Below, piece after piece: positions 1 to 64,000 of a stretch of 64,000 nucleotides of DNA. Numbering within the stretch: position 1 is the first letter of the stretch; every line of letters starts with the position of its first letter. This stretch comes from an uncultured Stakelama sp. (lineage in GTDB: Bacteria; Pseudomonadota; Alphaproteobacteria; Sphingomonadales; Sphingomonadaceae). The position numbers were made by a program, and so were the translations under genes. The stretch is from assembly GCA_964649315.1 (NCBI GenBank), contig CAZYOU010000002.1, positions 1,379 to 65,378 on the forward strand, given 5' to 3'. Under the pieces are notes generated by a model. The model made no database searches. It saw only the letters and a program-made list of their open reading frames with translations, and was not told where the DNA came from.

Positions 1-136
1 CGCCTTCCAGGTCATGACGTTTCAACGCGGCCATCGACGCGACGATGGCGTGTTCCGCCAGCCCGCCCATCTGCGCGATCAGGCCGCGCAGTTCGCCGAT
101 ATCTTCGTCAAAAGCCTTCACCGTGTGATCAACCAA
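1..136 (-). CDS. phoU: Phosphate uptake regulator PhoU, 5' part only (runs off the window edge)
   Basis: My translation from TTG at 136 gives (M)VDHTVKAFDEDIGELRGLIAQMGGLAE, a typical PhoU N-terminus. It lies directly downstream of pstB. Confidence 0.85.
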   Translation of the reverse strand, partial: MVDHTVKAFDEDIGELRGLIAQMGGLAEHAIVASMAALKRHDLEG

Positions 137-159
137 CGTGTTTCTCGATCTGAAAGAGG

Positions 160-945
160 TCAGCCGTATCGGCCGGTAATGTAATCCTTGGTCCGCTCTT
201 GGCGCGGGTTCGTGAAAATGTCTGAGGTGGCACCATATTCCACCAGCGTGCCGAGATGGAAAAAGGCGGTGCGCTGCGAAACGCGCGCCGCCTGTTGCAT
301 GTTGTGCGTGACGATGACGATCGCGTAGCGGCCCTTGAGCTCGTGGATCAGCTCCTCGATCTTCGCCGTCGCGATCGGGTCGAGCGCCGAACAGGGCTCG
401 TCCATCAGGATGACTTCGGGGTCGACCGCGATGGCGCGGGCGATGCACAGCCGCTGTTGCTGGCCACCTGAAAGCGCGGTGCCGCTGTCGGTCAGCCGAT
501 CCTTCACTTCATCCCACAGGCCGGCACGGCGCAGCGATTGCTCCACCGCCACGTCAAGCTGCGCCTTGGTGGAGGCAAGGCCGTGGATGCGCGGGCCATA
601 AGCCACGTTTTCATAGATCGATTTGGGGAATGGATTGGGTTTCTGGAACACCATGCCGACGCGCGCGCGCAGCTGCACCACGTCCATCTCGGCGGCATAG
701 ATATCTTCGCCATCTAGCCGGATATCGCCCTCGGTCCGCGCGATCGGAATCGTATCGTTCATGCGGTTCAGGGTACGCAGAAACGTTGATTTGCCACAGC
801 CGGACGGGCCGATCAGCGAGGTGACATGATCCATATCGACATCAAGTGAGACGTTATCGATCGCCTGCTTGGTGCCGTAATGCACGTTGACGTTCTTTGC
901 CGTCATCTTGGGCGCGCGCGGGGTGGGGATGATGGGGGCGTTCAT
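160..945 (-). CDS. pstB: Phosphate ABC transporter ATPase
   Basis: Walker [37 protein letters not shown]. Confidence 0.97.
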
Positions 946-2225
946 TACCAGCGGGTCTCGAATTTGTTGCGGAGGTAGATGGCGACCCCGTTCATCGCGA
1001 GCAGGAATACGAGCAGCACGATGATCGCCGCGCTGGTTTTCTCGACAAAGCCACGGCTGACTTCATCCGACCAGAGGAAGATTTGCACCGGCAGCACGGT
1101 TGCCGGATCGGTCAACCGCTCGGGCGGACTGGCGATGAAAGCGCGCATGCCAATCATCAGCAGCGGCGCGGTTTCGCCCAGCGCGCGGGCCATGCCGATG
1201 ATCGTACCCGTCAGGATGCCGGGGAGCGCGAGCGGCAGGACGTGATGGAACACCACCTGGATCGGACTCGCGCCGACGCCTAGGGCCGCATCGCGGATTG
1301 ATGGCGGGACGGATTTGATCGCATTCCGCCCGGCGATGACGATCACCGGCATCGTCATCAGCGCAAGCGTCAGCCCGCCGACGATCGATGCCGACCGTGG
1401 CAGATGGAACGTGTTGAGGAATACCGCCAATCCCAGCAGCCCGAAGATGATTGAGGGCACGGCCGCAAGGTTGTTGATCGACACCTCGATCAGATCGGTC
1501 CAGCGGTTTCGCGGGGCATATTCTTCGAGGTACAGCGCCGCGAGCACGCCTATTGGAAACGCCAGGCTGAGCGTGACGAGCATCGTGAACAGCGATCCCT
1601 TCAGCGCGCCCCAGATGCCGACCATTGTCGGGTCGGTCGCGTCCGATTCGGTCAGGAACGGCCAGTTGAAGGCGATATGGAGCTGCCCGGCTGCCTTTAG
1701 CCGCGCAACCATTGCCTCTGCCTCGGGAGAGCCGGTGCCCTTGGCAGCGATATCGAGCTCTGTCGCGGCGGGCACGCTCACCATTGCCTTGCCGCGCAGC
1801 AAGGCGGGGTTCGCCTTCAACTGGTCCCGAACCCGCAGCCATGCCCCGTCGGACAGCAACGCTTCGCCACCCGGGCCGAACGCCGCGACGGCGGCGCGAG
1901 TCGTTGCATCGGAAAGGCCAGCGCCGGCAAGGGCGAGATCGGCCCCTTCGCCCTGCAAACGCGCAGGATCGATCGTCAGGCCAGCACGGGGAAAATCGAC
2001 GGGCAGGGTGATTTCTGTCTGGGTGAAGCCCTGCAAGCCATTGGCAAGCATCGTAATCAGCAGGAAGGCGAGGAACCCGGCGGACATCACCACCGCCCCC
2101 AAGCCGAACAATCGGAACCGGCGTTCGGCGGCATAGCGGCGGCGCGTGCGGCGCTGCATCGCGCCCGCGCGCCAATCGGTCGGCGCACGCTCCGGCTGGC
2201 GCTGGGGGGAGGGCGCGTCAGTCAT
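945..2225 (-). CDS. pstA: Phosphate ABC transporter permease PstA
   Basis: [15 protein letters not shown] and RALGETAPL motifs; pst operon context. Confidence 0.95.
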
Positions 2226-3594
2226 AAGCTTCCCGATAGCGTTTCACGACCGTCAGCGCGACGATGTTGAGCAGCAGCGTGATGACGAACAGGGTAAGGC
2301 CCAGCGCAAAGGCGGCAAGCGTCTTGGGGCTGTCGAACTCCGCTTCGCCGGTCAACAGATCGACGATCTGTTTGGTGACGGTGGTCGCGCTGGCGAGCGG
2401 GTTGAGCGTCAGCGTGGCGATGCCCGATGCGGCCATCACCACGATCATCGTTTCACCGATTGCCCGGCTGATCGCGAGCAACACGCCACCAACGACGCCG
2501 GGCAGCGCGGCAGGCAGAAGCACGCGGCGGATCGTCTCCGACGTTGTCGCGCCCATCGCCAGCGATCCGTCGCGCATCGATGCGGGTACTGCGGCGATTG
2601 AATCATCGGCCATTGATGACACAAACGGGATGATCATCACCCCCATTACCAGCCCGGCGGCGAGCGCGCTTTCGGAGCTTGCCCAGGTGATGCCGACCGA
2701 AACGGCGATATCCCGCACGGCTGGGGCAACGGTCAGCGCCGCAAAATACCCATAAACGACCGTCGGGACGCCCGCGAGCACCTCAAGGATCGGTTTCATC
2801 CAGCGGCGGACGCCGGGCGCGGCATATTGCGTCAGGTAAATCGCGCTCATCAGCCCGAACGGGATGGCGACGATCATCGCGATCACCGCGCCGATGAAGA
2901 AGGTGCCCCAGAACAGCGGCACCGCGCCGAGCGACGCACCGGGATCGCGAGCGTCGATCACCTGCGGGCTCCAATGCGTACCGGTCAGGAAATCGAGCAC
3001 CGGCACCATCTGGAAGAAGCGATAGGATTCGAATAGCAGCGAGCCGACGATCCCCGCCGTCGTAAGGATTGCGATCAGCGACGCGGCGAGCAGCAGCAGC
3101 ATTACCACTCGCTCGATCCGCGTCCGCGCACGGAAATCGGGGGTCAGCCGGGTATAGGCATAGGCGCCGCACGAAATCGCCAGCAACAGTGCCAGCGTCG
3201 ATCCCATCCAGTTATAGCGCGACTGGGCGGTAGCATAGGCGGGGGCCAGCGTCTGCGCGAGGGGGTTTGCGCTGGCTACCTGGCGGCCCTGCCCGATTGA
3301 TCGCGCCTCGCTGAGTACCGCCGCCCGTTCAAAACCGCGTGGCGGCAATTGCGCGGCGGCGGGCGATTGCAGGACGGTGTTGGTGACCATTGCGGGCGTG
3401 ATGACCAGCCATGTGGTGATGAAAAGCAGCGCCGGAATGACCATCCACATCGCGACATAAGTGCCGTGGTGCGACGGCAGCGAGCTGAAGCGCCGAGTCG
3501 ATCCGCGGCGAAATCCAACGGCGCGAACGCGCGCAGTGAGCCAGCCGATCAAGCCCAGACCGGCAATCAGAAAAAGGAGTAGCAAAATCGACAA
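2218..3594 (-). CDS. pstC: Phosphate ABC transporter permease PstC
   Basis: ILEVLAGVPTVVYG and RAIGETMIV motifs; TTG start; operon context. Confidence 0.95.
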   Translation of the reverse strand: MSILLLLFLIAGLGLIGWLTARVRAVGFRRGSTRRFSSLPSHHGTYVAMWMVIPALLFITTWLVITPAMVTNTVLQSPAAAQLPPRGFERAAVLSEARSIGQGRQVASANPLAQTLAPAYATAQSRYNWMGSTLALLLAISCGAYAYTRLTPDFRARTRIERVVMLLLLAASLIAILTTAGIVGSLLFESYRFFQMVPVLDFLTGTHWSPQVIDARDPGASLGAVPLFWGTFFIGAVIAMIVAIPFGLMSAIYLTQYAAPGVRRWMKPILEVLAGVPTVVYGYFAALTVAPAVRDIAVSVGITWASSESALAAGLVMGVMIIPFVSSMADDSIAAVPASMRDGSLAMGATTSETIRRVLLPAALPGVVGGVLLAISRAIGETMIVVMAASGIATLTLNPLASATTVTKQIVDLLTGEAEFDSPKTLAAFALGLTLFVITLLLNIVALTVVKRYREAYD

Positions 3595-3680
3595 AGGAAA
3601 TGTTCTTCAACTCTTCGGTTATCTGGGCGGAGGATCGGGGCAGTGCGGATGCGCGCCCCGATCCCGCAGGTTGGCATTCT

Positions 3681-4730
3681 TCAGTTCAGGGCACGTGCTT
3701 CCAGCGTGGTGCCGTTCTTGATGACTTCGGCAGAGGCATCACGCACTGCTTGTGGCGCGGCAATCAATCCGCGCTTCACCAGTGGTCCGCTTGCATCCCA
3801 TGATGCGGCATAGGCATCCAGAAACTTGGGCAGCCCCGGAATGGCCGTCAGATGCGCCTTCTTCACGTAGATCAGCAGCGGGCGTGCACCCGGGTAGGTG
3901 CCGCTCGTGATCGTTTCATAGGTCGGCGCGACGCCGTTGACCGGAACACCAACCAGATTGGCCTTGTTTTCCTCGAGGTAGCTGTAGCCGAAAATGCCGA
4001 CGGCATTTGGGTTCGACTGGAGCTTCTGGACGATCAGATTGTCATTCTCACCGGCATCGACATAAGGGCCATCGTCGCGCACCCGGGTGCAGGCATTGGC
4101 ATAATCATCGGGCTTTTTGTCCTTCAGCTTGACGCTATCGGGATAGATCGCTGCACAGCCGCGCGCCAGAATCAGCTCGGCAAGCGCATCGCGCGTGCCG
4201 CTAGTTGATGGCGGGCCATAGACCTGGATCGGAATCGCGGGCAGCGCCGGGTTCACCTCTTTCCAGGTTTTCGCGGTGTTCGGCTTGCCCTTGGGATTGG
4301 CGGCGAGTGCCAGATAAACGTCAACCGGCGTCAGCGTGAGCTTCGGCCCGTCCTTGGCCTCGGCAAAGGCGATCCCGTCAAGGCCGACCTGGATTTCCAT
4401 GATCCGGTCAACGCCATTTTCAACGCAGCTGTTGAATTCCGACAGCTTCATTCGGCGCGACGCATTGGCGATGTCGGGATGCTGCGCGCCAACGCCGGCG
4501 CAGAACAGCTTCATGCCCGCACCCGTGCCGGTCGATTCGATCACCGGCGCTTTCATGCCCGGATTCTGATTGACGAACTGCTCCGCAACCAATGTGGTAA
4601 ACGGATAAACCGTTGATGATCCAACGACCTTGATCTGGTCGCGCGAGCCCGCGCCACCCCCATTGGCCTGATCGTCGCACGCACTCAGCCCGAGCACGGT
4701 AGCCGCCAAAATTGCGAAATGACGTCGCAT
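3681..4730 (-). CDS. pstS: Phosphate-binding lipoprotein PstS
   Basis: Lipobox LGLSAC, GSSTVYPF, GTGAG, SGTRD; strong RBS (GGAGGG). Confidence 0.93.
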   Translation of the reverse strand: MRRHFAILAATVLGLSACDDQANGGGAGSRDQIKVVGSSTVYPFTTLVAEQFVNQNPGMKAPVIESTGTGAGMKLFCAGVGAQHPDIANASRRMKLSEFNSCVENGVDRIMEIQVGLDGIAFAEAKDGPKLTLTPVDVYLALAANPKGKPNTAKTWKEVNPALPAIPIQVYGPPSTSGTRDALAELILARGCAAIYPDSVKLKDKKPDDYANACTRVRDDGPYVDAGENDNLIVQKLQSNPNAVGIFGYSYLEENKANLVGVPVNGVAPTYETITSGTYPGARPLLIYVKKAHLTAIPGLPKFLDAYAASWDASGPLVKRGLIAAPQAVRDASAEVIKNGTTLEARALN

Positions 4731-4769
4731 CGAATCCCTCCTTGCAGGAATGTCCCCGCAGCGCCGCTA

Positions 4770-6056
4770 TCACTCGGAACGGGCTGCCTGTGTGACGGTG
4801 ACGTTACCGTTTGATGACGGTGCCTCCCGGTGGGTCGCAATCGCGGGGCTGGCGGGCAGCAGAATCGATGCCGTTGTGCCCTTGCCGACCACGCTGGTGA
4901 TATCGAGCCGCCCCCGATGCCGCTCGACGATATGCTTCACGATCGCGAGCCCAAGCCCGGTGCCGCCCAGCGACCGGCTACGTCCGGCATCGACTCGGTA
5001 AAATCGCTCGGTCAGGCGGGGCAGATGCTCAGGCGCGATGCCTTCGCCCTCATCGGTCACGCTGATCCGGACCATGCCCGTCTGATCTTTCCACAGACGC
5101 GAGGTAACCGGCGTGCCGCGCTTGCCATATTTCATCGCATTGCCGATCAGATTGTGGAGCACTTGCGACAGCTGCGCCCGGTCCCCGATCACATTCGGCA
5201 CCCCCGCCTCGATATCCGTGACAAGATCTTCGCCGCGATGATCATGGGTATCGGCGAGCTCGGCGTGCACTTCCTCCATCAACTGGTGCAGATCGACCTC
5301 AGTTGCTGGCACGCGGTATTTTTCCGCCTCGATGCGGCTGAGCGAGATCAGATCCTCCACCAGCCGCTGCATCCGCCGGGCTTCGTCGAACATCACCTTC
5401 AAGAACCGCGCGCGTACCTCGGCATCGGCGCCCGCCTTGTCGTCGCTCAACGTCTCGACAAAGCCAAGGATCGATGCGAGCGGGGTGCGGAGTTCGTGGC
5501 TGGCATTGGCGACGAAATCGACTCGCATCCGCTCGGCCGCATAGCTACCGGTCTGGTCGATCAGATGGACGACGCGGCGGCCATCGGTCATCGTCGTCAC
5601 CCGCATTTCCCAGCGCTGGTCAAGCGTGCCAAGACCGACAAGGTTGATCGGGCCATTCGACATCGCCCGCATATTGGTCAGTCGTTCGGCGGCAGCCGGG
5701 TGGCGAATCGCGAGCCGCACATCCTCGCCAATGATATGCCCACCGAGCAGCGCGCGCGCGGGCAGGTTGGCGTGCGCCACGCGCCCCTCTGCCACGATCA
5801 GGATGGGCTCGACGATCGCCTCGATCATCTCGTCGACATTGACCGGGGCCGCGCGCCGATCGGCCGGGGTTTCGATTGGCGGCGGCGCTTCGACGGCGTG
5901 GTCGCCAGTGCCTGCCGCAATCAGCACCGCAGCAACCCCGCCGACCAGCACGATCAGCCCACCTTGCAGACTCTCGACAATCAACGCGATCGCCATCGCG
6001 GCGATGACAATGACGGCGATGGCGGTGAGCGTACGAAGGCCGAATGTATCGAGCAT
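4770..6056 (-). CDS. phoR: PhoR-like sensor histidine kinase
   Basis: DFVANASHELRTPL H-box, N box NLIGNAMKY, G boxes DEGEGI and GTGLGL. Start reassigned to ATG 6056 (MLDTF...), just before the TM segments. Confidence 0.9.
   Translation of the reverse strand: MLDTFGLRTLTAIAVIVIAAMAIALIVESLQGGLIVLVGGVAAVLIAAGTGDHAVEAPPPIETPADRRAAPVNVDEMIEAIVEPILIVAEGRVAHANLPARALLGGHIIGEDVRLAIRHPAAAERLTNMRAMSNGPINLVGLGTLDQRWEMRVTTMTDGRRVVHLIDQTGSYAAERMRVDFVANASHELRTPLASILGFVETLSDDKAGADAEVRARFLKVMFDEARRMQRLVEDLISLSRIEAEKYRVPATEVDLHQLMEEVHAELADTHDHRGEDLVTDIEAGVPNVIGDRAQLSQVLHNLIGNAMKYGKRGTPVTSRLWKDQTGMVRISVTDEGEGIAPEHLPRLTERFYRVDAGRSRSLGGTGLGLAIVKHIVERHRGRLDITSVVGKGTTASILLPASPAIATHREAPSSNGNVTVTQAARSE
4792..4820 (-). 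promoter_or_regulatory. Pho box: three 11-bp-phased PhoB half-sites upstream of pstS, inside the phoR 3' end
   Basis: Minus strand reads CCGTCATcaaa CGGTAACgtca CCGTCAC, compared with the consensus CTGTCAT-N4 direct repeats; about 60-90 bp upstream of the pstS start. Confidence 0.75.
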
Positions 6057-6225
6057 GACCGTCCAATAGCGCAATCGACATCGTCCTGCGAGGCCGGACG
6101 CTGCGCCCAATACGTTGGCAATGATGGTTACCCGCCTTGCGCGCGATTTATGATTGTGAAAGGGGCGAGGGTGCATGCAGGATCGCAAGGCAAGGCCTGT
6201 ACGAGGCCCGGATGATGGAACGGCG

Positions 6226-6645
6226 ATGAGCGACGACTGCCCACCGGACGATAGCCCCGACGATATCGCTGCTTCACCTCCGCAGCCCAGTCGCCGCTCG
6301 CTGATGCTGGGGGCGGCCGGTGCGACAGCGATCCTCTCGATCCGCCCGGCGCTGGCGCAAACCGCTGCGTCGGTGCTGACCTGTGAGATTCCCGTGCCCG
6401 ATCCGGCGCGGTCGGGCAGCTACATCGCCGCGAACGGCACGTTGGTGCCGGCTGGCACGCCCGGGGCTTTCCCGCCCGCGCGCACACCGTTCAAGGGCGA
6501 GGATGTCCGCCGCGCGCTCGCAGGTGGGCGGCTGCCCGGGATGGATAGCGAGCGGACCCGCGCCTACCTTCAATACATCCGGCGCCTGCAATCGGGCACC
6601 AGCGGCTTTACCTGCTTTGCATCGCTGCAGATGCCACGCGGCTGA
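6226..6645 (+). CDS. Twin-arginine-signal orphan protein; candidate substrate or precursor of the adjacent PqqD/kinase/NTase operon
   Basis: SRRSLMLG followed by a hydrophobic stretch ending ALA; C-terminal SGTSGFTCFASL; first gene of a tightly packed operon. Start uncertain (6175 or 6226). Confidence 0.7.
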   Translation: MSDDCPPDDSPDDIAASPPQPSRRSLMLGAAGATAILSIRPALAQTAASVLTCEIPVPDPARSGSYIAANGTLVPAGTPGAFPPARTPFKGEDVRRALAGGRLPGMDSERTRAYLQYIRRLQSGTSGFTCFASLQMPRG

Positions 6646-6650
6646 GCGCC

Positions 6651-6932
6651 GTGGATGCTCTCCGTTATCGGTCAATGGCGGCGGCGACATTGCGCGTACT
6701 GGCGCTGGATGATCTGACACTCGTCTATCACCGCGCATCGGGAATCACGCATCTGCTCGCCCCGCCCGCGCCCGAAATTCTCGATGCACTTGCTGCCGAA
6801 CCGCTGACCAGCGCCGCATTGCTCGCGCGGTTGAGCGACGAATTCGATCTGGGCGATGCCGATCCGCAGGCACTTGCCCATCGGCTCGACGAACTGGTCG
6901 CTGCCGGTTTGGTCGAAATGATCGCAGCATGA
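6651..6932 (+). CDS. PqqD/RRE-family peptide chaperone ('HPr-rel-A system' type)
   Basis: 93 aa; beta-strand block LVYHRASGITHLL followed by a helical block ending LDELVAAGLV, the RRE layout; ATGA overlap with the kinase. Confidence 0.8.
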   Translation: MDALRYRSMAAATLRVLALDDLTLVYHRASGITHLLAPPAPEILDALAAEPLTSAALLARLSDEFDLGDADPQALAHRLDELVAAGLVEMIAA

Positions 6933-7789
6933 GGCATGTTCACCAGCTAAAGATCGGCCCGGTCGGTTTCCGGATCGGATCGGACTGGCAACGACCGATC
7001 GATCAGCTGCGCGATCTCTATACCGATTACCCCGGCCCGGATGATTGCGTTCCAGATTTCACCGTCCGGCTGTTCGCGGCGCGGCCGTGGCGGCGGTTCA
7101 TCCGCCCGTCGGTGATGATCGGGGGGGATTTCGTTCTGCCCGAAGCCGCCCCGCTGCCGCTCGCGCAGGGCTTGTTAGCGGCGGAAATGGGGATGAACCT
7201 GCAAATGGCGCTCGGCCAGCGGCGCTATCTGCTGCTCCATGCCTCGGTCGTCGAGCGCGACGGCCGGGCGTTGTTGATGACCGGCGAATCCGGGGCGGGC
7301 AAATCGACGCTGGCGGCAATGCTCGCCGCACGGGGCTGGCGGCTGATGGGCGATGAATTCGCGCTGGTCGATCCAGCGACTGGCTTGGTTCATGCTTTTC
7401 CCCGGCTGATCAGCCTGAAGAACGCGGCGATTGGCGTGATGGAAATGGCGCTGCCGGACGCCCGGTTCGGGCCGTTGCTCGCGGGGACGCCCAAGGGTGA
7501 CATCCGCCACCTGGTACCCGATGCCCGCGCGATCGCCGCGATGGACCAGCCGGCGCGCCCGGCATTGCTGCTGTTCCCGCGCTATGGCTTTGAGGCGGCG
7601 ACGCGTCCGGTCGGCCAGGGCGAGGTGTTCGTGCGGCTGACTCAGGCGTCGACCAATTATGTCGCGATGGGTGAGCGTGGGTTTGATGCGCTGTCGGGGC
7701 TTGTCGCCGCCGTGCCTAGCTGGGCGGTCGATTACCCTGATACCGATTCGGCGATTGACCAGGTCGAGACGTTATGGAGCGCGCTGTGA
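6929..7789 (+). CDS. HprK-related kinase A
   Basis: LLHASVVE..GRALLMTGESGAGKST (Walker A) and LMGDEF, typical of HPr-kinase-like enzymes; adjacent to a PqqD gene. Confidence 0.85.
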   Translation: MRHVHQLKIGPVGFRIGSDWQRPIDQLRDLYTDYPGPDDCVPDFTVRLFAARPWRRFIRPSVMIGGDFVLPEAAPLPLAQGLLAAEMGMNLQMALGQRRYLLLHASVVERDGRALLMTGESGAGKSTLAAMLAARGWRLMGDEFALVDPATGLVHAFPRLISLKNAAIGVMEMALPDARFGPLLAGTPKGDIRHLVPDARAIAAMDQPARPALLLFPRYGFEAATRPVGQGEVFVRLTQASTNYVAMGERGFDALSGLVAAVPSWAVDYPDTDSAIDQVETLWSAL

Positions 7790-8814
7790 CGCGCCGGGCC
7801 GACGGATGGTTGCTCGCCGGCGTGCTGCGCGATCCAGCAAGCAGCGCGGCGCTCGACGCGGACGGATGGACCGCGCTGCTTGCCATTGCCCGTGCGGAGC
7901 AATTGATCGGCTCGCTCGCGCACCGGCTTGATGGGCTGCCCCTGCCTGATGCCGCGGCGCGTATCCTTAGCGATGCCCGTGCATCCGCCGAACAAGGCCG
8001 CGTGGCGGCGCTTTGGGAGGCGGAGATGGCGCGCCGCATCCTAACGCCCCTCGACTGCCCGGTCGTGCTGCTGAAGGGCACCGCGTTCGTCGCGGCGGGG
8101 CTGGCGGCAGGGCAGGGGCGATCGATCGGTGATCTCGACATATTGGTGCCGCGCGGCACGCTGGATGATGTCGAGGCGGCGCTGATCGCAGGCGGCTGGG
8201 AATGGGTGAAGCCCGATCCGTATGACGACGCTTATTATCGCCGCTGGATGCACGAGCTGCCCCCGCTGATCCACCGTGACCGCGATCGGATGATCGATGT
8301 GCACCACACCATCCTGCCGCTCACCGCGCGGATCACGCCCGATCCAGCGGCGATCATCGCCGACAGCACGGTGCTCCAAAATGGCCTGCGCCTGCCGAGC
8401 GTGCCCGATATGCTGGTTCATGCCGCCGCCCACCTGTTCGCCGATGGCGATCTGGCCGGGGGGATGCGCAATCTGTGGGATGTGCACCGGCTGATCGAGG
8501 AATTCGGGCTGGAAGGGGTGGCGGCGCGTGCGGCGCATCACGGTCTGTCGGCTGAGATGGCGCGCGCCGTCCGACTTTCGGCGGCGCTGTACGCCAGGGA
8601 TGTCACCGATACGCGTGACAAGCTGACATTGATCGACCGGCTGTACCTGCGACGGCTGACCGCGCGGGATGAATGGGGCCGCGCGGTGCGCCCGGTAACG
8701 CGATTGGCCTTTTACATTCGCTCGCATGTATTGCGGATGCCGCCGCTCATGCTTGCCCGCCATTTATGGACGAAATGGCGGGGCGGTGGACCGAAAAACA
8801 ACGTGCTGCGCTGA
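7786..8814 (+). CDS. Nucleotidyltransferase family protein (NTP_transf_5-like)
   Basis: VLLKG...GR.IGDLDILV (DxD, Pol-beta-like) and IDVHH; GTG 7786 overlaps the kinase TGA (GTGA). Confidence 0.8.
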   Translation: MTRRADGWLLAGVLRDPASSAALDADGWTALLAIARAEQLIGSLAHRLDGLPLPDAAARILSDARASAEQGRVAALWEAEMARRILTPLDCPVVLLKGTAFVAAGLAAGQGRSIGDLDILVPRGTLDDVEAALIAGGWEWVKPDPYDDAYYRRWMHELPPLIHRDRDRMIDVHHTILPLTARITPDPAAIIADSTVLQNGLRLPSVPDMLVHAAAHLFADGDLAGGMRNLWDVHRLIEEFGLEGVAARAAHHGLSAEMARAVRLSAALYARDVTDTRDKLTLIDRLYLRRLTARDEWGRAVRPVTRLAFYIRSHVLRMPPLMLARHLWTKWRGGGPKNNVLR

Positions 8815-8817
8815 TGC

Positions 8818-8846
8818 TTGCGCGGGCGGATTGTGCTCGGTATAGG
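8818..8846 (+). promoter_or_regulatory. Sigma70-type promoter for tRNA-Pro
   Basis: TTGCGC-N17-TATAGG followed by a GC-rich discriminator. Confidence 0.55.
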
Positions 8847-8898
8847 CGCGCTTCCAAGCTTATCGCGACCGGCTGCCATGCAGCGCGCCGCACTCCGT

Positions 8899-8975
8899 CG
8901 GGGAGTAGCTCAGCCTGGTAGAGCACTGCCTTCGGGAGGCAGGGGCCGGAGGTTCGAATCCTCTCTTCCCGACCA
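8899..8975 (+). tRNA. tRNA-Pro (anticodon CGG)
   Basis: Acceptor stem CGGGGAG/CTTCCCG, anticodon stem CTGCC/GGCAG with loop TTCGGGA, T-loop GGTTCGAATCC, encoded CCA. Confidence 0.97.
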
Positions 8976-9137
8976 CTCTCAACCCGAACTTTTGACGTTG
9001 TAGCATCCGCGGCAGGCAGAGCTTTTTGCTGTGTCGCGCTCATCTTTGCTCAGCACCCCCACAGGCTCGGCGATCACCGTGCCTCGGATTATCGAAGCAA
9101 CATAAGGCTCACCATCCTCACATTTACATCTAAATAC

Positions 9138-9162
9138 GCTAATGAGAATCATTGTCATTAGC
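9138..9162 (+). promoter_or_regulatory. Fur-type iron box (25-bp near-perfect palindrome)
   Basis: GCTAATGAGAATCATTGTCATTAGC; the first 19 nt match GATAATGATAATCATTATC at 16/19; immediately upstream of a TonB receptor. Confidence 0.8.
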
Positions 9163-9183
9163 GACCATGCGCGCTAGCCACAT

Positions 9184-11409
9184 TTGCGAGTGATTCGCAA
9201 AAGGGGTGTTGCTGTGTTCTTATCTTCCGTATCGTTGGTCGCGTTGCTGGCCGCCGCTGGTCCCATATCTGTCGGGGTTGCAGCCGACACGCTCGATGGA
9301 AACGGCCAGCGCGACATCATTGTCACCGCAACGCGGTCGCCATTGGCTGCACAAGATGCGCCCGCAACCGTGACGGTCAAATCCGATGAAGAAATCGCCG
9401 ACGAGCTGGCGACTGACATCAAGGATCTGGTGCGCTTTGAGGCGGGAGTCAGCGTCAGGCGGGCACCCGCGCGGTTCGGGGCGGCGTTCGGCACCACCGG
9501 ACGGGCGGGGAATGAAGGGTTCGTCATCCGCGGCATTGGCGGCAACCGGGTGCTGATCCAGGTCGATGGTGTCCGCGTACCCTATGGTTTTACCTTTGGC
9601 GCACAGGATGCCGGGCGGGGCGATTATGTTGATATCGGCCTCGTTAAATCGGTCGAATTTCTGCGCGGACCTGCATCGGCATTGTATGGCAGCGATGGCC
9701 TGGCTGGCGCGGTAAGCTTCGTCACGAGCGATCCGGTCGATATTCTGCGCGACAAGTCGGTCGGCGGGCTTGTGCGGGCGCAGTATAATTCGTCCGATAA
9801 TGAATTCACCGAAACCGCGATCCTGGCCGCGCGCAGCGGATCATGGTCGGCAATGGCGGCGTTTACCCGACGCGATTTCAATGAGCTCGACAATCAGGCG
9901 ACCGTTGGCGGTACCGGGGTGACGCGCAGCCTGCCCAACCCGCAGGACGGCCAGTCGAATGCTGCGCTTGCCAAAATCGTTTATGCGCCCGGCAATGGTC
10001 ACCGGGTTCGATTGACCGGCGAATATCTCGACAATCGGCTGTTCACTGATGTGCTCACCGGGCAAAGCGGCACCGTCGACCGACTGACTGCGCTCGACAC
10101 CGGTCAGCGCTGGCGGGTGGGCGGCGACTGGACCTTCGACGGCACTGGTACGCTCGAATTCGCCCGGTTGGGCGTGTACTGGCAGGACGCCGCCGATCGC
10201 CAGTTCAGCGATGAGGATCGGCGCGTGCTTGCCGACCGTGAACGGCTGAACACGCTCTACAACCGGGTTTATGGCGCCTCGGCAGAAGCGCGGCTGCGCT
10301 TTGCGACCGGGGCGGTGCAGCACCGCCTCATCATCGGCGGCGATATAAGCGTGTTGCGCCAGAGCGGCTTGCGTGACGGAGTCGTTCCCCCCTTTGGCGA
10401 GACTTTCCCGACGCGGGCTTTTCCGACCACCGATTTCACGCTCGCAGGGGCGTTCATTGGCGATGAACTAACGGTCGGGCCGGTGGCACTTTATCCCGCG
10501 CTGCGGTTCGATCATTATCGCCTGTCGCCGGAAAATGATCCGACGCTGATCGGTTTCACCGCCGGCGGACAGACCGGGCAGCGGGTGAGCCCCAAGATCG
10601 GCACCATTGTGAAACTGGGCGGGGTGTTTCGTGTGTTCGCCAGCTATGCGCGCGGCTTTCGGGCGCCAGAGCCGGGGCAGATTAACCAGTTTTTCGTCAA
10701 TCTGCCATCCGGATACACGTCGATCACCAACCCCGATCTGCGGCCGGAAACCAGCGAGAGCATCGAGGCAGGGCTGCGGCTGAACACGACCATGATCGAC
10801 GCGTCGGTCAGCGTGTTTCAGGCCGACTATGACGATTTCATCAGCCAGGAAATGGTGAGCGGCGGGTTCACGCCTGCCAACCCGGCGGTGTTCCAGTTCA
10901 TCAACCTCGATCGTGCCCAGGTGAAGGGTGCCGAGGCTCGGGTCGATGCGCGGGCCGGGGCGGGCTTCACCGGATCGCTCGCCGTTTCCTACGCGCAAGG
11001 GGATCAGATCGCACCTAGTGGTGTCCGCAGGCCGCTGGCAACGATCGACCCGTTGAAGGTCGTGGCCGGCCTTGGCTGGCGGGAGCGGGCCGGTCGGTTC
11101 GGCGGGCAACTGATCGTCACCCACAGCGCGCGCAAGGCAATGAATGCCGTAACGGGTGTGTGCACTGGCGAGTGTTTTCGCCCCAATGCGTTCACGATCA
11201 TCGACGCAACCGCCTTTGCCCGCCTGAACGAGCGGCTGATCCTGCGCGCGGGCATCTTCAACCTGACCGACGCGACCTATGGCTGGTGGTCCGACGTTCG
11301 CGGTCTGGCGGTGCCTCGGCCGCTACCCGCAGGCGCAATGGATACGCCACCCGCGGCCTTCACCCAGCCCGGTCGGAACGCCAGTTTTTCGCTCAGTTAT
11401 CGTTTCTAA
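9184..11409 (+). CDS. TonB-dependent receptor, heme/hemoglobin-receptor-like
   Basis: Signal peptide, IIVTATR, plug motif RGPASALYGSDGLAG, FRAP and NPDL motifs, C-terminal FSLSYRF. Confidence 0.85.
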   Translation: MRVIRKRGVAVFLSSVSLVALLAAAGPISVGVAADTLDGNGQRDIIVTATRSPLAAQDAPATVTVKSDEEIADELATDIKDLVRFEAGVSVRRAPARFGAAFGTTGRAGNEGFVIRGIGGNRVLIQVDGVRVPYGFTFGAQDAGRGDYVDIGLVKSVEFLRGPASALYGSDGLAGAVSFVTSDPVDILRDKSVGGLVRAQYNSSDNEFTETAILAARSGSWSAMAAFTRRDFNELDNQATVGGTGVTRSLPNPQDGQSNAALAKIVYAPGNGHRVRLTGEYLDNRLFTDVLTGQSGTVDRLTALDTGQRWRVGGDWTFDGTGTLEFARLGVYWQDAADRQFSDEDRRVLADRERLNTLYNRVYGASAEARLRFATGAVQHRLIIGGDISVLRQSGLRDGVVPPFGETFPTRAFPTTDFTLAGAFIGDELTVGPVALYPALRFDHYRLSPENDPTLIGFTAGGQTGQRVSPKIGTIVKLGGVFRVFASYARGFRAPEPGQINQFFVNLPSGYTSITNPDLRPETSESIEAGLRLNTTMIDASVSVFQADYDDFISQEMVSGGFTPANPAVFQFINLDRAQVKGAEARVDARAGAGFTGSLAVSYAQGDQIAPSGVRRPLATIDPLKVVAGLGWRERAGRFGGQLIVTHSARKAMNAVTGVCTGECFRPNAFTIIDATAFARLNERLILRAGIFNLTDATYGWWSDVRGLAVPRPLPAGAMDTPPAAFTQPGRNASFSLSYRF

Positions 11410-11443
11410 GTCGCATTATCAGTCAAATTTAAGGGAGAAAGTC

Positions 11444-12484
11444 ATGATCAAATCACTTCGCATTTCAACGGTCCTGATTGCGCTCGTCCTCACCGCCAGT
11501 CCCGCGCTCGCCGATGGCCCGGTGCGGCAGGATTCCGCCGCAGCGCGCGCCGCGTTTCAGGCTGACCGCGCCGACATCATCGCGATGGCCGGCAATTACA
11601 AAGTGCGCTTCGACATGCAGGAGAGCACCGTGTGGAAGCCCGGCTATACCCCGCTCGATCGCAAGATTTCAGGCGGGCATGAATCGGTGCGCGTGATCGA
11701 GGATTCGCCCAACCGCATCGTGCTCCAGCATCTGCTGGTCGTCGAACATGAGGGAAAGAGCCACGTCATCAAGCATTGGCGGCAGGACTGGGACTATCAG
11801 CCTGCGCGGGTGCTGGTGTATAGGGGAACGGGAAAATGGGTGTGGGAGGATGTGCCCCCGCAGATGCGTGCCGGTCGCTGGTCGCAGACGGTGTATCAGG
11901 TAGACGACAGCCCGCGATATGCCGGTTGGGGCCAGTGGACCACCGAAGCGGGCGTCCGGCGCTGGCGTTCCAACTGGACCTGGCGTCCGCTCGCGCGCCG
12001 AGACGCGATCCGCAACCCGGTCTATGATCGCTATCTGTCGATCAATCGCCATCAGCCGACGCCGCAAGGATGGATCCATTGGCAGGATAACACCAAGATG
12101 GCCCCTGCGGGCGACAAGACCGTGCCTGTCGTGCAGGAATATGTGCTCAACAGCTATACCCGTTTCGACGGCTATGATGTGAAAGCAGCCGACGCCTATT
12201 GGGCGGCAAGCAAGGATTACTGGGCAGCAGTGCGCGCAGCGTGGGAGCGGGTCGCCTCAACCAAAGGCGGCATCGCGATTACCGAAGAAGCACAGACCGG
12301 CACCGTGATCAGCGGCAGGTTGCTGGCGATCGCCGATGAATTGCAGGCGGGCAAGATCGACAATGGCAAGGCCGTGGCCGAGGCAACCGGGCTGATCGAT
12401 ACCCGCACCGTCGCCCTCACGCCCGCCCCAAGCGCTGCGCAATTCGCCGACCGCCGCGCACCGAAGGCGTTGGCGGCGAACTGA
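11444..12484 (+). CDS. Secreted Trp-rich protein of unknown function (DUF6607-like)
   Basis: RBS AAGGGAG and signal peptide (ALA); HWRQDW, WSQTVYQVDDSPRY and RPLARR motifs; co-oriented with the receptor. Family assigned from memory of these motifs. Confidence 0.65.
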   Translation: MIKSLRISTVLIALVLTASPALADGPVRQDSAAARAAFQADRADIIAMAGNYKVRFDMQESTVWKPGYTPLDRKISGGHESVRVIEDSPNRIVLQHLLVVEHEGKSHVIKHWRQDWDYQPARVLVYRGTGKWVWEDVPPQMRAGRWSQTVYQVDDSPRYAGWGQWTTEAGVRRWRSNWTWRPLARRDAIRNPVYDRYLSINRHQPTPQGWIHWQDNTKMAPAGDKTVPVVQEYVLNSYTRFDGYDVKAADAYWAASKDYWAAVRAAWERVASTKGGIAITEEAQTGTVISGRLLAIADELQAGKIDNGKAVAEATGLIDTRTVALTPAPSAAQFADRRAPKALAAN

Positions 12485-12566
12485 TCGACCTGCCGCCACC
12501 GTCGCAATCTGTCGCAGCCGCGCAAGATCGCTTGATTTTGCGCCGACTGCGACGGATAGCGGCAGG

Positions 12567-13328
12567 GTGTTAGCACGATGGCTGTCCCGAAAAGCGCCGC
12601 CGGTGCCAATGATTGCCCCCGGCCAGCGCATCTATGCGATCGGCGATGTTCATGGTCGTGCGGATCTGCTCGACCAGTTGATCGACATGATCGAGGCGGA
12701 CGATGCCGCGCGCGGCGATGCCGATTTCCAGCTCATCTTTCTGGGCGATCTGATCGATCGTGGACCTGATTCTGCGAGGGTGGTTAAAACTGTCGGCGGG
12801 TTGCTTGCCACGGGCGATCAGGTGCGCCTGATCAAGGGTAATCATGAAGAGGTGTTTGTCGCTGCCGCCGCTGGCAGCGCGCAGGCGACCCGGCTGCTGA
12901 TGACTATCGGCGGTTATGAAACGCTCGAAAGCTATGGCATTTCGCGGGCAGAGGCTGATCGCGGGTCGATCCAAGATTTAGCCGATTTGCTGAACGCGCG
13001 GGTGCCGCAACGCCATTTGGACATCTTGAACAGCGGCGAGGATATGATCCGTTCGGGCGATTATGTGTTCGTGCATGCCGGTATCAGGCCCGGCGTGCCG
13101 CTCGACCAGCAACAGAGTAGCGATTTGCGGTGGATCCGGGGGCCTTTTCTCGATGCGCGGCGACGCGACGATTATGTTGTGGTCCACGGCCACACGCCCA
13201 CCGAAGCCGTCGCGTTCAAGCCCGGCCGGATCGGCATCGATACCGGTGCTTGTTACAGTGGCAAATTGACGGCGTTGGGTCTTGAAGGCGCGGAGCGCTG
13301 GGTGCTGCAGACGCATGATCATCACTGA
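12567..13328 (+). CDS. PPP-family metallophosphoesterase (Ser/Thr/Tyr protein phosphatase-like)
   Basis: GDVHG, GDLIDRG, KGNHE, HAG, HGHT, IDTG. Confidence 0.9.
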   Translation: MLARWLSRKAPPVPMIAPGQRIYAIGDVHGRADLLDQLIDMIEADDAARGDADFQLIFLGDLIDRGPDSARVVKTVGGLLATGDQVRLIKGNHEEVFVAAAAGSAQATRLLMTIGGYETLESYGISRAEADRGSIQDLADLLNARVPQRHLDILNSGEDMIRSGDYVFVHAGIRPGVPLDQQQSSDLRWIRGPFLDARRRDDYVVVHGHTPTEAVAFKPGRIGIDTGACYSGKLTALGLEGAERWVLQTHDHH

Positions 13329-13616
13329 ACATCAGTGCGTGAAAGGTGATAACGCCGGTGGCGTTCAACGGCCATCAGCAAATGAATCTCTATATTTCTA
13401 TTACTTAGTTACTGACGGTCGTAGGATCTGCCAGCGGTCGATCCGGCCTGAATCAGGGATGGCCAAAAACTGCTTTCATCCCCGAAAAAACTGAAACAAG
13501 GTGAAACCCAGCCCAGCATCCGTCCTAAAGGGGCAGGGACCCGTCCGGGTTGCTTGCTAAATATGGCTGAGGTAACTGATTTATAAAATGAATACCTGAA
13601 AATCGATCGGCAGATA

Positions 13617-15311
13617 ATGTTACTTATTGATGTTCTTCAATCAAGAAAAAATCAGATCATTTTTGCCGTTTTGATAGTCTCAATTTTAATGAGGCTAAAT
13701 GGTGCTACTTATGGTTTGCCAGCATTGCTCGATCCCGATGAACCGTTCTTTATGATTACCGGCTTGAAGATGATCAGGAACCAATCGTTCAACCCTGAAT
13801 GGTTTGGGCATCCGGGCACGACGATGCTTTATGCCGTCGCAACGATTGAAGCGAGTGTGTACGCCATCGGGCTGGCAAGCGGCCGTTTTGCCAGCGCGGA
13901 GGCATTTGCTGCTGCCGCTTATCAGGACCCTGGTATCATCTTCATGCCGGTCCGCTATTTTTTCATCCTTTGCGGCGCGGCGTGCGTGTTTCTCACAATC
14001 AGGATAACCGATCGCCTGTTCGGAACGCGTCCCGCGCTGATTGCGGGACTGTTACTGGCGATCAATCCGCTGCACATCAAATGGTCGCAGGTCGTGCGCA
14101 CCGACGTTCAGGCCACCGTTTTCATGCTGCTATGCGTGCTGGTGTCGATTACCGTGCTCGAACGGGGGCGGTGGCGCGATTATCTGATCGCCGGCGCGAT
14201 GGCGGGCTTGGCATGCGCCACCAAATGGCCCTGCGCGGTCATCATCCTGAGCGTGCTGGCGGCTGGTGTCGTAAGATTGACCCAGCAAACTGGGGAAGCG
14301 CGGCGTGAAATGCTGCGGATCGCAGCAGGTTTGATAGCTGCACCGGTCACGCTGGTGTTGGTCTCGCCCTATCTGCTCCTTGATCGCGCAACGGTGGTCA
14401 GTAATCTGGCGGGCGAGGCGCAATTGCATCATCTGGGTGCAACGGGCGGCAGTTTCTTATGGAATGTCGGCTGGTATCTCAGCAGTCCGCTCGGGGAATC
14501 GATCGGTGTTTTCGGCTTGGCGCTGGCAGCGGTGGGCATTGTCCTGATGGCCTATCGCTCACCCGGGGCGGCGGCGATACTGTTGCCGCCGGTGATCGTA
14601 TTTTTCGTCGCTATTTGCGGACAACGGATCATCTGGGGGCGCTGGATTTTGCCGCTGCTGCCCTTTGTGTCGATCTTTGCGGCGGTGGCGATCATGGCGT
14701 TTGCAGAGCAACTTCAACGCTTTGCGCGGCAACTCCCGCTGGTGGCGATGCAAGCGGCCGTTCTGGCTTTGATTGGCATACCGATGGTCGCCAAGGCGAA
14801 TGCTCAGGCAGTGGAGCGGCAGAACGATACCCGGTCGCGCGCTGCGGATTGGGCAAAGGCGAATGTGCCGCGCGGCAGCACGGTGATGCTCGAACATTTC
14901 GGGCTTGATCTGGTCGGGCAGCCCTGGGACTTTCTCACCCCGATCGGGGCGGCGGGCTGTGTCGATGCCACTGACTTTCTGAAGGGCAAAACAACTGCCG
15001 ATTTTGTTGGTGGGCTGCGCGGCAAATCGTCGGTGGTCGATCTTGGCACGATCGATCCGGCAAAGTTGTCCGGTTGCCGCGCCGATTTTGCCATTCTGTC
15101 AGATTTTGATCGCTACCGTGCTGAGGCATCCTTTTACGGGGAGGAGCTGAAAATCTATTACCGGTACATTCAGGGCGGTAAACAGGTAGCGCATTTCGCG
15201 CCAGCGGCGGGCATTTCGGGTGGCCCTGTGGTCAGAATCTTTCGGTTCGCGCCGCCCCGCAAGCCACGCCCTGCAGCAGGTCCCGGGTCGACCGTCGCGT
15301 CAAGCCAGTGA
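13617..15311 (+). CDS. GT-C fold glycosyltransferase (GT39/ArnT/PMT-like)
   Basis: N-terminal loop PDEP, multiple TM helices, LACATKW motif, C-terminal periplasmic domain. Confidence 0.8.
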   Translation: MLLIDVLQSRKNQIIFAVLIVSILMRLNGATYGLPALLDPDEPFFMITGLKMIRNQSFNPEWFGHPGTTMLYAVATIEASVYAIGLASGRFASAEAFAAAAYQDPGIIFMPVRYFFILCGAACVFLTIRITDRLFGTRPALIAGLLLAINPLHIKWSQVVRTDVQATVFMLLCVLVSITVLERGRWRDYLIAGAMAGLACATKWPCAVIILSVLAAGVVRLTQQTGEARREMLRIAAGLIAAPVTLVLVSPYLLLDRATVVSNLAGEAQLHHLGATGGSFLWNVGWYLSSPLGESIGVFGLALAAVGIVLMAYRSPGAAAILLPPVIVFFVAICGQRIIWGRWILPLLPFVSIFAAVAIMAFAEQLQRFARQLPLVAMQAAVLALIGIPMVAKANAQAVERQNDTRSRAADWAKANVPRGSTVMLEHFGLDLVGQPWDFLTPIGAAGCVDATDFLKGKTTADFVGGLRGKSSVVDLGTIDPAKLSGCRADFAILSDFDRYRAEASFYGEELKIYYRYIQGGKQVAHFAPAAGISGGPVVRIFRFAPPRKPRPAAGPGSTVASSQ

Positions 15312-15607
15312 ACGGACCAGTCCGTTTCTGTGATGACAGTTTCCCCATTCCAGATTGGGTCTTGCGAGGTCGGGCTTCCGTTGGGCGCGGAAAAGCCGTC
15401 CGATCCCGCGCGAGATTTCCAAGGATATACCGGTCCTTACGCGGAGTAACGGTGTCACGATGTCGGATGTCGCAACGGGCCGTTATCACCATTGAAGATA
15501 AGCGAAATTTGCGAGCCGGTTAGGCCATTTGGCTGGGTTGACAATTCCCCGATTCCCATCCCATAGCCAGCGCCCGGGGCCAAAGTCGACCTAAGGGGTG
15601 TTTACCT

Positions 15608-16375
15608 GTGCAAGCAGTAATTCTGGCAGGCGGTTTGGGGACCCGCCTCGGTGAGGAGACGTCTATTCGTCCCAAACCGATGGTCGAAATCGGCGGTATG
15701 CCAATCCTTTGGCACATCATGAAGATTTATTCGGCGCATGGCGTCAACGACTTTATCATTTGCCTTGGATACAAGGGCTATTTGATCAAAGAATATTTTG
15801 CGAATTATTTTCTTCACACAGCCGATGTCACAATCGACCTCAAGAAAAACGCGATGGAAGTCCACGAAAACTGGAGCGAGCCATGGCGCATCACGATGGT
15901 CGAAACCGGCGCGAACACCATGACCGGTGGTCGCTTGAAAGCGATCCGGCCCTATTTAGATCCCGACGGTCCATTTTGTTTCACCTATGGCGACGGGGTC
16001 GCGTCAATTGATATCACCGCGTTAATTGCTGCGCACAAGGCGCATGGCAAAAGGGCAACGATTACAGCCGTTGCACCCCCGGGACGTTTCGGTGCGCTCG
16101 AATTCGCTGGCGATCACGTTACAAGTTTTCGTGAAAAGCCGGCCGGTGATGGTGGCCTTATCAATGGTGGCTTCTTTGTGGCTGATCCGTCGGTGCTTGA
16201 TCTGGTCGACGGACCGGACTCGGTCTGGGAGCAGAAGCCGCTCGAGGCACTGGCCGCAAGCCGTGAGCTGGTGGCGTATCGGCATGACGGGTTCTGGCAG
16301 GCAATGGATACGTTGCGTGATCGCAACTATCTCGAAGAGCTTTGGCAAAACGGCGCTCCCTGGAAAGTCTGGTGA
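15608..16375 (+). CDS. rfbF: Glucose-1-phosphate cytidylyltransferase
   Basis: LAGGLGTRLGEET..RPKPMVEIGG, TMTGGRLK, FWQAMDTLRD, APWKVW. Confidence 0.96.
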   Translation: MQAVILAGGLGTRLGEETSIRPKPMVEIGGMPILWHIMKIYSAHGVNDFIICLGYKGYLIKEYFANYFLHTADVTIDLKKNAMEVHENWSEPWRITMVETGANTMTGGRLKAIRPYLDPDGPFCFTYGDGVASIDITALIAAHKAHGKRATITAVAPPGRFGALEFAGDHVTSFREKPAGDGGLINGGFFVADPSVLDLVDGPDSVWEQKPLEALAASRELVAYRHDGFWQAMDTLRDRNYLEELWQNGAPWKVW

Positions 16376-17448
16376 GCAGCAACGCTTGGCGCGGCAAGCG
16401 CGTTTTCCTTACCGGGCATACCGGCTTCAAGGGCAGCTGGCTCGCGCTGTGGCTCGCTGATCTTGGTGCCGAGGTAACCGGCTATTCGCTGCCCGCGCCG
16501 ACGGATCCGAGTCTGTTCGATCAGGCGCAGGTTGGCGGCGTGCTGAAGCGCGATATTCGCGGTGATGTCCGCGACCTGGACGCGTTGCGGGTAGCGGTTG
16601 CCGAAGCCCAGCCCGAGGTTGTGTTCCATCTCGCTGCCCAACCCCTGGTCCGCTATTCCTACGCCGAACCGGTAGAGACCTATGCGACCAACGTCATGGG
16701 CACTGTCCATCTGCTCGAAGCGTGCCGCGCGGTGTCGAGCATCGCGGCGATCGTCTGCATCACCAGCGACAAATGCTATGAAAACCGCGAATGGATTTGG
16801 CCCTATCGCGAAAATGACCCGATGGGCGGTTATGATCCCTACAGCAGCAGCAAGGGGGCGGCTGAACTGGTGATCAACGCGTATCGGCAATCCTTTTTCG
16901 GCAAAGGTCCCGCGGTGGCCTCCGTGCGTGCCGGCAATGTGATCGGTGGTGGCGACTGGGCAGCAGACCGGCTGGTGCCGGATATCGTCCGCGCGCTTGA
17001 AGCGGGGCAGCGGCCATCGATCCGGTCGCCCGCTTCGGTGCGGCCTTGGCAGCATGTGCTTGAGGCGTTGGGTGGGTATCTGATGATCGCTGATCGCCTG
17101 CTCGCAGGAGACCGGACGGCGGCGACTGGGTGGAATTTCGGCCCGGCCGATGACGATACCCGGCCGGTCAGCTGGATTGTTGAGCGAATGCTGGGCGAAT
17201 GGGGTGCAAGCGGCTGGGATCGTCCCGTTTCAGAACAGCCTCATGAAGCGACACTGTTAACGCTGGACTGTTCGAAAGCGCGCCGTGAATTAGGCTGGCG
17301 GCCGGCGATGGGGCTGGGGCAGGCGCTGGCGATGGTTGTTGATTGGCATAAATCGGTCGCGAAGGGTATGTCGGCACGCGACGTTACGCTGACGCAGCTT
17401 CAGGATTACCGTGCATTGCAAGCCGCAAACTTAATGGAGCTAAATTGA
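16372..17448 (+). CDS. rfbG: CDP-glucose 4,6-dehydratase
   Basis: [34 protein letters not shown]; GTG 16372 overlaps the rfbF stop. Confidence 0.95.
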
Positions 17449-18809
17449 TGGAGTTGGACCTTGCCCCCAATGTTGAGGCGCTCGAAGCGATGACGGCGGG
17501 CTATGACGAGCAGCAATTCCGTCAGGCGATCCTCGACATGGTCGGCCAATATGCGCGCAATTTCCACGCGCCTAAGCCGTTCGTGTACGGCGAGAGCCCG
17601 GTCCCGGTGTCGGGCAAGGTGTACGGCGAAGCGGACATGAAGTCGCTGGTCGATTCCGCGCTTGATTTCTGGCTGACGACAGGGCGGTTCAACGAACAGT
17701 TCGAAGCCCAGCTTGCTGCGCGGATGGGATCGCGTTTCGCACTGACGGTCAATTCGGGTTCGTCGGCGAACCTGCTCGCGCTGTCGACCTTGTTCTCGCA
17801 CTATTTCCGCAGCGATGCGTTGAAGGCGGGCGACGAGATCATCACCGTGGCGACGGGCTTCCCAACCACGGTCAACCCGGCGCTTCAGTACGGCATGGTT
17901 CCGGTGTTCGTCGATGTCGATCTGCCGTCCTACAACATCAAGCCCGAAATGATCGAAGCCGCGGTCTCCAGCAAGACCCGCGCGATCATGCTGGCGCATA
18001 CGCTGGGCAATCCGTTCAATGTTGCGGAGGTGATGCGGGTCGCCGAGAAATATAATCTGTGGGTGGTCGAGGATTGCTGCGACGCACTCGGCGCCACCTA
18101 TAACGGCAAGGGCGTTGGCACGTTCGGCCATGTCGGCACGCTCAGCTTCTATCCCGCGCATCATATCACGATGGGTGAGGGCGGGGCGGTGTTTACCGAT
18201 AAGCCGATGATCAAGCGTGTGCTCGAATCGATGCGCGACTGGGGCCGCGATTGCTGGTGCGCGCCGGGCAAGGACAATACCTGCGGCAAGCGGTTTGAGC
18301 GTCGCCTCGGCGATTTGCCACACGGCTATGACCATAAATATACCTATAGCCATGCCGGGTATAACCTGAAGATCACCGATATGCAGGCCGCCGTCGGTGT
18401 GACGCAGCTTGCCCGCGCCGATGAATTCATCGCAGCCCGGCGCCGCAATTTCGCGCTGCTCACCGAGCTGCTCCGCCCGCTCGAGGACGTGCTGATGCTG
18501 CCGGAAGCGACGCCGAACAGTGATCCGTCATGGTTCGGTTATGCAATCACGGTTCGCCCGGGTGCGCATTTCACGCGCGACCAGTTGACCCGGCATCTCG
18601 ACGAGAACCGCATCGGCACGCGGCTGCTGTTTGGCGGCAACCTGCTGCGTCAGCCCTATATGAAGGGGCGTCCGCACCGCGTGGTCGGTGATCTGACCAA
18701 TGCCGATCTCGTAACGACGAACACCTTCTGGATTGGGCTCTATCCGGGCCTGACCGAGGGGCATTTGGGCTTTGCGGTCGATACGATTACGAAGTTCATT
18801 CGTGGCTGA
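17445..18809 (+). CDS. rfbH: CDP-4-keto-6-deoxyglucose 3-dehydrase (E1)
   Basis: [14 protein letters not shown] (His in place of the Schiff-base Lys), Fe-S cysteines EDCCD and WGRDCWC...C, YDHKY. Confidence 0.93.
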
Positions 18810-18863
18810 TACGGCGTTGGCCTATATTCTGCCTGCGCGGCATGACAATCGGATCGCGGCCAG

Positions 18864-19772
18864 ATGACGGCGCGTGCCCCGATTGTTATCACCGGTCCAA
18901 CGGGTTGGATCGGCATGGCTATGCTTGCCTGTCTCGCGCGGCAATCGGACGATTGGGCCGATGACGTTCGTTTGTTCGGATCGAGCGAGCGTGATGTCGC
19001 TGCGATTGATGGCACCGTCATCCCCATGCGGTCGCTTGATGCGCTGCAACCAGCCGACCTTGATGATGCGATCGTGATCCACCTTGCTTATTTGACCAAG
19101 GAAAAGGTGAATCTGCTGGGAGAGCGGCAGTTCACCGATACCAACCTCGCCATTGACGATATGGTGCTCGCGGCGCTGGCATCGGCAAAACCCCGCAGTG
19201 TTTTCGTTGCTTCGTCGGGCGCGGCAATGCTCGCGGCGCAAGGGCGCGATCGGCACCCTTATGGCCTGACAAAACTGCGCCAGGAAGATCGTTTTGCCGC
19301 CTGGGCCGTTGCCACGAACACGCCGCTGATCGTTGGCCGCATCTTCAATCTCGCTGGACCCTATATCAACAAGGTCGATTCCTACGCAATCGGATCGTTC
19401 GTCAATCAGGCGAAACGCTCGGGTTCTATCAGGATAGAGGCCGACGTTCCGGTGTTTCGCTCGTATTTGCATGTTGACGATCTTTGCGCGTTGATCTTAG
19501 GGGCGGGCCGAGCAGCGGTCGGTCGGTCTTCGCCAATCGACTTGTGTGGTGCCGAAACTGTTGAAATGAGCGATACGGCCCTGGCGGTGGCGCAGCAATT
19601 GGGCGGCAGCATCGCCGTTTCGCGCGGGCCGATCAATTGGGCGCAACCAAAAGCCTATCTTGGCGATTTTACCGACACCAAGGTGCTGGCGATGGAACTG
19701 AACCTGCCATTAGCCCCGTTTTCAGCCCAAGTGGCAGATACGGTGCGATGGATTGAACAGACAGGCCTTTGA
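18864..19772 (+). CDS. Extended SDR, NAD(P)-dependent NDP-sugar reductase/epimerase
   Basis: ITGPTGWIG and YGLTK (YxxxK); follows rfbFGH. Confidence 0.8.
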   Translation: MTARAPIVITGPTGWIGMAMLACLARQSDDWADDVRLFGSSERDVAAIDGTVIPMRSLDALQPADLDDAIVIHLAYLTKEKVNLLGERQFTDTNLAIDDMVLAALASAKPRSVFVASSGAAMLAAQGRDRHPYGLTKLRQEDRFAAWAVATNTPLIVGRIFNLAGPYINKVDSYAIGSFVNQAKRSGSIRIEADVPVFRSYLHVDDLCALILGAGRAAVGRSSPIDLCGAETVEMSDTALAVAQQLGGSIAVSRGPINWAQPKAYLGDFTDTKVLAMELNLPLAPFSAQVADTVRWIEQTGL

Positions 19773-19973
19773 TGGCCGGGAAGCTTGTATTACGAGCGTT
19801 TGAAGATTCGGGTAATTTGTTTGATTGCCGTGGAGTATGACCGTTTGAGATCATCGGATTTTCAGGCGTCATGTCGGGAAGTGATTTGAGTTTAAATCGA
19901 TTGAATGAGCGCACAGAGATAAGCACAGCGCAATCGGTCGATCATAAAAATAGGGTCCTGAAGGGGAAGTTCG

Positions 19974-21104
19974 ATGTCGAGTGAGATTTTCAACGATTTG
20001 TTCGTGCTGGAATTAGCGAACAATCACTGGGGTAAAATCGAACGCGGATTGAAGATTATTCACGACTTCGCAGAAGTTGTGAAAGCCAACAATGTGCGCG
20101 CGGCGATCAAGCTGCAGTTTCGCGACGTCGATAACTTCATCCATCAGGATTTCCGCGGCCGCGAGGACGTTCGGTATATCAAAAAGACGATCGATACGCA
20201 TTTGCCGTGGGACAGCCTGCGTCAGCTGGTGGAAGCGGTGCGCGATGCCGGCATGGTGACCATGGTCACGCCGTTCGACGAAGTGTCGGTCGACAAATGC
20301 GTCGAGTTCGGCGTGGACGTGCTGAAGATCGCCAGCTCGGATATCCGTGACAAGACTCTGTTGCGGAAGATGGCGGCATCGGGTCTGCCTGTGGTCGCGT
20401 CATCGGGCGGTGCCGATGCTGAGCATATTGACGCCCTCGTCAACTACTTCACGTCGCGCAACATCCCGTTCGCGCTCAACCATTGCGTGTCGCTCTATCC
20501 GTCGGAAGACAGCGAGCTGGAGCTGAACCAGATCGATTATCTGCGTCATCGCTACCCCGATATCGTGATCGGCCTGTCGACGCATGAACATCGCGATTGG
20601 CATGACTCGATTCTGATTGCCTATGGCAAGGGTGCGCGCACGTTCGAACGCCATATCGATATCGATTATGAAGGTGTGCCCGTCAGCGCCTATTGCACCA
20701 AGCCCGAACAGGCCGATGTGTGGTTCAAGGCGTTCAACAAGGCCAAGGAAATGTGCGGGGGCCCCGCCACCTTCCGTCGTGAGGTGCCCGAAAAGGAGCG
20801 CCGTTACCTCGATGCGTTGGTGCGCGGTACCTATGCCAAGCATGATCTGCCAGCCGGCCATGTGCTGACTGACGCTGATGTCTATCACATGGTCCCGTTG
20901 CTGAAGGGGCAGATCTCCACCCGCGAATTCGAAGGCGGTGAAAAGCTGACCCAGCCCGTCGCAGCGGGAACCGCCATCCAGCTCGCAGCGCTCGATGCGC
21001 CCTATGCCAAGGATGCTGCCCTTGCCGAACTGATTGCCGATCGCGGCATGGACGCGCCGGTTGAAGAGGCCACACAGACAATGAAGCGGGTCGCCGTTTC
21101 CTAA
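19974..21104 (+). CDS. NeuB-like PEP-dependent ulosonate synthase with SAF domain (divergent)
   Basis: LELANNHWG, KLQFR, KIASSD, HCVSLYP, GLSTHE, ERH; C-terminal AFP/SAF-like domain. Confidence 0.85.
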   Translation: MSSEIFNDLFVLELANNHWGKIERGLKIIHDFAEVVKANNVRAAIKLQFRDVDNFIHQDFRGREDVRYIKKTIDTHLPWDSLRQLVEAVRDAGMVTMVTPFDEVSVDKCVEFGVDVLKIASSDIRDKTLLRKMAASGLPVVASSGGADAEHIDALVNYFTSRNIPFALNHCVSLYPSEDSELELNQIDYLRHRYPDIVIGLSTHEHRDWHDSILIAYGKGARTFERHIDIDYEGVPVSAYCTKPEQADVWFKAFNKAKEMCGGPATFRREVPEKERRYLDALVRGTYAKHDLPAGHVLTDADVYHMVPLLKGQISTREFEGGEKLTQPVAAGTAIQLAALDAPYAKDAALAELIADRGMDAPVEEATQTMKRVAVS

Positions 21105-21238
21105 AGGCAGCTGTCCGTTTTATTCAGGCCTATCGATTTCCGGGTTGACCGCTTTCCCCTGGTGGTCGCCCGGTTTCGATTCTGGCGCTTTGTCGAATGA
21201 GGCGTTATCCAGCGTCAGGGCCGTTTCAGGAGCATCAA

Positions 21239-23092
21239 TTGAGCAAAATCCGTTTGTCCGATTACGTCGCCCAGATCCTTGTCGATCACGGCGTGCGTCA
21301 TGTCTTCATGCTGACGGGCGGCGGTGCGATGCACCTGAACGATGCGCTCGGCCGGTCCGAAGGCCTGCGTTATGTCTGCTGCCATCACGAGCAGGCGCTC
21401 GCCATGGCTGCCGAAAGCTATACGCGCCTGTCGGGGCGCATTGCCGCGGTGAACGTGACGACCGGGCCTGGGGGCATCAATGCGCTGAACGGTGTCCACG
21501 GTGCCTATACCGATTCAATCGCGATGATCGTGCTGTCAGGCCAGGTGAAGCGCGAAACGCTTGCGAGCAATGCGCCCGTGCGGCTGCGTCAGTTGGGCGA
21601 TCAGGAAGCCGATACGATCGCAATCGTGAAGCCGATCACCAAATTCGCTGCGATGGTCACCGATCCGCAGGATATTCGGTACCTTATGGAAAAGGCGCTT
21701 TGGCTGGCAACGACTGGTCGGCCGGGCCCGGTATGGATTGATATTCCGATCGATATTCAGGCCATGCCAATTGATCCGACGACGCTGCGCGGCTTCGATC
21801 CTCGGATCGAGGGCTATGGCCGTGATTTTGCGCTGCCGGCCGAATATGGCTGGCTAACGGGCGAGCCCCTGCGTGATGCCGCGCGCAGCGTTGTCGCCGC
21901 ACTTCGCCAAGCCGAGCGCCCTGTGCTGCTGCCCGGAACCGGCGTGCGGATCAGCGGATCGCACGATGTGTTTCTGAAGATCGTCGAAAAGCTCGGCATT
22001 CCCGTCGCGCCGGGCTGGAATGCGCAGGACGTGGTCGACGACAGCAACCCCTGCTATGTTGGCCGACCCGGCACCGTTGGCGATCGTGCCGGTAACTTTA
22101 CCGTCCAAAATGCTGACTTGCTGCTCGTGTTCGGGTGCCGCCTGAACATTCGCCAGATCAGCTATAATTTCGCGGCTTTCGCGCGTGCTGCCAAAAAGAT
22201 CATGGTCGATATCGACGCGGCCGAAATCGCCAAACCAACGCTATCGATCGACATGCCGATCCATGCCGATCTGAAGACCTTTTTGCCGATCCTGCTCGAA
22301 GAGCTGGAAAGCTATGAAGCGCCGGCTGCCCATAAAACCTATCTCGATTGGGCGATGGAGCGGCGCCACCGCTACAACCCCGTGCTGCCCGAATATTGGG
22401 AGACCAAGGGCATCATCAACCCCTATTGCTTCACCGAAGTGTTGTTCGATCAGTTGCGCGAGAACGAAGTGATCGTGATGGCCGATGCGACCGCGGCAGT
22501 GGTGACGGTGCAGGCCGCGAAGCTGAAGCCTGGTCAGCGCATCTTTTCGAACTCAGGCGCGGCATCGATGGGCTATGATCTGCCGGCCACGATCGGCGCA
22601 TGGCACGCAATGCCTGAAGGCGCAGACCGGATCATCTGCATGGCCGGTGACGGATCGATCATGCAGAACCTTCAGGAATTGCAGACCATTATCGGGCAGA
22701 ATATCCCGGCAAAGGTCTTTCTCTACAATAACTCCGGCTACCACTCGATCCGCCAGGCACAGCAGGCGTATCTGAACGGTTTCTCTGTCGGATGCGGGCC
22801 TGATTCTGGTGTTACCTTCCCCGAATTCAGCAAGATCGTTCAGGCATTCGGTTTTGCCTATGTATCGACGACCGATCATGCCGATATGGACGAGGCTATC
22901 CGCAAGACGCTTGCCACCCCCGGGCCGGCGGTGTGCGAGGTATTCATCGACAAGAGCCAGAACTTTGCCCCTAAGGTATCGTCGCGGCGGCTTGAAGACG
23001 GGTCGATGGTCACCGCGCCGATGGAGGATCTTGCGCCGTTCCTTTCGCGCGAGGAACTGCAGAGCAACATGCTGATCCCGTTGATCAATTAG
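21239..23092 (+). CDS. Thiamine-diphosphate-dependent enzyme (acetolactate synthase/YerE-like carboligase)
   Basis: Catalytic Glu in CHHEQA, TTGPG, and the GDGS...YNNSGY ThDP motif; TTG 21239 after RBS CAGGAG. Confidence 0.88.
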   Translation: MSKIRLSDYVAQILVDHGVRHVFMLTGGGAMHLNDALGRSEGLRYVCCHHEQALAMAAESYTRLSGRIAAVNVTTGPGGINALNGVHGAYTDSIAMIVLSGQVKRETLASNAPVRLRQLGDQEADTIAIVKPITKFAAMVTDPQDIRYLMEKALWLATTGRPGPVWIDIPIDIQAMPIDPTTLRGFDPRIEGYGRDFALPAEYGWLTGEPLRDAARSVVAALRQAERPVLLPGTGVRISGSHDVFLKIVEKLGIPVAPGWNAQDVVDDSNPCYVGRPGTVGDRAGNFTVQNADLLLVFGCRLNIRQISYNFAAFARAAKKIMVDIDAAEIAKPTLSIDMPIHADLKTFLPILLEELESYEAPAAHKTYLDWAMERRHRYNPVLPEYWETKGIINPYCFTEVLFDQLRENEVIVMADATAAVVTVQAAKLKPGQRIFSNSGAASMGYDLPATIGAWHAMPEGADRIICMAGDGSIMQNLQELQTIIGQNIPAKVFLYNNSGYHSIRQAQQAYLNGFSVGCGPDSGVTFPEFSKIVQAFGFAYVSTTDHADMDEAIRKTLATPGPAVCEVFIDKSQNFAPKVSSRRLEDGSMVTAPMEDLAPFLSREELQSNMLIPLIN

Positions 23093-23100
23093 GCCAAAAA

Positions 23101-23784
23101 ATGGCGACTGGTGCGCTGCTGTTCGATCTCGACGGAACGCTGGTCGACAGCGCTGCCGATATTGCGCGCGCGCTATCGATCGTAAGCATCGAACGCGGAG
23201 GGCAGGCGATTATGCCTGCCACCGTCCGTCCGCTGGTCAGCCTCGGCGCCATAACTCTTGTCAGGCAGGCGCTTGGGCCCGTGGCGGGCGTCGACTCCGA
23301 TGATCTGGCTGCATTTCGCGAAGTTCTGGCATCGATGCCCCCAGACCCGACGATCGTATTTGATGGCGTAGTCGATGCGCTGGAGGTTCTGACTGCGGCT
23401 GGATTTGCGATGGCGATCGTCACCAACAAGCCCGAATCGCTCAGCCGACAGCTGCTGAGTGCGTTGGCGCTCGATGGCTATTTCAGCGCCATTATCGGCG
23501 GGGACAGCGCGGTTGCGTCCAAGCCCGACCGCGCACCGCTCGATCTGGCATTGAAGCAGCTTGGCTTGTCGACCCGCGGAGCGTTGATGCTAGGCGATAG
23601 TGCGGTCGATGCCCAGGCAGCGCAAGCCTGCGGAGTACCGTTCATTCTGTACACCAAAGGTTATGACGCAGCAGGTTGCTGCAACTGGCCAGTGGCCGCG
23701 CGTTTTGCCGATTATGGACGACTGCCGTGCGTGATCAATGCGATGGTCGTTGATGCAGCTTTCCCGGGTCTGCTGGGGAGTTAA
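23101..23784 (+). CDS. HAD-superfamily phosphatase
   Basis: FDLDGTLVDS, VTNK, KP, LGDSAVD. Confidence 0.88.
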   Translation: MATGALLFDLDGTLVDSAADIARALSIVSIERGGQAIMPATVRPLVSLGAITLVRQALGPVAGVDSDDLAAFREVLASMPPDPTIVFDGVVDALEVLTAAGFAMAIVTNKPESLSRQLLSALALDGYFSAIIGGDSAVASKPDRAPLDLALKQLGLSTRGALMLGDSAVDAQAAQACGVPFILYTKGYDAAGCCNWPVAARFADYGRLPCVINAMVVDAAFPGLLGS

Positions 23785-23895
23785 AATGGTTGCAATGCCC
23801 CATCATGATCTCGTAGGCACCCGAAACTGTGGGTCGGGCGGTGAGGTCGCGGTAATAGCCATGACGGCCGAGCTTTTCAAAAAGACAGGGTTCCG

Positions 23896-25860
23896 ATGAT
23901 TTTAGCGCGGCTCTTCCATCCAATGCGCGTCAGCCGGTTGTTGTCGGGCATGGTCTCCTGTGCAGTTTTTGTGGTCGCGGCGGCTTCTATTCCTTCAGTC
24001 GCCAGCGCTCAGTCGATCGATCCCAACCGAGGAGGTGGCAATCTGCCAAATGGCTCGCCACTGAACGGTAGTTATGACAGTCAGGAGCGCGATACGACGG
24101 TAACTACCGCGCCGGAGCCGCCACCTCAATCGCAACAGATCGAAGCCGTAGACATCTCAGGCCGACGGAATCGTAACAACAATGACGATGATAATGAGGT
24201 GCGTCAGGATCGACGCGATCTTCCGCCGGTCGTCGATCCACGCCTGAAGCCAACGCCTCCGAGCGAATTCGAGAAGTATGTGGAAGGCAGGCTCGGCCGA
24301 CGGCTGCCGCGTTTCGGAGCAAATTTGCTCCTACCAGAAATTCGTGACTATGCGGTGCCGGCGACGGCGACGGTACCACCTGGCTACATCCTCAATATCG
24401 GCGATGTCCTAACGATTGCACTTACGGGATCAATCGACGGCACTTTCACCGTTCAGGTTGATACCGATGGCCGAATTTTTCTTCCCAAGATCGGTTCGGT
24501 CTCCGTTGTCGGGGTTCGCTACGCTGATTTGAAAAGCTTGGTTTCGCGCGCCATCGGCACCCAGTATCGCGGCTACACTGTCACTGTCGCAGTCAAGCAG
24601 CTGCGCGGGTTGCGCGTATACGTCACCGGCTTCGCCAACAATCCGGGCGCCTATACTGTTAACAGCCTGTCGTCCTTGCTCAACGCGACGCTCGCCGCAG
24701 GTGGACCTTCATCAGGCGGAAGTTTGCGCTCCGTAAAGCTTTATCGCAACGGCAGTGAGATTGCCGATTTCGACTTGTATGACCTTTTGATCCGAGGCGA
24801 TCGAAGCGGCGACGCGATCCTCCAGAATGAAGACGTGTTGTTCATCCCGCCGCTCGGGAAGCAGGTTGCGGTGGTCGGTGGCGTCAACACCGAAGGCGTG
24901 TACGAAACGAAAGAGGGCGAAACGATCGAGTCCGTTCTCGCTTATGCGGGTGGACCGAATGTTCTCGCCGATGTCTCTCGTGTCATGCTTTACCGGGCAG
25001 GTGACCCCGACAAGACAAGCGGGCAGGAAGTGCTGCTTGCGGAGCAGGGCAAGCTGCCCGTCGCGGGCGGTGACATTATCCAGATGTTCACCACAGGATC
25101 ACTCGTGCGTCCAATCGATCGACAGACGGTCGTGGTCCGGATCGAGGGCGAAGTACGACGGCCTGGCAATTACGTCGTGCCGCCGAACACAGATTTGGCG
25201 CGCGTTGTTGAACTTGCCGGCGGATACACCCCCCAAGCCTATATCTTCGGGACGAAGGTCGAGCGCGTTTCTATCCGGGCGCAGCAGCGCGAGAGTTTTC
25301 TCGAGGCCATCAAGCAGCTCGAGATCAGCCTGGCGTCGACCCCGCTGACCAGCGCGCGTGTGGACACGACCAATAGGGACGTCGAACTCAACTCGGCTCG
25401 CGCTGTGCTTGATCGCTTGCGGCAAGCCGAACCCGATGGACGGTTGGTGCTCGATCTTGATGTCAACGCCACGCAATTACCGGGTGGGTTGACCATGGAA
25501 AGCAATGACCGGATCATCATCCCAGCGCGGCCGGTAACGGTGGGGGTATTCGGGGCGGTCTATCGTCCTGCAACGTTTATCATCAACCCGGCAAAGCGCA
25601 CTCGCATCCGTGACTATATCGACCGTGCCGGTGGTGGTTTGCGATCAGCAGATCGCGGGAGTATTTTCGTCGTTCGCGCCAGTGGCGATGTGATCTCGAA
25701 ACGGCGCGGCGCGTTAAACGCAGCTGCTCTTCCGGGCGATGTAGTCTTTGTGCCCGTCAAGACTCAGTCGACATCACTTCTCGCCAAGATTCGTGATATC
25801 AGCCAGGTGATCTTCCAGCTCGGCATCGGCGCAGCAGCGTTCGTGGCGGTGGCTAGGTGA
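23896..25860 (+). CDS. Polysaccharide export protein with multiple SLBB domains (KpsD/Wza-like)
   Basis: Signal peptide, Y.L..GD.L.I Poly_export motif, repeated V.V.G.V..PG.Y SLBB units. Confidence 0.85.
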   Translation: MILARLFHPMRVSRLLSGMVSCAVFVVAAASIPSVASAQSIDPNRGGGNLPNGSPLNGSYDSQERDTTVTTAPEPPPQSQQIEAVDISGRRNRNNNDDDNEVRQDRRDLPPVVDPRLKPTPPSEFEKYVEGRLGRRLPRFGANLLLPEIRDYAVPATATVPPGYILNIGDVLTIALTGSIDGTFTVQVDTDGRIFLPKIGSVSVVGVRYADLKSLVSRAIGTQYRGYTVTVAVKQLRGLRVYVTGFANNPGAYTVNSLSSLLNATLAAGGPSSGGSLRSVKLYRNGSEIADFDLYDLLIRGDRSGDAILQNEDVLFIPPLGKQVAVVGGVNTEGVYETKEGETIESVLAYAGGPNVLADVSRVMLYRAGDPDKTSGQEVLLAEQGKLPVAGGDIIQMFTTGSLVRPIDRQTVVVRIEGEVRRPGNYVVPPNTDLARVVELAGGYTPQAYIFGTKVERVSIRAQQRESFLEAIKQLEISLASTPLTSARVDTTNRDVELNSARAVLDRLRQAEPDGRLVLDLDVNATQLPGGLTMESNDRIIIPARPVTVGVFGAVYRPATFIINPAKRTRIRDYIDRAGGGLRSADRGSIFVVRASGDVISKRRGALNAAALPGDVVFVPVKTQSTSLLAKIRDISQVIFQLGIGAAAFVAVAR

Positions 25861-26957
25861 CGCCGCCACGCAGTATAATGACAACAATTGTTCACAGCCA
25901 ATGGTTGCGGGATGATCGACGCCGGCGCGGGATCATCGCGCTGCTGCTTGGCGTATTTGCGCTGCTCAGCTTTTATCCCGAACGCTATCGAGCTGCGGTC
26001 GCGCTGACTCCAACGGATCCGGCGAGCTTGGGTCTCAGCAGCGCGTTGGGGCAATTTGGCGCCGTCAACAGCATTTTCGGCAATCAGACCGCGGTCGAAG
26101 TTGCCTTGCGTGTGGCGCGCAGCATCTATGTCCGCGATGCTGTCATCGACAAGGTGAACCTGATCAAGCGGAACGGGTTTCTCAGCCGCGTTGCAGCCAA
26201 TAGGTGGTTGGAGCGTAATGTCGACATTCGCATCCAGCGCGGTGGCATCATCGAGATATCTACCCGCAACTCTGACCCTGAACTTGCGAAACTGATTATT
26301 GAGAGCTTCACAAACGCGACGCGCCGTCGCCTTGCGGAGATCGGTAAGGAGCAGACGCAATATAAGCGTACGGTCCTGACCGAGTTGGTCGAAGAGACCG
26401 ATAAACGGCTGGCCAGGGCGCAAGAAAATTATGATCGTTTTCGGCGGCGTACGCGCTATGCCCAGCCGACAAGCGCGATCAGTGCGATCGGTGAGCGGAT
26501 ACCGCAGCTGCAGCAGCTGGTGAAAGCAAAAGAGGTCGCTCTTTATGCGGCTCGGCAATTCTATACCGATGATAGCCTGCAGATCCGTCAAATCCTCGCG
26601 GAGCTCAAGGCGCTAAGAAGCCAGCTCGCAGAGGCGCAAACGGTTCGCCCCGGTGAAAAATACTCGGTCGGTATGGTGATTGAGGAGTCAACTGAAGCGC
26701 GGGATCTGGAGCGCAAATTGTTCATCGCTCGTGCGCTGTACGACAATTACACGCGTTTCTTGGAGGGGACGTCGGTTGAAGACCTTACCCAGACCGCTGT
26801 TTTGCGCGTGCTTGAACCGCCCTTTGTCGACTCGACCCGCCAGATAAATCTGATTCCCGCGCTGCTCGGGATTTTGGTTTTGCTCGGCGGGCTGGCGGTT
26901 GAATTCTATTTGGCTCGTCCGCCTGTCGGGAATCGACAGGGTCCGCTTGAAGTTTAA
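25857..26957 (+). CDS. Polysaccharide co-polymerase (KpsE/Wzz-like)
   Basis: N- and C-terminal TM helices around a periplasmic coiled coil; no kinase domain; GTGA overlap. Confidence 0.75.
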   Translation: MTPPRSIMTTIVHSQWLRDDRRRRGIIALLLGVFALLSFYPERYRAAVALTPTDPASLGLSSALGQFGAVNSIFGNQTAVEVALRVARSIYVRDAVIDKVNLIKRNGFLSRVAANRWLERNVDIRIQRGGIIEISTRNSDPELAKLIIESFTNATRRRLAEIGKEQTQYKRTVLTELVEETDKRLARAQENYDRFRRRTRYAQPTSAISAIGERIPQLQQLVKAKEVALYAARQFYTDDSLQIRQILAELKALRSQLAEAQTVRPGEKYSVGMVIEESTEARDLERKLFIARALYDNYTRFLEGTSVEDLTQTAVLRVLEPPFVDSTRQINLIPALLGILVLLGGLAVEFYLARPPVGNRQGPLEV

Positions 26958-26961
26958 TGCG

Positions 26962-27897
26962 ATGACGCCACCGGAAATCTCCGTCGTTATCCCTTGCTAT
27001 AACGAGCGTGAAAACGCGGCCAACATCGCGCAGGCCGTGATCGATCAGCTTGAGCCGATCTGTCAGTCGTTCGACATCCTGTTCATCGATAATGCGTCGA
27101 CCGACAACACCGTCGCGATCATCAAGGAGCTTTGTGCCAAGGATGATCGCATTCGCCTGATCGCCAATACGCGCAATTTCGGCCAGATGCGGTCGCCGAC
27201 GCATATGGTGTATACGGCACGGGGGGACGCTGTCATCGGCATCTGCGCCGATTTTCAGGACCCACCCGAGATGATCCCTGCCTTTGTCGAGCGCTGGCGT
27301 GCGGGTGCCGATATCGTCCTTGGTGTCCGCAAGTCTGAGGTAGCAGGTTTCGTGACGACGGTATTCCGGCGCGTTTCCTACTGGTTTGCACAGCGCTTCG
27401 GGGATTATCCGCTGGTGCCGAACGCGACGGGTTTTGGCTTGTACGACCAGAAGGTCGTCCGGCAGATCGCTGCAATGAACGAGCCCGAGCCGTTTTTTCG
27501 CGGGATGCTGGTGGAGACCGGCTATCGCATCGAAACACTGGTATATGAACGTCCGGTGCGTGCGCGGGGCATCTCATCAAACACTTTCTTCGTATTGCTC
27601 GATTTTGCGCTGTCGAGTCTGGCAAGCTTTTCGAAAAAGATCATCCGCGTACCGTTCTTCATTGGCGTTGGCGTTTGCGGGTTGGCAGGATTGGCGATGC
27701 TTGGTGCCCTGATCGCGCTGCTGACGGGCGCTGCGGTGTTGCCATGGCTCATTGCGGCCGGCGTCGAACTTCAATTTGGCATATTGTTCATTTTTCTGGG
27801 AATTATGGGTGATCAGGTCCGCTTGATATCCGAGCGGACACGCGGCACGCCGCTCGTATTCGAACGCGAGCGGGTTAACTTCCCTGAGGATTATTGA
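26962..27897 (+). CDS. GT2 polyprenol-phosphate glycosyltransferase (GtrB-like)
   Basis: VIPCYNE, DNASTD, RNFG, DFQDPPE, two C-terminal TM helices. Confidence 0.85.
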   Translation: MTPPEISVVIPCYNERENAANIAQAVIDQLEPICQSFDILFIDNASTDNTVAIIKELCAKDDRIRLIANTRNFGQMRSPTHMVYTARGDAVIGICADFQDPPEMIPAFVERWRAGADIVLGVRKSEVAGFVTTVFRRVSYWFAQRFGDYPLVPNATGFGLYDQKVVRQIAAMNEPEPFFRGMLVETGYRIETLVYERPVRARGISSNTFFVLLDFALSSLASFSKKIIRVPFFIGVGVCGLAGLAMLGALIALLTGAAVLPWLIAAGVELQFGILFIFLGIMGDQVRLISERTRGTPLVFERERVNFPEDY

Positions 27898-28289
27898 GTG
27901 TGGCGGCGATTGCGCACATTAATCGTTTGGCAGACATCATTCGATTCTATCAGGCCGCAGCACTGAACGCAGCGTTTGGCTTCGGCCTGTACTCGGTATT
28001 TGTCTATGCCGGGATGAATCTGTTTGTGGCGCAGATTGTGGCGCACTGTATTGGGGTGGCATTTAACTACGTCACCTATAGTCAATATGCGTTTCGTGGG
28101 TCTGCGCCAGCAAAGCTCCGTTTTCTCGGTGCCTATGCCATCAACTATGTTGTCGGGCTGCTCGCCTTGTTGCTCACGAGCAGCTTCATCGCGTCGCCGT
28201 ATCTGGCGATGGCGGTTGCGATTGTCATTGCCACCGTTATCAACTTTGTCGCGCTGAAATACGGCGTTTTTACAAAGCCAGCGCCATGA
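27894..28289 (+). CDS. GtrA-family flippase
   Basis: 131 aa with 4 TM helices and an RF...FNY..Y..YAF pattern; TTGA overlap with GT2. Confidence 0.85.
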   Translation: MSVAAIAHINRLADIIRFYQAAALNAAFGFGLYSVFVYAGMNLFVAQIVAHCIGVAFNYVTYSQYAFRGSAPAKLRFLGAYAINYVVGLLALLLTSSFIASPYLAMAVAIVIATVINFVALKYGVFTKPAP

Positions 28290-29665
28290 GGTTGCAGGCG
28301 GGCATCACATCGAGCCAGCGCTGGATTGAACGCATTCTGGCGCTCCTGGTCTTCTCGGGTATTGCCTATGCCATGGGTTTCCTCTGGTGGAATGCCTATC
28401 TTCCGGCGCCATTTTTTTACCAGCCGTCCGACACATATATGGACTGGTTTAACGTCGCGGAATGGGCGCATGACCCCGGAGCCTATGACAGCTGGGGTTC
28501 CGTCTATCTTCCGCTCAACTTTCTGGTCGCCAAGCTGTTCAGTCTTAGCGCCTGTTATATTCCTGGCAGCCCGGCTGGAAATGCCATTTACGCACGCTCC
28601 TGCGACTGGCTAAGCCTCTTCACCATTCACGCCGCTTTCATATTATGCGCCGTGATAGCATCTCTAAGCTTTGTGAAACATGATAGACCGACCGCCTTTT
28701 ACCGCGCATTCGCGCTAAGCGCTGGTTTGCCGATGACTGTCGCTCTTGAACGCGGCAATCTGATCATCCTTGCTTTTCTCGCCTTCATGCTGGGTTATGG
28801 CCCGCTGCTGCGGGCAGCGCGATGGCGCTGGGTTGCGTTGGGATTGGCGGTCAACTTCAAGATTTATCTCGTCGCGTCGGTGTTCGGGCATTTGCTGCGT
28901 CGTCGGTGGCGCGCATTTGAGGGGGCGTTGCTCGCGGTCGTCATCGTCTATCTGCTGACGTACGTCGGCCTCGGTATCGGGTCGCTGACGGAAATCTCTC
29001 GCAATATCGCCGTCTTCACGCAGGTGATCGAATCTCAAGGCTTTGCAGACGTTTTCTATTCGGCGTCTTATAACCCCCATATCACCGTCCTCACCAATGT
29101 GCGGGCCCCGGTTGACGCAATTCTGGGCCGGGATTTGACCGAACCTCTGCTGTACTGGGTCTATTTCTCCACAAAGATCACCCAGGCCATTATTGCGGCT
29201 GCTGCCATCGCCATCTGGCTAAGGCCTGAGGTGGTTTCGAATGTTCGTGCAACAAATCTCGCCCTCTGCTTCGCGTTCCTGAGCGCCGAATCTTACGGGT
29301 ACAGTTATATATTTGTGATTTTCCTGACCTTCTTCGAAAAATGGCAGGGAACAGGAAGGATTGTCGCGATTGTCGCAGCCTATGCGCTGTGCTTTCACTT
29401 CGAATATCCGTTGGCCAATGTCATTTCGCTCCCCGACGATTCCTATCTTGGCGGCCGACGGGTGGAAGTTCCGCTGAACATCGCGCTCGGCGCTTTCGTT
29501 CGACCAGGGGTGTTTTATCTGATCCCATTCGCACTGTCTTGCGCAACGATCGCGGCTGTGTGGAAGGATATCCAGGCGCAGGGATGGAAGTCGCGGTGGC
29601 GCTATCGCCATGATCTGCCGATTATGGTTGGTCCCGGAGCAGCTTTACCCCCGGGTGGGTCATAA
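28286..29665 (+). CDS. GT-C membrane glycosyltransferase (GT87/DUF2029-like, GtrC role)
   Basis: Polytopic; DW.N...YLP, ERGN and KIY motifs typical of GT87; ATGA overlap with GtrA. Confidence 0.65.
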   Translation: MRLQAGITSSQRWIERILALLVFSGIAYAMGFLWWNAYLPAPFFYQPSDTYMDWFNVAEWAHDPGAYDSWGSVYLPLNFLVAKLFSLSACYIPGSPAGNAIYARSCDWLSLFTIHAAFILCAVIASLSFVKHDRPTAFYRAFALSAGLPMTVALERGNLIILAFLAFMLGYGPLLRAARWRWVALGLAVNFKIYLVASVFGHLLRRRWRAFEGALLAVVIVYLLTYVGLGIGSLTEISRNIAVFTQVIESQGFADVFYSASYNPHITVLTNVRAPVDAILGRDLTEPLLYWVYFSTKITQAIIAAAAIAIWLRPEVVSNVRATNLALCFAFLSAESYGYSYIFVIFLTFFEKWQGTGRIVAIVAAYALCFHFEYPLANVISLPDDSYLGGRRVEVPLNIALGAFVRPGVFYLIPFALSCATIAAVWKDIQAQGWKSRWRYRHDLPIMVGPGAALPPGGS

Positions 29666-29711
29666 GAAGATTGAACGTGATGATCGCGGTGAAACGAACC
29701 TACAAGCGCGA

Positions 29712-30461
29712 CTAGAGCTTGGTCACCAGTGCCTGTGCGGTCTTCATCGCAAGCGGGCGTTCGGGCTTGTCGGCAAAGAACTCGTCAACGGCGCGTCGTG
29801 CACCGGGGCAGGATGCAAATCCGTAATCGTCGAATACGATCGATCCGCCCGAGGTGAGCCGCGGATAGACAAAGCTCAAACAGTCGAGAACGCCCTGATA
29901 CAAATCCAGATCGATATGGGCGAAACAGAATTTGCGATCTTCCAGGCCGGCAAACGTATCAGGCACCCAGCCCTTGCGGTAATGGATGAAGGGTTCGGTG
30001 CCGACAACGGCCTGCACGCCCTCGACAGAGGTATCGGCGAAATCGCCCTTGCTGTGGCGATCGACCTGCGAAACTTTTTCCATCCCTTCAAACGAGTCGA
30101 ACAGGTAGAAATTCTTGTCGGTTCTTGGGCCGATCGCTTCACGGATGAGCTTGGCGGTGCCCCCCTGAAATACGCCGGCTTCCATCACGTCGCCTTCGAC
30201 ATGGAGTGACTGCGAGAGCGCTTGCCAGATTGTCCAGCAACGCTCGATGTCGACGACGGTATAGGGTGAAACGCGGTTGAATAGCGCGACAAAATCAGGT
30301 GCCAACCAGGGCGAAAAATGCGGTGCGTACTGATCCGCGTCGGGAATGTCTTTCACGATCAGCATCTTGTACAACTGACCCCACAAAATTGGCGGTGCCA
30401 AAGACTTCGCTACGCCTACCCAGCGCATACGGGTCGTTCGGAGAGTTACGATTTCCGCCAT
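29712..30461 (-). CDS. TylF/MycF-family O-methyltransferase
   Basis: EAGVFQGG, LFDSFEG, KGW..DT, HIDLDLY, FDDYG; RBS AAAGGTGG before ATG 30461. Confidence 0.88.
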   Translation of the reverse strand: MAEIVTLRTTRMRWVGVAKSLAPPILWGQLYKMLIVKDIPDADQYAPHFSPWLAPDFVALFNRVSPYTVVDIERCWTIWQALSQSLHVEGDVMEAGVFQGGTAKLIREAIGPRTDKNFYLFDSFEGMEKVSQVDRHSKGDFADTSVEGVQAVVGTEPFIHYRKGWVPDTFAGLEDRKFCFAHIDLDLYQGVLDCLSFVYPRLTSGGSIVFDDYGFASCPGARRAVDEFFADKPERPLAMKTAQALVTKL

Positions 30462-30568
30462 TTTCGATCCACCTTTCAACCGTTCGCCTAACACCGATGA
30501 TAACCGCGCGGAAGTCCCCGCACTTTGGGTGTCTGAGGCGTCAATACTGTCCGCTTCTCCGCGCAGCC

Positions 30569-31600
30569 TCAGTCCAGCAGGACCGCAATCGGGACCAGCC
30601 GGTGTGCAGTGTCAGGATAAAGCGCCTGTACATTCGCCGCGATCGCAGGGGCAAAATCGATGCTGTTGAGCAAGACGGTGCGCGGCGTCGTACCCAGATC
30701 GGCGGGGGCCTTTACGGGGCGCCCCAGCAGCGTCGTGCCCTGCTTGGCGGGATCACGATCGATGAAAAAATCGATCCGCGCGGGATCAAAGAAGTTGGCG
30801 AGCATTTCGTCGGTCAGGCTGCCAGCACCCCACACCACGATCCTGTCCTCGCCTGCCAGCGCCGGATGATTGGACAGCAGACCTGCGTCCCAGCTCGGCA
30901 ACGCAAAGGGCCGGGCAACGACACGCAGCGAATCCGCATAACGCGCGTCAAGCCAGGCGTCGGTCGCCGTGGCGACAATCTCAAGCCCTGCATTGGCGAG
31001 CATGCGCGCCAGTGACGTGGCCGAGAAGAAATGCAGGTGCGATCGGTTGTCGTCGATCGGCAGCTTACGGTGCCCGCCCAGATTGGGAACTTCGATGAAG
31101 ATTGCGCCGCCATCGCCCAGAACGTGCCGCATCGCCTGCAACTCGGCGGCCGGGTCTTCAAGATGTTCAAGCACATGCGACATCAGGATCATGTCGAAAC
31201 CCGGTTCAATCGTGCCGGCTGCGATCAATTCGCCCAGCGGGCGCACGTGCAGCTGGTCAAGATGTGCTGCGGCCTGTTCGCCAGCAGGAGACAGCTCGAT
31301 GGCCTCATAGCGCGCGGGTGCCTGTTCGGCGCGGACCATTGCGGCAAGTTCGCCCGTCGCACAGCCGATTTCCAGGATGCGCGCAGCAGGCCTGTTGAAG
31401 GGCGCAAAAAAGGCTACTTGCGATCGCAGTCGATCATCCGACGTACCGAGCGAGCACATTGCTGTTGCGGCATAGCTGAACGGATTGATGTGCGTGCGCC
31501 AACCATGAAAGCAATCGCGGCAATAAGCACGCTCACCCACGGGCGTCGACAGATGGTCAAGCGAGGTGCCGTTACAGACGATGCAATTTGTCGCGCTCAT
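30569..31600 (-). CDS. Class I SAM methyltransferase with N-terminal CxxC...CxxC and a C-terminal Rossmann-like domain
   Basis: CIVC...CRDC, ILEIGCATG, SHVLEH, VWGAG...FIDRDPAKQG. Confidence 0.8.
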   Translation of the reverse strand: MSATNCIVCNGTSLDHLSTPVGERAYCRDCFHGWRTHINPFSYAATAMCSLGTSDDRLRSQVAFFAPFNRPAARILEIGCATGELAAMVRAEQAPARYEAIELSPAGEQAAAHLDQLHVRPLGELIAAGTIEPGFDMILMSHVLEHLEDPAAELQAMRHVLGDGGAIFIEVPNLGGHRKLPIDDNRSHLHFFSATSLARMLANAGLEIVATATDAWLDARYADSLRVVARPFALPSWDAGLLSNHPALAGEDRIVVWGAGSLTDEMLANFFDPARIDFFIDRDPAKQGTTLLGRPVKAPADLGTTPRTVLLNSIDFAPAIAANVQALYPDTAHRLVPIAVLLD

Positions 31601-31697
31601 AAGATGCCTCGGCTGGTGGGAAGATGGCGCGCCTTACGGCTCGCTCCCGTCGAATATGGGATGGGCATTACGGGTGCAAGTCCCGCAGCGCCAGTGC

Positions 31698-33383
31698 TCA
31701 GCGCTCCATGCCGCTGATGGCGATGCCGGTGGAGCCAAGGCCCGCATTGTCGCGCTGGCCAATGATCCGCCCTGCCAACCCGGCTGTCAGGCAATTCGGA
31801 TCGATGGCGGCGATATCAATCGAAAGGTATCGGTTGCCGCCGCGCAGATCGATCCCGGCGGGGAAAGCGCCTGCCTGTCCCTTGATCCGCGCACGCAACT
31901 GGCCATGGGCGCATCCCATCAATGAGATGGCGGGTTGCACCGCCTTCTCGCCCGGATTGTTGATCGCGGCGTCGATCGTGAAATCGCGACATTGCTCGAA
32001 ACTGATCGGGCGGCGAAATCCGATCACTTTGGTGCCGCTGATGCCGATCCCTTCCGCATTCTGGCCATAAATGCCCAGCGCATTGCCGCCATGATCGGCA
32101 TTGAACCAGCCATAAAGCTGGCCGCCGGTGATGCTGATCTGCCCCTTTGACTGATGAACGAAAATCGCAGCCAGCGCGGCTGGCGATGGGCCGACATATG
32201 GGTCGACGATATCGATCGCCGCATAAGCGGAGAGATTGGTCAGCTCGATCCCGGCCGCGCTGCACTGATCGATGATCGGCATCAGGATATGGAGATTGGC
32301 GTGCCCCCCCCGCGGTTGCTCGCCCTTCAGCGATGCCACCATGCCGTCGACCTTGATCCCGATGGCGAGCGTGCTCGTCTCGAAATTCTGGATATAGGTG
32401 TCGGCACACCCGCCCTGTAGATGGGCGCCGATGCTCTCGCGCAAACCCGGCGTTCCACCGGTGCTCGCACCGCAATCGTTCAGGTAAAGCGAGGCATTGC
32501 CCCCCAGAAATGCGACTGGCGTGCGGCCATCAAGATGGAATGCCCAAAAGCTCTGCGCACCGGCCTTGTCCGACGGGCTGGACCGAAAGGCGTGGCAATC
32601 CCGCAAATGGGTATAGACCGCACCCGTGATCGAATAGCCGACCGCGTGTTCGTCCGACGACACGCCCTCGATCAGGCAATCGAACGTGAAGCGGATGCGC
32701 AGCCCCGCTGCCGTCTCCCCGCCACGGGCAAGCGGGGCGGCGCTTCGGGTCAGTTCCATCCAACGTAAATCGACAGCGTGGAGATACTCGTTCACCGTGG
32801 CCGGCGGGCGATCAAAACCCAGCTGAACGACGTCCCGGCTATTGCTGACAATGACGATGCGGGTGCCGCGGTTGGCGCCACCCCAGTTCTTGCCGGTCCC
32901 CCAGATGCGCCGGTTCGGCGTATCGATCTTCCATGTATCGCTGATGAAATAATCGGCAGCACCCAGCATCGTTACCGGATGGGCAGCAACACAGGCGCGG
33001 AGTGCGGCCAGACTGTCGCGCGATGAATCATTGCGCGCCGCCCCCCACCATTCCGGATAAGCCGCAGGAGCACGGCTGCCTGTCATGTCGACGCGGCCGG
33101 GGCCGGTGAATATGTGCCCCACCGGTGCCTGAAAATCGCCCAGCAACGTCAGCGTGCGGCCCGCTGCCACCTCAATCTTGGCACCGGGCATCAGCAGCAC
33201 ATCGGCACGAACCGTCATGTTGCTGGCAACGACATGCTTGCCAGCGGGCAGGGTGATGCCGGGCAGCTTGGCCGCAAGGGCAGGGCTGGTCACTGCCCCG
33301 CTTCCTTGTGCGCAAGTCTCGGTTGACGTCGCCACGAACGCCATTGCCGACATGCGACCAATCAGTTCGCGCCGAGATACCAT
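31698..33383 (-). CDS. Tat-exported pectin-lyase-like beta-helix protein (putative glycanase)
   Basis: MVSRRELIG signal, PEWWGA motif, Gly/Ile/Asn-rich beta-helix repeats. Confidence 0.65.
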   Translation of the reverse strand: MVSRRELIGRMSAMAFVATSTETCAQGSGAVTSPALAAKLPGITLPAGKHVVASNMTVRADVLLMPGAKIEVAAGRTLTLLGDFQAPVGHIFTGPGRVDMTGSRAPAAYPEWWGAARNDSSRDSLAALRACVAAHPVTMLGAADYFISDTWKIDTPNRRIWGTGKNWGGANRGTRIVIVSNSRDVVQLGFDRPPATVNEYLHAVDLRWMELTRSAAPLARGGETAAGLRIRFTFDCLIEGVSSDEHAVGYSITGAVYTHLRDCHAFRSSPSDKAGAQSFWAFHLDGRTPVAFLGGNASLYLNDCGASTGGTPGLRESIGAHLQGGCADTYIQNFETSTLAIGIKVDGMVASLKGEQPRGGHANLHILMPIIDQCSAAGIELTNLSAYAAIDIVDPYVGPSPAALAAIFVHQSKGQISITGGQLYGWFNADHGGNALGIYGQNAEGIGISGTKVIGFRRPISFEQCRDFTIDAAINNPGEKAVQPAISLMGCAHGQLRARIKGQAGAFPAGIDLRGGNRYLSIDIAAIDPNCLTAGLAGRIIGQRDNAGLGSTGIAISGMER

Positions 33384-33402
33384 CAGCTGATCGCCACCAG
33401 CA

Positions 33403-34440
33403 TCACACCAGCGTGTCGCGCATCGCGTCTTCAAACGGCGTCCAGGTCGCGCCCGACTTCATCTTTTCCACCAGATTCGGGTTCGCGATGAAGGCACGGC
33501 CCCAGGTCACTGCGTCGAGCAGCCCTGCGTCGAGCTCCGCATTGGCGTCATCGATTGAAAGCGACGCCCCGCCGATGAGCACGCCGTTCCACAGCGGCCG
33601 CACCATCCGAACGATCCGCCCGGCGGTGTCAGCATAAACCGAATTGGCGCAGCTGATGTCGAGCGCCTTCAGGCCAAGGCTTTGGACGGCAGGGATGAAA
33701 TAGGCGATCATCGCGTCCAGATCGGGCCAGTCATAAATACCGCCCATGAAGCGTGACGGCGAAATGCGCGCAATCACGCGTTCGGCCGGTACCACCTTCA
33801 GCACCTGTTCGATCAGCTCGAGCGTGAACCGGCAGCGATTTTCCACCGAGCCGCCATAATTGTCGGTGCGATCATTGACGCGCGCATCAAGGAACTGATC
33901 GGCGAGATAGCCATGCCCGGTGTGCAGTTCGACCGCATCGAACCCAATATCGATCGCGCGGCGCGCGGCATCGGCGAAATATCCATAGATGGTCGGCATC
34001 TCGTCAGGGGTCAGCGCGCGGGGCTCGCCATAGGGCTTGCCGTTCTGGCGGTTGATGCCGGTAGCTGCAACATTGGTCGAGCTCACCGGTTGCACGACGG
34101 TGTAATCCTCGTGCGAGATGCGACCGGTGTGCCAGAGCTGGCAGGCAATCGCGCCGCCCTCTGCATGCACCGCGTCGACTACAGGCCGCCAGCTTTCGGC
34201 ATGCGCATCGGTGGCAATGTAGGGGGCATTGTTCCACCCATCACCGCTCTGGTGCACCAGCGTACCTTCGGTCAGGATCAGGCCAGCCCCGCCCGCTGCA
34301 CGGCGCTGGTAATAATCGCGCATTTCAGGTGTGGCGTGATGACCTTCGGCAGCAAAGCCGCGGCTCATCGCCGACATGACGGTGCGGTTGCGCAACCGGA
34401 TGAAATCAGGGCGATCGAGCGGATCGAACAAGGTGGTCAT
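33403..34440 (-). CDS. Old Yellow Enzyme family flavin oxidoreductase
   Basis: YYQRRA..GAGLILTEG, QLWHTGR, ELHTGHGYL.DQF, RTD.YGGSVENR, GRAFIANP; ATG 34440 overlaps the upstream stop. Confidence 0.92.
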   Translation of the reverse strand: MTTLFDPLDRPDFIRLRNRTVMSAMSRGFAAEGHHATPEMRDYYQRRAAGGAGLILTEGTLVHQSGDGWNNAPYIATDAHAESWRPVVDAVHAEGGAIACQLWHTGRISHEDYTVVQPVSSTNVAATGINRQNGKPYGEPRALTPDEMPTIYGYFADAARRAIDIGFDAVELHTGHGYLADQFLDARVNDRTDNYGGSVENRCRFTLELIEQVLKVVPAERVIARISPSRFMGGIYDWPDLDAMIAYFIPAVQSLGLKALDISCANSVYADTAGRIVRMVRPLWNGVLIGGASLSIDDANAELDAGLLDAVTWGRAFIANPNLVEKMKSGATWTPFEDAMRDTLV

Positions 34441-35351
34441 GCTTTTGGCTCCAGGCGATATTGATCGAAAAATGGGTCGTCGAGATAGGCGTGCAGCGTT
34501 GACTGCCACGGGCGCTGCAGATTGGCATTCTCGCGCGTCAGCCGGTCACAGCTGAGCACCGCGATGTCGGGGCGGCGGCCGAGCTCGCTTTGTGAGACGA
34601 GCGAGGCATCGACGGGCACAATCTCAAAATGCCCTTTCCACCCAAGCGCGATCGTAATTTCATGCGCCAGATCGGCAAAGCTCGCTTGGCCCACACAGGC
34701 CATCTGATAGCTGCCCGTTGCCCCCTTGGCGATCAGGTGCAGCGAATTGATCGCAAGGTCGCGCGTCCAGGTCGGCTGCCACACGCGGTCCCCGACATTG
34801 AAGTGCGTTTCGCCGCGCTGCAGTGCTGCCCACATCACGGGGATGATACGGCCAACGAAATTCTTGTCGGCAGCCCCGCCACCGAAAAACCCTGCCATGC
34901 GGACGATCAGCGCATCGGGCAACCGCTCCGTGATGACCTTTTCGGCTTCGTATTTGAGCTCGCCGTAAAAAGATAACGGCCGCGGCGTCTCGTCTTCGGG
35001 GATGGGATTGGTGCGGCCGTCATAGGTCAGGAAGGATTGCGGATAGAGCAGGCGGGCATTGCTGCGCACGGCGAGATCGACAATGTTACGCGTACCTTCA
35101 ACGATCGTGCGCCGCGCCGCGTCCGGCTCGCGCGCGCATCCTTCAACATCGACGCGGGCGGCGCAGTGGATGATCCAACCGCCCTGAACCCAGGAGTCCC
35201 AGCGCGCCACCTGATCGGGATCGGTTGCATCCAATTCATCGCGTCCGGGCGCGCGTACTTCAAGCTTCGGTGATCGAGACGCTTCCTCGAACAGCGCCGA
35301 TCCCAGCATGCCCTTGCCACCGGTTACCAGAATGCGAGTCTTTTCGGGCAC
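34437..35351 (-). CDS. RmlD-like NDP-4-keto-sugar reductase (SDR)
   Basis: VTGGKGMLG, HCAA...V..C, YGELK, RPDIAVL; GTG 35351 after RBS GAAGGAG. Confidence 0.85.
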   Translation of the reverse strand: MPEKTRILVTGGKGMLGSALFEEASRSPKLEVRAPGRDELDATDPDQVARWDSWVQGGWIIHCAARVDVEGCAREPDAARRTIVEGTRNIVDLAVRSNARLLYPQSFLTYDGRTNPIPEDETPRPLSFYGELKYEAEKVITERLPDALIVRMAGFFGGGAADKNFVGRIIPVMWAALQRGETHFNVGDRVWQPTWTRDLAINSLHLIAKGATGSYQMACVGQASFADLAHEITIALGWKGHFEIVPVDASLVSQSELGRRPDIAVLSCDRLTRENANLQRPWQSTLHAYLDDPFFDQYRLEPKA

Positions 35352-35542
35352 TGATGATCTCTCCTTCTTCGTATTGCAGCCAAGCCCCGTGACGATGGCA
35401 GGCTCGCTGCCATTTCCGCCAATCAAGCCGCGCTAGGGTTATTGACGATGTGTGTGGGGGAAACAGGCCACCGCTGAACGCCGATTTTCGTTTTGCCTAG
35501 CAGCAGCCCGGGTAAAGCGGCAAGGGGAGCAGCAGCCCGAGA

Positions 35543-36400
35543 TCAATTCACCCCGCTGCTTTTCACGAGCGCGTCGATCGCCAGCAATCGCTCGAGCAGC
35601 GCTTCGGCCTGATCGAGCGGGATGGCGTTGGGGCCGTCGGATTTCGCATTGTCGGGGTCGGGGTGCATTTCCATGAACAGGCCCGAAATGCCGACCGATA
35701 CCGCCGCGCGCGCCAATGGGGCGACGAATTCGCGCTGGCCGCCGCTCGTCGTGCCCATGCCGCCGGGCAGCTGCACCGAATGGGTGGCGTCGAACACCAC
35801 CGGGCAGCCGGTCGCCCGCATGATCACCAGCCCGCGCATGTCGGAAACGAGGTTGTTATAGCCAAAGCTCGCCCCGCGATCAGTGACCAATAGTGGCGCG
35901 GCAACGCCCGCTTCGGCAGCAGCGGTGCGCGCTTTGGCGGCGACATGGATCATGTCCCCGGGCGCCATGAACTGGCCTTTCTTGATGTTCGCAGCCTTGC
36001 CGCAGGTGGCGACCGCTTCGATCAAGTCGGTCTGCCGCGCGAGGAAGGCGGGGGTTTGCAGCACATCGACCACGCTGGCGACGGCGCTCACCTGCGCGGT
36101 TTCGTGGACATCGGTCAGCACCGGCATCCCCACTTCGCGCCGCACCTTTTCGAGAATGCGCAGCCCTTCCTCAAGGCCAGGCCCGCGAAACGAGCTGCCC
36201 GAGGTGCGGTTCGCCTTGTCGAACGAGCTTTTGTAGATGATCAGGATGCCCAGCCGCTCAGCCATGCCCTTCAGCGTCTCGGCGGTCGAGAGCGCCATCG
36301 CCTCGCTTTCGATCACGCACGGTCCGGCGATCAGGAACAGCGGCTGATCGATGCCGACCGCGCGGCCGCAGAGGTGAGTGGTCTGGTCCGTCATCATCAT
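35543..36400 (-). CDS. kdsA: Kdo-8-phosphate synthase
   Basis: [47 protein letters not shown]. Confidence 0.96.
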
Positions 36401-37212
36401 CCTGCGCTGCGCTGTGAGAGTATAGCCTCGATAAACGGGATATCCTCGGGGTTGTTGAGTTCCCAAAGGTCATGGCCCGGATCGCGCACCTCGACAATGC
36501 GGATCGGCTTGCCGGCCTCCAGAAAGCGGAGCTGCTCCAGCCCTTCGAGCAGCTCGAGCGCGCCGACCGGTAGACCGGCATAGCCACGCAGCGCCGGCAC
36601 GCGGTACGCATAGACGCCGATGTGAAAAAACAGCGGCAGCGTCGGATCACCAATGCGTGCGGGCGGCAGATGCGGGATGACCGATTTGGAAAAATAGAGC
36701 GCGTTCAGATCATACCCGAACGTCACCGTGGTGCCACCGACGCGTCCTTCGCGCTGATCGCCGATCAGGCGGCGCTGGACTTCGGGGGAGGCGCGGATAA
36801 TCGGTGTGGCCACCTCAATCGCTGGATCAGCGACCATCGCTGCGATCAGCGCCTCGATCACGAAAGGCGGCGTCAGCAGCGCGTCGCCCTGAAAATTGAC
36901 GACGATATCGGGCAGCTCAGACAGTGCATCCAGTGCGGCGGCGCAGCGTTCGGTGCCATTCGCGCAGCTTTCGGGCGTCATGAGTACCGATGCGCCTGCC
37001 GCCGCCGCTGCCTCGGCGATGAGCGCGTGATCGGTTGCAACATGCACGCTGGCCACACCCGGCACCGCGCGGGCGGCATCGAGCGTCCATTCGATCAGGG
37101 GTTTCGAAACGCCCGCCGCACCCCGCAACAGGGCGAGCGGCTTGGCCGGATAGCGGGTCGATGCGTAGCGCGACGGAATGATGATCGCGACCTGCGCGGG
37201 CGTGTTCGTCAT
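36397..37212 (-). CDS. kdsB: CMP-Kdo synthetase (KdsB/KpsU)
   Basis: [37 protein letters not shown]. Confidence 0.93.
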
Positions 37213-37230
37213 GGCACTGGCCGCCGCGTA

Positions 37231-38241
37231 TCAGAGCCGCGACGCGCGCAGGATATCGTGGATGTGGATCAGACCGACCGGCAGCCCCGGGTTAAGCGCA
37301 TGGGTAACGAACAGCGACGTGATCTTGCTGGTTTCCATCGTCTCGAGCACATCCTCCGCAAAGGCTGACGCATCGATCGTTGCGGGGCCGCGCGTCATCA
37401 CCTCGGCGGCGGTCGATTCGAGCAGCCGGTCGGCATGACGGCGCAAATCGCCATCGGTGATGATCCCGATCAGCAGCCCATCGGCATCGACGATACCCGC
37501 GACGCCAAAGCTGTGCGCGGTCATTTTCAGGATCACGTCGCGCATCGGCGTTTCCGGCAGCACCAGCGGCAGTTCGTCCTGCCCGTGCATCAGCGCGGAT
37601 ACGCGGGTCAGCCGCTGGCCGATATTGCCGCCCGGGTGCAGCGTGTTCAGCTTGGTGCGCGATACGCCACGCAGGTTCATCAGCGCGATCGCGAGCGCAT
37701 CGCCGATCGCCAGCATCATGATCGCCGATGTGGTGGGGGAGATATTCTCAGGGCAGGCCTCCCGCACCGTCGGCAGCACCAGCCGTACATCGGCCTGCCG
37801 CATGATCGTGGACGTGGGCTTCGATCCGATGCCGACCACGGTGATCGCGTTGTCCGCGGCATAGGTCATCAGATGCTTCAGCTCGCGCGTCTCGCCCGAC
37901 AGCGACAGTAGCAACAATGTGTCGCCGGGCATGATCATGCCGAGGTCGCCATGCCCTGCTTCGGCGGCATGCACGAAAAAAGCGGGGGTGCCGGTGGAGG
38001 CGAAGCTCGCGGCGATCTTGCGGCCGACATGGCCGGATTTGCCGATGCCCGACACGACCACACGGCCCTGCGTCGCCATCAGCGCTTCGACCGCGGCGAC
38101 GAAACTGTCGTCCAGCGCGTTGCTGAGCGATGCGAGCGCGACCGCCTCGTCGCTAATCACTCCGCGTCCAAAGCCGAGAATTTGTTGACCCCGCGCCGCA
38201 ATAGCGTCGCTCGCCCCAATGGCGCGTTCCATTGCCAACAT
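37231..38241 (-). CDS. kpsF: Arabinose-5-phosphate isomerase (KpsF/GutQ/KdsD), SIS plus CBS domains
   Basis: GIGKSGHVG.KIAASFASTGTP, EA.HGDLG, HPGG, ITDGDLRR. Start uncertain (38241 or 38232). Confidence 0.9.
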   Translation of the reverse strand: MLAMERAIGASDAIAARGQQILGFGRGVISDEAVALASLSNALDDSFVAAVEALMATQGRVVVSGIGKSGHVGRKIAASFASTGTPAFFVHAAEAGHGDLGMIMPGDTLLLLSLSGETRELKHLMTYAADNAITVVGIGSKPTSTIMRQADVRLVLPTVREACPENISPTTSAIMMLAIGDALAIALMNLRGVSRTKLNTLHPGGNIGQRLTRVSALMHGQDELPLVLPETPMRDVILKMTAHSFGVAGIVDADGLLIGIITDGDLRRHADRLLESTAAEVMTRGPATIDASAFAEDVLETMETSKITSLFVTHALNPGLPVGLIHIHDILRASRL

Positions 38242-38446
38242 CGATCTGCCCCCCACCACGTTTTCTACACCGAAAACGCCGCACATTTAACCCCGCTTTG
38301 TGGTCGTCGATCAGCCTTCACCATGCAAGCAGGATTGGCCTATCCGAGCCAATTCTGCGCGAGATGCTGAGTTTTTTGCGCCAAGCCGAGGGGGGTAGCC
38401 GGTAAACACGAGGCGGGTAGGGCGGTCGCGCGACGACTCGGGCGAC

Positions 38447-39277
38447 TCAGTCGTTCCCGCCAATCAAATCGCCCAGCCCGCCCAGCACCGATCCCTCACC
38501 ACGATTGCCGCCGCGTCCGCCTGCTGCCGCCAGCATTCGCCCGGCAAGGCGCGAGAAGGGCAGCGACTGGATCCACACCTTGCCCGGCCCGGTCAGCCGC
38601 GCAAAAAACAGCCCTTCGCCGCCGAACAACACGCTGCGGACGCCGCCTGCGGTCACCAGATCGAAATCGACGCTGGGGGTATAGGCGGCCAGGCACCCGG
38701 TATCGACATGAAGCTGCTCGCCGGGTTGCAAAATGCGCTCGACCACGGTGCCACCCATCTGGACGAACACCCAGCCATCGCCGTCCAGCTTCTGCATGAT
38801 GAAGCCCTCGCCGCCGAACAGCCCGGTCATCACCTTGCGCTGGAACGCAATGCCGATCGACACGCCCTTGGCCGCCGCCAGAAACGCATCCTTCTGGCAG
38901 ATCAGCGTGCCGCCCAGATCGGACAGCTTGATCGGCAGGATCGCGCCCGGCGTGGGGGCGGCAAAGGCAACGCGCGCCTTGCCGGTGCCGTTATGCGTGA
39001 ACACGGTGGTGAACAGGCTTTCCCCTGTCACCAGTCGTTTGCCCGCACCGAGCAGCTTACCCATGAACCCGCCACCCGCATCGCCGCTGCCGTCGCCGAA
39101 CACCGTCGTCATGCCGATCGACGCGTCCTTCCACACAAAGGCACCGGCTTCCGCGACCGCGCTCTCGCCCGGATCGAGCTCGATCTCGACGAACTGGAGT
39201 TCCTGACCCTTGATCTCGAAATCGATATCGTCGGCCACACCTGCGGATCGGCTATGCTGCCAGGGGCTCTGCGTCAT
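38447..39277 (-). CDS. TIGR00266/AIM24-family protein
   Basis: LDPGESAVAEAG, GESLF, CQKDAFLAA, FGGEGF, QSLPFSRLA. Confidence 0.9.
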   Translation of the reverse strand: MTQSPWQHSRSAGVADDIDFEIKGQELQFVEIELDPGESAVAEAGAFVWKDASIGMTTVFGDGSGDAGGGFMGKLLGAGKRLVTGESLFTTVFTHNGTGKARVAFAAPTPGAILPIKLSDLGGTLICQKDAFLAAAKGVSIGIAFQRKVMTGLFGGEGFIMQKLDGDGWVFVQMGGTVVERILQPGEQLHVDTGCLAAYTPSVDFDLVTAGGVRSVLFGGEGLFFARLTGPGKVWIQSLPFSRLAGRMLAAAGGRGGNRGEGSVLGGLGDLIGGND

Positions 39278-39388
39278 CGGGAAATCCTCCGTTGTGGGCT
39301 GTGGGGATTATAGCCGGGCAGGGGAGATTCGCCACTAGGGCAAATGGGTAGGGTGGCAGGAGAGGGAGTTAACAGGGGGCGCGAACTT

Positions 39389-39416
39389 ATGTCCGGTTCT
39401 GCCCTCAAGCGGACAT
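39389..39416. repeat. 28-bp imperfect palindrome (11-6-11), site 1
   Basis: ATGTCCGGTTC TGCCCT CAAGCGGACAT; arms complementary at 9/11. Confidence 0.75.
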
Positions 39417-39423
39417 TCTGAGC

Positions 39424-39451
39424 GGGTCCGTTATTGATCCCCGACGGACGT
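39424..39451. repeat. 28-bp site 1b, overlapping the orphan ORF stop codon
   Basis: GGGTCCGTTAT TGATCC CCGACGGACGT; same GTCCG-N14-CGGAC geometry as site 1. Confidence 0.6.
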
Positions 39452-39838
39452 TGGCAGATTGCTCACAATGTCGGCGATTTCAGGGTCGGTGAACTCTGCA
39501 ATCGGATTATCGCTTTTGTCGGGCGTGCGATGAAACTCGCCCGCGTCGAAGGCTTCGTAAACGCGCCAGAAAAGCTTTGGCCACGGGGGTGGTGGCTCGG
39601 TGAGTTGCCTCTTAATTATTGTCCCGTAGAGGTCATTTACGACCCAATCACAGAACTCAAATGAGTAGCGTCGTCCATGGTAACCGCGCGCCAGTTCTGC
39701 CCCGATATCATCGTATAGCTGCCGCTCGCTGTCCGACCATCCAGCCGTCCACCGACGAATATCGGCCTCCGAAGTTGATCGGCCATCCTCTGACAGGCGG
39801 CGTTCAAGTTCAGCAAGGATATCGGTCGGACGAAACAT
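39431..39838 (-). CDS. Orphan hypothetical protein (~135 aa), lower GC, aromatic-rich
   Basis: Open frame from MFRPTD; hand-counted GC in the mid-50s percent, below the flanks; bracketed by 28-bp sites. Confidence 0.65.
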   Translation of the reverse strand: MFRPTDILAELERRLSEDGRSTSEADIRRWTAGWSDSERQLYDDIGAELARGYHGRRYSFEFCDWVVNDLYGTIIKRQLTEPPPPWPKLFWRVYEAFDAGEFHRTPDKSDNPIAEFTDPEIADIVSNLPTSVGDQ

Positions 39839-39859
39839 CAGACAATGATGCCTTATCGG

Positions 39860-39887
39860 ACGTCTCCTTTCCACCACTTCCAGACAT
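39860..39887. repeat. 28-bp degenerate site 2, upstream of the orphan ORF
   Basis: ACGTCTCCTTT CCACCA CTTCCAGACAT; GTC and GAC at the same positions as site 1, and both end GACATTC. Confidence 0.55.
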
Positions 39888-39918
39888 TCGCGGCGGGTCG
39901 GTAAATGCCGGTCTCGCC

Positions 39919-41586
39919 CTAAAACAACCCCTCAATCCGCCCCTCATCATCGAACCCGATCGCCTCCGCCGCCGGCACGCGCGGCAGGCCGGGCATTGTC
40001 ATGATCTCCCCGCACACCGCCACGACAAAGCCCGCCCCCGCCGCCAGCCGAACTTCGCGGATATGGACCGTGTGGCCGGTCGGTGCGCCGAGCGCGGTCG
40101 GATCGGTGGAAAAGCTGTACTGCGTCTTTGCGATGCACACGGGCAGATGCCCGAACCCCGCTGCCTCGAACCGCGCAAGCTGCGCGACGATCGCCGGTTC
40201 GGCATCGACACTCCCTGCGCGGTAGAGTCGGGTCGCGACCGTCTTGATCTTGTCGAGCAGCGGCAGGCCATCGTCATAGAGCGGCGCGAACTGCGCTGAT
40301 CCGCTTTCCGCGAGCGCGGCGACCGCATCGGCAAGCTGGGTCGCGCCCGCGCCGCCTTCGGCCCAGTGGCGGCACAGGATCGCCTGCACGCCGTGCGCGG
40401 CGGCGATATCGCGCAGCGCTTGGATTTCGGCGTCGCTGTCGGTGCCGAAATGGTTGATCGCCACCACCGCAGGCACCCCGAACTGGCGGACATTCTCGAT
40501 ATGCCGCACCAGATTGGCCGCTCCGCGATTGACCGCGTCCACGTCCTCTCGCCCCAGATCGACCTTGGCGACGCCACCGTTCATCTTCAGCGCACGCACC
40601 GTGGCGACGATCACGACCGCAGCGGGCGCCAGACCGGCCTGACGGCATTTGATGTCGAAGAATTTCTCTGCGCCCAGATCGGCCCCGAACCCCGCTTCGG
40701 TGACGACGTAATCGGCGAGCCCCAGCGCGGCGCGGGTCGCGATCACCGAATTGCAGCCATGCGCGATATTGGCGAACGGCCCGCCATGAATGAAGGCCGG
40801 GTTGCCGCCGAGTGTCTGCACCAGATTGGGCTTGATCGCCTCAGCCAGCAGCACCGCCGTGGCGCCGTCCGCCTTCAGGTCATGCGCGGTCACCGGTGTC
40901 CGGTCACGGGTATAGCCCACGACGATCCGGGCGAGCCGATCGCGCAGATCGGCCGGGTCGCGCGCCAGGCAGAGGATCGCCATCACTTCGGAGGCGACGG
41001 TGATGTCGAAGCCCGATTCGCGGGGGTAGCCATTGCCGGTGCCGCCAAGCGACTGAACGATCTGTCGCAGCGCGCGATCATTCATATCCATGGCCCGCCG
41101 CCACACCACGCGGCGCACGTCGATACCAAGCGTATTGCCCCAGTGGATATGATTGTCGAGCATCGCCGCGAGCAGGTTGTGTGCCGCGGTGGTCGCGTGG
41201 AAATCACCCGTGAAATGCAGGTTGATGTCCTCCATCGGCACCACCTGCGCATGGCCGCCGCCGGTCGCACCGCCCTTTTGCCCGAAGCACGGCCCGAGCG
41301 ATGGCTCGCGCAGGCACAGCATCGTCTTTCGCCCGGTAAGATTCAGCGCATCGGCCAGGCCCACTGACGTCGTGGTTTTCCCCTCGCCCGCCGGCGTGGG
41401 GCTGATCGCGGTGACGAGGATCAGATGCCCGCTCTTGCCGTCGCGCTGAGGCAGCGCGGCTGGGTCGACCTTGGCCTTGTGGCGGCCGTAAGGTTCGATC
41501 GCGTCGTCGGGGATGCCCGCCTTGGCGGCAATCGCGGCGATCGGCTGGAGCGGATAGTCGCGGGCGATTTCGATGTCGGTTTGCAT
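39919..41586 (-). CDS. fhs: Formate-tetrahydrofolate ligase
   Basis: [48 protein letters not shown]. Confidence 0.97.
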
Positions 41587-41629
41587 GGGGTGAGCCTTAA
41601 ATCATTCCGGAGCAAAAAATCATCCCTTC

Positions 41630-41760
41630 CCGTTTGTGTCGAGCGAAGTCGAGACACCCCGCGCGGCGTATGGGGCACGTTTCTCGACTTCAGCCCATCG
41701 GGCTGAAGCCTGTCCTGAGCGCCTGCCCTGGCAGGCAGTCGAAGGGCTCGAAACTAACGG
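41630..41760. repeat. Nested REP-like hairpin element in the fhs/ubiA divergent intergenic region
   Basis: A 28-bp left arm (41630-41657) matches a right arm (41679-41691 + 41746-41760) at 25/28 once a 54-bp insert is removed. Confidence 0.75.
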
Positions 41761-41812
41761 GGCAGGCGGGATGCGTTGCCAGCCACCGCCGCACCCGGCT
41801 ATGCGGCGATCC

Positions 41813-42733
41813 ATGAGCCAGCCCGACACCATCGTTCCGGACAGCGAATTGCGCGGCCTGCTCGGCTGGTTGCCCGTATCGGCGCGGCCATTCGCGTCGC
41901 TGGCGCGGTTCGATCGGCCGATTGGCTGGTGGCTGCTGTTCTGGCCGGGGGCGTGGGGCGTTGCGCTGGCGGGCGGGGCGATCGAGCGCTGGGACTTGCT
42001 GCTGTGGCTGCTGCTCGGGGCGATCGCGATGCGCGGCGCTGGCTGCGTGTATAACGACATTGTCGACCGCGATCTCGATGCGCAGGTCGAACGCACCCGC
42101 CACCGCCCGCTGGCGAGCGGCGTGGTGTCGCTGCGCGCGGCGTGGGTATGGCTGGTGATGCTGTGTCTGGTCGGGCTGGTGGTGTTGCTCCAACTCACGC
42201 CCCTCGCGGCGCTGGTCGCGCTCCTCAGCCTCGCTCTGGTCGCGGCCTACCCGTTCATGAAGCGGATCACCTGGTGGCCGCAGGCATGGCTCGGCATGGT
42301 GTTTTCCTGGGCGGCGCTCGTCGGCTGGGTTGATGTCGCGGGCGCGCTGTCGATGCCCGGGGTGCTGCTCTATCTCGGGTCGGTCGCCTGGGTGGTCGGC
42401 TATGACACGATCTATGCGCTGCAGGACCGTGATGACGATGCGATGATCGGCGTGCGCTCCTCCGCCCGCGCGATGGGCAACCGGGTGCGCCCCGGCGTCG
42501 CGATCTTCTACGCGCTGGCGGTGGCGCTCTGGGCGGCGGCGATCTGGCGCGTGCGGCCCGATTGGCTCGCGCTGGTCGCGCTGCTGCCGGTCGCGTGCCA
42601 TCTCGGCTGGCAAGTGCTCACGCTGGTGCCCGATGACGGCGACAATGCACTCGCCCGTTTTCGATCGAACCGCACGGCCGGGCTGTTGATAGCCGCCGCC
42701 TGCCTCGTTGTCGGCACCACGACGGGTTTATAA
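41813..42733 (+). CDS. ubiA: 4-hydroxybenzoate polyprenyltransferase
   Basis: RFDRPIGWWLL, GAGCVYNDIVDRDLD..VERT..RPLASG, YDTIYALQD; start reassigned to ATG 41813. Confidence 0.93.
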   Translation: MSQPDTIVPDSELRGLLGWLPVSARPFASLARFDRPIGWWLLFWPGAWGVALAGGAIERWDLLLWLLLGAIAMRGAGCVYNDIVDRDLDAQVERTRHRPLASGVVSLRAAWVWLVMLCLVGLVVLLQLTPLAALVALLSLALVAAYPFMKRITWWPQAWLGMVFSWAALVGWVDVAGALSMPGVLLYLGSVAWVVGYDTIYALQDRDDDAMIGVRSSARAMGNRVRPGVAIFYALAVALWAAAIWRVRPDWLALVALLPVACHLGWQVLTLVPDDGDNALARFRSNRTAGLLIAAACLVVGTTTGL

Positions 42734-42779
42734 TTGGCTGGTGGTTCTCATTTCGCTGGATGCTGCCTAAATCAGAGCG

Positions 42780-44126
42780 ATGCACACACCTGACCATGCC
42801 TGTGAGCGGGCACATGACATTGTTGCCCGCGCGATCGCCGCTGGGGCCGACGCCGCCGATGCCGTTTTTGCCGCCGATACCGCGCTTGAGGTGTCCGTTC
42901 GGCTGGGCGCGCTGGAGGATGTCGGGCGCTCCGAAGGCGCAGAGCTCGGGCTGCGGGTGTTCGTCGGGCGCCGCAATGCCAGTGTCTCAACCTCCGATCT
43001 GTCGGTCGCTGCACTTGACACACTAGTCGAACGCGCGATCGCGATGGCGCGTGAAGCACCCGAGGATGACTGGGCCGGCCTCGCTCCTGCTGATCGGCTG
43101 CTGCGCGGCAAGCCCCCGCATCTCAACCTCGACGACGGGGTCGAGGTGTCACCCGAAGCACTGAAGGAACGCGCGCTCGCCGCCGAGGATGCCGCCCGCG
43201 CGGTACCCGGCGTGTCGAACAGCGAAGGCGGCAGCGCCAGCGCCGCGCGTTCGGTGATGGGGCTCGCGACAAGCCACGGCTTCGCGCATGGCTATGCAGT
43301 GTCGAGCCACGGCGTGTCGGCCAGTGTTCTTGCGGGCAGCGGCGGCGATATGCAGCGCGATTACGCCTATCATTCGGCGCGCCACCTCGATCGGCTGGAG
43401 GATGCAGGGCTGGTCGGGACAAAAGCCGGTGAGCGCGCGGTGCGGCGGATGAATCCGGGGCGGCTGGAAAGCGGGTCGATGCCCGTGGTGTTCGATCCGC
43501 GCGTCGGCAACAGCCTGCTCGGCCATCTGATCGGCGCGATTGCGGGATCGTCGATCACGCGCAAAACCAGTTTCCTGCTTGATGCGCTGGGCACGGCAGT
43601 GTTTGCCAGCGGGGTCACCGTGCGCGATGATCCGCACCGCCCGCACGGCATGCGGTCGCGCCCGTTTGACGGCGAGGGGCTGCCGGTATCGCCCGTCTGC
43701 CTGGTCGACAACGGCGTGCTCGAAACATGGCTGCTCGACAGTGCGGCGGCGCGGCAACTGGGGCTGGAGCCGACCGGCCATGCCTCGCGCGGCGTCGGTG
43801 GCGCGCCCGGCGTTTCGTCAAGCAACCTGCATATGGAACCCGGCCATGTGCCTCCCGCAACGCTGATCGGCGATATCAAGCGCGGTGTGTACATCACGGA
43901 ACTGATCGGCATGGGCGTTAACGGCGTGACCGGCGATTACAGCCGGGGCGCGTCGGGCTTCCTGATCGAGGATGGTGAGGTGACGACGCCGGTTGCCGAA
44001 TTCACCATTGCCGGTAACCTGCGGGATATGTTCTTGGCGCTAACTCCAGCGAATGATTTGGAATTCCGCTATGGCATCAACGTGCCGACCCTGTTGATTG
44101 ACGGGATGACGGTGGCCAGTGGCTAA
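42780..44126 (+). CDS. pmbA: PmbA/TldE family protein
   Basis: LGLRVF.G.R.AS, FDGEG, GVN.VTGDYSRGASGF, TIAGNL. Confidence 0.9.
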   Translation: MHTPDHACERAHDIVARAIAAGADAADAVFAADTALEVSVRLGALEDVGRSEGAELGLRVFVGRRNASVSTSDLSVAALDTLVERAIAMAREAPEDDWAGLAPADRLLRGKPPHLNLDDGVEVSPEALKERALAAEDAARAVPGVSNSEGGSASAARSVMGLATSHGFAHGYAVSSHGVSASVLAGSGGDMQRDYAYHSARHLDRLEDAGLVGTKAGERAVRRMNPGRLESGSMPVVFDPRVGNSLLGHLIGAIAGSSITRKTSFLLDALGTAVFASGVTVRDDPHRPHGMRSRPFDGEGLPVSPVCLVDNGVLETWLLDSAAARQLGLEPTGHASRGVGGAPGVSSSNLHMEPGHVPPATLIGDIKRGVYITELIGMGVNGVTGDYSRGASGFLIEDGEVTTPVAEFTIAGNLRDMFLALTPANDLEFRYGINVPTLLIDGMTVASG

Positions 44127-44913
44127 GGCGTCGGCCGATACGCTGGCCGATGCGGTCGCCGCGATTGCCGGGGAAGCGGGCAGGCTGGCGCTGGCGCGCT
44201 GGAGCGATGATTTCAGCCGATGGGAAAAATCGCCCGATAATCCAGTGTGTGACATTGATCTGGAGGTGGACGAGCTGCTCCGTCGCCGCCTGTCCGCGCT
44301 TGATCCCGCCGCAGGGTGGCTGTCGGAGGAAACGGCCGACAATGCCGATCGTCTGGCGTGTGAGCGGCTCTGGGTGGTCGATCCGATCGATGGCACGCGT
44401 GATTATCTGCGCGGGCGGCCCGGCTGGGCGGTGTCCGTGGCATTGGTCGACCGCGGGCTGCCGGTGATCGGTGTGCTCGATGCCCCGGCGCGCGGGGAGG
44501 TGTGGCTGGCAACGACGGGTGGTGGGGCAACGCGCAACGGCGTGCCGGTGAGCGCAGGCACCCGCGCGGTGTTTGCGGGTGCCCGCGTGCCTAATGATGT
44601 GCTGCCCAAGGCGGACAGCGATCTAGTGCTGGTCACCAAGCCCAATTCGATTGCGCTGCGGATTGCGATGGTCGCCGCCGACGAGGCCGATCTGGTCGCG
44701 ACGCTGCGCTGGGGGTTCGAATGGGACATCGCCGCCGCCGCGTTGATCGCGATGGAGGCCGGCGCGACCGTCACCGACGCGTTCGGCGCGCCGCTCGCCT
44801 TCAATACGCCGAGCGCGCAGGCATTCGGCCTGCTGGCGACGGTGCCGGGAATCCATGCCGATGCGGTGGCGCGGTTGGCGGATCGGGCCAAGGCACTGGT
44901 CGGTACCCCCTGA
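44119..44913 (+). CDS. Inositol monophosphatase/CysQ family phosphatase
   Basis: LSEE, WVVDPIDGT, EWDIAAA. Confidence 0.9.
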   Translation: MAKASADTLADAVAAIAGEAGRLALARWSDDFSRWEKSPDNPVCDIDLEVDELLRRRLSALDPAAGWLSEETADNADRLACERLWVVDPIDGTRDYLRGRPGWAVSVALVDRGLPVIGVLDAPARGEVWLATTGGGATRNGVPVSAGTRAVFAGARVPNDVLPKADSDLVLVTKPNSIALRIAMVAADEADLVATLRWGFEWDIAAAALIAMEAGATVTDAFGAPLAFNTPSAQAFGLLATVPGIHADAVARLADRAKALVGTP

Positions 44914-44944
44914 ACAGCAACTGGGGGCAAGAGGAAAGCGTGAG

Positions 44945-45316
44945 ATGACTGAACCCGTAGTGAGTTGGGACGATGTTCTTGAAGTCGGGCAGGGCGGCCC
45001 GGGCTGCGGCCTGCTGCATATCGATGGCAAACAGCCGCGCGGTAATTACCGCTACCTCCCGCCCGCACTGGTGCATGACGGCAAGGTCTATGCCTCCACC
45101 TTCGTGTCGGGCGGTTTCATCATTTGCGTCGTCGATCCGGTCACGCTGGTGCGACAGGAACTGTCAAAGCGCATCCCCTATGCGCGGCTGAAATCAGTCG
45201 AGGATGGCCAGATTACTTATTTTGATCACCATACCGGCGACAGCGAAAGCGTGCTGGAGATCGTGCCGAAACAGGGCCTGCTGGCGCGGCTGGCGGCGCG
45301 GCGGGGGAAGGGGTGA
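44945..45316 (+). CDS. Small beta-rich hypothetical protein
   Basis: ATG 44945 after a purine-rich RBS; fills the gap to a convergent gene; no recognised family. Confidence 0.6.
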   Translation: MTEPVVSWDDVLEVGQGGPGCGLLHIDGKQPRGNYRYLPPALVHDGKVYASTFVSGGFIICVVDPVTLVRQELSKRIPYARLKSVEDGQITYFDHHTGDSESVLEIVPKQGLLARLAARRGKG

Positions 45317-45325
45317 GGCACCGGA

Positions 45326-46039
45326 TCAAATCAACAGCGATATCGCGTTGCCAAAGTTGTGAAGCAGAATTGGGAGCAGCAAACTCCCGGTGCGAAGCCG
45401 GATCCAGACGGCGATGAAAGCGGGCAGCGCGGTGAGCGCCATCGTGATGGGATCGAAATTGAATCCGCCATTGGCATAGCCAAACGCGTGCGTCAGCCCA
45501 AAAAGGACGCATGACAGCACGGCGCCCCAGCCCCATGACACGCCCAGTATGCGTGCTCGACCGGTAAACGCCCGATCGAGCGCGAACAGCAGGATGCCCC
45601 TGTAGAATGGTTCTTCCTCCAGACCTGGCATCGTCAGCTGGAAGGCGATGTCTTCGACGCTTGCGTTGTCATCGGCGAACACAAGCGAAATGATGAGGAA
45701 AAAGGCGCAGTATAGCGCCGCGACAGGTAGCGCCGCCCGGATGCTTCTCGCTTCCTGCGTTAGCGTAAAGCCACATTTCTGCCAACCGAACGCTGGCAGG
45801 GCAGCGATCATCAGCGTCGCACCAAGTGCCAGCAGCTTACCCTGCCAGTTCCAGCTTCCACCGATAATGTCGGGCATGAGCCCATAGGCGCGAGTGAGCA
45901 GCGCATCATTGATTAAGACGAGCAGCGCCGCGACCAGAAGCCAGCGCGGATTAAAATGGCGGCGATCGGTGACGCCAATGGCGCCGCCAAGCACGATCAG
46001 GATCGCTAGCGTGCCCGCTATTCCCCACACACCGTTCAC
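45326..46039 (-). CDS. CPBP (CAAX/Abi) intramembrane glutamic protease
   Basis: EEPFYRG, LFGLTH, ILLHNFGN. Confidence 0.88.
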   Translation of the reverse strand: MNGVWGIAGTLAILIVLGGAIGVTDRRHFNPRWLLVAALLVLINDALLTRAYGLMPDIIGGSWNWQGKLLALGATLMIAALPAFGWQKCGFTLTQEARSIRAALPVAALYCAFFLIISLVFADDNASVEDIAFQLTMPGLEEEPFYRGILLFALDRAFTGRARILGVSWGWGAVLSCVLFGLTHAFGYANGGFNFDPITMALTALPAFIAVWIRLRTGSLLLPILLHNFGNAISLLI

Positions 46040-46159
46040 AATATCGCCGACACGGTTTCGACCCCGCCATGTTCACGTCATGCAAGTTATGCAGCATTGC
46101 CGCGATTGCTGGTTGATGAACGGCACCCGCAAAGCACCCGTTGAAGTCGGGATCGCACT

Positions 46160-46819
46160 CTACCCCTCCGCCGCGATACCCCGCAACGCGCGCTCGAAGG
46201 TCTCGGCGGGCTGGCCGCCCATGATGACATATTTGTCGTTGATGACGATCGCCGGCACCGCGGTAATGCCCGCGCTTTGCCAATGGCGTTCCTCGCCGCG
46301 CACCGCATCGGCATAACGATCCGACGCCAGAATTGCGTGCGCTTCATCCGGGTCCAGCCCGACATCGCTCACCGCGGCGACCAGCGCCTTCGGATCGGAC
46401 GGGTTGCCGCCTTCCGTAAAATATAGCGCGAACAACCGGTTCTTCAGCGCGGCCTGCTTGCCCTCGATCTGCGCCCAGTGGAGCAGCCGGTGCGCGTCGA
46501 ACGTGTTGTAGATGCGGCTCTCCGCCGTGCCGTTCATCGCAAAGCCAAGCTCGGCGGCGCGGGCGCGGATGCCCGCGCGGTTGCTCGCCGATTGTTCGGG
46601 CGTCGCGCCGTATTTTTCGGCGACATGTTCGACGATATTCTGCCCCTCGGGCGGCATCGCGGGGTTCAGCTCGAACGGGTGAAAGGTGATCGTCGGCGCC
46701 ACGACATCGCTTGCCGCGTCGATCGCCTGTTCCAGCGCGCGCAGCCCGATGATGCACCAGGGGCAGACAATGTCCGACACGAAATCGATTTTCATCGGGC
46801 GAGCTGGAGATACGGTCAC
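46160..46819 (-). CDS. DsbA/FrnE-family thioredoxin-fold oxidoreductase
   Basis: DIVCPWC, PFELNP, NTFDAHRL, GITAVP. Confidence 0.9.
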   Translation of the reverse strand: MTVSPARPMKIDFVSDIVCPWCIIGLRALEQAIDAASDVVAPTITFHPFELNPAMPPEGQNIVEHVAEKYGATPEQSASNRAGIRARAAELGFAMNGTAESRIYNTFDAHRLLHWAQIEGKQAALKNRLFALYFTEGGNPSDPKALVAAVSDVGLDPDEAHAILASDRYADAVRGEERHWQSAGITAVPAIVINDKYVIMGGQPAETFERALRGIAAEG

Positions 46820-47520
46820 GCTTGCGTCTCGTCACCGCGATATTTGATTTCCAGGAACCGCCCGCGCGTCGCCAGCTGGTCGAGATCGCCCTCGGCCAGC
46901 TGCGTCGTCATCTCGCCGATCTGGCTTTCGATCAGCCGCAGCCCGTCGAGCAATTGCGCATCGGGGGTGGAACCATTGCGCTCGATGCGGCGCAGTCCGG
47001 GCGGGACGCGGGTATAGCCCTTGATGAACTCCGGCAGTTGCTCGCCCACCAGCTTGCGGACTTCGGTCGCGGCTAGCTCATTCTCGTCGAGCGTCGCGAG
47101 CTGCGGGCTCAGCGTTTCGAGCCGAACGCCGATCTGGTCGATCAGGGTGACGGCAGGCGCGGGCAAGGCAGCGCGCTGGGTGCTGAGCCAGCGCTCGGTT
47201 TGCGCGGGCAGCGCCTTGAGCGGCACTTCGCGGAGTTTTTCGGGGGTAGGGGCTGGCGCGCCGGGCAACACCGCCAGCGCAATCGTCGTTGCGATCATCA
47301 GCGCCATGACCGCAACCGCCCCGAGCAACCCGAGCGGGCCGATGACGATCGCGAAAATGATCGCCGCGAGCAGGATCGCACCGTCCGCAATCGCGATCCG
47401 CGTGATCCGCTGGCCGATGCCGTCATTACGTTGGCGGCGGACCATGCCGGAGCGATAGCGCTCGCCGGTCCGTTCCAGCAATTCGGCAGAACGTGCGATC
47501 TGGCGATCGACGTCGGTCAT
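46816..47520 (-). CDS. XpaC/KlaA-like membrane protein (partner of TelA)
   Basis: Two TM helices plus a helical C-terminal domain (LPE....Y..VP); directly after telA. Confidence 0.6.
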   Translation of the reverse strand: MTDVDRQIARSAELLERTGERYRSGMVRRQRNDGIGQRITRIAIADGAILLAAIIFAIVIGPLGLLGAVAVMALMIATTIALAVLPGAPAPTPEKLREVPLKALPAQTERWLSTQRAALPAPAVTLIDQIGVRLETLSPQLATLDENELAATEVRKLVGEQLPEFIKGYTRVPPGLRRIERNGSTPDAQLLDGLRLIESQIGEMTTQLAEGDLDQLATRGRFLEIKYRGDETQA

Positions 47521-47521
47521 C

Positions 47522-48727
47522 TTAAACCGCCTCTAGCTTGAACGGATCGCTGTTCGGTCCGGTGAGCGCTCCCTGGGCCTGCCCCTCGGCGCGGGCGATA
47601 TAGCCCTTGGATTTCTCCACCTCAACGCCAAGCGAGTTGACCGTCGTCTTCATGCTGTCGAGCGCCTTCAGCTTGAAGGCATCGATCGCGTCCATCGTGT
47701 CATAGATGTTCTGGAACGCGCGCTGCAGCGTCTCCAGCGGGATCGTGGCGCTCGCTGCCTGTTCGTGGATCGCCGCGGTCTGGCTCTTCAGCAGCTTGCC
47801 GGTCGAATCGATGATGTTGGCGGTGGTGGTGTTGAGCGACGTGATCTGTTCGAGCACCAGCCGCTGGTTGGTCAGCGCCTGGGCGACCGTTACCGCGGTG
47901 CGTAAGGCGGCAACTGTGGTGGTGCTGGCGCGGTCGACACCCTTTACCAGCTCGACATTGTTCTTCTTGACCAGATCAAGCGCGAGATAGCCCTGCACCG
48001 TCACTGCCATCTGCGTCAGCAGATCCTGGGTGCGCTGGCGAACATAGAAAAGCGCGGTCTCGCGGATCGCCTTGGCCTTGGCAGGATCGGTGTGATCGAG
48101 TTCGTTGGCGGTTTCTTCGAGCTTCGTGTCCATCGTCTGCGCGAGCACGATCATCTGCTCGAGCCTGCCCATCGAGGTCCACAGATTGGCGCGCTCCACA
48201 TCGATCGCGGCGTTATCCATCAACAGCTCGTCCTTGCCCGAGCCGAGCGACTTCAGGATCGAGGAGATATGCCCCTGCGACGATTTATAGCCGTCGAAAT
48301 AATCGCGCATCTTGTTGCCGAACGGGATGATCCCGAAAATCTTCTTGGGCGCGAGCAGGCTGCCCTTCTTGCCGGGATCGAGATCTTCGATCGTGCGGCG
48401 AAGCTCGGCCAGATCGGCGCCGACGCCCGATTCCTGGTCCATCGCGCGCACCGGCCGATCGAGAAAGCGGTTCGATTGCCCGGCGGCGTCGCGGATTTCC
48501 TTCTGCCCCATCGCGCTGATCGCATCGACGCGCTTGCCGAATTCGGGCGAGTTCACGTCCTGCGCGACCAGATCATCGACGAAACTATCGACCTTGGCCT
48601 GCAACTGCGTGCGCGTGCCGTCATCGACCGGCACCAGCCCCACGGCCTTTTCGGGCGCGACGACGGGCACGGGATCGGGCGGAGTCAGCACCAGGCCAGT
48701 CGTTGCGGTTTCGGTCGCGGTCGCCAT
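47522..48727 (-). CDS. Toxic anion resistance protein, TelA/KlaB family
   Basis: Long helical protein, GIIPFG.K, DN..I, NN.ELVKGVDRA..TTV.ALRTAV; start reassigned to ATG 48727. Confidence 0.88.
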   Translation of the reverse strand: MATATETATTGLVLTPPDPVPVVAPEKAVGLVPVDDGTRTQLQAKVDSFVDDLVAQDVNSPEFGKRVDAISAMGQKEIRDAAGQSNRFLDRPVRAMDQESGVGADLAELRRTIEDLDPGKKGSLLAPKKIFGIIPFGNKMRDYFDGYKSSQGHISSILKSLGSGKDELLMDNAAIDVERANLWTSMGRLEQMIVLAQTMDTKLEETANELDHTDPAKAKAIRETALFYVRQRTQDLLTQMAVTVQGYLALDLVKKNNVELVKGVDRASTTTVAALRTAVTVAQALTNQRLVLEQITSLNTTTANIIDSTGKLLKSQTAAIHEQAASATIPLETLQRAFQNIYDTMDAIDAFKLKALDSMKTTVNSLGVEVEKSKGYIARAEGQAQGALTGPNSDPFKLEAV

Positions 48728-48864
48728 TATCTTCTCCAGCGCAAAGCCTTGTTCGTCTTCCCAGTTGGTCTTCAATGCAGCGTATCGATCCGCCGCACAA
48801 CTGTGCCATATAACTAATACGCCGTGCACCGATGTTCAATGCAAAGCGCTGCCGTCGCCCCGAT

Positions 48865-49833
48865 TCAGTCGAGATCGTCGCCCGCCATCCCGGGTGCGAT
48901 CCATGCCGACAGCATCAATTGCAGCTGGTGATAGATCAGCAGCGGCAGGATGACCGCACCGGCAATCGCCGGCGGAAACAGGATGCGCGCCATCGGGGCA
49001 CCCGTCGCGAGGCTCTTTTGCGCGCCAGAGAAGAGCAACGTCACGCGGTCTTCGCGGTTCAGCCCCAGCGCCGCGCCCAATCCCCACGCCGCCGCAAACG
49101 CAATCAGCAGCAAAACGAGCACCAGCAGCATCAGCGCAGCCAGCTCGCCCGGCCCGATCCGCTGCCACAGCCCCTGCGCCGCCGCCTCGGCAAAGGCGGT
49201 GTAGACCGCGAGCACGATCGTCAGTTTGTCCATCATGCCCGCAATCTTCGCGTGGCGTTGAATGGTTGGCAGCACAAAGCGGCGCAGCAGCTGCCCCAGC
49301 GCGAAGGGCAGCAACAACAGCATCGCCACCCGCCCGATGCTGGACAGCGAAAACTCGCCGAACGCAGTGCTCGCCAGCACCGCCAGCAGCAGTGGCGCAA
49401 GCACCACGCCGAGCACGTTCGACACGGCCGATGCAATCACCGATGCCGCGATATTGCCCCGCGCCATCGATGCATAAGCGATCGACGACTGCACGGTCGT
49501 CGGCAACACGCCCAGAAAGATAAGCCCCAGCAGCAACCCCGGCGCAAACTGGCCCTGCAGGGCATGGCTTACTCCCAGCATCATTGCCGGCATGGCGACA
49601 TAGCCAAAGCTGAGCACCGCTGCTTGCAACCGCCAGCGCTTTGCCCCGTCGAGCACCGCTTGCGGGCTCAGCCGCGCACCGTGGAGGAAAAACAGCAGGA
49701 AAATCGCCGCATTGGAAATCCAGCCAATCGCCACCAGCACTGGCCCCCGCGCCGGGATCAACGTGGCCGCAACCACCGTCGCCAACAGCAACAGGATGAA
49801 CCGATCGGGCAGCAGGCGGTGGAGGATCGACAT
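48865..49833 (-). CDS. Bile acid:sodium symporter family (SBF-like) transporter
   Basis: LFFLHGARLS, LPTTVQSSIA, QKSLATG.P, YHQLQL. Confidence 0.9.
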   Translation of the reverse strand: MSILHRLLPDRFILLLLATVVAATLIPARGPVLVAIGWISNAAIFLLFFLHGARLSPQAVLDGAKRWRLQAAVLSFGYVAMPAMMLGVSHALQGQFAPGLLLGLIFLGVLPTTVQSSIAYASMARGNIAASVIASAVSNVLGVVLAPLLLAVLASTAFGEFSLSSIGRVAMLLLLPFALGQLLRRFVLPTIQRHAKIAGMMDKLTIVLAVYTAFAEAAAQGLWQRIGPGELAALMLLVLVLLLIAFAAAWGLGAALGLNREDRVTLLFSGAQKSLATGAPMARILFPPAIAGAVILPLLIYHQLQLMLSAWIAPGMAGDDLD

Positions 49834-49989
49834 CGCGATGCCCTAGTCGATCGGGGCGGTGCGGGCAAAAGGCGGTTGCCCTCCACAACCTGCCCAATAT
49901 GGGGCAGTCCGGGCGGGGTTTCCCCAACTACGATTTACCCGACCTTCACCATTCATCGGCCAAACCAGATTCGGCCGGCGGAGGGATTG

Positions 49990-50529
49990 ATGAAGGGCGT
50001 TATTTTCAACCTGCTCGAAGAAGCGGTGGTCGACCAGTTTGGCGATGATACCTGGGACGATCTGCTTGATGCCGCCGAACTCGAAGGGGCCTATACCTCG
50101 CTCGGCAGCTATCCCGATAGCGAGATTATGGCGCTGGTGGCGGCGGCGTCTGAACGGCTCCAACTCTCGCCTGCAGCCATACTGCGCTGGTTCGGCAAGA
50201 GCGCGATCCCATCACTGGCGGTCAGCTATCCCGGTTTTTTCGATGCGCCCGGCAATGTTCGCAATTTCCTATTGAGCGTCAACACGATCATCCACCCCGA
50301 AGTCCGCAAGCTGTATTCGGGCGCCGGGTGCCCGCATTTCCAGTTTCAGGAACTGGCAACAGGTGAGCTGATCATCGGCTATTCCTCGCCGCGCAAAATG
50401 TGTGCGCTGGCCGAGGGCTTTATCGATGGCGCGGCGGCGCATTTCGGTGAGACGGTTGCCGTCGCGCATCGCGGGTGCATGCATGATGGCAGCCCCGAAT
50501 GCGAGCTGGTGGTGCAATGGGTGCACTGA
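49990..50529 (+). CDS. H-NOX (heme NO-binding) protein
   Basis: MKGVIF, proximal His in IHPEVRKLY, YSSPR (YxSxR), C-terminal Cys/His cluster. This is the C-terminal part of listed ORF 48832..50529. Confidence 0.9.
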   Translation: MKGVIFNLLEEAVVDQFGDDTWDDLLDAAELEGAYTSLGSYPDSEIMALVAAASERLQLSPAAILRWFGKSAIPSLAVSYPGFFDAPGNVRNFLLSVNTIIHPEVRKLYSGAGCPHFQFQELATGELIIGYSSPRKMCALAEGFIDGAAAHFGETVAVAHRGCMHDGSPECELVVQWVH

Positions 50530-52523
50530 ACCCGGGCGATTTTCTGAACGATATAGCGGCCGCCGATCAAATCGCGCGGCTGAGCCGCCGTCTTGCGCGT
50601 GAACGAGAAGCGCGGACCAAGGCCGAAGAAATCGCCGAACGCGGCTTGCGCGCGCTTTATCTGTCACAACAGCGCATCGAACTGCTCCAGCAGATCGCCG
50701 CCAAGGCCAACGAAGCGACCGATACGTTCGACGCGCTGGCCTTTGCCGTTGCAGAGATTTGCAGCCATACTGGATGGGCGTTCGGCAACGCCTATGTGGT
50801 CGACACCACTAATCCCGATAGCCTGATCGCCTCCCAAATCTGGTTCGCGGCACAACCGACCTTGCTGATGCCATTCATCAACGATTCGCTCGAACGCCAG
50901 TTCGTGCGCGGGCTTGGATTGCCGGGGCGGGTGCTTGAAACCGGCGCGCCGATCTGGCTGGTCGATATCACCCGTGCCGAAAACTTCCCCCGTCGCGACC
51001 TCGCTCGCCAATGTGGCCTTCATTCGGCCTTTGCCTTTCCGGTCTGCATCCAGAACGATGTGGTCGCCGTCCTCGAATTCTTCGCGCGCGAAAATCTGGC
51101 CGAGGATGAGGAGGTGCTCGCGCTGATGGCGCAGATCGGCGTCCAGCTCGGCCGCGTTATCGAGCGTGATCGGTTCACGGCGAAGCTGTATTTTGATGCC
51201 CTCCACGATCCGCTGACCGGGCTGCCCAATCGCGCGCTATTTGCCGATCGCGTCGAAACCGCGCTCGAACGCCGTCGCCGTCGCCCCGATTACCGTGTCG
51301 CCGTGCTCTTTCTCGATCTCGACGGGTTCAAGTTCATTAACGACAGCCTTGGTCACCAGATCGGCGACGAGGTGTTGGTCGCAACCGCTACCCGGATTTC
51401 CGCCATGCTTGCCGCGCGCGGTGCCGAACGGACAAATTGGCCGCACATCACGTTGGCGCGTTTAGGCGGCGACGAGTTTACGGTGATCCTCGAGGATTTC
51501 GAGGATGATTCGATTGCACATGATGTGGCAGCGACGATGCTCGCTGCGCTGGCAGAGCCGCACCGCGTCGACGGCAATGAAATCCATAGCGGCGGTAGCA
51601 TCGGCCTCGCATTCGCCCACACGGAAACACCGACCGCGCAGGATCTGCTGCGGAAAGCCGATACCGCGATGTACGAAGCAAAGGCGCGGGGCCGCGGGCA
51701 GGTCGCCGTTTATGATACCGCACTGCGCCGCCGCGCGCTGATTCGCCTGCAGACCGAGAACGACTTGCGCGGCGCGCTGATGCGTGATGAATTTCAGCTC
51801 TACTACCAGCCGATTGTCGATCTCGTCACCGGCAGCATTTCGGGATTTGAGGCGCTGCTGCGCTGGCAGCGCCGCCCCAATGAGCTCGTCGCGCCCGGCC
51901 AGTTCATCGATATTGCCGAGGAAACCGGGTTGATCGTGACGATCGGCAGCTGGGTGCTGCGCGAGGCGTGCGAGGCAACCGCCCGCTGGCATCGCCGCTT
52001 TGCGCACCGCAAGCCGGTGACGATCAGCATCAACGTATCGCCCCGCCAATTCTTGCAGCCGCATTTCACGGCCTTTGTCGAACAGACGATCCGCGAGACC
52101 GGGATTGATCCGACGACCATCTCGCTGGAGATTACCGAGGGCATCGCCATCGCCAATCCCGATCGCGCCGTGCGGATCATGAACGATCTGCGCGCATTGG
52201 GCGTGAAGATGAGCCTTGATGATTTCGGCACGGGCTATTCATCACTCGGCCATCTGCATCGCTATCCGTTCAACACGCTGAAGCTCGATCGCAGCTTCGT
52301 TTCCGGGCTTGGCGCGGGGGGCGATCGGATCGGCACTGGCATTGTCCAGGCGGTGCTTGATCTTGCCGCCACGATGAACCTGTCGGTCATCGCCGAGGGG
52401 CTCGAAACCAAAGGCCAGCGCCGCCATTTGCGCGGCATGGGGTGCCAGTTCGGCCAGGGTTATCTCTATTCACGGCCGGTCAGCGCCGAATCCGCGGAAC
52501 TGCTGCTGATCAACGCGAAATAG
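50517..52523 (+). CDS. GAF-GGDEF-EAL cyclic-di-GMP enzyme (H-NOX-associated)
   Basis: N-terminal RRLAREREAR..AE helix, GAF domain, ARLGGDEF, FEALLRW, DDFGTGYSS; overlaps the H-NOX stop. Confidence 0.92.
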   Translation: MGALNPGDFLNDIAAADQIARLSRRLAREREARTKAEEIAERGLRALYLSQQRIELLQQIAAKANEATDTFDALAFAVAEICSHTGWAFGNAYVVDTTNPDSLIASQIWFAAQPTLLMPFINDSLERQFVRGLGLPGRVLETGAPIWLVDITRAENFPRRDLARQCGLHSAFAFPVCIQNDVVAVLEFFARENLAEDEEVLALMAQIGVQLGRVIERDRFTAKLYFDALHDPLTGLPNRALFADRVETALERRRRRPDYRVAVLFLDLDGFKFINDSLGHQIGDEVLVATATRISAMLAARGAERTNWPHITLARLGGDEFTVILEDFEDDSIAHDVAATMLAALAEPHRVDGNEIHSGGSIGLAFAHTETPTAQDLLRKADTAMYEAKARGRGQVAVYDTALRRRALIRLQTENDLRGALMRDEFQLYYQPIVDLVTGSISGFEALLRWQRRPNELVAPGQFIDIAEETGLIVTIGSWVLREACEATARWHRRFAHRKPVTISINVSPRQFLQPHFTAFVEQTIRETGIDPTTISLEITEGIAIANPDRAVRIMNDLRALGVKMSLDDFGTGYSSLGHLHRYPFNTLKLDRSFVSGLGAGGDRIGTGIVQAVLDLAATMNLSVIAEGLETKGQRRHLRGMGCQFGQGYLYSRPVSAESAELLLINAK

Positions 52524-52541
52524 CGGTTCCGCCCCCGGGCT

Positions 52542-52570
52542 TTGCGCAGCGCAACATTTTGCGCTATGCG
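52542..52570 (+). promoter_or_regulatory. Sigma70-type promoter for typA
   Basis: TTGCGC-N17-TATGCG, about 35 bp upstream of ATG 52607. Confidence 0.45.
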
Positions 52571-52606
52571 CGCCCCACCAACTCCTTTTCAGTATCAGGA
52601 CACTTT

Positions 52607-54442
52607 ATGAGCCTTCGCAACGTGGCGATCATCGCCCACGTCGATCACGGCAAGACAACGCTGGTCGATCAACTTTTCCGCCAGTCGGGTACCTTCCGTG
52701 ATAATCAGCGCGTCGAAGAGCGCGCGATGGACTCGAACGACCTGGAGAAAGAGCGCGGGATCACCATTCTCGCCAAGTGCACCTCGATCGAGTGGGACGA
52801 TCATCAAGGCCACAAGACCCGCATCAACATCGTCGACACCCCCGGCCACGCCGATTTCGGCGGCGAAGTCGAACGAATCCTGTCGATGGTCGATGGCGTG
52901 ATCCTGCTGGTCGATGCGGCCGAAGGCGCGATGCCACAGACCAAGTTCGTCACCGGTAAGGCGCTTGCGCTGGGCCTCCGCCCGATCGTCGTCGTCAACA
53001 AGATCGATCGCAGCGATGCCCGCGCGCAGGAAGTGCTCGACGAGGTGTTCGATCTGTTCGTGAGCCTCGAAGCCAATGACGATCAGCTCGATTTCCCCGT
53101 CCTGTTTGCGTCGGGCCGCAACGGCTATGCGGGCGACAATCCGGATGTGCGCGAAGGCACGCTCGATCCGCTGTTCAACAAGATCGTCGAGCATGTCCCG
53201 CCGCCATCGGCTGACCCCGACGGTCCGTTCAAATTCCTCGTCACGCTGCTTGACCGCGATAACTTCCTCGGCCGCATCCTGACCGGCCTGGTGTTCTCCG
53301 GCAGCGTCAAGACCAACATGCCGATCCATGCGCTCGACCCTGAGGGCAAGATTGTCGAAACTGGCCGTGCGTCAAAGATCATGGCGTTTCGCGGTCTTGA
53401 GCGGCTGCCGGTCGATGAGGCAAATGCGGGCGACATCATCAGCCTTGCCGGCCTGACGATCGCCACCGTCGCCAACACCATTTGCGACCCGAGCGTCACC
53501 GAGCCGCTCCACGCACAGGCGATCGATCCGCCGACGCTGTCGATGCGTTTTGCCGTCAACGATTCGCCAATGGCCGGCCGCGAAGGCACCAAGGTGACGA
53601 GCCGAATGATCCGCGACCGCCTGTTCCGCGAAGCCGAATCAAACGTCGCGATCAAGGTGACCGAGAGCGATGACCGCGACAGTTACGAAGTCGCGGGCCG
53701 CGGCGAATTGCAGCTCGGCGTGCTCATTGAAACGATGCGCCGCGAAGGCTTCGAGCTCGGCATCAGCCGCCCGCGCGTGCTGTTCAAGGAAGACGAGCAC
53801 GGCAACAAGACCGAGCCTTATGAAACCGTCATCATCGACGTGGACGAGGAATATTCGGGCACCGTCGTCGAAAAGATGAACATCCGCAAAGCCGAATTGA
53901 CCGACATGCGCCCATCGGGCGGCGGCAAGACGCGCATCACCTTCAGCGCGCCCAGCCGCGGGATGATCGGCTATCACGGCGAATTCCTGTCGGATACGCG
54001 CGGCACCGGCATCATGAACCGGCTGTTCGAGAAATACGGCCCCCACAAGGGCAAGATCGAAGGCCGCAAGAACGGCGTGCTGATCTCCAACGGTTCGGGC
54101 GAGGCCAATGCCTATGCGCTCGGCCCCTTGGAAGAGCGCGGCGTCATGATGGTCGCGCCCGGCGAGGCGCTATATGAAGGCATGATCATCGGCGAGAATG
54201 CCAAGACGGACGACCTTGAGGTCAATCCGATGAAGGCCAAGGCGCTGACCAACTTCCGCGCTTCGGGCGGCAAGGACGACGCGATCCGCCTGACGCCGCC
54301 CTGGCGGCTGACGCTCGAACAGGCGATCGCCTATATCGATGACGACGAACTCGTTGAAGTCACCCCAAAATCGATCCGCCTGCGCAAGCGCTATCTCGAC
54401 CCCAATGAGCGCAAGCGCGCGAGCCGGGCGAAGGCCGCTTAA
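52607..54442 (+). CDS. typA: Translational GTPase TypA/BipA
   Basis: [54 protein letters not shown]. Confidence 0.98.
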
Positions 54443-54462
54443 CGAATTGCAATCCTGGCCAT

Positions 54463-54490
54463 GCCCCTCTCCCTAAGGGGGAGGGGCTTT
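54463..54490 (+). terminator. Intrinsic terminator after typA
   Basis: GCCCCTCTCCC-TAA-GGGGGAGGGGC stem followed by TTT. Confidence 0.6.
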
Positions 54491-54650
54491 GGCATTGGTG
54501 CGGGATTTCTTAAGAGCAGCGCCGTTGGCCCTGGGCGGCCCGCATTGGCGATGTGAGCACCAGTCGATCAGTGGCTTGGCACAATGATGCCGTGACACGC
54601 GACCTAAGGACGGGTGACGCGCGCCCCGGACCGGGCTATCGCATCAGGCG

Positions 54651-55541
54651 ATGATCAACAAAGATGCCCTTGCCTTTGCTGTCGCTTCGGGCGGAATCTT
54701 CACCTATTCGGTGATGGATGCGTTGGTGAAGGGCCTTAGCATCACCAGCGGGGCCTATAGCGCGGTCTTGTGGCGATCACTGGTGGGGGTGATGTTGCTG
54801 GGGGTGGTCTTTGTCGCGCGGCGGCGGCCCTGGCCTGGCCTGGCAGCCTTCAAACTCCATGCGATGCGCGGTGGCACGGCCGGTATTTCGGTGTTGCTGT
54901 TCTTTTGGGGGTTGGTGCGCGTGCCGATGGCGCAAGGCGTCGCGCTGACTTTTCTTGCGCCGCTGATCGCGTTGTATTTTGCAGCGGCACTGCTCGGCGA
55001 AACGATTCGGCGCACCGCGATTTTGGGATCAATCGTCGCCAGCTTTGGCGTGCTCGCGATTGCCGCTGGGGAAGTGCAGGCCCAGGCATCGACTGAGCAT
55101 GTTTTGGGCTCTGTCGCGATCTTCGCCGCCTCGATCTTTTATGCCTATAGCCTAATTCTCTTACGTCAGCAGGCGCAGGTCGCCGATCCGCTTGAGGTCG
55201 CGCTGTTCACCAGCGTTGTGCTGAGCGGCTTATTGCTGATCGGTGCCCCTTGGTTCGCGACCATGCCTGCGATTGAGCAACTGCCGGCAATTGGTATGGC
55301 GGCGGTTTTGGGCTCTGTTTCGGCAATGGCGCTCGCCTGGGCCTATGGCCGAGCGGAGGCGCAGGTGCTTGCGCCTGTCGAATATACCGCCTTTATCTGG
55401 GCGGCGATCCTTGGTTTTGTGTGTTTTGGCGAACAGGTCTCGCTGTTTACTGTTGCCGGGACAGTGTTGATCATTGCCGGTTGTCTGGTCGCTATCCGTG
55501 GACCAGCCGCAGCCGCCCCCCAAACGGAAGCTGCCGCATGA
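54651..55541 (+). CDS. DMT/EamA family transporter
   Basis: About 10 TM helices, MDALVK, FLAPL, LAPVEYT. Confidence 0.88.
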   Translation: MINKDALAFAVASGGIFTYSVMDALVKGLSITSGAYSAVLWRSLVGVMLLGVVFVARRRPWPGLAAFKLHAMRGGTAGISVLLFFWGLVRVPMAQGVALTFLAPLIALYFAAALLGETIRRTAILGSIVASFGVLAIAAGEVQAQASTEHVLGSVAIFAASIFYAYSLILLRQQAQVADPLEVALFTSVVLSGLLLIGAPWFATMPAIEQLPAIGMAAVLGSVSAMALAWAYGRAEAQVLAPVEYTAFIWAAILGFVCFGEQVSLFTVAGTVLIIAGCLVAIRGPAAAAPQTEAAA

Positions 55542-56020
55542 CGCTAATGATCCGCCCAGCCGAGCCCAAGGATGTGCCAACCGTCCTCCATTTCGTCCGG
55601 GAACTGGCCGATTATGAAAAGGCGATCGAAAAGGTCGTGGCGACGGAGACTTTGCTTCACGAAGCGATGTTTTCCGCGACCCCAGCCGCGGAAGCGCTGA
55701 TTGCCGAAAATGACGGCAGTCCTGTGGGATTGGCACTGTTTTTCCACAATTTTTCGACCTGGACGGGGTGGCGCGGCCTTTATCTGGAAGATTTGTACGT
55801 CACACCCGCCGCACGTGGCCACGGGGTCGGCAAAGCGTTGCTCAAATACCTGGCTGCACTCGCTGTAGAGCGAGGCTGCACGCGGTTTGAATGGCAGGTG
55901 CTGACCTGGAACACCCCGGCGATTGATTTCTACCAGGCAATGGGTGCTGAATTGATGGAGGAATGGCGCACCTGCCGTGTATCGGGCGAGGCGCTGACTC
56001 GGTTAGCCGCGAAGGATTGA
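55538..56020 (+). CDS. GNAT N-acetyltransferase (spermidine/spermine acetyltransferase-like)
   Basis: FHNFSTWTG..GLYLEDLYV, RGHGVG, WN.PAIDFY; ATGA overlap with the DMT gene. Confidence 0.92.
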   Translation: MTLMIRPAEPKDVPTVLHFVRELADYEKAIEKVVATETLLHEAMFSATPAAEALIAENDGSPVGLALFFHNFSTWTGWRGLYLEDLYVTPAARGHGVGKALLKYLAALAVERGCTRFEWQVLTWNTPAIDFYQAMGAELMEEWRTCRVSGEALTRLAAKD

Positions 56021-56025
56021 TCGAG

Positions 56026-56505
56026 ATGCTCGTGATCCGCCGCGCGACGCGAGATGATGTACCCGAAATTCGTCGCCTCCTCTTGGCCTTTGGGCGGCAT
56101 TGGCAGCGTGAGGAGTGGGTTTCTGGATAGCAGGCGGCGCTCGACACGGCGTTGTTCGGGCCGGATCATCGAGGCTTCGCTCATATCGCTGAGCTGGACG
56201 GCGAGGTTGTCGGGATGGCGCTTTGGTTTTTGACCTTCAATTTCTGGCTGACCGAGCCAGTGCTGTTCCTGGAAGATCTGTATGTCGACGAACCAGCGCG
56301 CGGCAGCGGCGCTGGCGAAGCATTGCTGCGCGCGCTTGCCGCAGAGGCGCTTGATCGCGGCTGTGCGTGGATGGACTGGATCGTGCAAACCGACAACGAC
56401 GCCACCAAGCGCTTTTATGCGCGACATGGCGGCACCCACAATGCCGACTTTGATTTGTGGCGGATGGAGGGCGATCAACTGCGGGCATTGGCCGAGCGCG
56501 GCTGA
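56026..56505 (+). pseudogene. Second GNAT paralog interrupted by an in-frame TAG at 56128-56130
   Basis: ATG 56026 reads MLVIRRATRDDVPEIRR...VSG*QAALDTALFG, in frame with the listed 56152..56505 GNAT fragment. Confidence 0.8.
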
Positions 56506-56861
56506 TGGCGGTTGATGCTGGCCTGATTGAGTGGATCGACGAGGCGCTTGCCCCCATTGGCCAGCTTAGCAAGCGCGCGATGATGGGCGGCGCGACGCTC
56601 TATCTGGATGGCATCATTTTTGCGATCGTTGCCGACGATCAGCTCTGGTTGAAGGCAGATGCGGAAAGCGATGCGGTTTGGGATGCTGCCGGTTGCCCGC
56701 GCTTCACCTTTAGCATGGGGGAGGGGCGCGAAGGGTCGATGAATTATCGCCGTGCGCCCGACGATGTCTATGACGATGCCGATTCGATGCGGGAATGGGC
56801 CGCGCTCGGCATTGCTGCGGGGCAGCGGGCACCGGCCCGCAAACCCCGCCGCAAAGGTTAG
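56505..56861 (+). CDS. TfoX/Sxy N-terminal domain protein
   Basis: RAMMGG..LY.DG..FAIV, MNYRRAP; TGATG overlap. Confidence 0.85.
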   Translation: MAVDAGLIEWIDEALAPIGQLSKRAMMGGATLYLDGIIFAIVADDQLWLKADAESDAVWDAAGCPRFTFSMGEGREGSMNYRRAPDDVYDDADSMREWAALGIAAGQRAPARKPRRKG

Positions 56862-57400
56862 CCTGACGCTTTTTCGGCCGCGGCGCGCTCAATCGCTTCA
56901 ATTACGATCTGTCGAGCCTCGTCGGCGCCGCCCCATTTGCCGACCCGGACCCATTTCTTGGGCTCCAAATCTTTGTAATGGGTGAAAAAATGTTCGATTT
57001 GCTGCATCACAATCTCGGGCAGATCATGATGTTCATCGACATTGGCATAATAAGGAAAGGTCGCGTCCACGGGCACCGTCAGCAGCTTTTCGTCGCCGCC
57101 GGCTTCGTCTTCTAGGAACAGCACCGCGATTGGCCGCACGCGGACCACGCAGCCCGGAATGAAGGGCGAGCGCGCCACGACCAGCGCGTCGAGCGGATCG
57201 CCATCGGGGGACAGCGTGTGCGGAATGAATCCATAATTGGCCGGATAGCGCATCGGCGTGTGCAAGATGCGATCGACAAAGAGTGCGCCTGATTTCTTGT
57301 CGAATTCATATTTTACCGGTTCGCCGCCGACCGGCACCTCAATAATGACGTTGAGGCTGTTGGGCGGATCATCGCCGACCGGGATCATGTCGATTCGCAT
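56858..57400 (-). CDS. ppa: Inorganic pyrophosphatase (family I)
   Basis: KYEFDK, RYPANYG, DGDPLD, DEAGGDEK, FF.HYKDLE. Confidence 0.97.
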   Translation of the reverse strand: MRIDMIPVGDDPPNSLNVIIEVPVGGEPVKYEFDKKSGALFVDRILHTPMRYPANYGFIPHTLSPDGDPLDALVVARSPFIPGCVVRVRPIAVLFLEDEAGGDEKLLTVPVDATFPYYANVDEHHDLPEIVMQQIEHFFTHYKDLEPKKWVRVGKWGGADEARQIVIEAIERAAAEKASG

Positions 57401-57415
57401 AACGTCTAACTCTTC

Positions 57416-59320
57416 CTACTTGGCTGCCAAAAGCCGATCGAGGCCACCCTCTCCGGTGCCGATTTTCTCGAGCCGCGGGTATCGCAAACCACCATGATAG
57501 TCGATTGGCGTTTCACTGATGCGATCGCCATTTTTGGTCAGCAGGATAATCGGCGCGTCACTCGTTTTGGCGGCGGTGATCGCTTCTTTCAGTTTTTCAG
57601 GCGAATAGGTCAGGCCGTTTACAGCGGTGATCGAATCGCTGACGCTTAGCCCCGCCTTGAAGGCCATACTGTCCCAGATAACGCTGGTGATCTGCCCATC
57701 CTTGCCAATCACCAGACCAAGCGAATAGCTGAGATCGGTGTTCTTGCGATCCTTTTCATTGGCCTTGAAATAGCCGGTCGGGGATTCGGTATAGATCAGC
57801 TTATAGCCATTGGCCGCAAATCCGGCGGTCGGTGCCGGTGCGCCGGTCTCGGTGGTCCGGCGGGTGAGGAACCCCTTCCAGTCATAGGGGGAAATGGCGT
57901 TCAGCGTGGCGACGACATCGTCGAGCGTGTAGGTCACTTCGCCCCAATCGCCGTCATTAATGCCAAAAAAAGCGCGCGCGAAATCGTCGATCGATTTTTT
58001 GCCCCGCGTCTGCTGACGGAGCATGGAATCGACTTCCATCCAGATCAGCAGCCCTTCATTGTAATAATCCTCGGCGCGTTGCCAGCTGGTCCAGCCCTTG
58101 GGGCGTCGCGCCGCGATGGTCGGATCGTTGGTGGTATCGACCAGGGGCCGCCATTGCCGCGCAGGCGCGGTATCGAGCCCAGCCAGAATCAGCGCATAGC
58201 TATCAAGCGTATCCTGCTTGCTGACCAGATCGGCCCGCGCTTGCAGCACATGGCCCCAGAATTGCGTCTGGCCTTCATACACCCACAACAGGCTGCCGCG
58301 CATCGGCATGCGAAAATCAGGCGTCCACAAATCCGCGCCGCGACGGAATTTGCCGTTCCAGCTATGGGCAAATTCATGGGGGAGCAGATCGCGGGAGGGC
58401 GTGCTGTTTTCCCAGTCGGTAAAATAGCCCAACTTCACGCCATCTTCGGAGGAACGGTGATGTTCGAGCCCGATTCCGCCGAGTTCGTCGGAGATCGTGA
58501 ACAGGAAATGATAGCTATCATAATGTTGCGCACCAAAGACCTTCACCGCCTGATCGACCATGTTCCGGTGCGCCTGAACCTGCGCTTCACTGGCGACGAG
58601 TTGCGCTGGCGCATCGGCAAAGGCATCGATCACGACGCGCGGTGACAGATCGAATTTCTTGTAATAGCGCCCGGCCACAACGGGTGAATCGACCAGCACC
58701 TCATAATTGGTCTTTTCATAGCGATAGACCGACCCCGCGACGGTCGCTTTCAGCGCTGAAGCAGCCGTCCAGCCCGCTGGATAGGTGACATTTGCCTCAA
58801 CCGGGATCTGGCGGGTGAAATAGCCCGCCGGATAAAGCGACATCGAATTCCATTGCAGGCTGATCAGATTGGGCGTCATCACCACACGGCCCTGATTGCC
58901 AGCGGTCGCCGACAGAAATTGCAGATCAATGTCGAGCGCGTCCGCTCCGGCCGGCACATCGACATGAAAGGCAAACATATCGACCGGGTCGCGCGTCCAG
59001 GCGACCGGCTGGCCGCCTGCATTGATCTTCAGCCCGGCGAGCTTTTCTAGCTGGCCCGATGGCCGGTGATTGCCCGGCAGCCACTGGGGAAACAGCAGCA
59101 CCATCGGCCCGGCCTTATCGACCGGAATGCGTTGCTTGACGCGAAAAATCCCTTGCTTGGTATCGGTCGCGTCGATCGCCAGCGTGATCGTCCCCGGATA
59201 GGGAATGTCGCGCGCCGCCGGGATCGTGTCGACGATCGGCACCGGCTGCGGCTTGGAATTTTCGGCAAGCGCAGCGGTGGACGCAAGCAACATCGCGGTA
59301 AGGGAAAGCAAGCGGATCAT
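57416..59320 (-). CDS. M61 glycyl aminopeptidase family with PDZ domain
   Basis: Signal peptide from ATG 59320, GLEH, HEFAHSWNGK, LWVYEGQT, C-terminal PDZ. Confidence 0.9.
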   Translation of the reverse strand: MIRLLSLTAMLLASTAALAENSKPQPVPIVDTIPAARDIPYPGTITLAIDATDTKQGIFRVKQRIPVDKAGPMVLLFPQWLPGNHRPSGQLEKLAGLKINAGGQPVAWTRDPVDMFAFHVDVPAGADALDIDLQFLSATAGNQGRVVMTPNLISLQWNSMSLYPAGYFTRQIPVEANVTYPAGWTAASALKATVAGSVYRYEKTNYEVLVDSPVVAGRYYKKFDLSPRVVIDAFADAPAQLVASEAQVQAHRNMVDQAVKVFGAQHYDSYHFLFTISDELGGIGLEHHRSSEDGVKLGYFTDWENSTPSRDLLPHEFAHSWNGKFRRGADLWTPDFRMPMRGSLLWVYEGQTQFWGHVLQARADLVSKQDTLDSYALILAGLDTAPARQWRPLVDTTNDPTIAARRPKGWTSWQRAEDYYNEGLLIWMEVDSMLRQQTRGKKSIDDFARAFFGINDGDWGEVTYTLDDVVATLNAISPYDWKGFLTRRTTETGAPAPTAGFAANGYKLIYTESPTGYFKANEKDRKNTDLSYSLGLVIGKDGQITSVIWDSMAFKAGLSVSDSITAVNGLTYSPEKLKEAITAAKTSDAPIILLTKNGDRISETPIDYHGGLRYPRLEKIGTGEGGLDRLLAAK

Positions 59321-59396
59321 CAGTGAAACCTTGGTGCGGATGGAAATCACAGGCGGGCCGACGTTAAAGCAGCGCCTGTCGCCAGCGTCCACCCCC

Positions 59397-60041
59397 TCAA
59401 CCGCCGCCCAGTACGTTGATCGAAAAGGCGAGCACGCCGATGTTGAAGATAAAGGCAGCCAGGCAATGCGCCGTGACATGGCCGCGCATCGACGTCCGTG
59501 TGATTTCCACGTCCGATGTTTGAAAGGTCATGCCAAGCGTGAAGCTGAAATAGGCGAAGTCCCAGTAATTGGGCTCCGCACAGCCGGGAAAGCGCAGCCC
59601 GCCCTTGTCCTTGCCCTTGTCGTCGTGGGTGTAGAAAAGATTGGCATAATGCAGCGCCCAGATCGTGTTCGAGAACAGCCAGGACAGCACCAGCGTAGCC
59701 ACCACCAAAGCGACCGTGATCGTGCTCTTCATCGACGGCATTTCGCTGGCAACCGATGCCAGAATAACAAGCATCACGACCAGGCTGATCGCTAACAATA
59801 CGGCGCGATTGGCATCATTGTTCCGGGCGTGGATGCGCATCTCGCTCGCTTTGCTGTCGAGCAGCGGCACGACCACGACCAGGAACAACCCGGCGGCGAT
59901 ATCAAACGCCATCATCATGCCCAGCGCGGGCCCCAGCATCGGGACAAGCGCCGCCAACCCGATCGCCAACGCCGCGCAGAACAGCAGAAACCGGGGCGGC
60001 ACAATGCGCTGACGGTGGATGGTTTCGGGCTGATCATTCAT
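59397..60041 (-). CDS. DUF1345-family membrane protein
   Basis: ALHYA..FY, P.YWDFAYFSFTLGMTFQTSDV, FNIGVLA. Confidence 0.85.
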   Translation of the reverse strand: MNDQPETIHRQRIVPPRFLLFCAALAIGLAALVPMLGPALGMMMAFDIAAGLFLVVVVPLLDSKASEMRIHARNNDANRAVLLAISLVVMLVILASVASEMPSMKSTITVALVVATLVLSWLFSNTIWALHYANLFYTHDDKGKDKGGLRFPGCAEPNYWDFAYFSFTLGMTFQTSDVEITRTSMRGHVTAHCLAAFIFNIGVLAFSINVLGGG

Positions 60042-60258
60042 CGCTTGGTGCTAGCCCAAGCGCGAGACAGGATACATCCCCCCTGATTGATGCCCAAATT
60101 GATGCCCGGATTGATGACAGTCTGGTGCTTAGCTACAGTATTTGGCCCAGGGTTGATCATATGTTGCGCTGGGTGCCGCGCACAGTTTGGTTGAATTACC
60201 AATTTCGTCGCGCAGCCGCTGGCATTTGGCGTTCCGCTCGCTTAGACACCGCCGATTA

Positions 60259-61503
60259 ATGGCCAAGACAGCAACGCCCAACCGCATTCGCGGCACTCAG
60301 GACATCTTCGGCGACGACCAACGGCGCTTTGCGCATGTGGTCGAAGCGTTTGAACGCGTTCGAAAACTCTATTGTTTTCAGCGGGTCGAACTGCCGGTGT
60401 TCGAAGCGACGGCTGTGTTCGCACGTTCGCTGGGCGAGACGACCGATGTCGTGTCGAAGGAAATGTACACCTTCGACGATCGCGGCGGCGATTCGATCAC
60501 ATTGCGCCCCGAATTCACCGCCGGCATCGCGCGCGCTTTCCTGACCGAGGGGTGGCAGCAATATACGCCGCTGAAGATCGTCAGCCACGGTCCGGTGTTC
60601 CGGTACGAGCGACCGCAAAAGGGGCGGTATCGGCAATTCCACCAGATTGATGCCGAGATCATCGGCGCGGCTGAACCCGCCGCCGATGTCGAATTGCTGG
60701 TGTTCGCTGATCAGCTGATCCGTGAGCTGGGGATATCGGATGGGGTGACGCTGCAGCTCAACACGCTGGGCGATGCAGAGACGCGCGAGGCGTGGCGGGC
60801 GGCACTGGTCGCGCATTTCGAGGCGCATCGGGGGGAGCTTTCCGAGGACAGTCTGGCGCGGCTCGACAAGAACCCGATGCGGATTCTGGATTCGAAGGAC
60901 CCGCGCGACCGGCCGATTGCCGACAGCGCGCCGGGGATCGATGCGTATCTGACGAGCGAGGCGGGGGCATTTTTCGAGAGCGTCACGAAGGGGCTGGATG
61001 CAGCCGGGGTGGCGTGGACGCGCAACGACACTTTGGTGCGCGGGCTCGATTATTACCGCCACACCGCGTTTGAGTTCGTGACCGACCGGTTGGGCGCGCA
61101 GGGGACGGTGCTGGCGGGCGGGCGCTATGACGGGCTGATCGAGAGTTTGGGCGGAAAGCCGACCCCAGGCGTTGGCTGGGCGGCGGGGATTGAGCGGCTG
61201 GCGATGTTGTTGGGGGAATTGGCAGATACGAGAACAGAAGTCATAATTGCTGTCGAAGACGATGTCGCGATCGGGGCTGCATTTCACTCGCTCAAGCTCT
61301 TGCGCAGCAGTGGCTTGTCGGCTGAAATCGTTGCGGCGGGCTCACCGAAGAAGCGTTTTGAGAAAGCGGTCAAGAAAAACGGACGCGTGACTCTAAGTCT
61401 CACTGTTCGTGAAGGAATGCGCGCAACAAGCTCTGAAGACGACGCGGATCTATTGATTAGAGTAGCTCAAATCATCCCAATTGCGAACTTTGCGGCGAGA
61501 TGA
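60259..61503 (+). CDS. hisS: Histidine-tRNA ligase
   Basis: [47 protein letters not shown]; start reassigned to ATG 60259. Confidence 0.97.
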
Positions 61504-62579
61504 CCATCATCTCCCCCGAACGCATCGCGCAGATTGCCGCGCGCCGGGATGAGCTCCAGGCGTTGATGGCGACGGGTGATTTGCCGTCTGACCGCTTCGT
61601 CGCGGTGTCGAAGGAATATGCCGAGCTGGAGCCGGTGGTGAAGGCGGCGTGCGAGGTGCGGCGCTTGCGGGCTGAGCTGGAGGTGCTGGCCGGCCTTGCC
61701 GAATCCCCCGACAGCGACAGCGATATTCGCGAAATGGCGCGCGACGAAATTGCCGACATCAAATCACGCCTCCCCGAAGCTGAACGGCATCTGGCGCTGG
61801 CGCTTTTGCCGCGCGATGCAGCCGATGAGCGCGCGGCGATGCTGGAAATTCGCGCGGGCACCGGTGGTGATGAGGCCGCGCTGTTCGCGGGCGATCTGTT
61901 CCGCATGTATCAGCGCTATGCCGACACACATGGCTGGCGCGTGGAGCTGATCTCAGCGAGCCCGGCTGAGCTTGGCGGCTATAAGGAAGTGATCGCCAGC
62001 GTGAACGGGCAGGGCGTGTTTGCGCGGATGAAGTTCGAAAGCGGCGTCCACCGGGTCCAGCGTGTGCCAGCGACTGAGGCGGGCGGGCGCATCCACACCT
62101 CTGCCGCGACGGTTGCGGTTTTGCCCGAGGCGGAGGAGGTCGACGTCAAGATCGACGACAAAGACCTGCGCATCGACATCTACCGCTCGTCGGGGCCGGG
62201 CGGGCAATCGGTCAACACCACCGATAGCGCGGTGCGGATCGTCCATATCCCGACCGGGCTGACGGTGATCCAGCAGGACGAAAAATCGCAGCACAAGAAC
62301 AAGGCCAAGGCGATGAAGGTGCTGCGCACGCGGCTGTATGAGGCCGAGCGTGAGCGGCTGCATGCTGAGCGCGCGGGCGCGCGCAAATCCATGGTCGGTT
62401 CGGGCGATCGATCGGAACGCATCCGCACTTATAATTACCCGCAAGGGCGGGTGACCGATCACCGGATCAACCTGACGCTGCACCGCCTGCCCGAAATCCT
62501 GCAGGGCGACATGGACGATTTAATCGGCGCGCTGATCGCCGAGGATGAAGCGGAGCGGCTGGCAACGCTGGATGCGTAG
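61500..62579 (+). CDS. prfA: Peptide chain release factor 1
   Basis: [12 protein letters not shown] (PxT), [17 protein letters not shown]. Confidence 0.97.
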
Positions 62580-62640
62580 GGCGGTCAAGGCAAAAGCGAT
62601 GCTTACGCGAAGGTGCGAGGCGACGAAGAAAAAAGATTTG

Positions 62641-62768
62641 TTCGCGCGGAGACGCGGAGACGCGGGGAAGATAAGAACAAGCGCGGTAGCGCTTCATCAT
62701 ACATTGGCTATGTCTCCTGAACGTCACCGCATTCGCAGCATCTTTGCGCCTCCGCGCCTCCGCGCGAA
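62641..62768. repeat. REP/MITE-like element with 23-bp terminal inverted repeats built of 8-bp units
   Basis: TTCGCGCGGAGACGCGGAGACGC (62641-62663) versus GCGCCTCCGCGCCTCCGCGCGAA (62746-62768), 21/23 complementary. Confidence 0.75.
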
Positions 62769-62815
62769 CCAACCTACTTCCCTTTCTCTGCGCCGATGCG
62801 CTTTTGCGTGAATCA

Positions 62816-63655
62816 ATGATGATATCCACGCGCCAAGCCCTTGCGTCGGCTACCGCCGACTTTGCCACCGTCAGTGAAACGCCGCGGCTCGACGCCGAAC
62901 TCTTGATGGCGCACGCCCTGGGCACCACCCGCGAAGACCTGCTGCTCCGCCGCCTCGACGATCCCGCACCGCCGGCATTCCAAGCCCTGCTCGCCAGGCG
63001 CCTTACCCATGAACCCATCGCCTATATCACCGGTACCCGCGCTTTCTGGACGATCGATCTGGCAGTCGGCCCCGGCGCGCTGGTGCCGCGTGCGGACAGC
63101 GAAACGCTGATCGAGGCGGCGCTTGAGCATTTTGGGGCCACTGGCCCGGCGACGATCCTTGATCTTGGCACTGGGCCGGGCACGCTGTTGCTGGCGGCGC
63201 TTGATCAATGGCCGGGCGCGACAGGGCTGGGTGTGGATTGTTCGGCGGAGGCGCTGACAATGGCAGCCGGCAATGCGCGCCGCCTAGGCCTGGCGGACCG
63301 CGCGGTTTTGCAGCCGGGCGACTGGTTCCAACCCGGTGACTGGGTGGCGGCAATCAACCGGCGGTTCGATCTGGTGCTCGCCAACCCGCCTTATATCGGC
63401 ACCGACGAACTGCTGCCGCCCGAGGTGCAGGCGCATGAACCGGCGGGGGCGCTGTTCGCCGGGGCCGATGGGCTGGACGCGTACCGGGTGATCATCCCCG
63501 CCTTGCCGCGGTTGCTAGAGTCAGGCGGAATCGCCGTTATCGAGATTGGCCACACCCAAGCCGATGCCGTGACGGCGCTGGCCGGGGCGGTAGGGCTGGC
63601 CGCGCGGGTGGCGTATGACCTTGGCGGGCGGCCGCGCGCCATCATTCTTTCCTGA
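62816..63655 (+). CDS. prmC: Release factor glutamine methyltransferase
   Basis: EPIAYITG, LVPRADSE, LDLGTGPG, NPPY, EIG..Q. Confidence 0.95.
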   Translation: MMISTRQALASATADFATVSETPRLDAELLMAHALGTTREDLLLRRLDDPAPPAFQALLARRLTHEPIAYITGTRAFWTIDLAVGPGALVPRADSETLIEAALEHFGATGPATILDLGTGPGTLLLAALDQWPGATGLGVDCSAEALTMAAGNARRLGLADRAVLQPGDWFQPGDWVAAINRRFDLVLANPPYIGTDELLPPEVQAHEPAGALFAGADGLDAYRVIIPALPRLLESGGIAVIEIGHTQADAVTALAGAVGLAARVAYDLGGRPRAIILS

Positions 63656-63684
63656 TCAGCAAAGGAAACGTCACATAATTCTGC

Positions 63685-63713
63685 TTGGAGAAAGCAACTT
63701 CTCCCGCTATTGA
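63685..63713 (+). promoter_or_regulatory. Sigma70-type promoter for the terminal gene
   Basis: TTGGAG-N17-TATTGA. Confidence 0.4.
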
Positions 63714-63912
63714 CAGAGCAGGGGCACGCGTTTTCAACCTAACTTGTTGAAAACGGGCAGTTGCCCGGTTCCTTCGTCATGAAGCCGCTGTCGTCCGGTG
63801 GCCGTGGCAGACGCTTTCGCCCCCAGAGTTTGGGGCGGGGGCGCCGAAGGGCATGCATCCGCATCTACGGAGCGACGCCGGTTTTGAATTTGAGGCACGA
63901 GGACAACAGGAC

Positions 63913-64000
63913 TTGATCAACAATCGTCAAGCCGGCCGCCGTCGCGGTCGCGGTGGGCAACGCTCACAAGGTGGTGGCAATCCCGGGCGCGGGCCCGAGA
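63913..64000 (+). CDS. DUF4167-like protein, N-terminus only
   Basis: TTG after RBS CAGGA gives (M)INNRQAGRRRGRGGQR..., an Arg/Gly-rich N-terminus in the usual position after prmC. Confidence 0.7.
   Translation, partial: MINNRQAGRRRGRGGQRSQGGGNPGRGPE

Follow-up and report, generated by a model that had tools for sequence, protein, structure and literature searches.

A four-gene cassette of Sphingomonadaceae joins a leader-bearing candidate substrate to an HPr-rel-A kinase/PqqD pair and a nucleotidyltransferase

Four same-strand genes at 6226-8814 (+ strand) of the window, a 64,000-nucleotide stretch of DNA from an uncultured Stakelama sp., are the Sphingomonadaceae version of a system of four genes, not three, in which a protein with a twin-arginine-type leader (gene 1) accompanies the HPr-rel-A pair and an NTP_transf_5 nucleotidyltransferase. 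The best-supported reading of our analysis is that gene 1 is probably the substrate of an RRE-guided modification by the enzyme trio, because the pairing of a leader protein with the trio recurs across Proteobacteria. We propose, with a probability of roughly 0.55, that the leader is bound by the PqqD protein, that a serine or threonine in a flexible tail is first phosphorylated by the kinase and then extended by the nucleotidyltransferase, and that the general export machinery finishes the process. The conserved fourth gene is a concrete candidate substrate, with named residues, for the HPr-rel-A pair. If the proposal is true, leader-guided RiPP-type chemistry would extend from short peptides to exported folded proteins, with a secretion signal serving as modification tag. 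It would also give the large PF14907 nucleotidyltransferase family its first function outside lasso clusters, and would add a component to the exosortase/PEP-CTERM systems, still poorly understood, that act in biofilms and flocs of water-treatment bacteria. Literature searches found no published description of the four-gene system.

The locus and its three enzymes

The features referred to below are listed with their positions in the window.

4770-6188, - strand: phoR (probable true start near 6056), divergent, first gene of phoR-pstSCAB, outside the cassette
6136-6165, strand not applicable: conserved intergenic element CTTGCGC...GATTTATGATTGTGAAAGGGG between phoR and gene 1
6226-6645, + strand: gene 1, 139 aa, candidate substrate with a twin-arginine-type leader
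6226-6357, + strand: leader (predicted signal peptide) of gene 1, residues 1-44, with RR at 6292-6297 and predicted cleavage after A-L-A at 6357
6370-6399, + strand: N-proximal motif S49-x-x-x-C53-E-I-P-V-P of gene 1, invariant, in a low-confidence (flexible) segment
6604-6627, + strand: C-terminal motif G127-F-T129-C130-F-A-S133-L of gene 1, invariant in 48 sequences, in a tail predicted to be disordered
6651-6932, + strand: PqqD_rel_X, 93 aa, PqqD-family (RRE-type) peptide chaperone of the HPr-rel-A system
6929-7789, + strand: HprK-related kinase A (HprK_rel_A), 286 aa
7774-8814, + strand: NTP_transf_5 nucleotidyltransferase, 346 aa from ATG 7774 or 342 aa from the alternative GTG 7786
8899-8975, + strand: tRNA-Pro(CGG), predicted by ARAGORN, downstream edge of the conserved block

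A preliminary description of this DNA had all four genes coupled through ATGA and GTGA overlaps, which is correct for three of them. The stop codon of PqqD_rel_X and the start codon of the kinase share the ATGA at 6929-6932, and kinase and nucleotidyltransferase meet in the GTGA at 7786-7789, unless ATG 7774 is the start, which would make the overlap 16 nt. Gene 1 is close-packed but does not overlap, and the sequence gives a 5-nt gap between it and PqqD_rel_X; the reading frames of the two genes differ, which leaves them no fusion by read-through. Its start was placed at 6226 and not at the upstream ATG at 6175 because 48 relatives share an MSD(D/E) start. No promoter-like site was found inside the operon, and the single terminator-like hairpin (at 7243) is within shuffle expectation. 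The 5-nt or overlapping junctions leave no room for a further ORF in the cassette, and no other conserved small ORF was found there, the junctions being tight and the upstream spacer variable. The tRNA-Pro lies downstream of the cassette in only 7 of 80 related loci. In a search for RNA support for co-transcription, the sequence was present in DNA metagenome runs only. The source organism recurs in biofilter and biofilm metagenomes.

The three enzyme families that had been named from the sequence (RRE/PqqD, HprK-like and NTP_transf_5) were confirmed, each above the cut-off of its curated model. PqqD_rel_X matches TIGR04353 with 66.5 bits (cut-off 35) as well as the winged-helix Pfam family HTH_20, and the kinase matches TIGR04352 with 253.3 bits (cut-off 200) over residues 6-282 of 286. 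The Walker A motif of the kinase, G-E-S-G-A-G-K-S-T (7283-7309), and its acidic pair D142-E143 (7352-7357) align with the P-loop and DD region of HprK (PDB-code: 1jb1); H104, G122, G124, K125, T127, D142, E143, K164 and N165 show no variation among distant members. The nucleotidyltransferase matches PF14907 (NTP_transf_5) with 147 bits (cut-off 31.2; 8e-43) and features a metal-binding D120-x-D122 at 8131-8139 and a D175-x-H-H from 8296, with K101, G102, R116, D120, D122, D175, H177 and H178 as invariant residues. Judging from these conserved catalytic residues, both enzymes look catalytically intact. An AlphaFold2 model of the nucleotidyltransferase has a pLDDT of 86, and among solved structures Foldseek places the MenT1 toxin nucleotidyltransferase, ANT(2'')-Ia and LnuA closest to it, all of which transfer NMP onto hydroxyl groups. 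A sequence search of the PDB with the nucleotidyltransferase and the PqqD protein returned nothing useful.

Gene 1, its leader and its motifs

Gene 1 had been regarded as an orphan, a view that has to be abandoned given its 2,549 homologues at E<=1e-3, all of them unnamed. Pfam and NCBIfam HMM scans of gene 1 gave no family match, and a fold search of its mature domain against the PDB gave no match either. The leader is composed of a variable acidic N-region, R23-R24, an h-region and the c-region S-I-R-P-A-L-A/Q-T, where the slash marks the predicted cleavage. Its Tat-like features are S-R-R-S-L-M-L, a mildly hydrophobic stretch, Arg-Pro in the c-region and A-L-A/Q, and inspection of 48 sequences gives T/S-R-R-x-L-M-L-G-A...S-I-R-P-A-L-A/Q-T as the pattern of the family. 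The leader can be called a “Tat signal”, as had been suggested, by pattern alone; no curated model agrees, since the Tat-signal models expected in both libraries scanned, Pfam and NCBIfam, match neither gene 1 nor four distant partner proteins even at E<=10, in a scan where weak matches of very short length may be lost to the HMMER filters. The genome encodes tatC (216 bits).

In the alignment of 48 sequences the residues R23, L26, G29, P41-A44, S49, C53, T129, C130 and S133 are invariant. From RR to AQT the mean majority-residue frequency of the leader is 0.87, compared to 0.81 in the mature part; this is the reverse of what is seen in PstS from the same loci (0.55 in the signal and 0.74 in the mature part), the one protein that served as control. 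An HMM of the leader and first mature residues (SRRS through CEIPVPD) recovers nothing but gene 1 from its own genome, with an E-value of 5.5e-23 and 0.13 for the next best hit, and a regular expression combining RR with the motif returns gene 1 and one other, apparently spurious, frame.

With its leader removed, the gene 1 product would still measure 95 aa and contain a folded core, unlike a short peptide. In the AlphaFold2 model, residues 60-125 form this core (pLDDT 79-90), residues 1-48 and 126-139 are disordered, and the pLDDT falls below 50 at residues 132-138. The disordered tail ends in S133-L-Q-M-P-R-G, and nearly all relatives likewise end in Gly. The pattern G-x-[ST]-C-[FLV]-x-S-[LI] is retained in gene 1 homologues that are otherwise only ~30% identical. 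On this analysis, the most likely candidate site of modification is S133 or T129 in the C-terminal motif, or else S49 near C53.

Conservation of the cassette and its link to XrtA

Failure of gene 1 to occur together with the other three genes had been named beforehand as grounds for rejecting the proposal, and we found strong co-occurrence. The cassette is carried by 53 of 151 Sphingomonadaceae genomes, and a direct search of the same 151 genomes found 48 with both gene 1 and the kinase, a count to be read knowing that the genes of a single operon are gained and lost jointly, related in function or not. Of the five genomes that appeared to have the kinase only, four carry a divergent gene 1 homologue, which shares the leader and the two Ser/Cys motifs. 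In the fifth (G380), neither a Tat-like protein nor PqqD lies upstream of the kinase. None of the 151 genomes convincingly has gene 1 but lacks the kinase. Synteny is preserved in about 76 of 80 Sphingomonadaceae loci, the kinase is preceded by PqqD_rel_X in 78 of 80 related loci, and two genomes (G320 and G470) keep both gene 1 and the trio at unlinked positions.

The comparison with distant cassettes used 30 HprK_rel_A loci of the beta/gamma type from 30 genomes. A Tat-like protein is encoded directly upstream of PqqD in 25 of the 30 by an automated rule, or 26 by eye, compared to a background of 5.9% of frames in the Stakelama genome (p about 7e-15); the rule is the third version, after a first that was too loose (11% background) and a second that was too strict (17/30). 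Three to five of the 30 (L101, L104 and L105, and likewise L123) have no such protein upstream. In 22 of 30 an NTP_transf_5 gene follows the kinase/PqqD pair. The sphingomonad kinases score 235-253 bits against TIGR04352, the beta/gamma types 330-395 bits.

The distant partner proteins fall into at least two unrelated types of mature domain, and the gene 1 family is probably a remote homologue of one of them (“type A”), for which default hhalign aligned only the leader and the first Cys (57%). What otherwise unrelated partners have in common is only an N-terminal leader and short Ser/Cys motifs. In every partner type a Ser lies 1-4 residues from an invariant Cys after the leader, and the S-x(1-4)-C pattern at this position is also present in divergent Sphingomonadaceae homologues and in the type A partners. 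Type A and sphingomonad proteins have a Ser/Cys pair near the C-terminus too, which takes the form [ST]-C-W-x-S-[FL] in 21 type A proteins. A leader motif common to both clades was considered and rejected: an HMM of the 21 type A leaders, run on the Stakelama genome, does not place gene 1 among the top frames, and therefore we claim no specific recognition sequence across clades.

The preliminary description made no mention of a link to the XrtA/PEP-CTERM exosortase system. The Stakelama genome encodes XrtA-EpsI (322 bits for XrtA), and among Sphingomonadaceae XrtA is found in 52 of 53 cassette-bearing vs. 49 of 98 cassette-free genomes. Distant cassettes are embedded in XrtA loci, between the glycosyltransferase stp1 and amidotransferase genes (TIGR03087, TIGR03108). 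Across the phylum, exosortase was detected in 27/62 with the cassette vs. 34/339, which we read as enrichment only, at doubtful sensitivity; many genomes with the cassette gave no exosortase hit, and these negatives are unreliable because at least one pair of genomes from a single genus (G006 and G022) disagrees. The mature gene 1 protein probably works in the envelope alongside the XrtA/PEP-CTERM exopolysaccharide system.

Proposed mechanism, alternatives and known systems

We propose the following sequence of events. Gene 1 would be made with its leader; the gene, its conservation and the leader pattern are observed. In the cytoplasm, the PqqD/RRE protein would bind the leader and present the flexible tails to the kinase, as suggested by RRE biology and by a leader that is more conserved than the mature part. 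The P-loop HprK-like kinase would then phosphorylate an invariant Ser or Thr beside an invariant Cys, in analogy to the lasso kinases PadeK and PsmK, which phosphorylate a Ser on an unfolded tail. The nucleotidyltransferase may extend this site to a phosphodiester-linked nucleotide or sugar, for which pseudomycoidin PsmN is the precedent. Finally, the housekeeping Tat translocase, consistent with the presence of tatC, and signal peptidase would export the protein and remove its leader, which in the proposal accounts for an operon with no protease or transporter of its own. RRE-guided modification of gene 1, as first suggested, is favored by the co-occurrence, the intact-looking enzymes and the missing lasso peptidase; the lasso parallel does not extend to the position of the target Ser.

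A broader form of this proposal, which we put forward only tentatively, has the export signal double as a RiPP-style leader in cassettes across Proteobacteria. The PqqD/RRE protein would read the twin-arginine leader of a folded protein, and the kinase and the NTP_transf_5 enzyme would add a phosphodiester-linked group (a nucleotide, sugar-phosphate or polyphosphate) to the Ser beside the invariant Cys. In place of a dedicated exporter and protease, the cell would use its housekeeping Tat translocase and signal peptidase, and the decorated protein would be a so far unrecognised part of XrtA/PEP-CTERM matrix (floc or biofilm) formation.

Could the Tat-like protein instead be a periplasmic working partner, with the trio acting on something else, such as PEP-CTERM proteins, another peptide whose gene lies elsewhere, or a precursor in the XrtA system, be it polysaccharide or lipid? 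The beta/gamma-type cassettes do sit in XrtA/PEP-CTERM polysaccharide loci (TIGR03108, TIGR03087) and the Sphingomonadaceae cassette tracks XrtA; moreover, the leader motif is not common to the clades, a few loci have the trio without an adjacent Tat-like protein, and in G320 and G470 the trio lies apart from gene 1. We nevertheless consider this unlikely, since PqqD-family proteins bind peptides and the unrelated partners share just the leader and the Ser/Cys motifs, the gene 1 leader is over-conserved, and the cassette offers no other conserved small ORF that could be the target.

Gene 1 could also be a substrate on which phosphorylation is transient. By the kinase-then-elimination logic of class III-V lanthipeptide synthesis, the phosphorylated residue would be eliminated to a dehydro residue and attacked by Cys, giving thioether (lanthionine-like) rings at S49...C53 and C130...S133. 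The spacing of 1-4 residues between Ser and invariant Cys in all partner types, and the flexibility of both motifs in the model, would suit such rings. We give this chemistry little credence, because the operon has no lyase or cyclase homologue, the nucleotidyltransferase fold is not known to eliminate phosphate, and after export the two Cys might just pair as a disulfide.

The neighborhood of phoR raises the question whether the cassette belongs to the Pho regulon, as a module of phosphate-related regulation or physiology. phoR, on the minus strand at 4770-6056/6188, is divergent as first described. Its adjacency to gene 1 had been thought possibly incidental and cannot simply be called so: phoR adjoins gene 1 throughout Sphingomonadaceae, down to 44-49% PhoR identity, and remains beside it in G320 and G470 although the trio lies elsewhere. 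In an alignment of 10 Sphingomonadaceae loci the element at 6136-6165 is the sole block conserved between the start codons of phoR and gene 1, and it may be a shared promoter or operator; readings as a sigma-54 site or Pho box were discarded, as the fit was unconvincing or the elements were not conserved. The conserved box and the divergent arrangement with phoR-pstSCAB fit a Pho module, yet we see only a slim chance that the cassette is one, given that no clear Pho box was recognised, that outside Sphingomonadaceae the cassette is never beside pho genes but in XrtA polysaccharide loci, and that gene order within one family is explicable by inheritance alone. A decayed lasso-peptide cluster that has lost its cyclase and peptidase would explain why the three accessory protein types are the same as in phosphorylated or phosphoglycosylated lasso clusters, but is effectively refuted by a genome lacking the lasso peptidase, a gene 1 product of 139 aa that is no lasso precursor, and four intact genes that are strongly constrained in 53 of 151 genomes of the family and across Proteobacteria.

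The preferred reading, in which gene 1 is modified by the trio, finds its closest precedent in lasso-peptide tailoring (PadeK and its proteobacterial homologues, PsmK/PsmN), where an HPr-kinase homologue is encoded together with a PqqD-like RRE and a nucleotidyltransferase, and the kinase phosphorylates a Ser in an unfolded stretch, to whose phosphate the nucleotidyltransferase then adds (PMC8498205). The target there is the very last Ser, whereas the invariant Ser of gene 1 is 7 residues from the end. Unlike lasso clusters, the cassette has no cyclase, leader peptidase or ABC exporter. In agreement with the preliminary description, a lasso peptidase (PF13471, Transglut_core3) has no match in the whole 95.6%-complete genome, and an asparagine-synthetase-like cyclase is absent from the four operon genes, which are flanked by phoR and tRNA-Pro. 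Lasso precursors have ~40-60 aa, in contrast to a gene 1 product of 139 aa with a folded core (60-125) and an export-type leader.

The catalytic core of the nucleotidyltransferase superposes with MenT/AbiEii, ANT(2'')-Ia and LnuA (Foldseek E 5e-4 to 7e-2, probability ~1.0) and has the same arrangement of G-x-D-x-D plus a third Asp. On the other hand, the identity is 12-16%, the TM-score is ~0.35 over the query, the cassette enzyme has large extra helical domains at both ends, and the substrates of the solved enzymes are tRNA or antibiotics, not proteins. With XrtA/PEP-CTERM systems the cassette shares its location in distant genomes, where it lies inside XrtA loci, and its tracking of XrtA in sphingomonads. 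It differs in that gene 1 has no PEP-CTERM sorting signal, that half of the cassette-free genomes have XrtA without a cassette, and that XrtA and the cassette are on separate contigs in the Stakelama genome.

Tat leaders can be held by cytoplasmic proofreading chaperones of the TorD/DmsD/NapD type until maturation in the cytoplasm (cofactor insertion) is done. The proposal likewise has a cytoplasmic protein hold a twin-arginine leader, here with RR, a weak h-region, a basic c-region, A-x-A and a tatC in the genome. The putative chaperone of the cassette, however, has a PqqD/RRE fold, and the proposed step is a covalent modification.

The system to which the cassette belongs is the HPr-rel-A system of NCBIfam: its kinase and PqqD protein exceed the curated cut-offs, and their genes are neighbors coupled in translation. 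The catalogue defines the enzyme pair only and names no substrate or function. The sphingomonad members differ from it in their low-scoring kinases and in their position beside phoR instead of inside an XrtA locus, and both here and in most members examined the pair is accompanied by a leader-bearing fourth component.

The four-gene cassette and its surroundings

Four close-packed genes, among them those for a PqqD protein, an HprK-like kinase and an NTP_transf_5 protein, had been proposed in the preliminary description, and the open reading frames, their junctions and the HMM matches bear this out. Gene 1, which encodes a twin-arginine-type leader, is the candidate substrate; genes 2 to 4 are referred to as the trio.

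Features of the four-gene block and its flanks
Upstream of gene 1, opposite direction (divergent): phoR-pstSCAB
6226-6645, + strand: gene 1, 139 aa, no family match (ORF; HMM scans)
6651-6932, + strand: gene 2, PqqD_rel_X, 93 aa (TIGR04353, 66.5 bits, cut-off 35)
6929-7789, + strand: gene 3, HprK_rel_A kinase, 286 aa (TIGR04352, 253 bits, cut-off 200)
7774 or 7786 to 8814, + strand: gene 4, NTP_transf_5 nucleotidyltransferase, 346 or 342 aa (PF14907, 8e-43)
8899-8975, downstream of gene 4: tRNA-Pro(CGG)

Genes 1 and 2 are separated by a 5-nt gap, genes 2 and 3 share an ATGA overlap (6929-6932), and genes 3 and 4 meet at GTGA (7786-7789). No promoter-like site was found within the block, and its sole terminator-like hairpin is not beyond shuffle expectation. 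Because an MSD(D/E) start is conserved among the homologues, we place the start of gene 1 at 6226.

Conserved synteny stops at the tRNA gene. The TonB-dependent receptor (9184-11409) and later genes are not found in the flanks of relatives, GC drops to 0.52-0.54 between 13 and 14.5 kb, before a large polysaccharide gene region; the region, followed to about 15000, may represent an island at the tRNA. Metagenome runs on biofilters, biofilms, wastewater and freshwater, generated in several studies, contain sequence near-identical to 6000-9000 (93-99% of sampled words); the Stakelama organism recurs in biofilms of water treatment.

Distribution of gene 1 and of its remote counterparts

Gene 1, at first regarded as an orphan, proved to have 2,549 homologues (E<=1e-3), every one of them unnamed. 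Among 80 loci of other Sphingomonadaceae species retrieved via the kinase, the order gene 1-PqqD-kinase-nucleotidyltransferase is kept in about 76, with higher identity for gene 1 (51-97%) than for PqqD (44-94%). Its invariant positions include R23, L26, G29, P41-A42-L43-A44, S49, C53, T129, C130 and S133.

The check that gene 1 co-occurs with the trio came out in favor of the proposal: 53 of 151 Sphingomonadaceae genomes carry the kinase and, by direct search, 48 of these also carry gene 1. Inspection of the sequences showed that in four of the remaining five the upstream position of gene 1 is occupied by the gene for a divergent protein that has the leader of gene 1 (RRxhLKLGAhAxPAVxTL...), an N-proximal S-x-x-x-C-x-[IV]-P-x-P and a C-terminal G-x-[ST]-C-[FLV]-x-S-[LI]. 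The exception is genome G380 (locus L123, 8116-9246), with a Sphingomonadaceae kinase of the beta/gamma type (290 bits) that has neither a Tat-like protein nor PqqD directly upstream; a protein with a double cold-shock domain and a secreted one of 170 aa are encoded there instead. The three gene-1-only matches among the 151 genomes are weak (E ~1e-4) and lie inside long unrelated frames.

Two homologues differ in architecture. In one (L132 in G460, 3243-3869) a long (PGGPNP)n repeat sets the N-proximal Cys motif apart from the C-terminal domain, which suggests a tolerant linker between two separable end modules, each with its motif. Another, one of the four divergent proteins above (L134 in G513, 3340-3848), is split across two frames, apparently by a frameshift, beside a truncated kinase match (residues 7-212); this is possibly a decaying cassette, or an assembly error (genome contamination 7%).

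TIGR04352 scores highest in other proteobacterial classes (330-395 bits). In the best 30 distant HprK_rel_A loci, each from a different genome, an automated rule finds a Tat-like frame immediately preceding PqqD in 25, and inspection by eye in 26; the rule accepts 5.9% of frames in the Stakelama genome (binomial p ~7e-15 with this null tripled). Loci L101, L104 and L105 have no Tat-like protein upstream of PqqD. The partner proteins fall into at least two types, none with a family match in NCBIfam or Pfam. In type A (150-200 aa) the leader is followed by S-N-x-x-C, and [ST]-C-W-x-S-[FL] lies close to the C-terminus; type B (200-290 aa) has a post-leader C-S-x-S-G and a C-terminal domain unlike that of type A. 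Once the divergent Sphingomonadaceae homologues are included, the gene 1 family and type A align end-to-end in hhalign, pairing the leader, the first Cys, a GG, and T-C-F-A-S-L with S-C-W-x-S-F, at a probability of 93.5% (E 2e-7) in permissive local and 97% in global mode, while the default local mode covers the leader and first Cys only (57%). The two are probably remote homologues, which would make the four-gene arrangement the ancestral one.

Flanking the distant cassettes are, on one side, the glycosyltransferase (TIGR03087, 518 bits) and, on the other, the amidotransferase (TIGR03108, 941 bits) of the XrtA/PEP-CTERM system, a context missed in the preliminary description. The Stakelama genome encodes exosortase A, XrtA (TIGR03109, 322 bits), fused to an EpsI domain, on another contig (C29:1439-3196), unlinked to the cassette. 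Within the 151 family genomes XrtA exceeds the cut-off in 52 of 53 cassette-bearing versus 49 of 98 cassette-free members (Fisher 8e-11, uncorrected for phylogeny), and a phylum sample, whose negatives are unreliable, shows exosortase enriched with the cassette (27/62 vs 34/339, p 2e-9). In two divergent family genomes, G407 and G460, XrtA lies just ~13 kb from the cassette.

Leader, predicted structure and active sites

In the gene 1 family the mean majority-residue frequency is higher from RR to AQT (0.87) than in the mature part (0.81); PstS from the same loci, our single control protein, shows the reverse, with 0.55 in the signal and 0.74 in its mature part. An HMM of the leader and first mature residues matches only gene 1 in the Stakelama genome (5.5e-23; runner-up 0.13). 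These sequence comparisons point to a constraint on the leader beyond export. Two results weigh against this: Pfam and NCBIfam scans gave no Tat-signal match on gene 1 or on four distant partner proteins, and a type A leader HMM did not single out gene 1 in the Stakelama genome; for these reasons we claim no universal recognition motif. It may be that every PqqD tracks a leader of its own.

An AF2 model of gene 1, built on 48 sequences, has a small, confident core (residues 60-125, pLDDT 79-90) of a hairpin and two helices that matches no fold in the PDB. The model leaves the leader and the invariant C-terminal tail disordered, and its confidence is low around S49-C53; such invariant yet flexible segments would be expected where an enzyme recognizes or modifies its substrate. 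The kinase aligns with the P-loop and acidic pair of HprK, and distant members keep H104, G122, G124, K125, T127, D142, E143, K164 and N165 without exception. The nucleotidyltransferase (pLDDT 86, pTM 0.85) retains K101, G102, R116, D120, D122, D175, H177 and H178; its nearest solved folds are the MenT1 toxin nucleotidyltransferase, ANT(2'')-Ia and LnuA. The latter two are adenylyl/nucleotidyl-transferases with antibiotics as substrates, and we read such enzymes as placing an NMP onto a hydroxyl group.

Candidate substrate and comparison with lasso clusters

The proposal that gene 1 undergoes RRE-guided modification before export fits the evidence best, and we give it a probability of roughly 55%; adduct, site and Tat dependence are what we infer. 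Gene 1 would be modified in two RRE-guided steps in the cytoplasm and its product then exported, with the general export machinery taking the place of the protease and exporter of a classical RiPP cluster. Full-text literature searches found no paper on gene 1 with the trio.

That the gene 1 product is a partner of the trio and not its substrate is unlikely, though it is the strongest alternative. Transient phosphorylation of the product leading to thioether rings is a good deal less probable. A Pho-linked role of the cassette ranks marginally lower again. Gene 1 remains next to phoR at PhoR identities as low as 44-49%, and in G320 and G470 gene 1 (L135, 4889-5287, and L136, 5106-5519, both divergent from phoR) still adjoins phoR with the trio elsewhere, both parts being retained; the G320 trio (L124) is 163 kb away, now downstream of a MarR-type gene. 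The only conserved spacer sequence between phoR and gene 1 in 10 Sphingomonadaceae species is a block of ~20-30 nt (6136-6165, CTTGCGC...GATTTAYGATTGTGAAAGGG), which is no clear match to a Pho box or to a sigma-54 promoter. Adjacency and spacer box may reflect either regulation or inheritance.

A lasso remnant is hardly credible. The preliminary description saw no lasso enzymes in the window; the 95.6%-complete Stakelama genome has no Transglut_core3 peptidase and the four-gene operon contains neither a cyclase nor a short precursor, so it is not a lasso cluster. In lasso precursors a C-terminal Ser is phosphorylated by HPr-kinase homologues, and the pseudomycoidin nucleotidyltransferase then adds hexoses onto that phosphate (PMC8498205). 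The conserved Ser of gene 1, in contrast, is internal to the tail, and the candidate substrate is a protein rather than a precursor peptide.

Follow-up and report, generated by a model that had tools for sequence, protein, structure and literature searches.

We asked what sugar is made by a cassette in which genes of CDP-dideoxyhexose synthesis stand beside a NeuB-like synthase and a ThDP-dependent enzyme, found in a 64,000-nucleotide stretch of DNA from an uncultured Stakelama sp. (hereafter the window). All seven genes that a sequence-only reading had placed in the cassette were recovered as open reading frames at their positions on the forward strand. The reading that we favor, with somewhat better than even confidence, is that the product of the operon is a CDP-activated, C4-acyl-branched 3,6-dideoxyhexose of the erwiniose, caryophyllose or gastriose type, whose side-chain donor comes from the NeuB-like enzyme and not from a pyruvate aldolase.

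The first three genes, rfbF/ddhA (glucose-1-phosphate cytidylyltransferase; 15608..16375), rfbG/ddhB (CDP-glucose 4,6-dehydratase; 16342..17448) and rfbH/ddhC (E1-type PMP- and [2Fe-2S]-dependent CDP-4-keto-6-deoxyglucose 3-dehydrase; 17445..18809), lie directly upstream of the SDR, NeuB-like and ThDP genes, and all three products exceed the cut-offs of their NCBIfam equivalog models (TIGR02623, 439 bits against 300, full length; TIGR02622, 485 against 278; NF011936, 708 against 423). The real start of rfbG is probably somewhat downstream of 16342, since the model match starts at residue 16. Acting in turn, RfbF, RfbG and RfbH would convert Glc-1-P and CTP into CDP-4-keto-3,6-dideoxyglucose. 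This acceptor pathway is shared with yersiniose A synthesis in Yersinia pseudotuberculosis (DdhABCD with YerE and YerF), equivalents of ddhA, ddhB and ddhC being the genes over cut-off here, and so is the sequence of ThDP-dependent branching at C4 followed by reduction. In Yersinia, however, YerE takes pyruvate and thereby sets a two-carbon branch, and the cluster includes ddhD, which encodes the E3 reductase, without a NeuB-like or HAD gene.

RfbH carries the cysteine motif C-X57-C-X-C-X7-C at C212/C270/C272/C280, which recurs in 20 of 21 orthologues; it shares 59% identity with its counterpart in the JanthE cluster described below. Neither the window nor the genome, which is 95.6% complete, nor any of the 37 loci compared here contains a candidate for its E3 partner (RfbI/AscD/DdhD, a Fer2-FNR fusion), and the synthesis of the acceptor is therefore incomplete on paper. 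The gene is also absent from the JanthE and Chromobacterium violaceum clusters. The earlier statement that RfbFGH make CDP-4-keto-3,6-dideoxyglucose holds for these three enzymes but omits the E3 reductase, whose absence from this locus had gone unremarked. We assume that the electron donor of RfbH, which is not encoded nearby, would be a housekeeping ferredoxin/reductase.

The ThDP enzyme (21197..23092) contains TPP_N, TPP_M and TPP_C domains, the cofactor motif GDG...NN, read as MAGDGS...YNNSGY, and a cofactor-activating Glu within HHEQ. Against PDB sequences it scored 408 bits with JanthE (8rph; E 9e-121), to which it is ~45% identical along its full length, 228 bits with the best AHAS, and just 208 bits with PpYerE (5ahk), the PDB representative of YerE. 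We rejected its assignment as an acetolactate synthase on these scores and because it misses the cut-off of every acetolactate synthase model (best 321 against 538). JanthE is a characterized YerE-like enzyme that accepts ketones (PMC12188165), and homology points to a YerE-like carboligase of the acyl-branched sugar type in the window, for which ligation onto a ketone is predicted. In our tree JanthE belongs to neither of the two NeuB-linked ThDP clades, a placement of modest support, and its donor preference is therefore not transferable.

The divergent extended SDR (18864..19772; PF01370, Pfam Epimerase, 65 bits) has intact TGxxGxxG and YxxxK motifs, no match in NCBIfam, weak PDB matches, and a weak similarity to the SDR beside JanthE (26% identity over just 133 residues). 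Orthologues occur in 12 loci, and the remaining loci have another SDR type. We regard it as a candidate for the YerF-like step, in which the side-chain ketone is reduced. As it has no specific family assignment, it could conceivably reduce the C4 ketone instead, in which case the product would be CDP-abequose or CDP-paratose, there would be no branched sugar, and the ThDP protein would be a spare acetolactate-synthase-like enzyme. We consider this highly improbable, given that the ThDP protein lies beneath all AHAS cut-offs, that an AHAS-like paralogue is encoded elsewhere in the genome (just 32% identical and distant in the tree), and that the ThDP gene is kept beside RfbH and the NeuB-like gene across phyla.

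A branched product is also suggested by the layout of known clusters. The JanthE locus of Janthinobacterium sp. HH01 reads RfbF-RfbG-RfbH-JanthE-SDR-acetaldehyde dehydrogenase-HMGL/DmpG aldolase-SDR, which is the erwiniose-type arrangement described by Steitz et al. (2022; PMC9306805). This frame is repeated in the window, except that the NeuB-like and HAD genes stand at the place of the JanthE aldolase pair. Erwiniose-type clusters (ErwE/ErwF/ErwI/ErwJ of Pectobacterium atrosepticum, and JanthE) have in common with the window RfbF-RfbG-RfbH, a YerE-like ThDP enzyme, SDRs, a cluster without an E3 gene, and an expected donor that is a 4-hydroxy-2-oxo acid with CH2 at C3. They obtain this donor from a DmpG/BphI-type pyruvate aldolase and an acetaldehyde dehydrogenase, whereas both genes are absent from the genome of the window: with the JanthE-cluster sequences as queries, rather than MMAR_2331-type aldolases, homologues of the two were found neither in the window nor in the whole genome nor in the 36 related loci. 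Compared with the erwiniose type, the NeuB-like donor reaction would be irreversible, and the donor would probably be longer, more hydroxylated and formed via a phosphate ester.

The sequence-only reading had known of no characterized pathway with such a set of enzymes, but the general logic was already set out by Steitz et al. (2022; PMC9306805), whose retro-biosynthesis of erwiniose, caryophyllose and gastriose follows the same course and also covers where the CH2 comes from, with pyruvate aldolases as donor source, and who tested ErwE, MMAR_2332 and MyGE. Only the NeuB/HAD source of the donor is new. Judged from sequence comparison, a PEP-dependent synthase with a phosphatase would be a new element in such pathways, in a variant that recurs in many bacterial phyla. 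Caryophyllose (M. marinum MMAR_2331/2332) and gastriose (M. gastri MygI/MyGE) have C6-C7 polyhydroxylated side chains, within the size range expected for the sugar of the window, that arise from 2-keto-3-deoxy acids by YerE-like ligation (PMC9306805). Their donors are made by aldolases of the aldolase/citrate-lyase family and not by the NeuB family, a distinction drawn from their published description.

We examined how far the NeuB-like protein (19974..21104; PF03102, 118 bits), the only NeuB-family member in the genome, resembles known synthases. It shares with NeuB, PseI and LegI the PF03102 TIM barrel and an SAF-like C-terminal domain, but it falls far short of the equivalog cut-offs (PseI model, 110 bits against 340; NeuB model, 91 against 400) and scores only 68 bits with N. 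meningitidis NeuB (NmNeuB; 1xuu). The residues with which NeuB binds PEP and metal are all retained, the equivalents of NmNeuB E25, K53, Q55, T110, K129, S132, S154, Y186, S213, H215, E234 and H236, twelve catalytic positions in all, being kept in all aligned orthologues. In contrast, D247, R314, N184 and the GPD motif are substituted. Asp247 and Arg314, which we take to be sugar-binding positions, are replaced by Ser238 and Val307, and the replacement is invariant or conservative throughout the family. The motifs GLSTHEH (200-206) and FERHID (224-229) had been described as altered; the change from SDH to STH is real, but ERH is the same in N. meningitidis NeuB. As an argument the altered motifs are weak, both metal-binding histidines being retained.

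The closest solved structure, 3g8r (218 bits), comes from structural genomics and covers the NeuB part of a C. violaceum protein of 495 aa (NeuB-SAF-cupin). It has the STHE motif in common with the window's protein and represents a sister subfamily in which a cupin, perhaps a sugar isomerase, is fused to the NeuB part. Its gene lies in a second cassette type, RfbF-RfbG-RfbH-[NeuB-SAF-cupin]-ThDP, with a C-methyltransferase, a NUDIX protein and a radical SAM enzyme in place of the HAD.

A search for co-occurrence had been suggested as a check, and the linkage that it revealed was strict. We compared 36 loci with NeuB-like orthologues (55-87% identity; 37 with the window's own) from Sphingomonadales, Rhodoblastus, Bacteroidota, Acidobacteriota, Actinomycetota, Saccharimonadota and Betaproteobacteria. 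In all 35 informative loci, drawn from seven or more phyla, the NeuB-like gene had a ThDP gene at most about 4.5 kb away; RfbH lay within 10 kb in 24 loci. Of ten others whose genomes were tested, seven encoded RfbH elsewhere and three lacked it altogether, perhaps because these MAGs are incomplete or because a different keto-sugar is used.

The last gene of the cassette (23101..23784; PF13419, 108 bits) encodes a HAD-IA phosphatase with the motifs DLDGT, TNK and GDSxxD; all four catalytic motifs were found, and it scored 89 bits with PDB 2nyv. It is phosphoglycolate-phosphatase-like, although it falls short of the cut-off for phosphoglycolate phosphatase (Gph; TIGR01449, 154 bits against 180). 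An orthologue adjoins the NeuB-like or ThDP gene in 20 of the 37 loci, Bacteroidota and Acidobacteriota among them. A phosphorylated substrate is only putative, because the HAD is absent from the other 17 loci and the NeuB-like sequences with and without it show no HAD-linked difference.

These data bear on whether the same enzymes could act in another order or on another acceptor. The NeuB-like enzyme could add PEP to the C4 ketone of the nucleotide sugar, giving a -CH2-CO-COOH branch as in shewanellose, a natural sugar with a three-carbon keto-acid branch on C4; or it could extend an aldehyde or ketone branch that the ThDP enzyme had set beforehand from a short donor such as glyoxylate or pyruvate. 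Decarboxylation or further ligation of the sugar-borne keto acid would then fall to the ThDP enzyme. Either version accounts equally well for the strict linkage of NeuB-like, ThDP and RfbH genes. That 17 of 37 loci do without a HAD is in keeping with it, and the change of all NeuB sugar-binding positions would suit a bulky CDP-sugar substrate. We nevertheless think it unlikely. NeuB-family enzymes are known to act on aldehydes rather than ketones. For ErwE, an order of 'branch first, then aldol' was put to the test and discarded because the enzyme does not accept pyruvate (PMC9306805). Moreover, the one-for-one swap of the aldolase pair within the JanthE frame points to a free keto-acid donor, and the conserved HAD would be left without a role.

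The pairing of synthase and phosphatase also has a precedent outside branched sugars. In the Kdn-9-P synthase/phosphatase system of Bacteroides thetaiotaomicron and in animal NANS/NANP, the substrate of the NeuB-family enzyme is a phosphorylated aldose, a HAD phosphatase follows, and the product serves as a glycan unit after CMP activation. By this Kdn-9-P/Neu5Ac-9-P logic, the cassette could yield two products for one glycan: yersiniose, from a YerE that uses pyruvate, as some YerE-type enzymes do (PMC9306805), and a Kdn- or Kdo-like ulosonic acid from the NeuB-like enzyme and HAD, activated by an unlinked CMP-transferase. A KdsB-type CMP-transferase does lie inside the window, 13 kb away, but this kdsB, the genome's only strong CTP_transf_3 gene, belongs to a separate kpsF-kdsB-kdsA operon on the opposite strand, and in the 36 other loci the 10 kb to either side of the NeuB-like gene contain no CTP_transf_3, KdsA or KpsF homologue. 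Nor did we find a neuA, neuC, pse or leg gene set, in agreement with the sequence-only reading. By score the ThDP enzyme resembles JanthE, which uses long donors, more than it does PpYerE (408 against 208 bits), and genes for two independent sugars would hardly have remained neighbors in 35 of 35 loci across phyla. We thus hold a two-product locus to be rather improbable; whereas the Kdn-9-P and NANS/NANP products are CMP-activated, there is no linked CMP-transferase here, and the product is proposed to go to the ThDP enzyme.

The mechanism put forward in the sequence-only reading, in which an ulosonate passes from HAD to ThDP enzyme to the C4 ketone and an SDR follows, remains the best explanation because of the match of the ThDP enzyme to JanthE, the frame of the JanthE cluster, the 35/35 linkage and the residue pattern of the NeuB-like protein; the evidence for it is comparative, and a search for RNA runs found none. 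In this branched-sugar pathway, the NeuB-like enzyme would condense PEP with a common aldose phosphate to a 3-deoxy-2-ulosonate phosphate, from which the HAD-IA phosphatase would strip the phosphate. By homology to tested enzymes, the JanthE/YerE-like ThDP enzyme would decarboxylate the resulting 2-keto acid and add the acyl-anion equivalent to the C4 ketone, forming a tertiary alcohol, and the SDR would reduce the new side-chain ketone. An aldose of n carbons would give a side chain of n+2, such that a C3 to C6 aldose phosphate would lead to an 11- to 14-carbon sugar.

The genes on either side of the cassette, all on the forward strand, suggest how such a sugar could reach the cell surface. 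Downstream, a Wza-like outer-membrane polysaccharide export protein with Poly_export and SLBB domains (23896..25860) is followed by a KpsE/chain-length-determinant-like inner-membrane export protein (25857..26957; weak TIGR03007 and TIGR01010 matches). A GT2 of PgfS/ArnC/GtrB type (26899..27897; PF00535, 90 bits) scored 146 bits with NF047588 and 79 bits with ArnC, neither reaching the cut-off; homologues occur in 24 loci, frequently right behind the ThDP gene, and it probably loads the completed sugar onto polyprenyl phosphate. The lipid-linked sugar would be flipped by a small GtrA-family membrane protein (27894..28289; PF04138, 45 bits), a putative flippase. Upstream, a GT-C type membrane glycosyltransferase of the PMT_2 family (13617..15311; PF13231, 60 bits; PF02366, 40 bits), with about 9 hydrophobic segments by hydropathy and orthologues in 8 related loci, is a candidate periplasmic transferase for the lipid-linked sugar; it would join the sugar to a surface glycan that leaves via the Wza/PCP proteins. 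Lastly, a polytopic membrane protein (28286..29665) with at least 7 hydrophobic segments by hydropathy and no match in Pfam or NCBIfam has orthologues in 16 loci, and is possibly a second transferase or a polymerase.

The cassette consists of seven consecutive ORFs on the + strand between 15608 and 23784, and the gene content assigned to it from sequence alone was borne out by the ORF calls and Pfam/NCBIfam scores. The first three ORFs exceed their equivalog cut-offs and encode RfbF, glucose-1-phosphate cytidylyltransferase (439 bits; cut-off 300), RfbG, CDP-glucose 4,6-dehydratase (485 bits; cut-off 278), and RfbH/E1 (708 bits; cut-off 423). They are followed by a divergent extended SDR, which matched only Pfam Epimerase and no NCBIfam model, a NeuB-domain protein (PF03102, 118 bits), a ThDP enzyme with three ThDP-enzyme domains, and a phosphoglycolate-phosphatase-like HAD-IA hydrolase (154 vs a cut-off of 180). 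The window RfbH retains the cysteine pattern C-X57-C-X-C-X7-C, which we take to be the E1 iron-sulfur motif. RfbF, RfbG and RfbH had been assumed to suffice for the CDP-4-keto-3,6-dideoxyglucose acceptor. This cannot be maintained, since 3-deoxygenation is incomplete without an E3 reductase (RfbI/AscD), and none was found in the window, the 95.6%-complete genome or any related locus (Pfam Fer2 scan of the genome; motif scan of genome and loci). A scan for operon promoters and terminators gave no signal above chance.

The most informative comparison came from the ThDP enzyme. Against all PDB sequences, its best match by far was 8rph (E 9e-121, 408 bits, aligned over 15-626), which is JanthE of Janthinobacterium sp. 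HH01, and whose unusual CDG motif is visible in the alignment; plant acetolactate synthase (AHAS) scored 228 bits and PpYerE (5ahk) 208 bits. JanthE is a YerE-like enzyme that joins 2-keto acids of varied length to ketones, with physiological substrates reported as unknown (PMC12188165, PMC12247030). A plain AHAS was ruled out by missed cut-offs (best acetolactate synthase model 321 vs a cut-off of 538), by the PDB ranking and by a tree in which the NeuB-linked ThDP enzymes formed one large and one small clade, with JanthE in neither and the AHAS of this genome far removed. The divergent NeuB-linked clade was also closest to JanthE (273 bits vs 206 for PpYerE), and we regard a cassette that carries out no branching whatsoever as highly improbable.

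The JanthE locus (L043 6805-15782) is ordered RfbF, RfbG, RfbH, JanthE, SDR, acetaldehyde dehydrogenase, HMGL/DmpG-type aldolase, SDR and GT2, a layout of the erwiniose type (ErwE/F/J/I) of Steitz et al., 2022 (PMC9306805). In their scheme, a 4-hydroxy-2-oxo acid formed by an aldolase is attached by the ThDP enzyme to C4 of CDP-4-keto-3,6-dideoxyglucose, and a reductase completes the branch (PMC9306805). Like the window, the JanthE cluster is without an E3 gene. The two share this frame, but in the window the NeuB-like and HAD genes occupy the place of the aldolase pair, and no homologues of the JanthE-cluster aldolase or dehydrogenase were found in the window, the whole genome or the 36 related loci. 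A NeuB-type step would convert PEP and an aldehyde into a 4-hydroxy-2-oxo acid and phosphate, yielding the same product class as a pyruvate aldolase, but irreversibly. JanthE itself shares its cluster with a DmpF/DmpG-like dehydrogenase/aldolase pair, and because of this erwiniose-type setting we predict that its natural substrates are 4-hydroxy-2-oxovalerate and CDP-4-keto-3,6-dideoxyglucose.

Among solved structures, the closest to the window NeuB-like protein was 3g8r (218 bits), while true NeuB scored 68 bits. A genuine sialic, pseudaminic or legionaminic acid pathway was ruled out by scores far under cut-off (PseI model 110 vs 340; NeuB model 91 vs 400) together with absent partner genes. 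The sequence-only reading had described the NeuB motifs as altered; this holds for SDH, which has become STH, but ERH also occurs in N. meningitidis NeuB (NmNeuB), and both metal-binding histidines are retained. When 28 orthologues were aligned together with NmNeuB and 3g8r, residues matching E25, K53, Q55, T110, K129, S132, S154, Y186, S213, H215, E234 and H236 (NmNeuB numbering) were conserved throughout. D247, R314, N184, E134 and the GPD motif of NmNeuB, which presumably contact the sugar, were replaced in the NeuB-like family, mostly invariantly. Because the catalytic positions are conserved and the sugar-contact positions replaced, the NeuB-like enzyme should perform PEP chemistry on a different aldehyde than NeuB does.

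The 3g8r structure, deposited under the title 'probable spore coat polysaccharide biosynthesis protein E', covers the NeuB part (N-terminal two-thirds) of a NeuB-SAF-cupin fusion of 495 residues from Chromobacterium violaceum (L045 10001-11488). Its gene lies in the order RfbF-RfbG-RfbH-[NeuB-cupin]-ThDP-C-methyltransferase-NUDIX-radical SAM-SDR, and the NeuB-cupin type adds a further, independent subfamily that shows the RfbH/ThDP linkage. The fused cupin of some members matches a lyxose-isomerase model, which hints, as a lead only, at an aldose derived from a ketose.

An ortholog scan with one genome per species recovered 36 loci with NeuB-like orthologues (55-87% identity), from Sphingomonadales, Rhodoblastus, Bacteroidota, Acidobacteriota, Actinomycetota, Saccharimonadota and Betaproteobacteria. 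A ThDP gene lies within ~4.5 kb of the NeuB-like gene in all 35 informative loci (the one left out is a 2-kb contig), RfbH within 10 kb in 24, and a HAD orthologue adjoins the NeuB-like/ThDP pair in 20/37, distant phyla included. Of ten genomes tested that had no RfbH nearby, seven encode it elsewhere, several just a few kb past the fetched flank. SDRs, in three types, and GtrB-like GT2s also recur as partners. We conclude that the cassette is real and conserved. RfbH went undetected in three genomes that have the NeuB-like/ThDP pair (loci L025, L031 and L038; G304, G306 and G309), which may be incomplete MAGs or may place the branch onto another keto-sugar. At one locus of a long-read MAG (L018 8689-12962), the rfbH and ThDP genes around the NeuB-like gene are both split by frameshifts, which could be sequencing error or cassette decay.

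Taken from homology and gene context, the cassette is most likely a NeuB-family variation on the published type of branched-sugar pathway, and it is somewhat probable that the NeuB-like enzyme and the HAD hydrolase supply the donor for ThDP-dependent branching of a 3,6-dideoxy sugar. We infer the order of steps, the role of the SDR and the glycan acceptor; that the same enzymes act in another order, or directly on the nucleotide sugar, is an unlikely alternative. Slightly less likely again are two independent sugars, yersiniose and a CMP-activated ulosonate; no CMP-transferase was linked to the NeuB-like gene in the related loci. As clues to the aldose, the accessory genes of divergent loci offered solely glycosyltransferases, methyltransferases, SDRs and a radical SAM enzyme. 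With no conserved accessory gene for producing an unusual aldehyde, the NeuB-like substrate is likely a common aldose phosphate (glyceraldehyde-3-P, erythrose-4-P, a pentose-5-P or a hexose-6-P), and the resulting branches would have 5 to 8 carbons. A search for a phosphate-binding signature found no column discriminating NeuB-like sequences of loci with and without HAD.

Downstream of the cassette, the + strand encodes two export proteins, one Wza-like and one KpsE/chain-length-like, then a GT2 resembling PgfS/ArnC/GtrB, a GtrA protein and a polytopic membrane protein that matched no family; a PMT_2-type GT-C enzyme is encoded upstream. This flanking set of GT2, GtrA, GT-C and exporter genes suggests that the finished sugar is put on polyprenyl phosphate, flipped and joined to an acceptor outside the cytoplasm. 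G+C is 55-59% across the glycan block (12000-30000) vs 62-67% in its flanks, and NeuB-like orthologues occur in only 3/300 other species of the family and 0/3 of the same genus. With this low G+C and sporadic distribution, the block resembles a surface-glycan island gained by horizontal transfer. The genes flanking it are not syntenic in the same-genus genomes, which hence gave no island boundaries. Best hits place the source among the sphingomonads. Among metagenomes, its DNA was confined to samples from biofilters, drinking water and wastewater, and a search for RNA runs yielded none.

A broader reading, to which we give roughly even chances, joins these observations. In it, the NeuB-like proteins would form a so far unrecognised PEP-dependent class of 3-deoxy-2-ulosonate(-phosphate) synthases, whose product serves as a ThDP acyl donor, not as a glycan residue. 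Sialic-acid-type and yersiniose-type chemistry would thus merge into chemically undescribed, 11- to 14-carbon branched 'super-sugars', delivered on a lipid carrier (GtrB-like GT2, GtrA, GT-C) as a periplasmic capsule or glycolipid decoration in an LPS-free sphingomonad, and the cassette would have spread horizontally across at least seven phyla.

[quoted passage not shown] The biosynthesis of such sugars was rationalised only in 2022, with aldolase-derived donors only (PMC9306805). The initial claim that no such pathway was known was too strong, because the general mechanism had been published there (PMC9306805). In the literature we searched, which did not include Lanza 2024 on JanthE or Krug 2024, an in silico survey of more than 200 YerE-like clusters, no donor source that pairs a NeuB-family synthase with a phosphatase is described. 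PEP-driven, irreversible donor synthesis in a widespread conserved cassette would constitute a second entry route to branched sugars and would lead one to expect sugars of 11 to 14 carbons, as yet undescribed, in a wide range of environmental bacteria, cultured Sphingomonas, Novosphingobium, Rhodoblastus and Chromobacterium among them. It would also give a function to a large orphan NeuB-family branch, including the role-less solved structure 3g8r, and offer biocatalysis new donor/enzyme pairs for chiral tertiary alcohols. The current annotations of these NeuB-like and ThDP genes, 'N-acetylneuraminate synthase' and 'acetolactate synthase', are probably both wrong.

Further along the window, 12-15 kb from the HAD gene, lies a kpsF (SIS+CBS)-kdsB (CTP_transf_3)-kdsA (DAHP_synth_1) operon (35543-38286, - strand), which is without kdsC and is present although the lineage is expected to lack LPS. 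Next to it, an Old Yellow Enzyme flavoprotein gene overlaps an RmlD-like reductase gene (33403-35426, - strand), an odd pair for a sugar region. In the other loci, homologues of neither group are linked to the NeuB-like gene. Of four ORFs at 29610-33434, three lie on the + strand (199, 238 and 228 aa) and one on the - strand (578 aa). All four lack Pfam/NCBIfam matches and predicted membrane segments, and a few related loci contain homologues of two.

Follow-up and report, generated by a model that had tools for sequence, protein, structure and literature searches.

The window, the whole stretch of 64,000 nucleotides that was analysed, contains a small ORF between fhs, encoding formate-tetrahydrofolate ligase, and a gene of the AIM24/TIGR00266 type. 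All three genes are on the minus strand, and three short sites of equal geometry lie around and partly within the small ORF, which we refer to as the cargo ORF. The locus consists of the following features.

38447..39277, minus strand: AIM24/TIGR00266 gene, the downstream anchor (domain match)
39389..39416, minus strand: site 1, at the downstream junction (ATGTCCGGTTCTGCCCTCAAGCGGACAT; minus-strand reading ATGTCCGCTTG AGGGCA GAACCGGACAT)
39417..39859, no strand assigned: variable segment, the cassette proper (alignment of the window with the conspecific contigs L040, L041 and L042)
39424..39451, minus strand: site 1b (GGGTCCGTTATTGATCCCCGACGGACGT; minus-strand reading ACGTCCGT CGGGGATCAATA ACGGACCC)
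39431..39838, minus strand: cargo ORF of the cassette, 135 aa, ATG start (ORF list and homologues)
39860..39887, minus strand: site 2, at the upstream junction (ACGTCTCCTTTCCACCACTTCCAGACAT; minus-strand reading ATGTCTGGAAG TGGTGG AAAGGAGACGT)
39883..39907, no strand assigned: imperfect direct repeat of 39412-39436 (76%; repeat search)
39919..41586, minus strand: fhs, the upstream anchor (PF01268, E 7.6e-261)

The cargo ORF is poorer in GC than its surroundings, as a sequence-only reading of this DNA had noted (0.54-0.58 compared with 0.62-0.71 in the flanks). Its ATG start is common to all homologues (n=37, each of about 130 aa), while an extension to a GTG start (to 39877) would overlap site 2. 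The AF2 model of the product is all-helical, with six helices and a pLDDT of 90. By sequence, the product has no match in Pfam, NCBIfam, PADLOC or the PDB; a PHROGs search gave one match only, which was non-significant (E 0.24), and Foldseek with the AF2 model found nothing (best E 1.2). Among the plasmids of PLSDB, we found only distant matches to the ORF (33-36%), in replicons of Rhizobiales and Paraburkholderia, and the site repeat was absent. The distribution of the ORF is patchy, with one of the 40 related genomes searched encoding it. A promoter search returned no promoter match for the cassette itself at the fhs locus, and a cassette in this position behind fhs is predicted to be expressed, probably by read-through.

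The three sites agree with their earlier description as elements of identical geometry at 39389, 39424 and 39860, each having GTC at positions 3-5 and GAC at positions 24-26. A repeat search recovers site 1 as an inverted repeat with 10-nt arms that are 90% complementary. Read on the minus strand, the left arm of site 1 corresponds to what we call the L-end of a wider site family (AAYGTCCGC), while its right arm, CCGGAC, is specific to the locus and complementary to the equally locus-specific left arm of site 2, GTCYGG. The right part of site 2, GGTGGAAAG..GAC, is the R-end of the family and lies 23 nt upstream of the cargo ORF ATG. Site 1b, the weakest of the three, overlaps the last six codons of the ORF together with its stop, just as had been proposed. 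Judged by eye, it resembles an A-type variant, GTCCGC-AATGGGGTCGTTA-GCNGCC, which elsewhere precedes a B-type site in composite junctions, and its TAACGGACC is kept in the S. aliaeris homologue (L001). A fourth site, previously placed at 39904-39931, is not supported: this segment has neither the GTC/GAC geometry nor support in relatives, and its position is taken by the imperfect direct repeat at 39883-39907 (76%). That repeat, a remnant, duplicates the spacer and right half of site 1b upstream of site 2, and it belongs to the locus rather than to the cassette, because it is kept in the L040 allele.

The strict pattern GTCCG-N14-CGGAC occurs eight times in the 3.1-Mb genome, compared with one to six times for every other spacing, and two of the eight occurrences fall in the window, 35 bp apart. 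The looser GTC-N18-GAC has 964 matches in the genome and is so common that the geometry of site 2 alone is uninformative. Site 2 is nonetheless the genome's best match, at six mismatches, to a 28-mer consensus compiled by eye using site copies from other genera, while seven control words had no match at seven or fewer mismatches in the same Hamming-distance scan. With a profile built from other genera only, site 2 is again the top match in the window, a weak one (8.2 bits, E 0.26), and at site 1 only the left arm scores. The sites in the window are decayed members of the site family.

Comparison with conspecific metagenome contigs reveals that the segment between the junction sites is exchanged as a unit. 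L040, L041 and L042 share both flanks with the window and encode an identical AIM24 protein. Both junction sites are also present in L040 and L041, and between them these contigs carry a different insert of about 430 bp with a different ORF of 110 aa; L042 has a third sequence, read for about 130 nt next to the right flank. In the alignment, homology ends immediately beyond ..GACGT in the upstream site and restarts at GAAYGTCCGC of the downstream site. Scored with the other-genera profile, the L040 orthologue of the upstream site reaches 21.3 bits (E 2e-6) and that of the downstream site 9.3 bits (E 0.015). Both alleles have the unusual GTCYGG as the outer arm upstream and the unusual CCGGAC as the outer arm downstream, the inner parts differ by allele, and the complementarity of the outer arms looks as if an insertion had split a single chromosomal palindrome. 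The nearest relative with fhs next to the AIM24 gene, the one relative in which this synteny is kept, has a 170-bp spacer with neither the ORF nor the sites. Metagenome contigs of run X19 contain joints from 39360 to 39867 and from 39349 to 39923. No excised circle or empty site (l-r) was seen in assembler contigs of public runs, a scan of JGI metagenomes using the conserved right flank gave zero matches, and look-ups with two fhs proteins returned the known alleles and no further ones.

The family site is about 28-31 bp long with the consensus AAYGTCCGC-AATGGGTGGAAA-GCGGACRTT. Its centre, conserved in sequence, reads ..GCAAT-GGGTGG-AAAGC.., and this asymmetric G-rich centre gives the site a direction. 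B-type arms are palindromic, A-type sites are neither palindromic nor complementary, and only the outer 6-9 bp of the site are able to pair. An A-type and a B-type site can also be combined in a composite of 75-133 nt. The R-end pattern has 8-22 matches in 29 Sphingomonadaceae genomes, compared with 0-2 for a reversed control, and no genome from the order's nine other families has more than two. In the literature open to search, we came across no earlier account of this site.

The most extensive arrangement is in Parablastomonas CN1-191, where 38 profile matches, all on the same strand, form a 65-kb array (2,546,353-2,611,519) that contains two paralogues of the cargo ORF; the rest of this genome has just three weak matches. 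In Parablastomonas, the long repeats share 90-99% identity over 120-133 nt. Smaller clusters of same-strand sites are present in five genomes (G234, G401, G303, G398 and G206), the last with 16 exact R-end matches. Copy number is about 10-40 sites per genome. In many genomes the sites are scattered around the chromosome (G419, G361, G398), and some sit between ordinary-looking genes (L027).

The cargo ORF has homologues in five unrelated contexts from four genera (the window, L001, L002, L003 and L022), with unrelated neighboring genes. In all five, 23-24 nt separate the end of the R-end (..GGTGGAAAGCGGAC) from the ATG, and just past the stop comes a site that begins with AAYGTCCGC. Two further cassette families behave similarly: a homologue of the L040 ORF is flanked by sites in G298, and a pair of sequences in G001 and G398 is about 70% identical exactly from the R-end to the L-start and unrelated outside. 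The window's own genome contains four more small, low-GC ORFs bracketed by sites, one each on contigs C9 and C27 and two on C12. In general, a cassette is a small accessory gene whose 5′ leader is nearly absent and which lies between successive same-strand sites; such cassettes form arrays reaching 65 kb or mini-arrays, or stand alone as singletons. Short variable ORFs are flanked by members of the motif family, which is also found in arrays.

On these sequence comparisons, we think it probable that the ORF and its flanking sites constitute a mobile cassette of an undescribed integron-like system confined to the Sphingomonadaceae in the GTDB sense. The arrays, the allele swap and the relative lacking both ORF and sites all support the core of the sequence-only reading, a non-autonomous one-gene cassette that is mobilised in trans and was inserted at the fhs 3′ end. 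Under such a model, a circular cassette with one site would recombine with a site copy in the chromosome, and the crossover would fall inside the site or at its edges. The product would be l-R-ORF-L-r, with two hybrid sites, and excision would be the reverse reaction, so that cassettes would be exchangeable at a fixed locus. The putative recombinase would act in trans. Several observations argue against this explanation: no recombinase could be matched to the sites in the genomes examined, assembler contigs show neither an excised circle nor an empty site, the sites in the window are decayed, and cassette ORFs occur on both strands with respect to the site. The centres of the two junction sites also differ, TGGTGG in site 2 and AGGGCA in site 1, a difference that classical tyrosine-recombinase spacer exchange would not leave, barring later decay. 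A broader proposal, which we advance tentatively and with less than even confidence, is that gene capture is family-wide in Sphingomonadaceae and fills the role of integrons, using a conserved double-stranded site of 28 bp together with a recombinase other than IntI, a resolvase or XerC/XerD acting on dif-type sites. As part of this tentative proposal, the enzyme could be of a new family or a recruited housekeeping protein.

A domain scan of the window's entire contig gave zero tyrosine or serine recombinase domains, consistent with the earlier claim that the window has no recombinase. There is also none at the ends of the Parablastomonas array, and the four PF00589 proteins of that genome are encoded at 0.85, 1.04, 1.45 and 1.91 Mb, with the array at 2.55-2.61 Mb. 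In the site-bearing genome G206, the tyrosine recombinases are XerC, XerD and one P4-type integrase only, and there is no serine recombinase (zero PF00239 matches). XerC and XerD are the sole recombinases common to all site-bearing genomes examined, and the co-occurring tyrosine recombinase that the sequence-only reading suggested looking for was not found across them. Several candidates were considered and rejected. P4-type integrases near arrays are linked to tRNA islands, belong to several lineages and are inconsistent in orientation. A tyrosine recombinase of about 210 aa adjoins two sites (L033/L034); it is absent from six site-rich genomes (G000, G001, G206, G401, G398 and G410), and the 101 Sphingomonadaceae genomes that have it make up roughly one third of the sample, with hardly any enrichment among site-rich ones (about 45% versus 35%). 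A 431-aa integrase beside the C12 mini-array is rare, and none of its 11 close homologues has sites within 1.5 kb. Serine recombinases were set aside as the mover because they are absent from G206, and RAYT because PF01797 is absent from six of seven site-rich genomes.

The lack of a recombinase co-occurring with the sites is what an account without any dedicated enzyme would lead us to expect. In that account, which we consider unlikely, the cassettes are real, and RecA would use the conserved sites (28-133 bp) and the core genes beside them as portable homology, the DNA being taken up by, for example, gene transfer agents or conjugation. The Parablastomonas repeats, at 90-99% identity over 120-133 nt, would suffice for homologous recombination, and a replacement at fhs-AIM24 could spread within a species via the flanking genes. 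However, most sites are only about 28 bp long and diverged, making them poor RecA substrates, and homologous recombination leaves unexplained how the same ORF, its ends precisely the same, first entered five unrelated loci across four genera, as well as the split complementary outer arms at fhs-AIM24.

The dispersal of sites around chromosomes in many genomes (G419, G361, G398), the location of some between ordinary-looking genes (L027) and the palindromic B-type arms could instead suggest a REP-like or regulatory palindrome, such as an mRNA-stabilising hairpin or a protein-binding site, which builds up next to horizontally acquired genes and is not where recombination takes place. Like REP, BIME and REPIN elements, the sites are short, imperfect intergenic palindromes, sometimes paired and specific to one family. 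We nevertheless regard this account as improbable. Compared with REP-type elements, the sites are low in copy number (about 10-40 per genome); a RAYT/Y1 transposase is missing in six of seven site-rich genomes; strand is uniform in arrays whatever the gene orientation (38/38); A-type sites are not palindromic; and the sites move precisely with their cargo, homology beginning and ending exactly at sites in three cassette families. Folding energies are no different from those of shuffles, no terminator matches the sites, and there is no Rfam family at them; an Rfam scan of the window and L002 found no RNA family except one tRNA. A reading of the sites as terminators or promoters was rejected, since there is no such match at them and they fold no better than shuffles.

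Housekeeping XerC/XerD acting on dif-like sites, as proposed for the pdif modules of Acinetobacter plasmids and for Xer-integrating elements, appears to us very improbable as the mover of the cassettes. What recommends it is the 28-bp 11-6-11 geometry, the occurrence of GTCCG in the sites' register in the genome's own dif (TAGTCCGATAA TATACA TTATGTTAAAT) and the fact that XerC and XerD are the only recombinases in all site-bearing genomes examined (G206 adds one P4-type integrase). As with pdif modules, 28-bp 11-6-11 sites bracket small gene modules that are exchanged between contexts with no recombinase in cis. We compared the sites with dif, including that of Novosphingobium aromaticivorans (PMC2731167). 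The true dif of 11 Sphingomonadaceae genomes all read ..GATAA-N6-TTATGTWAA, whereas the cassette sites read ..GCAAT-GGGTGG-AAAGC... The dif of 10 site-rich genomes keep GATAA/TTATGT while the outer XerC arm varies (TACGATG, GAGTATG, AGGATGG and others), so the GTCCG match to the dif of the window's genome is a coincidence. The cassette sites, in contrast, conserve GTCCGC, have neither the ATAA/TTAT inner motifs nor an XerD-type arm, and are direct repeats that all point one way in arrays, unlike the alternating sites of pdif modules. They are also chromosomal, with no plasmid match found in PLSDB. Of the original 11-6-11 proposal, the 28-bp geometry therefore stands, while the kinship to dif and tyrosine-recombinase sites that it implied is not supported: the ATAA/TTAT are missing, and no co-occurring tyrosine recombinase was found.

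We give almost no credence to a decayed classical integron array (CALIN) with drifted attC sites: the array layout, short leaders, sites just past the stop and AAC...GTT at the outer site ends do recall one, but PF00589 scans show no IntI-type integrase in genomes with arrays, the AAC/GTT lie outside the conserved arms rather than inside as in R''/R', single-strand folds of long and short sites are no different from shuffles (z-scores 0.0 to -1.6) with no extended R-L hairpin, the centre is a conserved asymmetric sequence rather than a variable loop, and 243 of 243 alpha-proteobacterial genomes lacked integrons, In0 and CALINs, an absence described as “extremely puzzling” (Cury et al. 2016, PMC4889954).

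The likeness of the proposed mobile cassettes to those of integrons is one of organization. Both are small, mostly one-gene, promoterless units with a very short 5′ leader and a site directly past the stop; same-orientation sites form arrays tens of kb long whose content varies between strains; the same cargo family can be an array member or a singleton; and one locus in one species holds different cassettes. The differences lie in the machinery and setting. Several site-bearing genomes have no IntI anywhere by PF00589 scans, which found none on the window's contig, at the Parablastomonas array or in G206. In place of the structure-defined attC hairpin of integrons there is a conserved 28-31-bp site with an asymmetric G-rich centre, and in place of one attI and Pc platform there are many small dispersed clusters and singletons. 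Cassette ORFs can have either orientation with respect to the site, which is not so for most integron cassettes, and the host clade belongs to the Alphaproteobacteria, which are without integrons.

To our knowledge, the Sphingomonadaceae have long been thought to lack integron-type gene capture. Across this large alpha-proteobacterial family, among whose members are many genera from the environment and drinking water and many that degrade pollutants, the site defines cassettes, arrays and exchange hot-spots. If the integron-like reading is true, integron-style capture arose, or was replaced, with other sites and another enzyme, and the 28-mer would be a simple handle for mining a pool of accessory cassettes from metagenomes. 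Finding the recombinase would likewise become a well-posed problem, because site and substrates are now defined along with a naturally polymorphic locus, fhs-AIM24. A possible lead, offered as a lead only, comes from the resolvases. Site I of the Tn3/gamma-delta res region is 28 bp long, with outer YGTCYG half-site ends in inverted orientation and A/T-rich inner half-sites, and resolvases delete and do not normally integrate. The cassette sites differ in their G-rich inner halves, and G206 has sites without a serine recombinase; they resemble res site I in their 28-bp length and inverted YGTCYG ends, and the composites of about 130 nt approximate the length of a res region.

The small ORF between fhs and the AIM24/TIGR00266 gene had been read from sequence as a single-gene cassette bracketed by paired palindromic sites, and that observation proved largely right. 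The locus comprises the following features.

Upstream flank, minus strand: fhs (PF01268)
39431-39838, minus strand: cassette ORF, 135 aa from the ATG used by all homologues
Downstream flank, minus strand: AIM24/TIGR00266 gene
39389-39416: site 1, downstream junction
39424-39451: site 1b
39860-39887: site 2, upstream junction
39883-39907 and 39412-39436: imperfect direct repeat, 76% (repeat search)

On inspection of the sequence, all three sites carry GTC at positions 3-5 and GAC at 24-26, as claimed. The ORF is indeed low in GC (0.54-0.58 vs 0.62-0.71 in the flanks), and its last six codons and stop are covered by site 1b. A fourth site proposed at 39904-39931 lacks this geometry and found no support; the imperfect direct repeat lies there instead. 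As palindromes the sites are uneven: in an inverted-repeat search, site 1 is clearly an imperfect palindrome with 10-nt arms 90% complementary, site 1b has arms of 6 bp, and site 2 shares hardly anything beyond GTC/GAC. GTCCG-N14-CGGAC occurs eight times in the 3.1-Mb assembly, twice at this locus (35 bp apart), vs 1-6 times at any other spacing between 4 and 30; the loose GTC-N18-GAC is frequent (964 matches). Scanning the same assembly with a 28-mer consensus gave three matches at ≤7 mismatches vs none in seven controls, the best being site 2. A profile derived exclusively from other genera's sites also ranks site 2 first in the window, with a weak score (8.2 bits, E 0.26), and we therefore regard the window's sites as decayed members. 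The profile's right half also partially matches 61148-61163 and 13867-13887 (7.0 and 6.2 bits; E 0.6 and 1.1), probably by chance. No promoter or terminator match and no Rfam family was found for the sites; the sole Rfam match within the window is a tRNA gene (8899-8972).

The ORF is a genuine gene of patchy distribution: 37 homologues of ~130 aa were found, none with a Pfam domain, including members from Sphingomonas, Parablastomonas and Novosphingobium, and only one of 40 related genomes has a copy, a distant one. Its AlphaFold model (30 homologues as input) is confident, with pLDDT 90 and six helices, and no solved structure resembling it was found. The homologues' surroundings are unrelated to one another: an alcohol dehydrogenase gene adjoins the S. 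aliaeris copy, the Sphingomonas sp. copy sits within a polysaccharide cluster, the Novosphingobium copy lies downstream of a trb type IV secretion operon, and both copies in Parablastomonas CN1-191 are in a gene-poor island. In the window and four homologue contexts, a site end ..GGTGGAAAGCGGAC(GTT) finishes 23-24 nt ahead of the ATG and a site starting AAYGTCCGC follows 0-20 nt after the stop. This arrangement indicates that gene and sites move together. No sites accompany a more distant homologue (46% identity), which lies in a core region.

Alternative alleles occupy the same locus. In three metagenome contigs (L040, L041 and L042), the AIM24 protein is identical to that of the window. L040 and L041 align with the window across the end of fhs and the upstream site (which in them reads AATGTCCGGAATTGGTGGGAAGCGGACGTT), diverge completely directly after ..GACGT, and regain homology at the downstream site (AACGTCCGCAAATGAGGCGAAACCGGACGT) and right flank; between the sites is a different insert of ~430 bp with a 110-aa ORF. 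L042 has another sequence again ahead of the same right flank. The profile from other genera's sites ranks the two L040 sites first (21.3 bits, E 2e-6) and second (9.3 bits, E 0.015). In one aquatic metagenome that also contains the window allele, contigs depart from the window's sequence at 39360 and return at 39867, or depart at 39349 and return at 39923; such joints fit co-existing alternative alleles. A homologue of the L040 ORF, 42% identical and from another genus (G298), again has ..GGGGTGGAAAGCGGTCGTT before it and GTCCGCTATCGGGTCGTAAGCGGAA after it. Likewise, a cassette common to Parablastomonas and genome G398 is ~70% identical exactly from one site's right end to the next site's start, with unrelated sequences outside these boundaries; its ORF runs in the opposite direction to the sites. 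These are two further cassette families. In the closest genome where fhs adjoins AIM24 (AIM24 89% identical), a 170-bp spacer holds neither the ORF nor a site.

The outer arms common to both alleles, GTCYGG upstream and CCGGAC downstream, are mutually complementary and unusual, the family consensus being GTCCGC and GCGGAC; the right arm is also unlike the one next to the closest homologue (S. aliaeris). The inner site parts differ between alleles. Shared complementary outer arms and differing inner parts would follow if a circular cassette had recombined reciprocally with a single chromosomal palindrome, ATGTCCGG..CCGGACAT, and split it to yield l-R-ORF-L-r (l and r, outer arms; R and L, the site ends before the ORF start and after its stop). 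Homologous recombination through the repeats, by RecA rather than a dedicated recombinase, is a live alternative for cassette exchange, but not for first insertions.

The cassette reading gains from arrays and dispersed site pairs, in which the motif flanks short variable ORFs.

CP186480.1:2,546,353-2,611,519, single strand: 65-kb array of at least 38 sites in Parablastomonas sp. CN1-191 (loci L002-L007)
Window's genome, C9:21699-22150: two family sites, AGCGTCCGAAGGTGGTGGAAAGCGGACGTA and AATGTCCGCTAGTGGGGCGAAAGCGGAA, flanking an oppositely oriented low-GC ORF of 123 aa
Window's genome, C12:40295-41400: site-bracketed small ORFs of 80 and 200 aa
Window's genome, C27:13619-14016: site-bracketed 96-aa membrane protein

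A profile of the ~130-nt Parablastomonas repeat finds 38 copies in the array, all on one strand, and only three weak matches in the rest of the 2.69-Mb genome; the two ORF paralogues are single members of this array. The long repeat consists of an A-type site (GTCCGC-AATGGGGTCGTTA-GCGGCT), a B-type site (GTCCTA-GATTAGGGTGGAAA-GCGGAC) and a spacer, which explains the "paired" look of sites 1b and 1. Other genera as a rule have the plain B form of 28-31 bp; genome G303, for instance, has three GAATGTCCGCAATGGGTGGAAAGCGGACGTT-like sites spaced 330-350 bp. The four further pairs in the window's genome (one on C9, two on C12, one on C27) surround small low-GC ORFs; the C9 pair lies 2.5 kb from a P4-type integrase adjoining tRNA-Asn, and the 200-aa C12 ORF looks DJ-1/PfpI-like by eye at its N-terminus. 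Across 401 genomes of the order, with the reversed pattern as control, a 15-nt right-end pattern stays at background in all nine other families (0-2 matches, like the control) and mostly so in the window's own genus, and reaches 8-22 matches in 29 genomes of the window's family, both clustered on the same strand and dispersed. Sites travelling with the gene, arrays and allelic replacement thus support the single-gene cassette, and the finding gives a view of an integron-like cassette system that spans the family and has a site of its own; the searchable literature yielded no description of it.

A dif-like site architecture had been suggested. The true dif of this chromosome (C4:15177-15204, TAGTCCGATAATATACATTATGTTAAAT) reads TAGTCCGATAA TATACA TTATGTTAAAT, its GTCCG aligning in register with that of the cassette sites. 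However, the cassette sites lack the dif inner motifs and are direct repeats, and the dif of ten site-rich relatives keeps only GATAA-N6-TTATGT while the outer arm varies (see also PMC2731167), so we rejected an Xer/pdif identity. As for integrons, no IntI was found, and several site-bearing genomes have only two Xer-sized recombinases and tRNA-linked P4-type integrases; the sites fold no better than shuffles, the A type is non-palindromic and the centre is conserved in sequence, and integron identity was likewise rejected. According to a published report, the host class has no integrons, In0 or CALINs at all (PMC4889954). Unlike REP/RAYT elements, the sites are low in copy number, and no Y1 transposase was found in six of seven genomes. 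Resolvase sites fail on one genome with 16 exact right-end matches and no serine recombinase. No copy of the repeat was found among PLSDB plasmids.

A co-occurring tyrosine recombinase, also anticipated, did not emerge. The window's contig yielded no tyrosine or serine recombinase domain, in agreement with the earlier reading, and none of the candidates found elsewhere accompanies the sites consistently. One candidate lies at the following positions.

G234:2,635,107-2,635,736 and G303:193,577-194,206: ~210-aa tyrosine recombinase without N-terminal domain (L033 and L034), beside sites in both genomes

Within the 401-genome sample, 101 members of the window's family have this type, as do only seven genomes from the order's other families; it is often multi-copy or broken by stops. 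Six site-rich genomes do not have it, and it is hardly enriched among site-rich ones; it is probably the enzyme of another small mobile element. A rare 431-aa integrase abutting the C12 mini-array is 69-90% identical across several genera and therefore recently mobile, and has homologues without sites nearby. Beside arrays, no protein family recurs except P4-type integrases and IS6. As all candidates failed, we assign no recombinase to the system.

The ends of the Parablastomonas array hold IS6 copies, a truncated TrwC relaxase and a ParB-methylase gene, and no recombinase was found there; a large serine recombinase lies ~8 kb upstream. Several IS6 copies also occur in the array, where some units are large and include histidine kinases and a K+ transporter. 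Site-bounded units within a tRNA-Ser island (L027, G401:795000-810000, positions 7666-10120) encode a stand-alone NuoB-like gene and a protein DUF983-like by eye, and cassettes may therefore carry copies of housekeeping-type genes.
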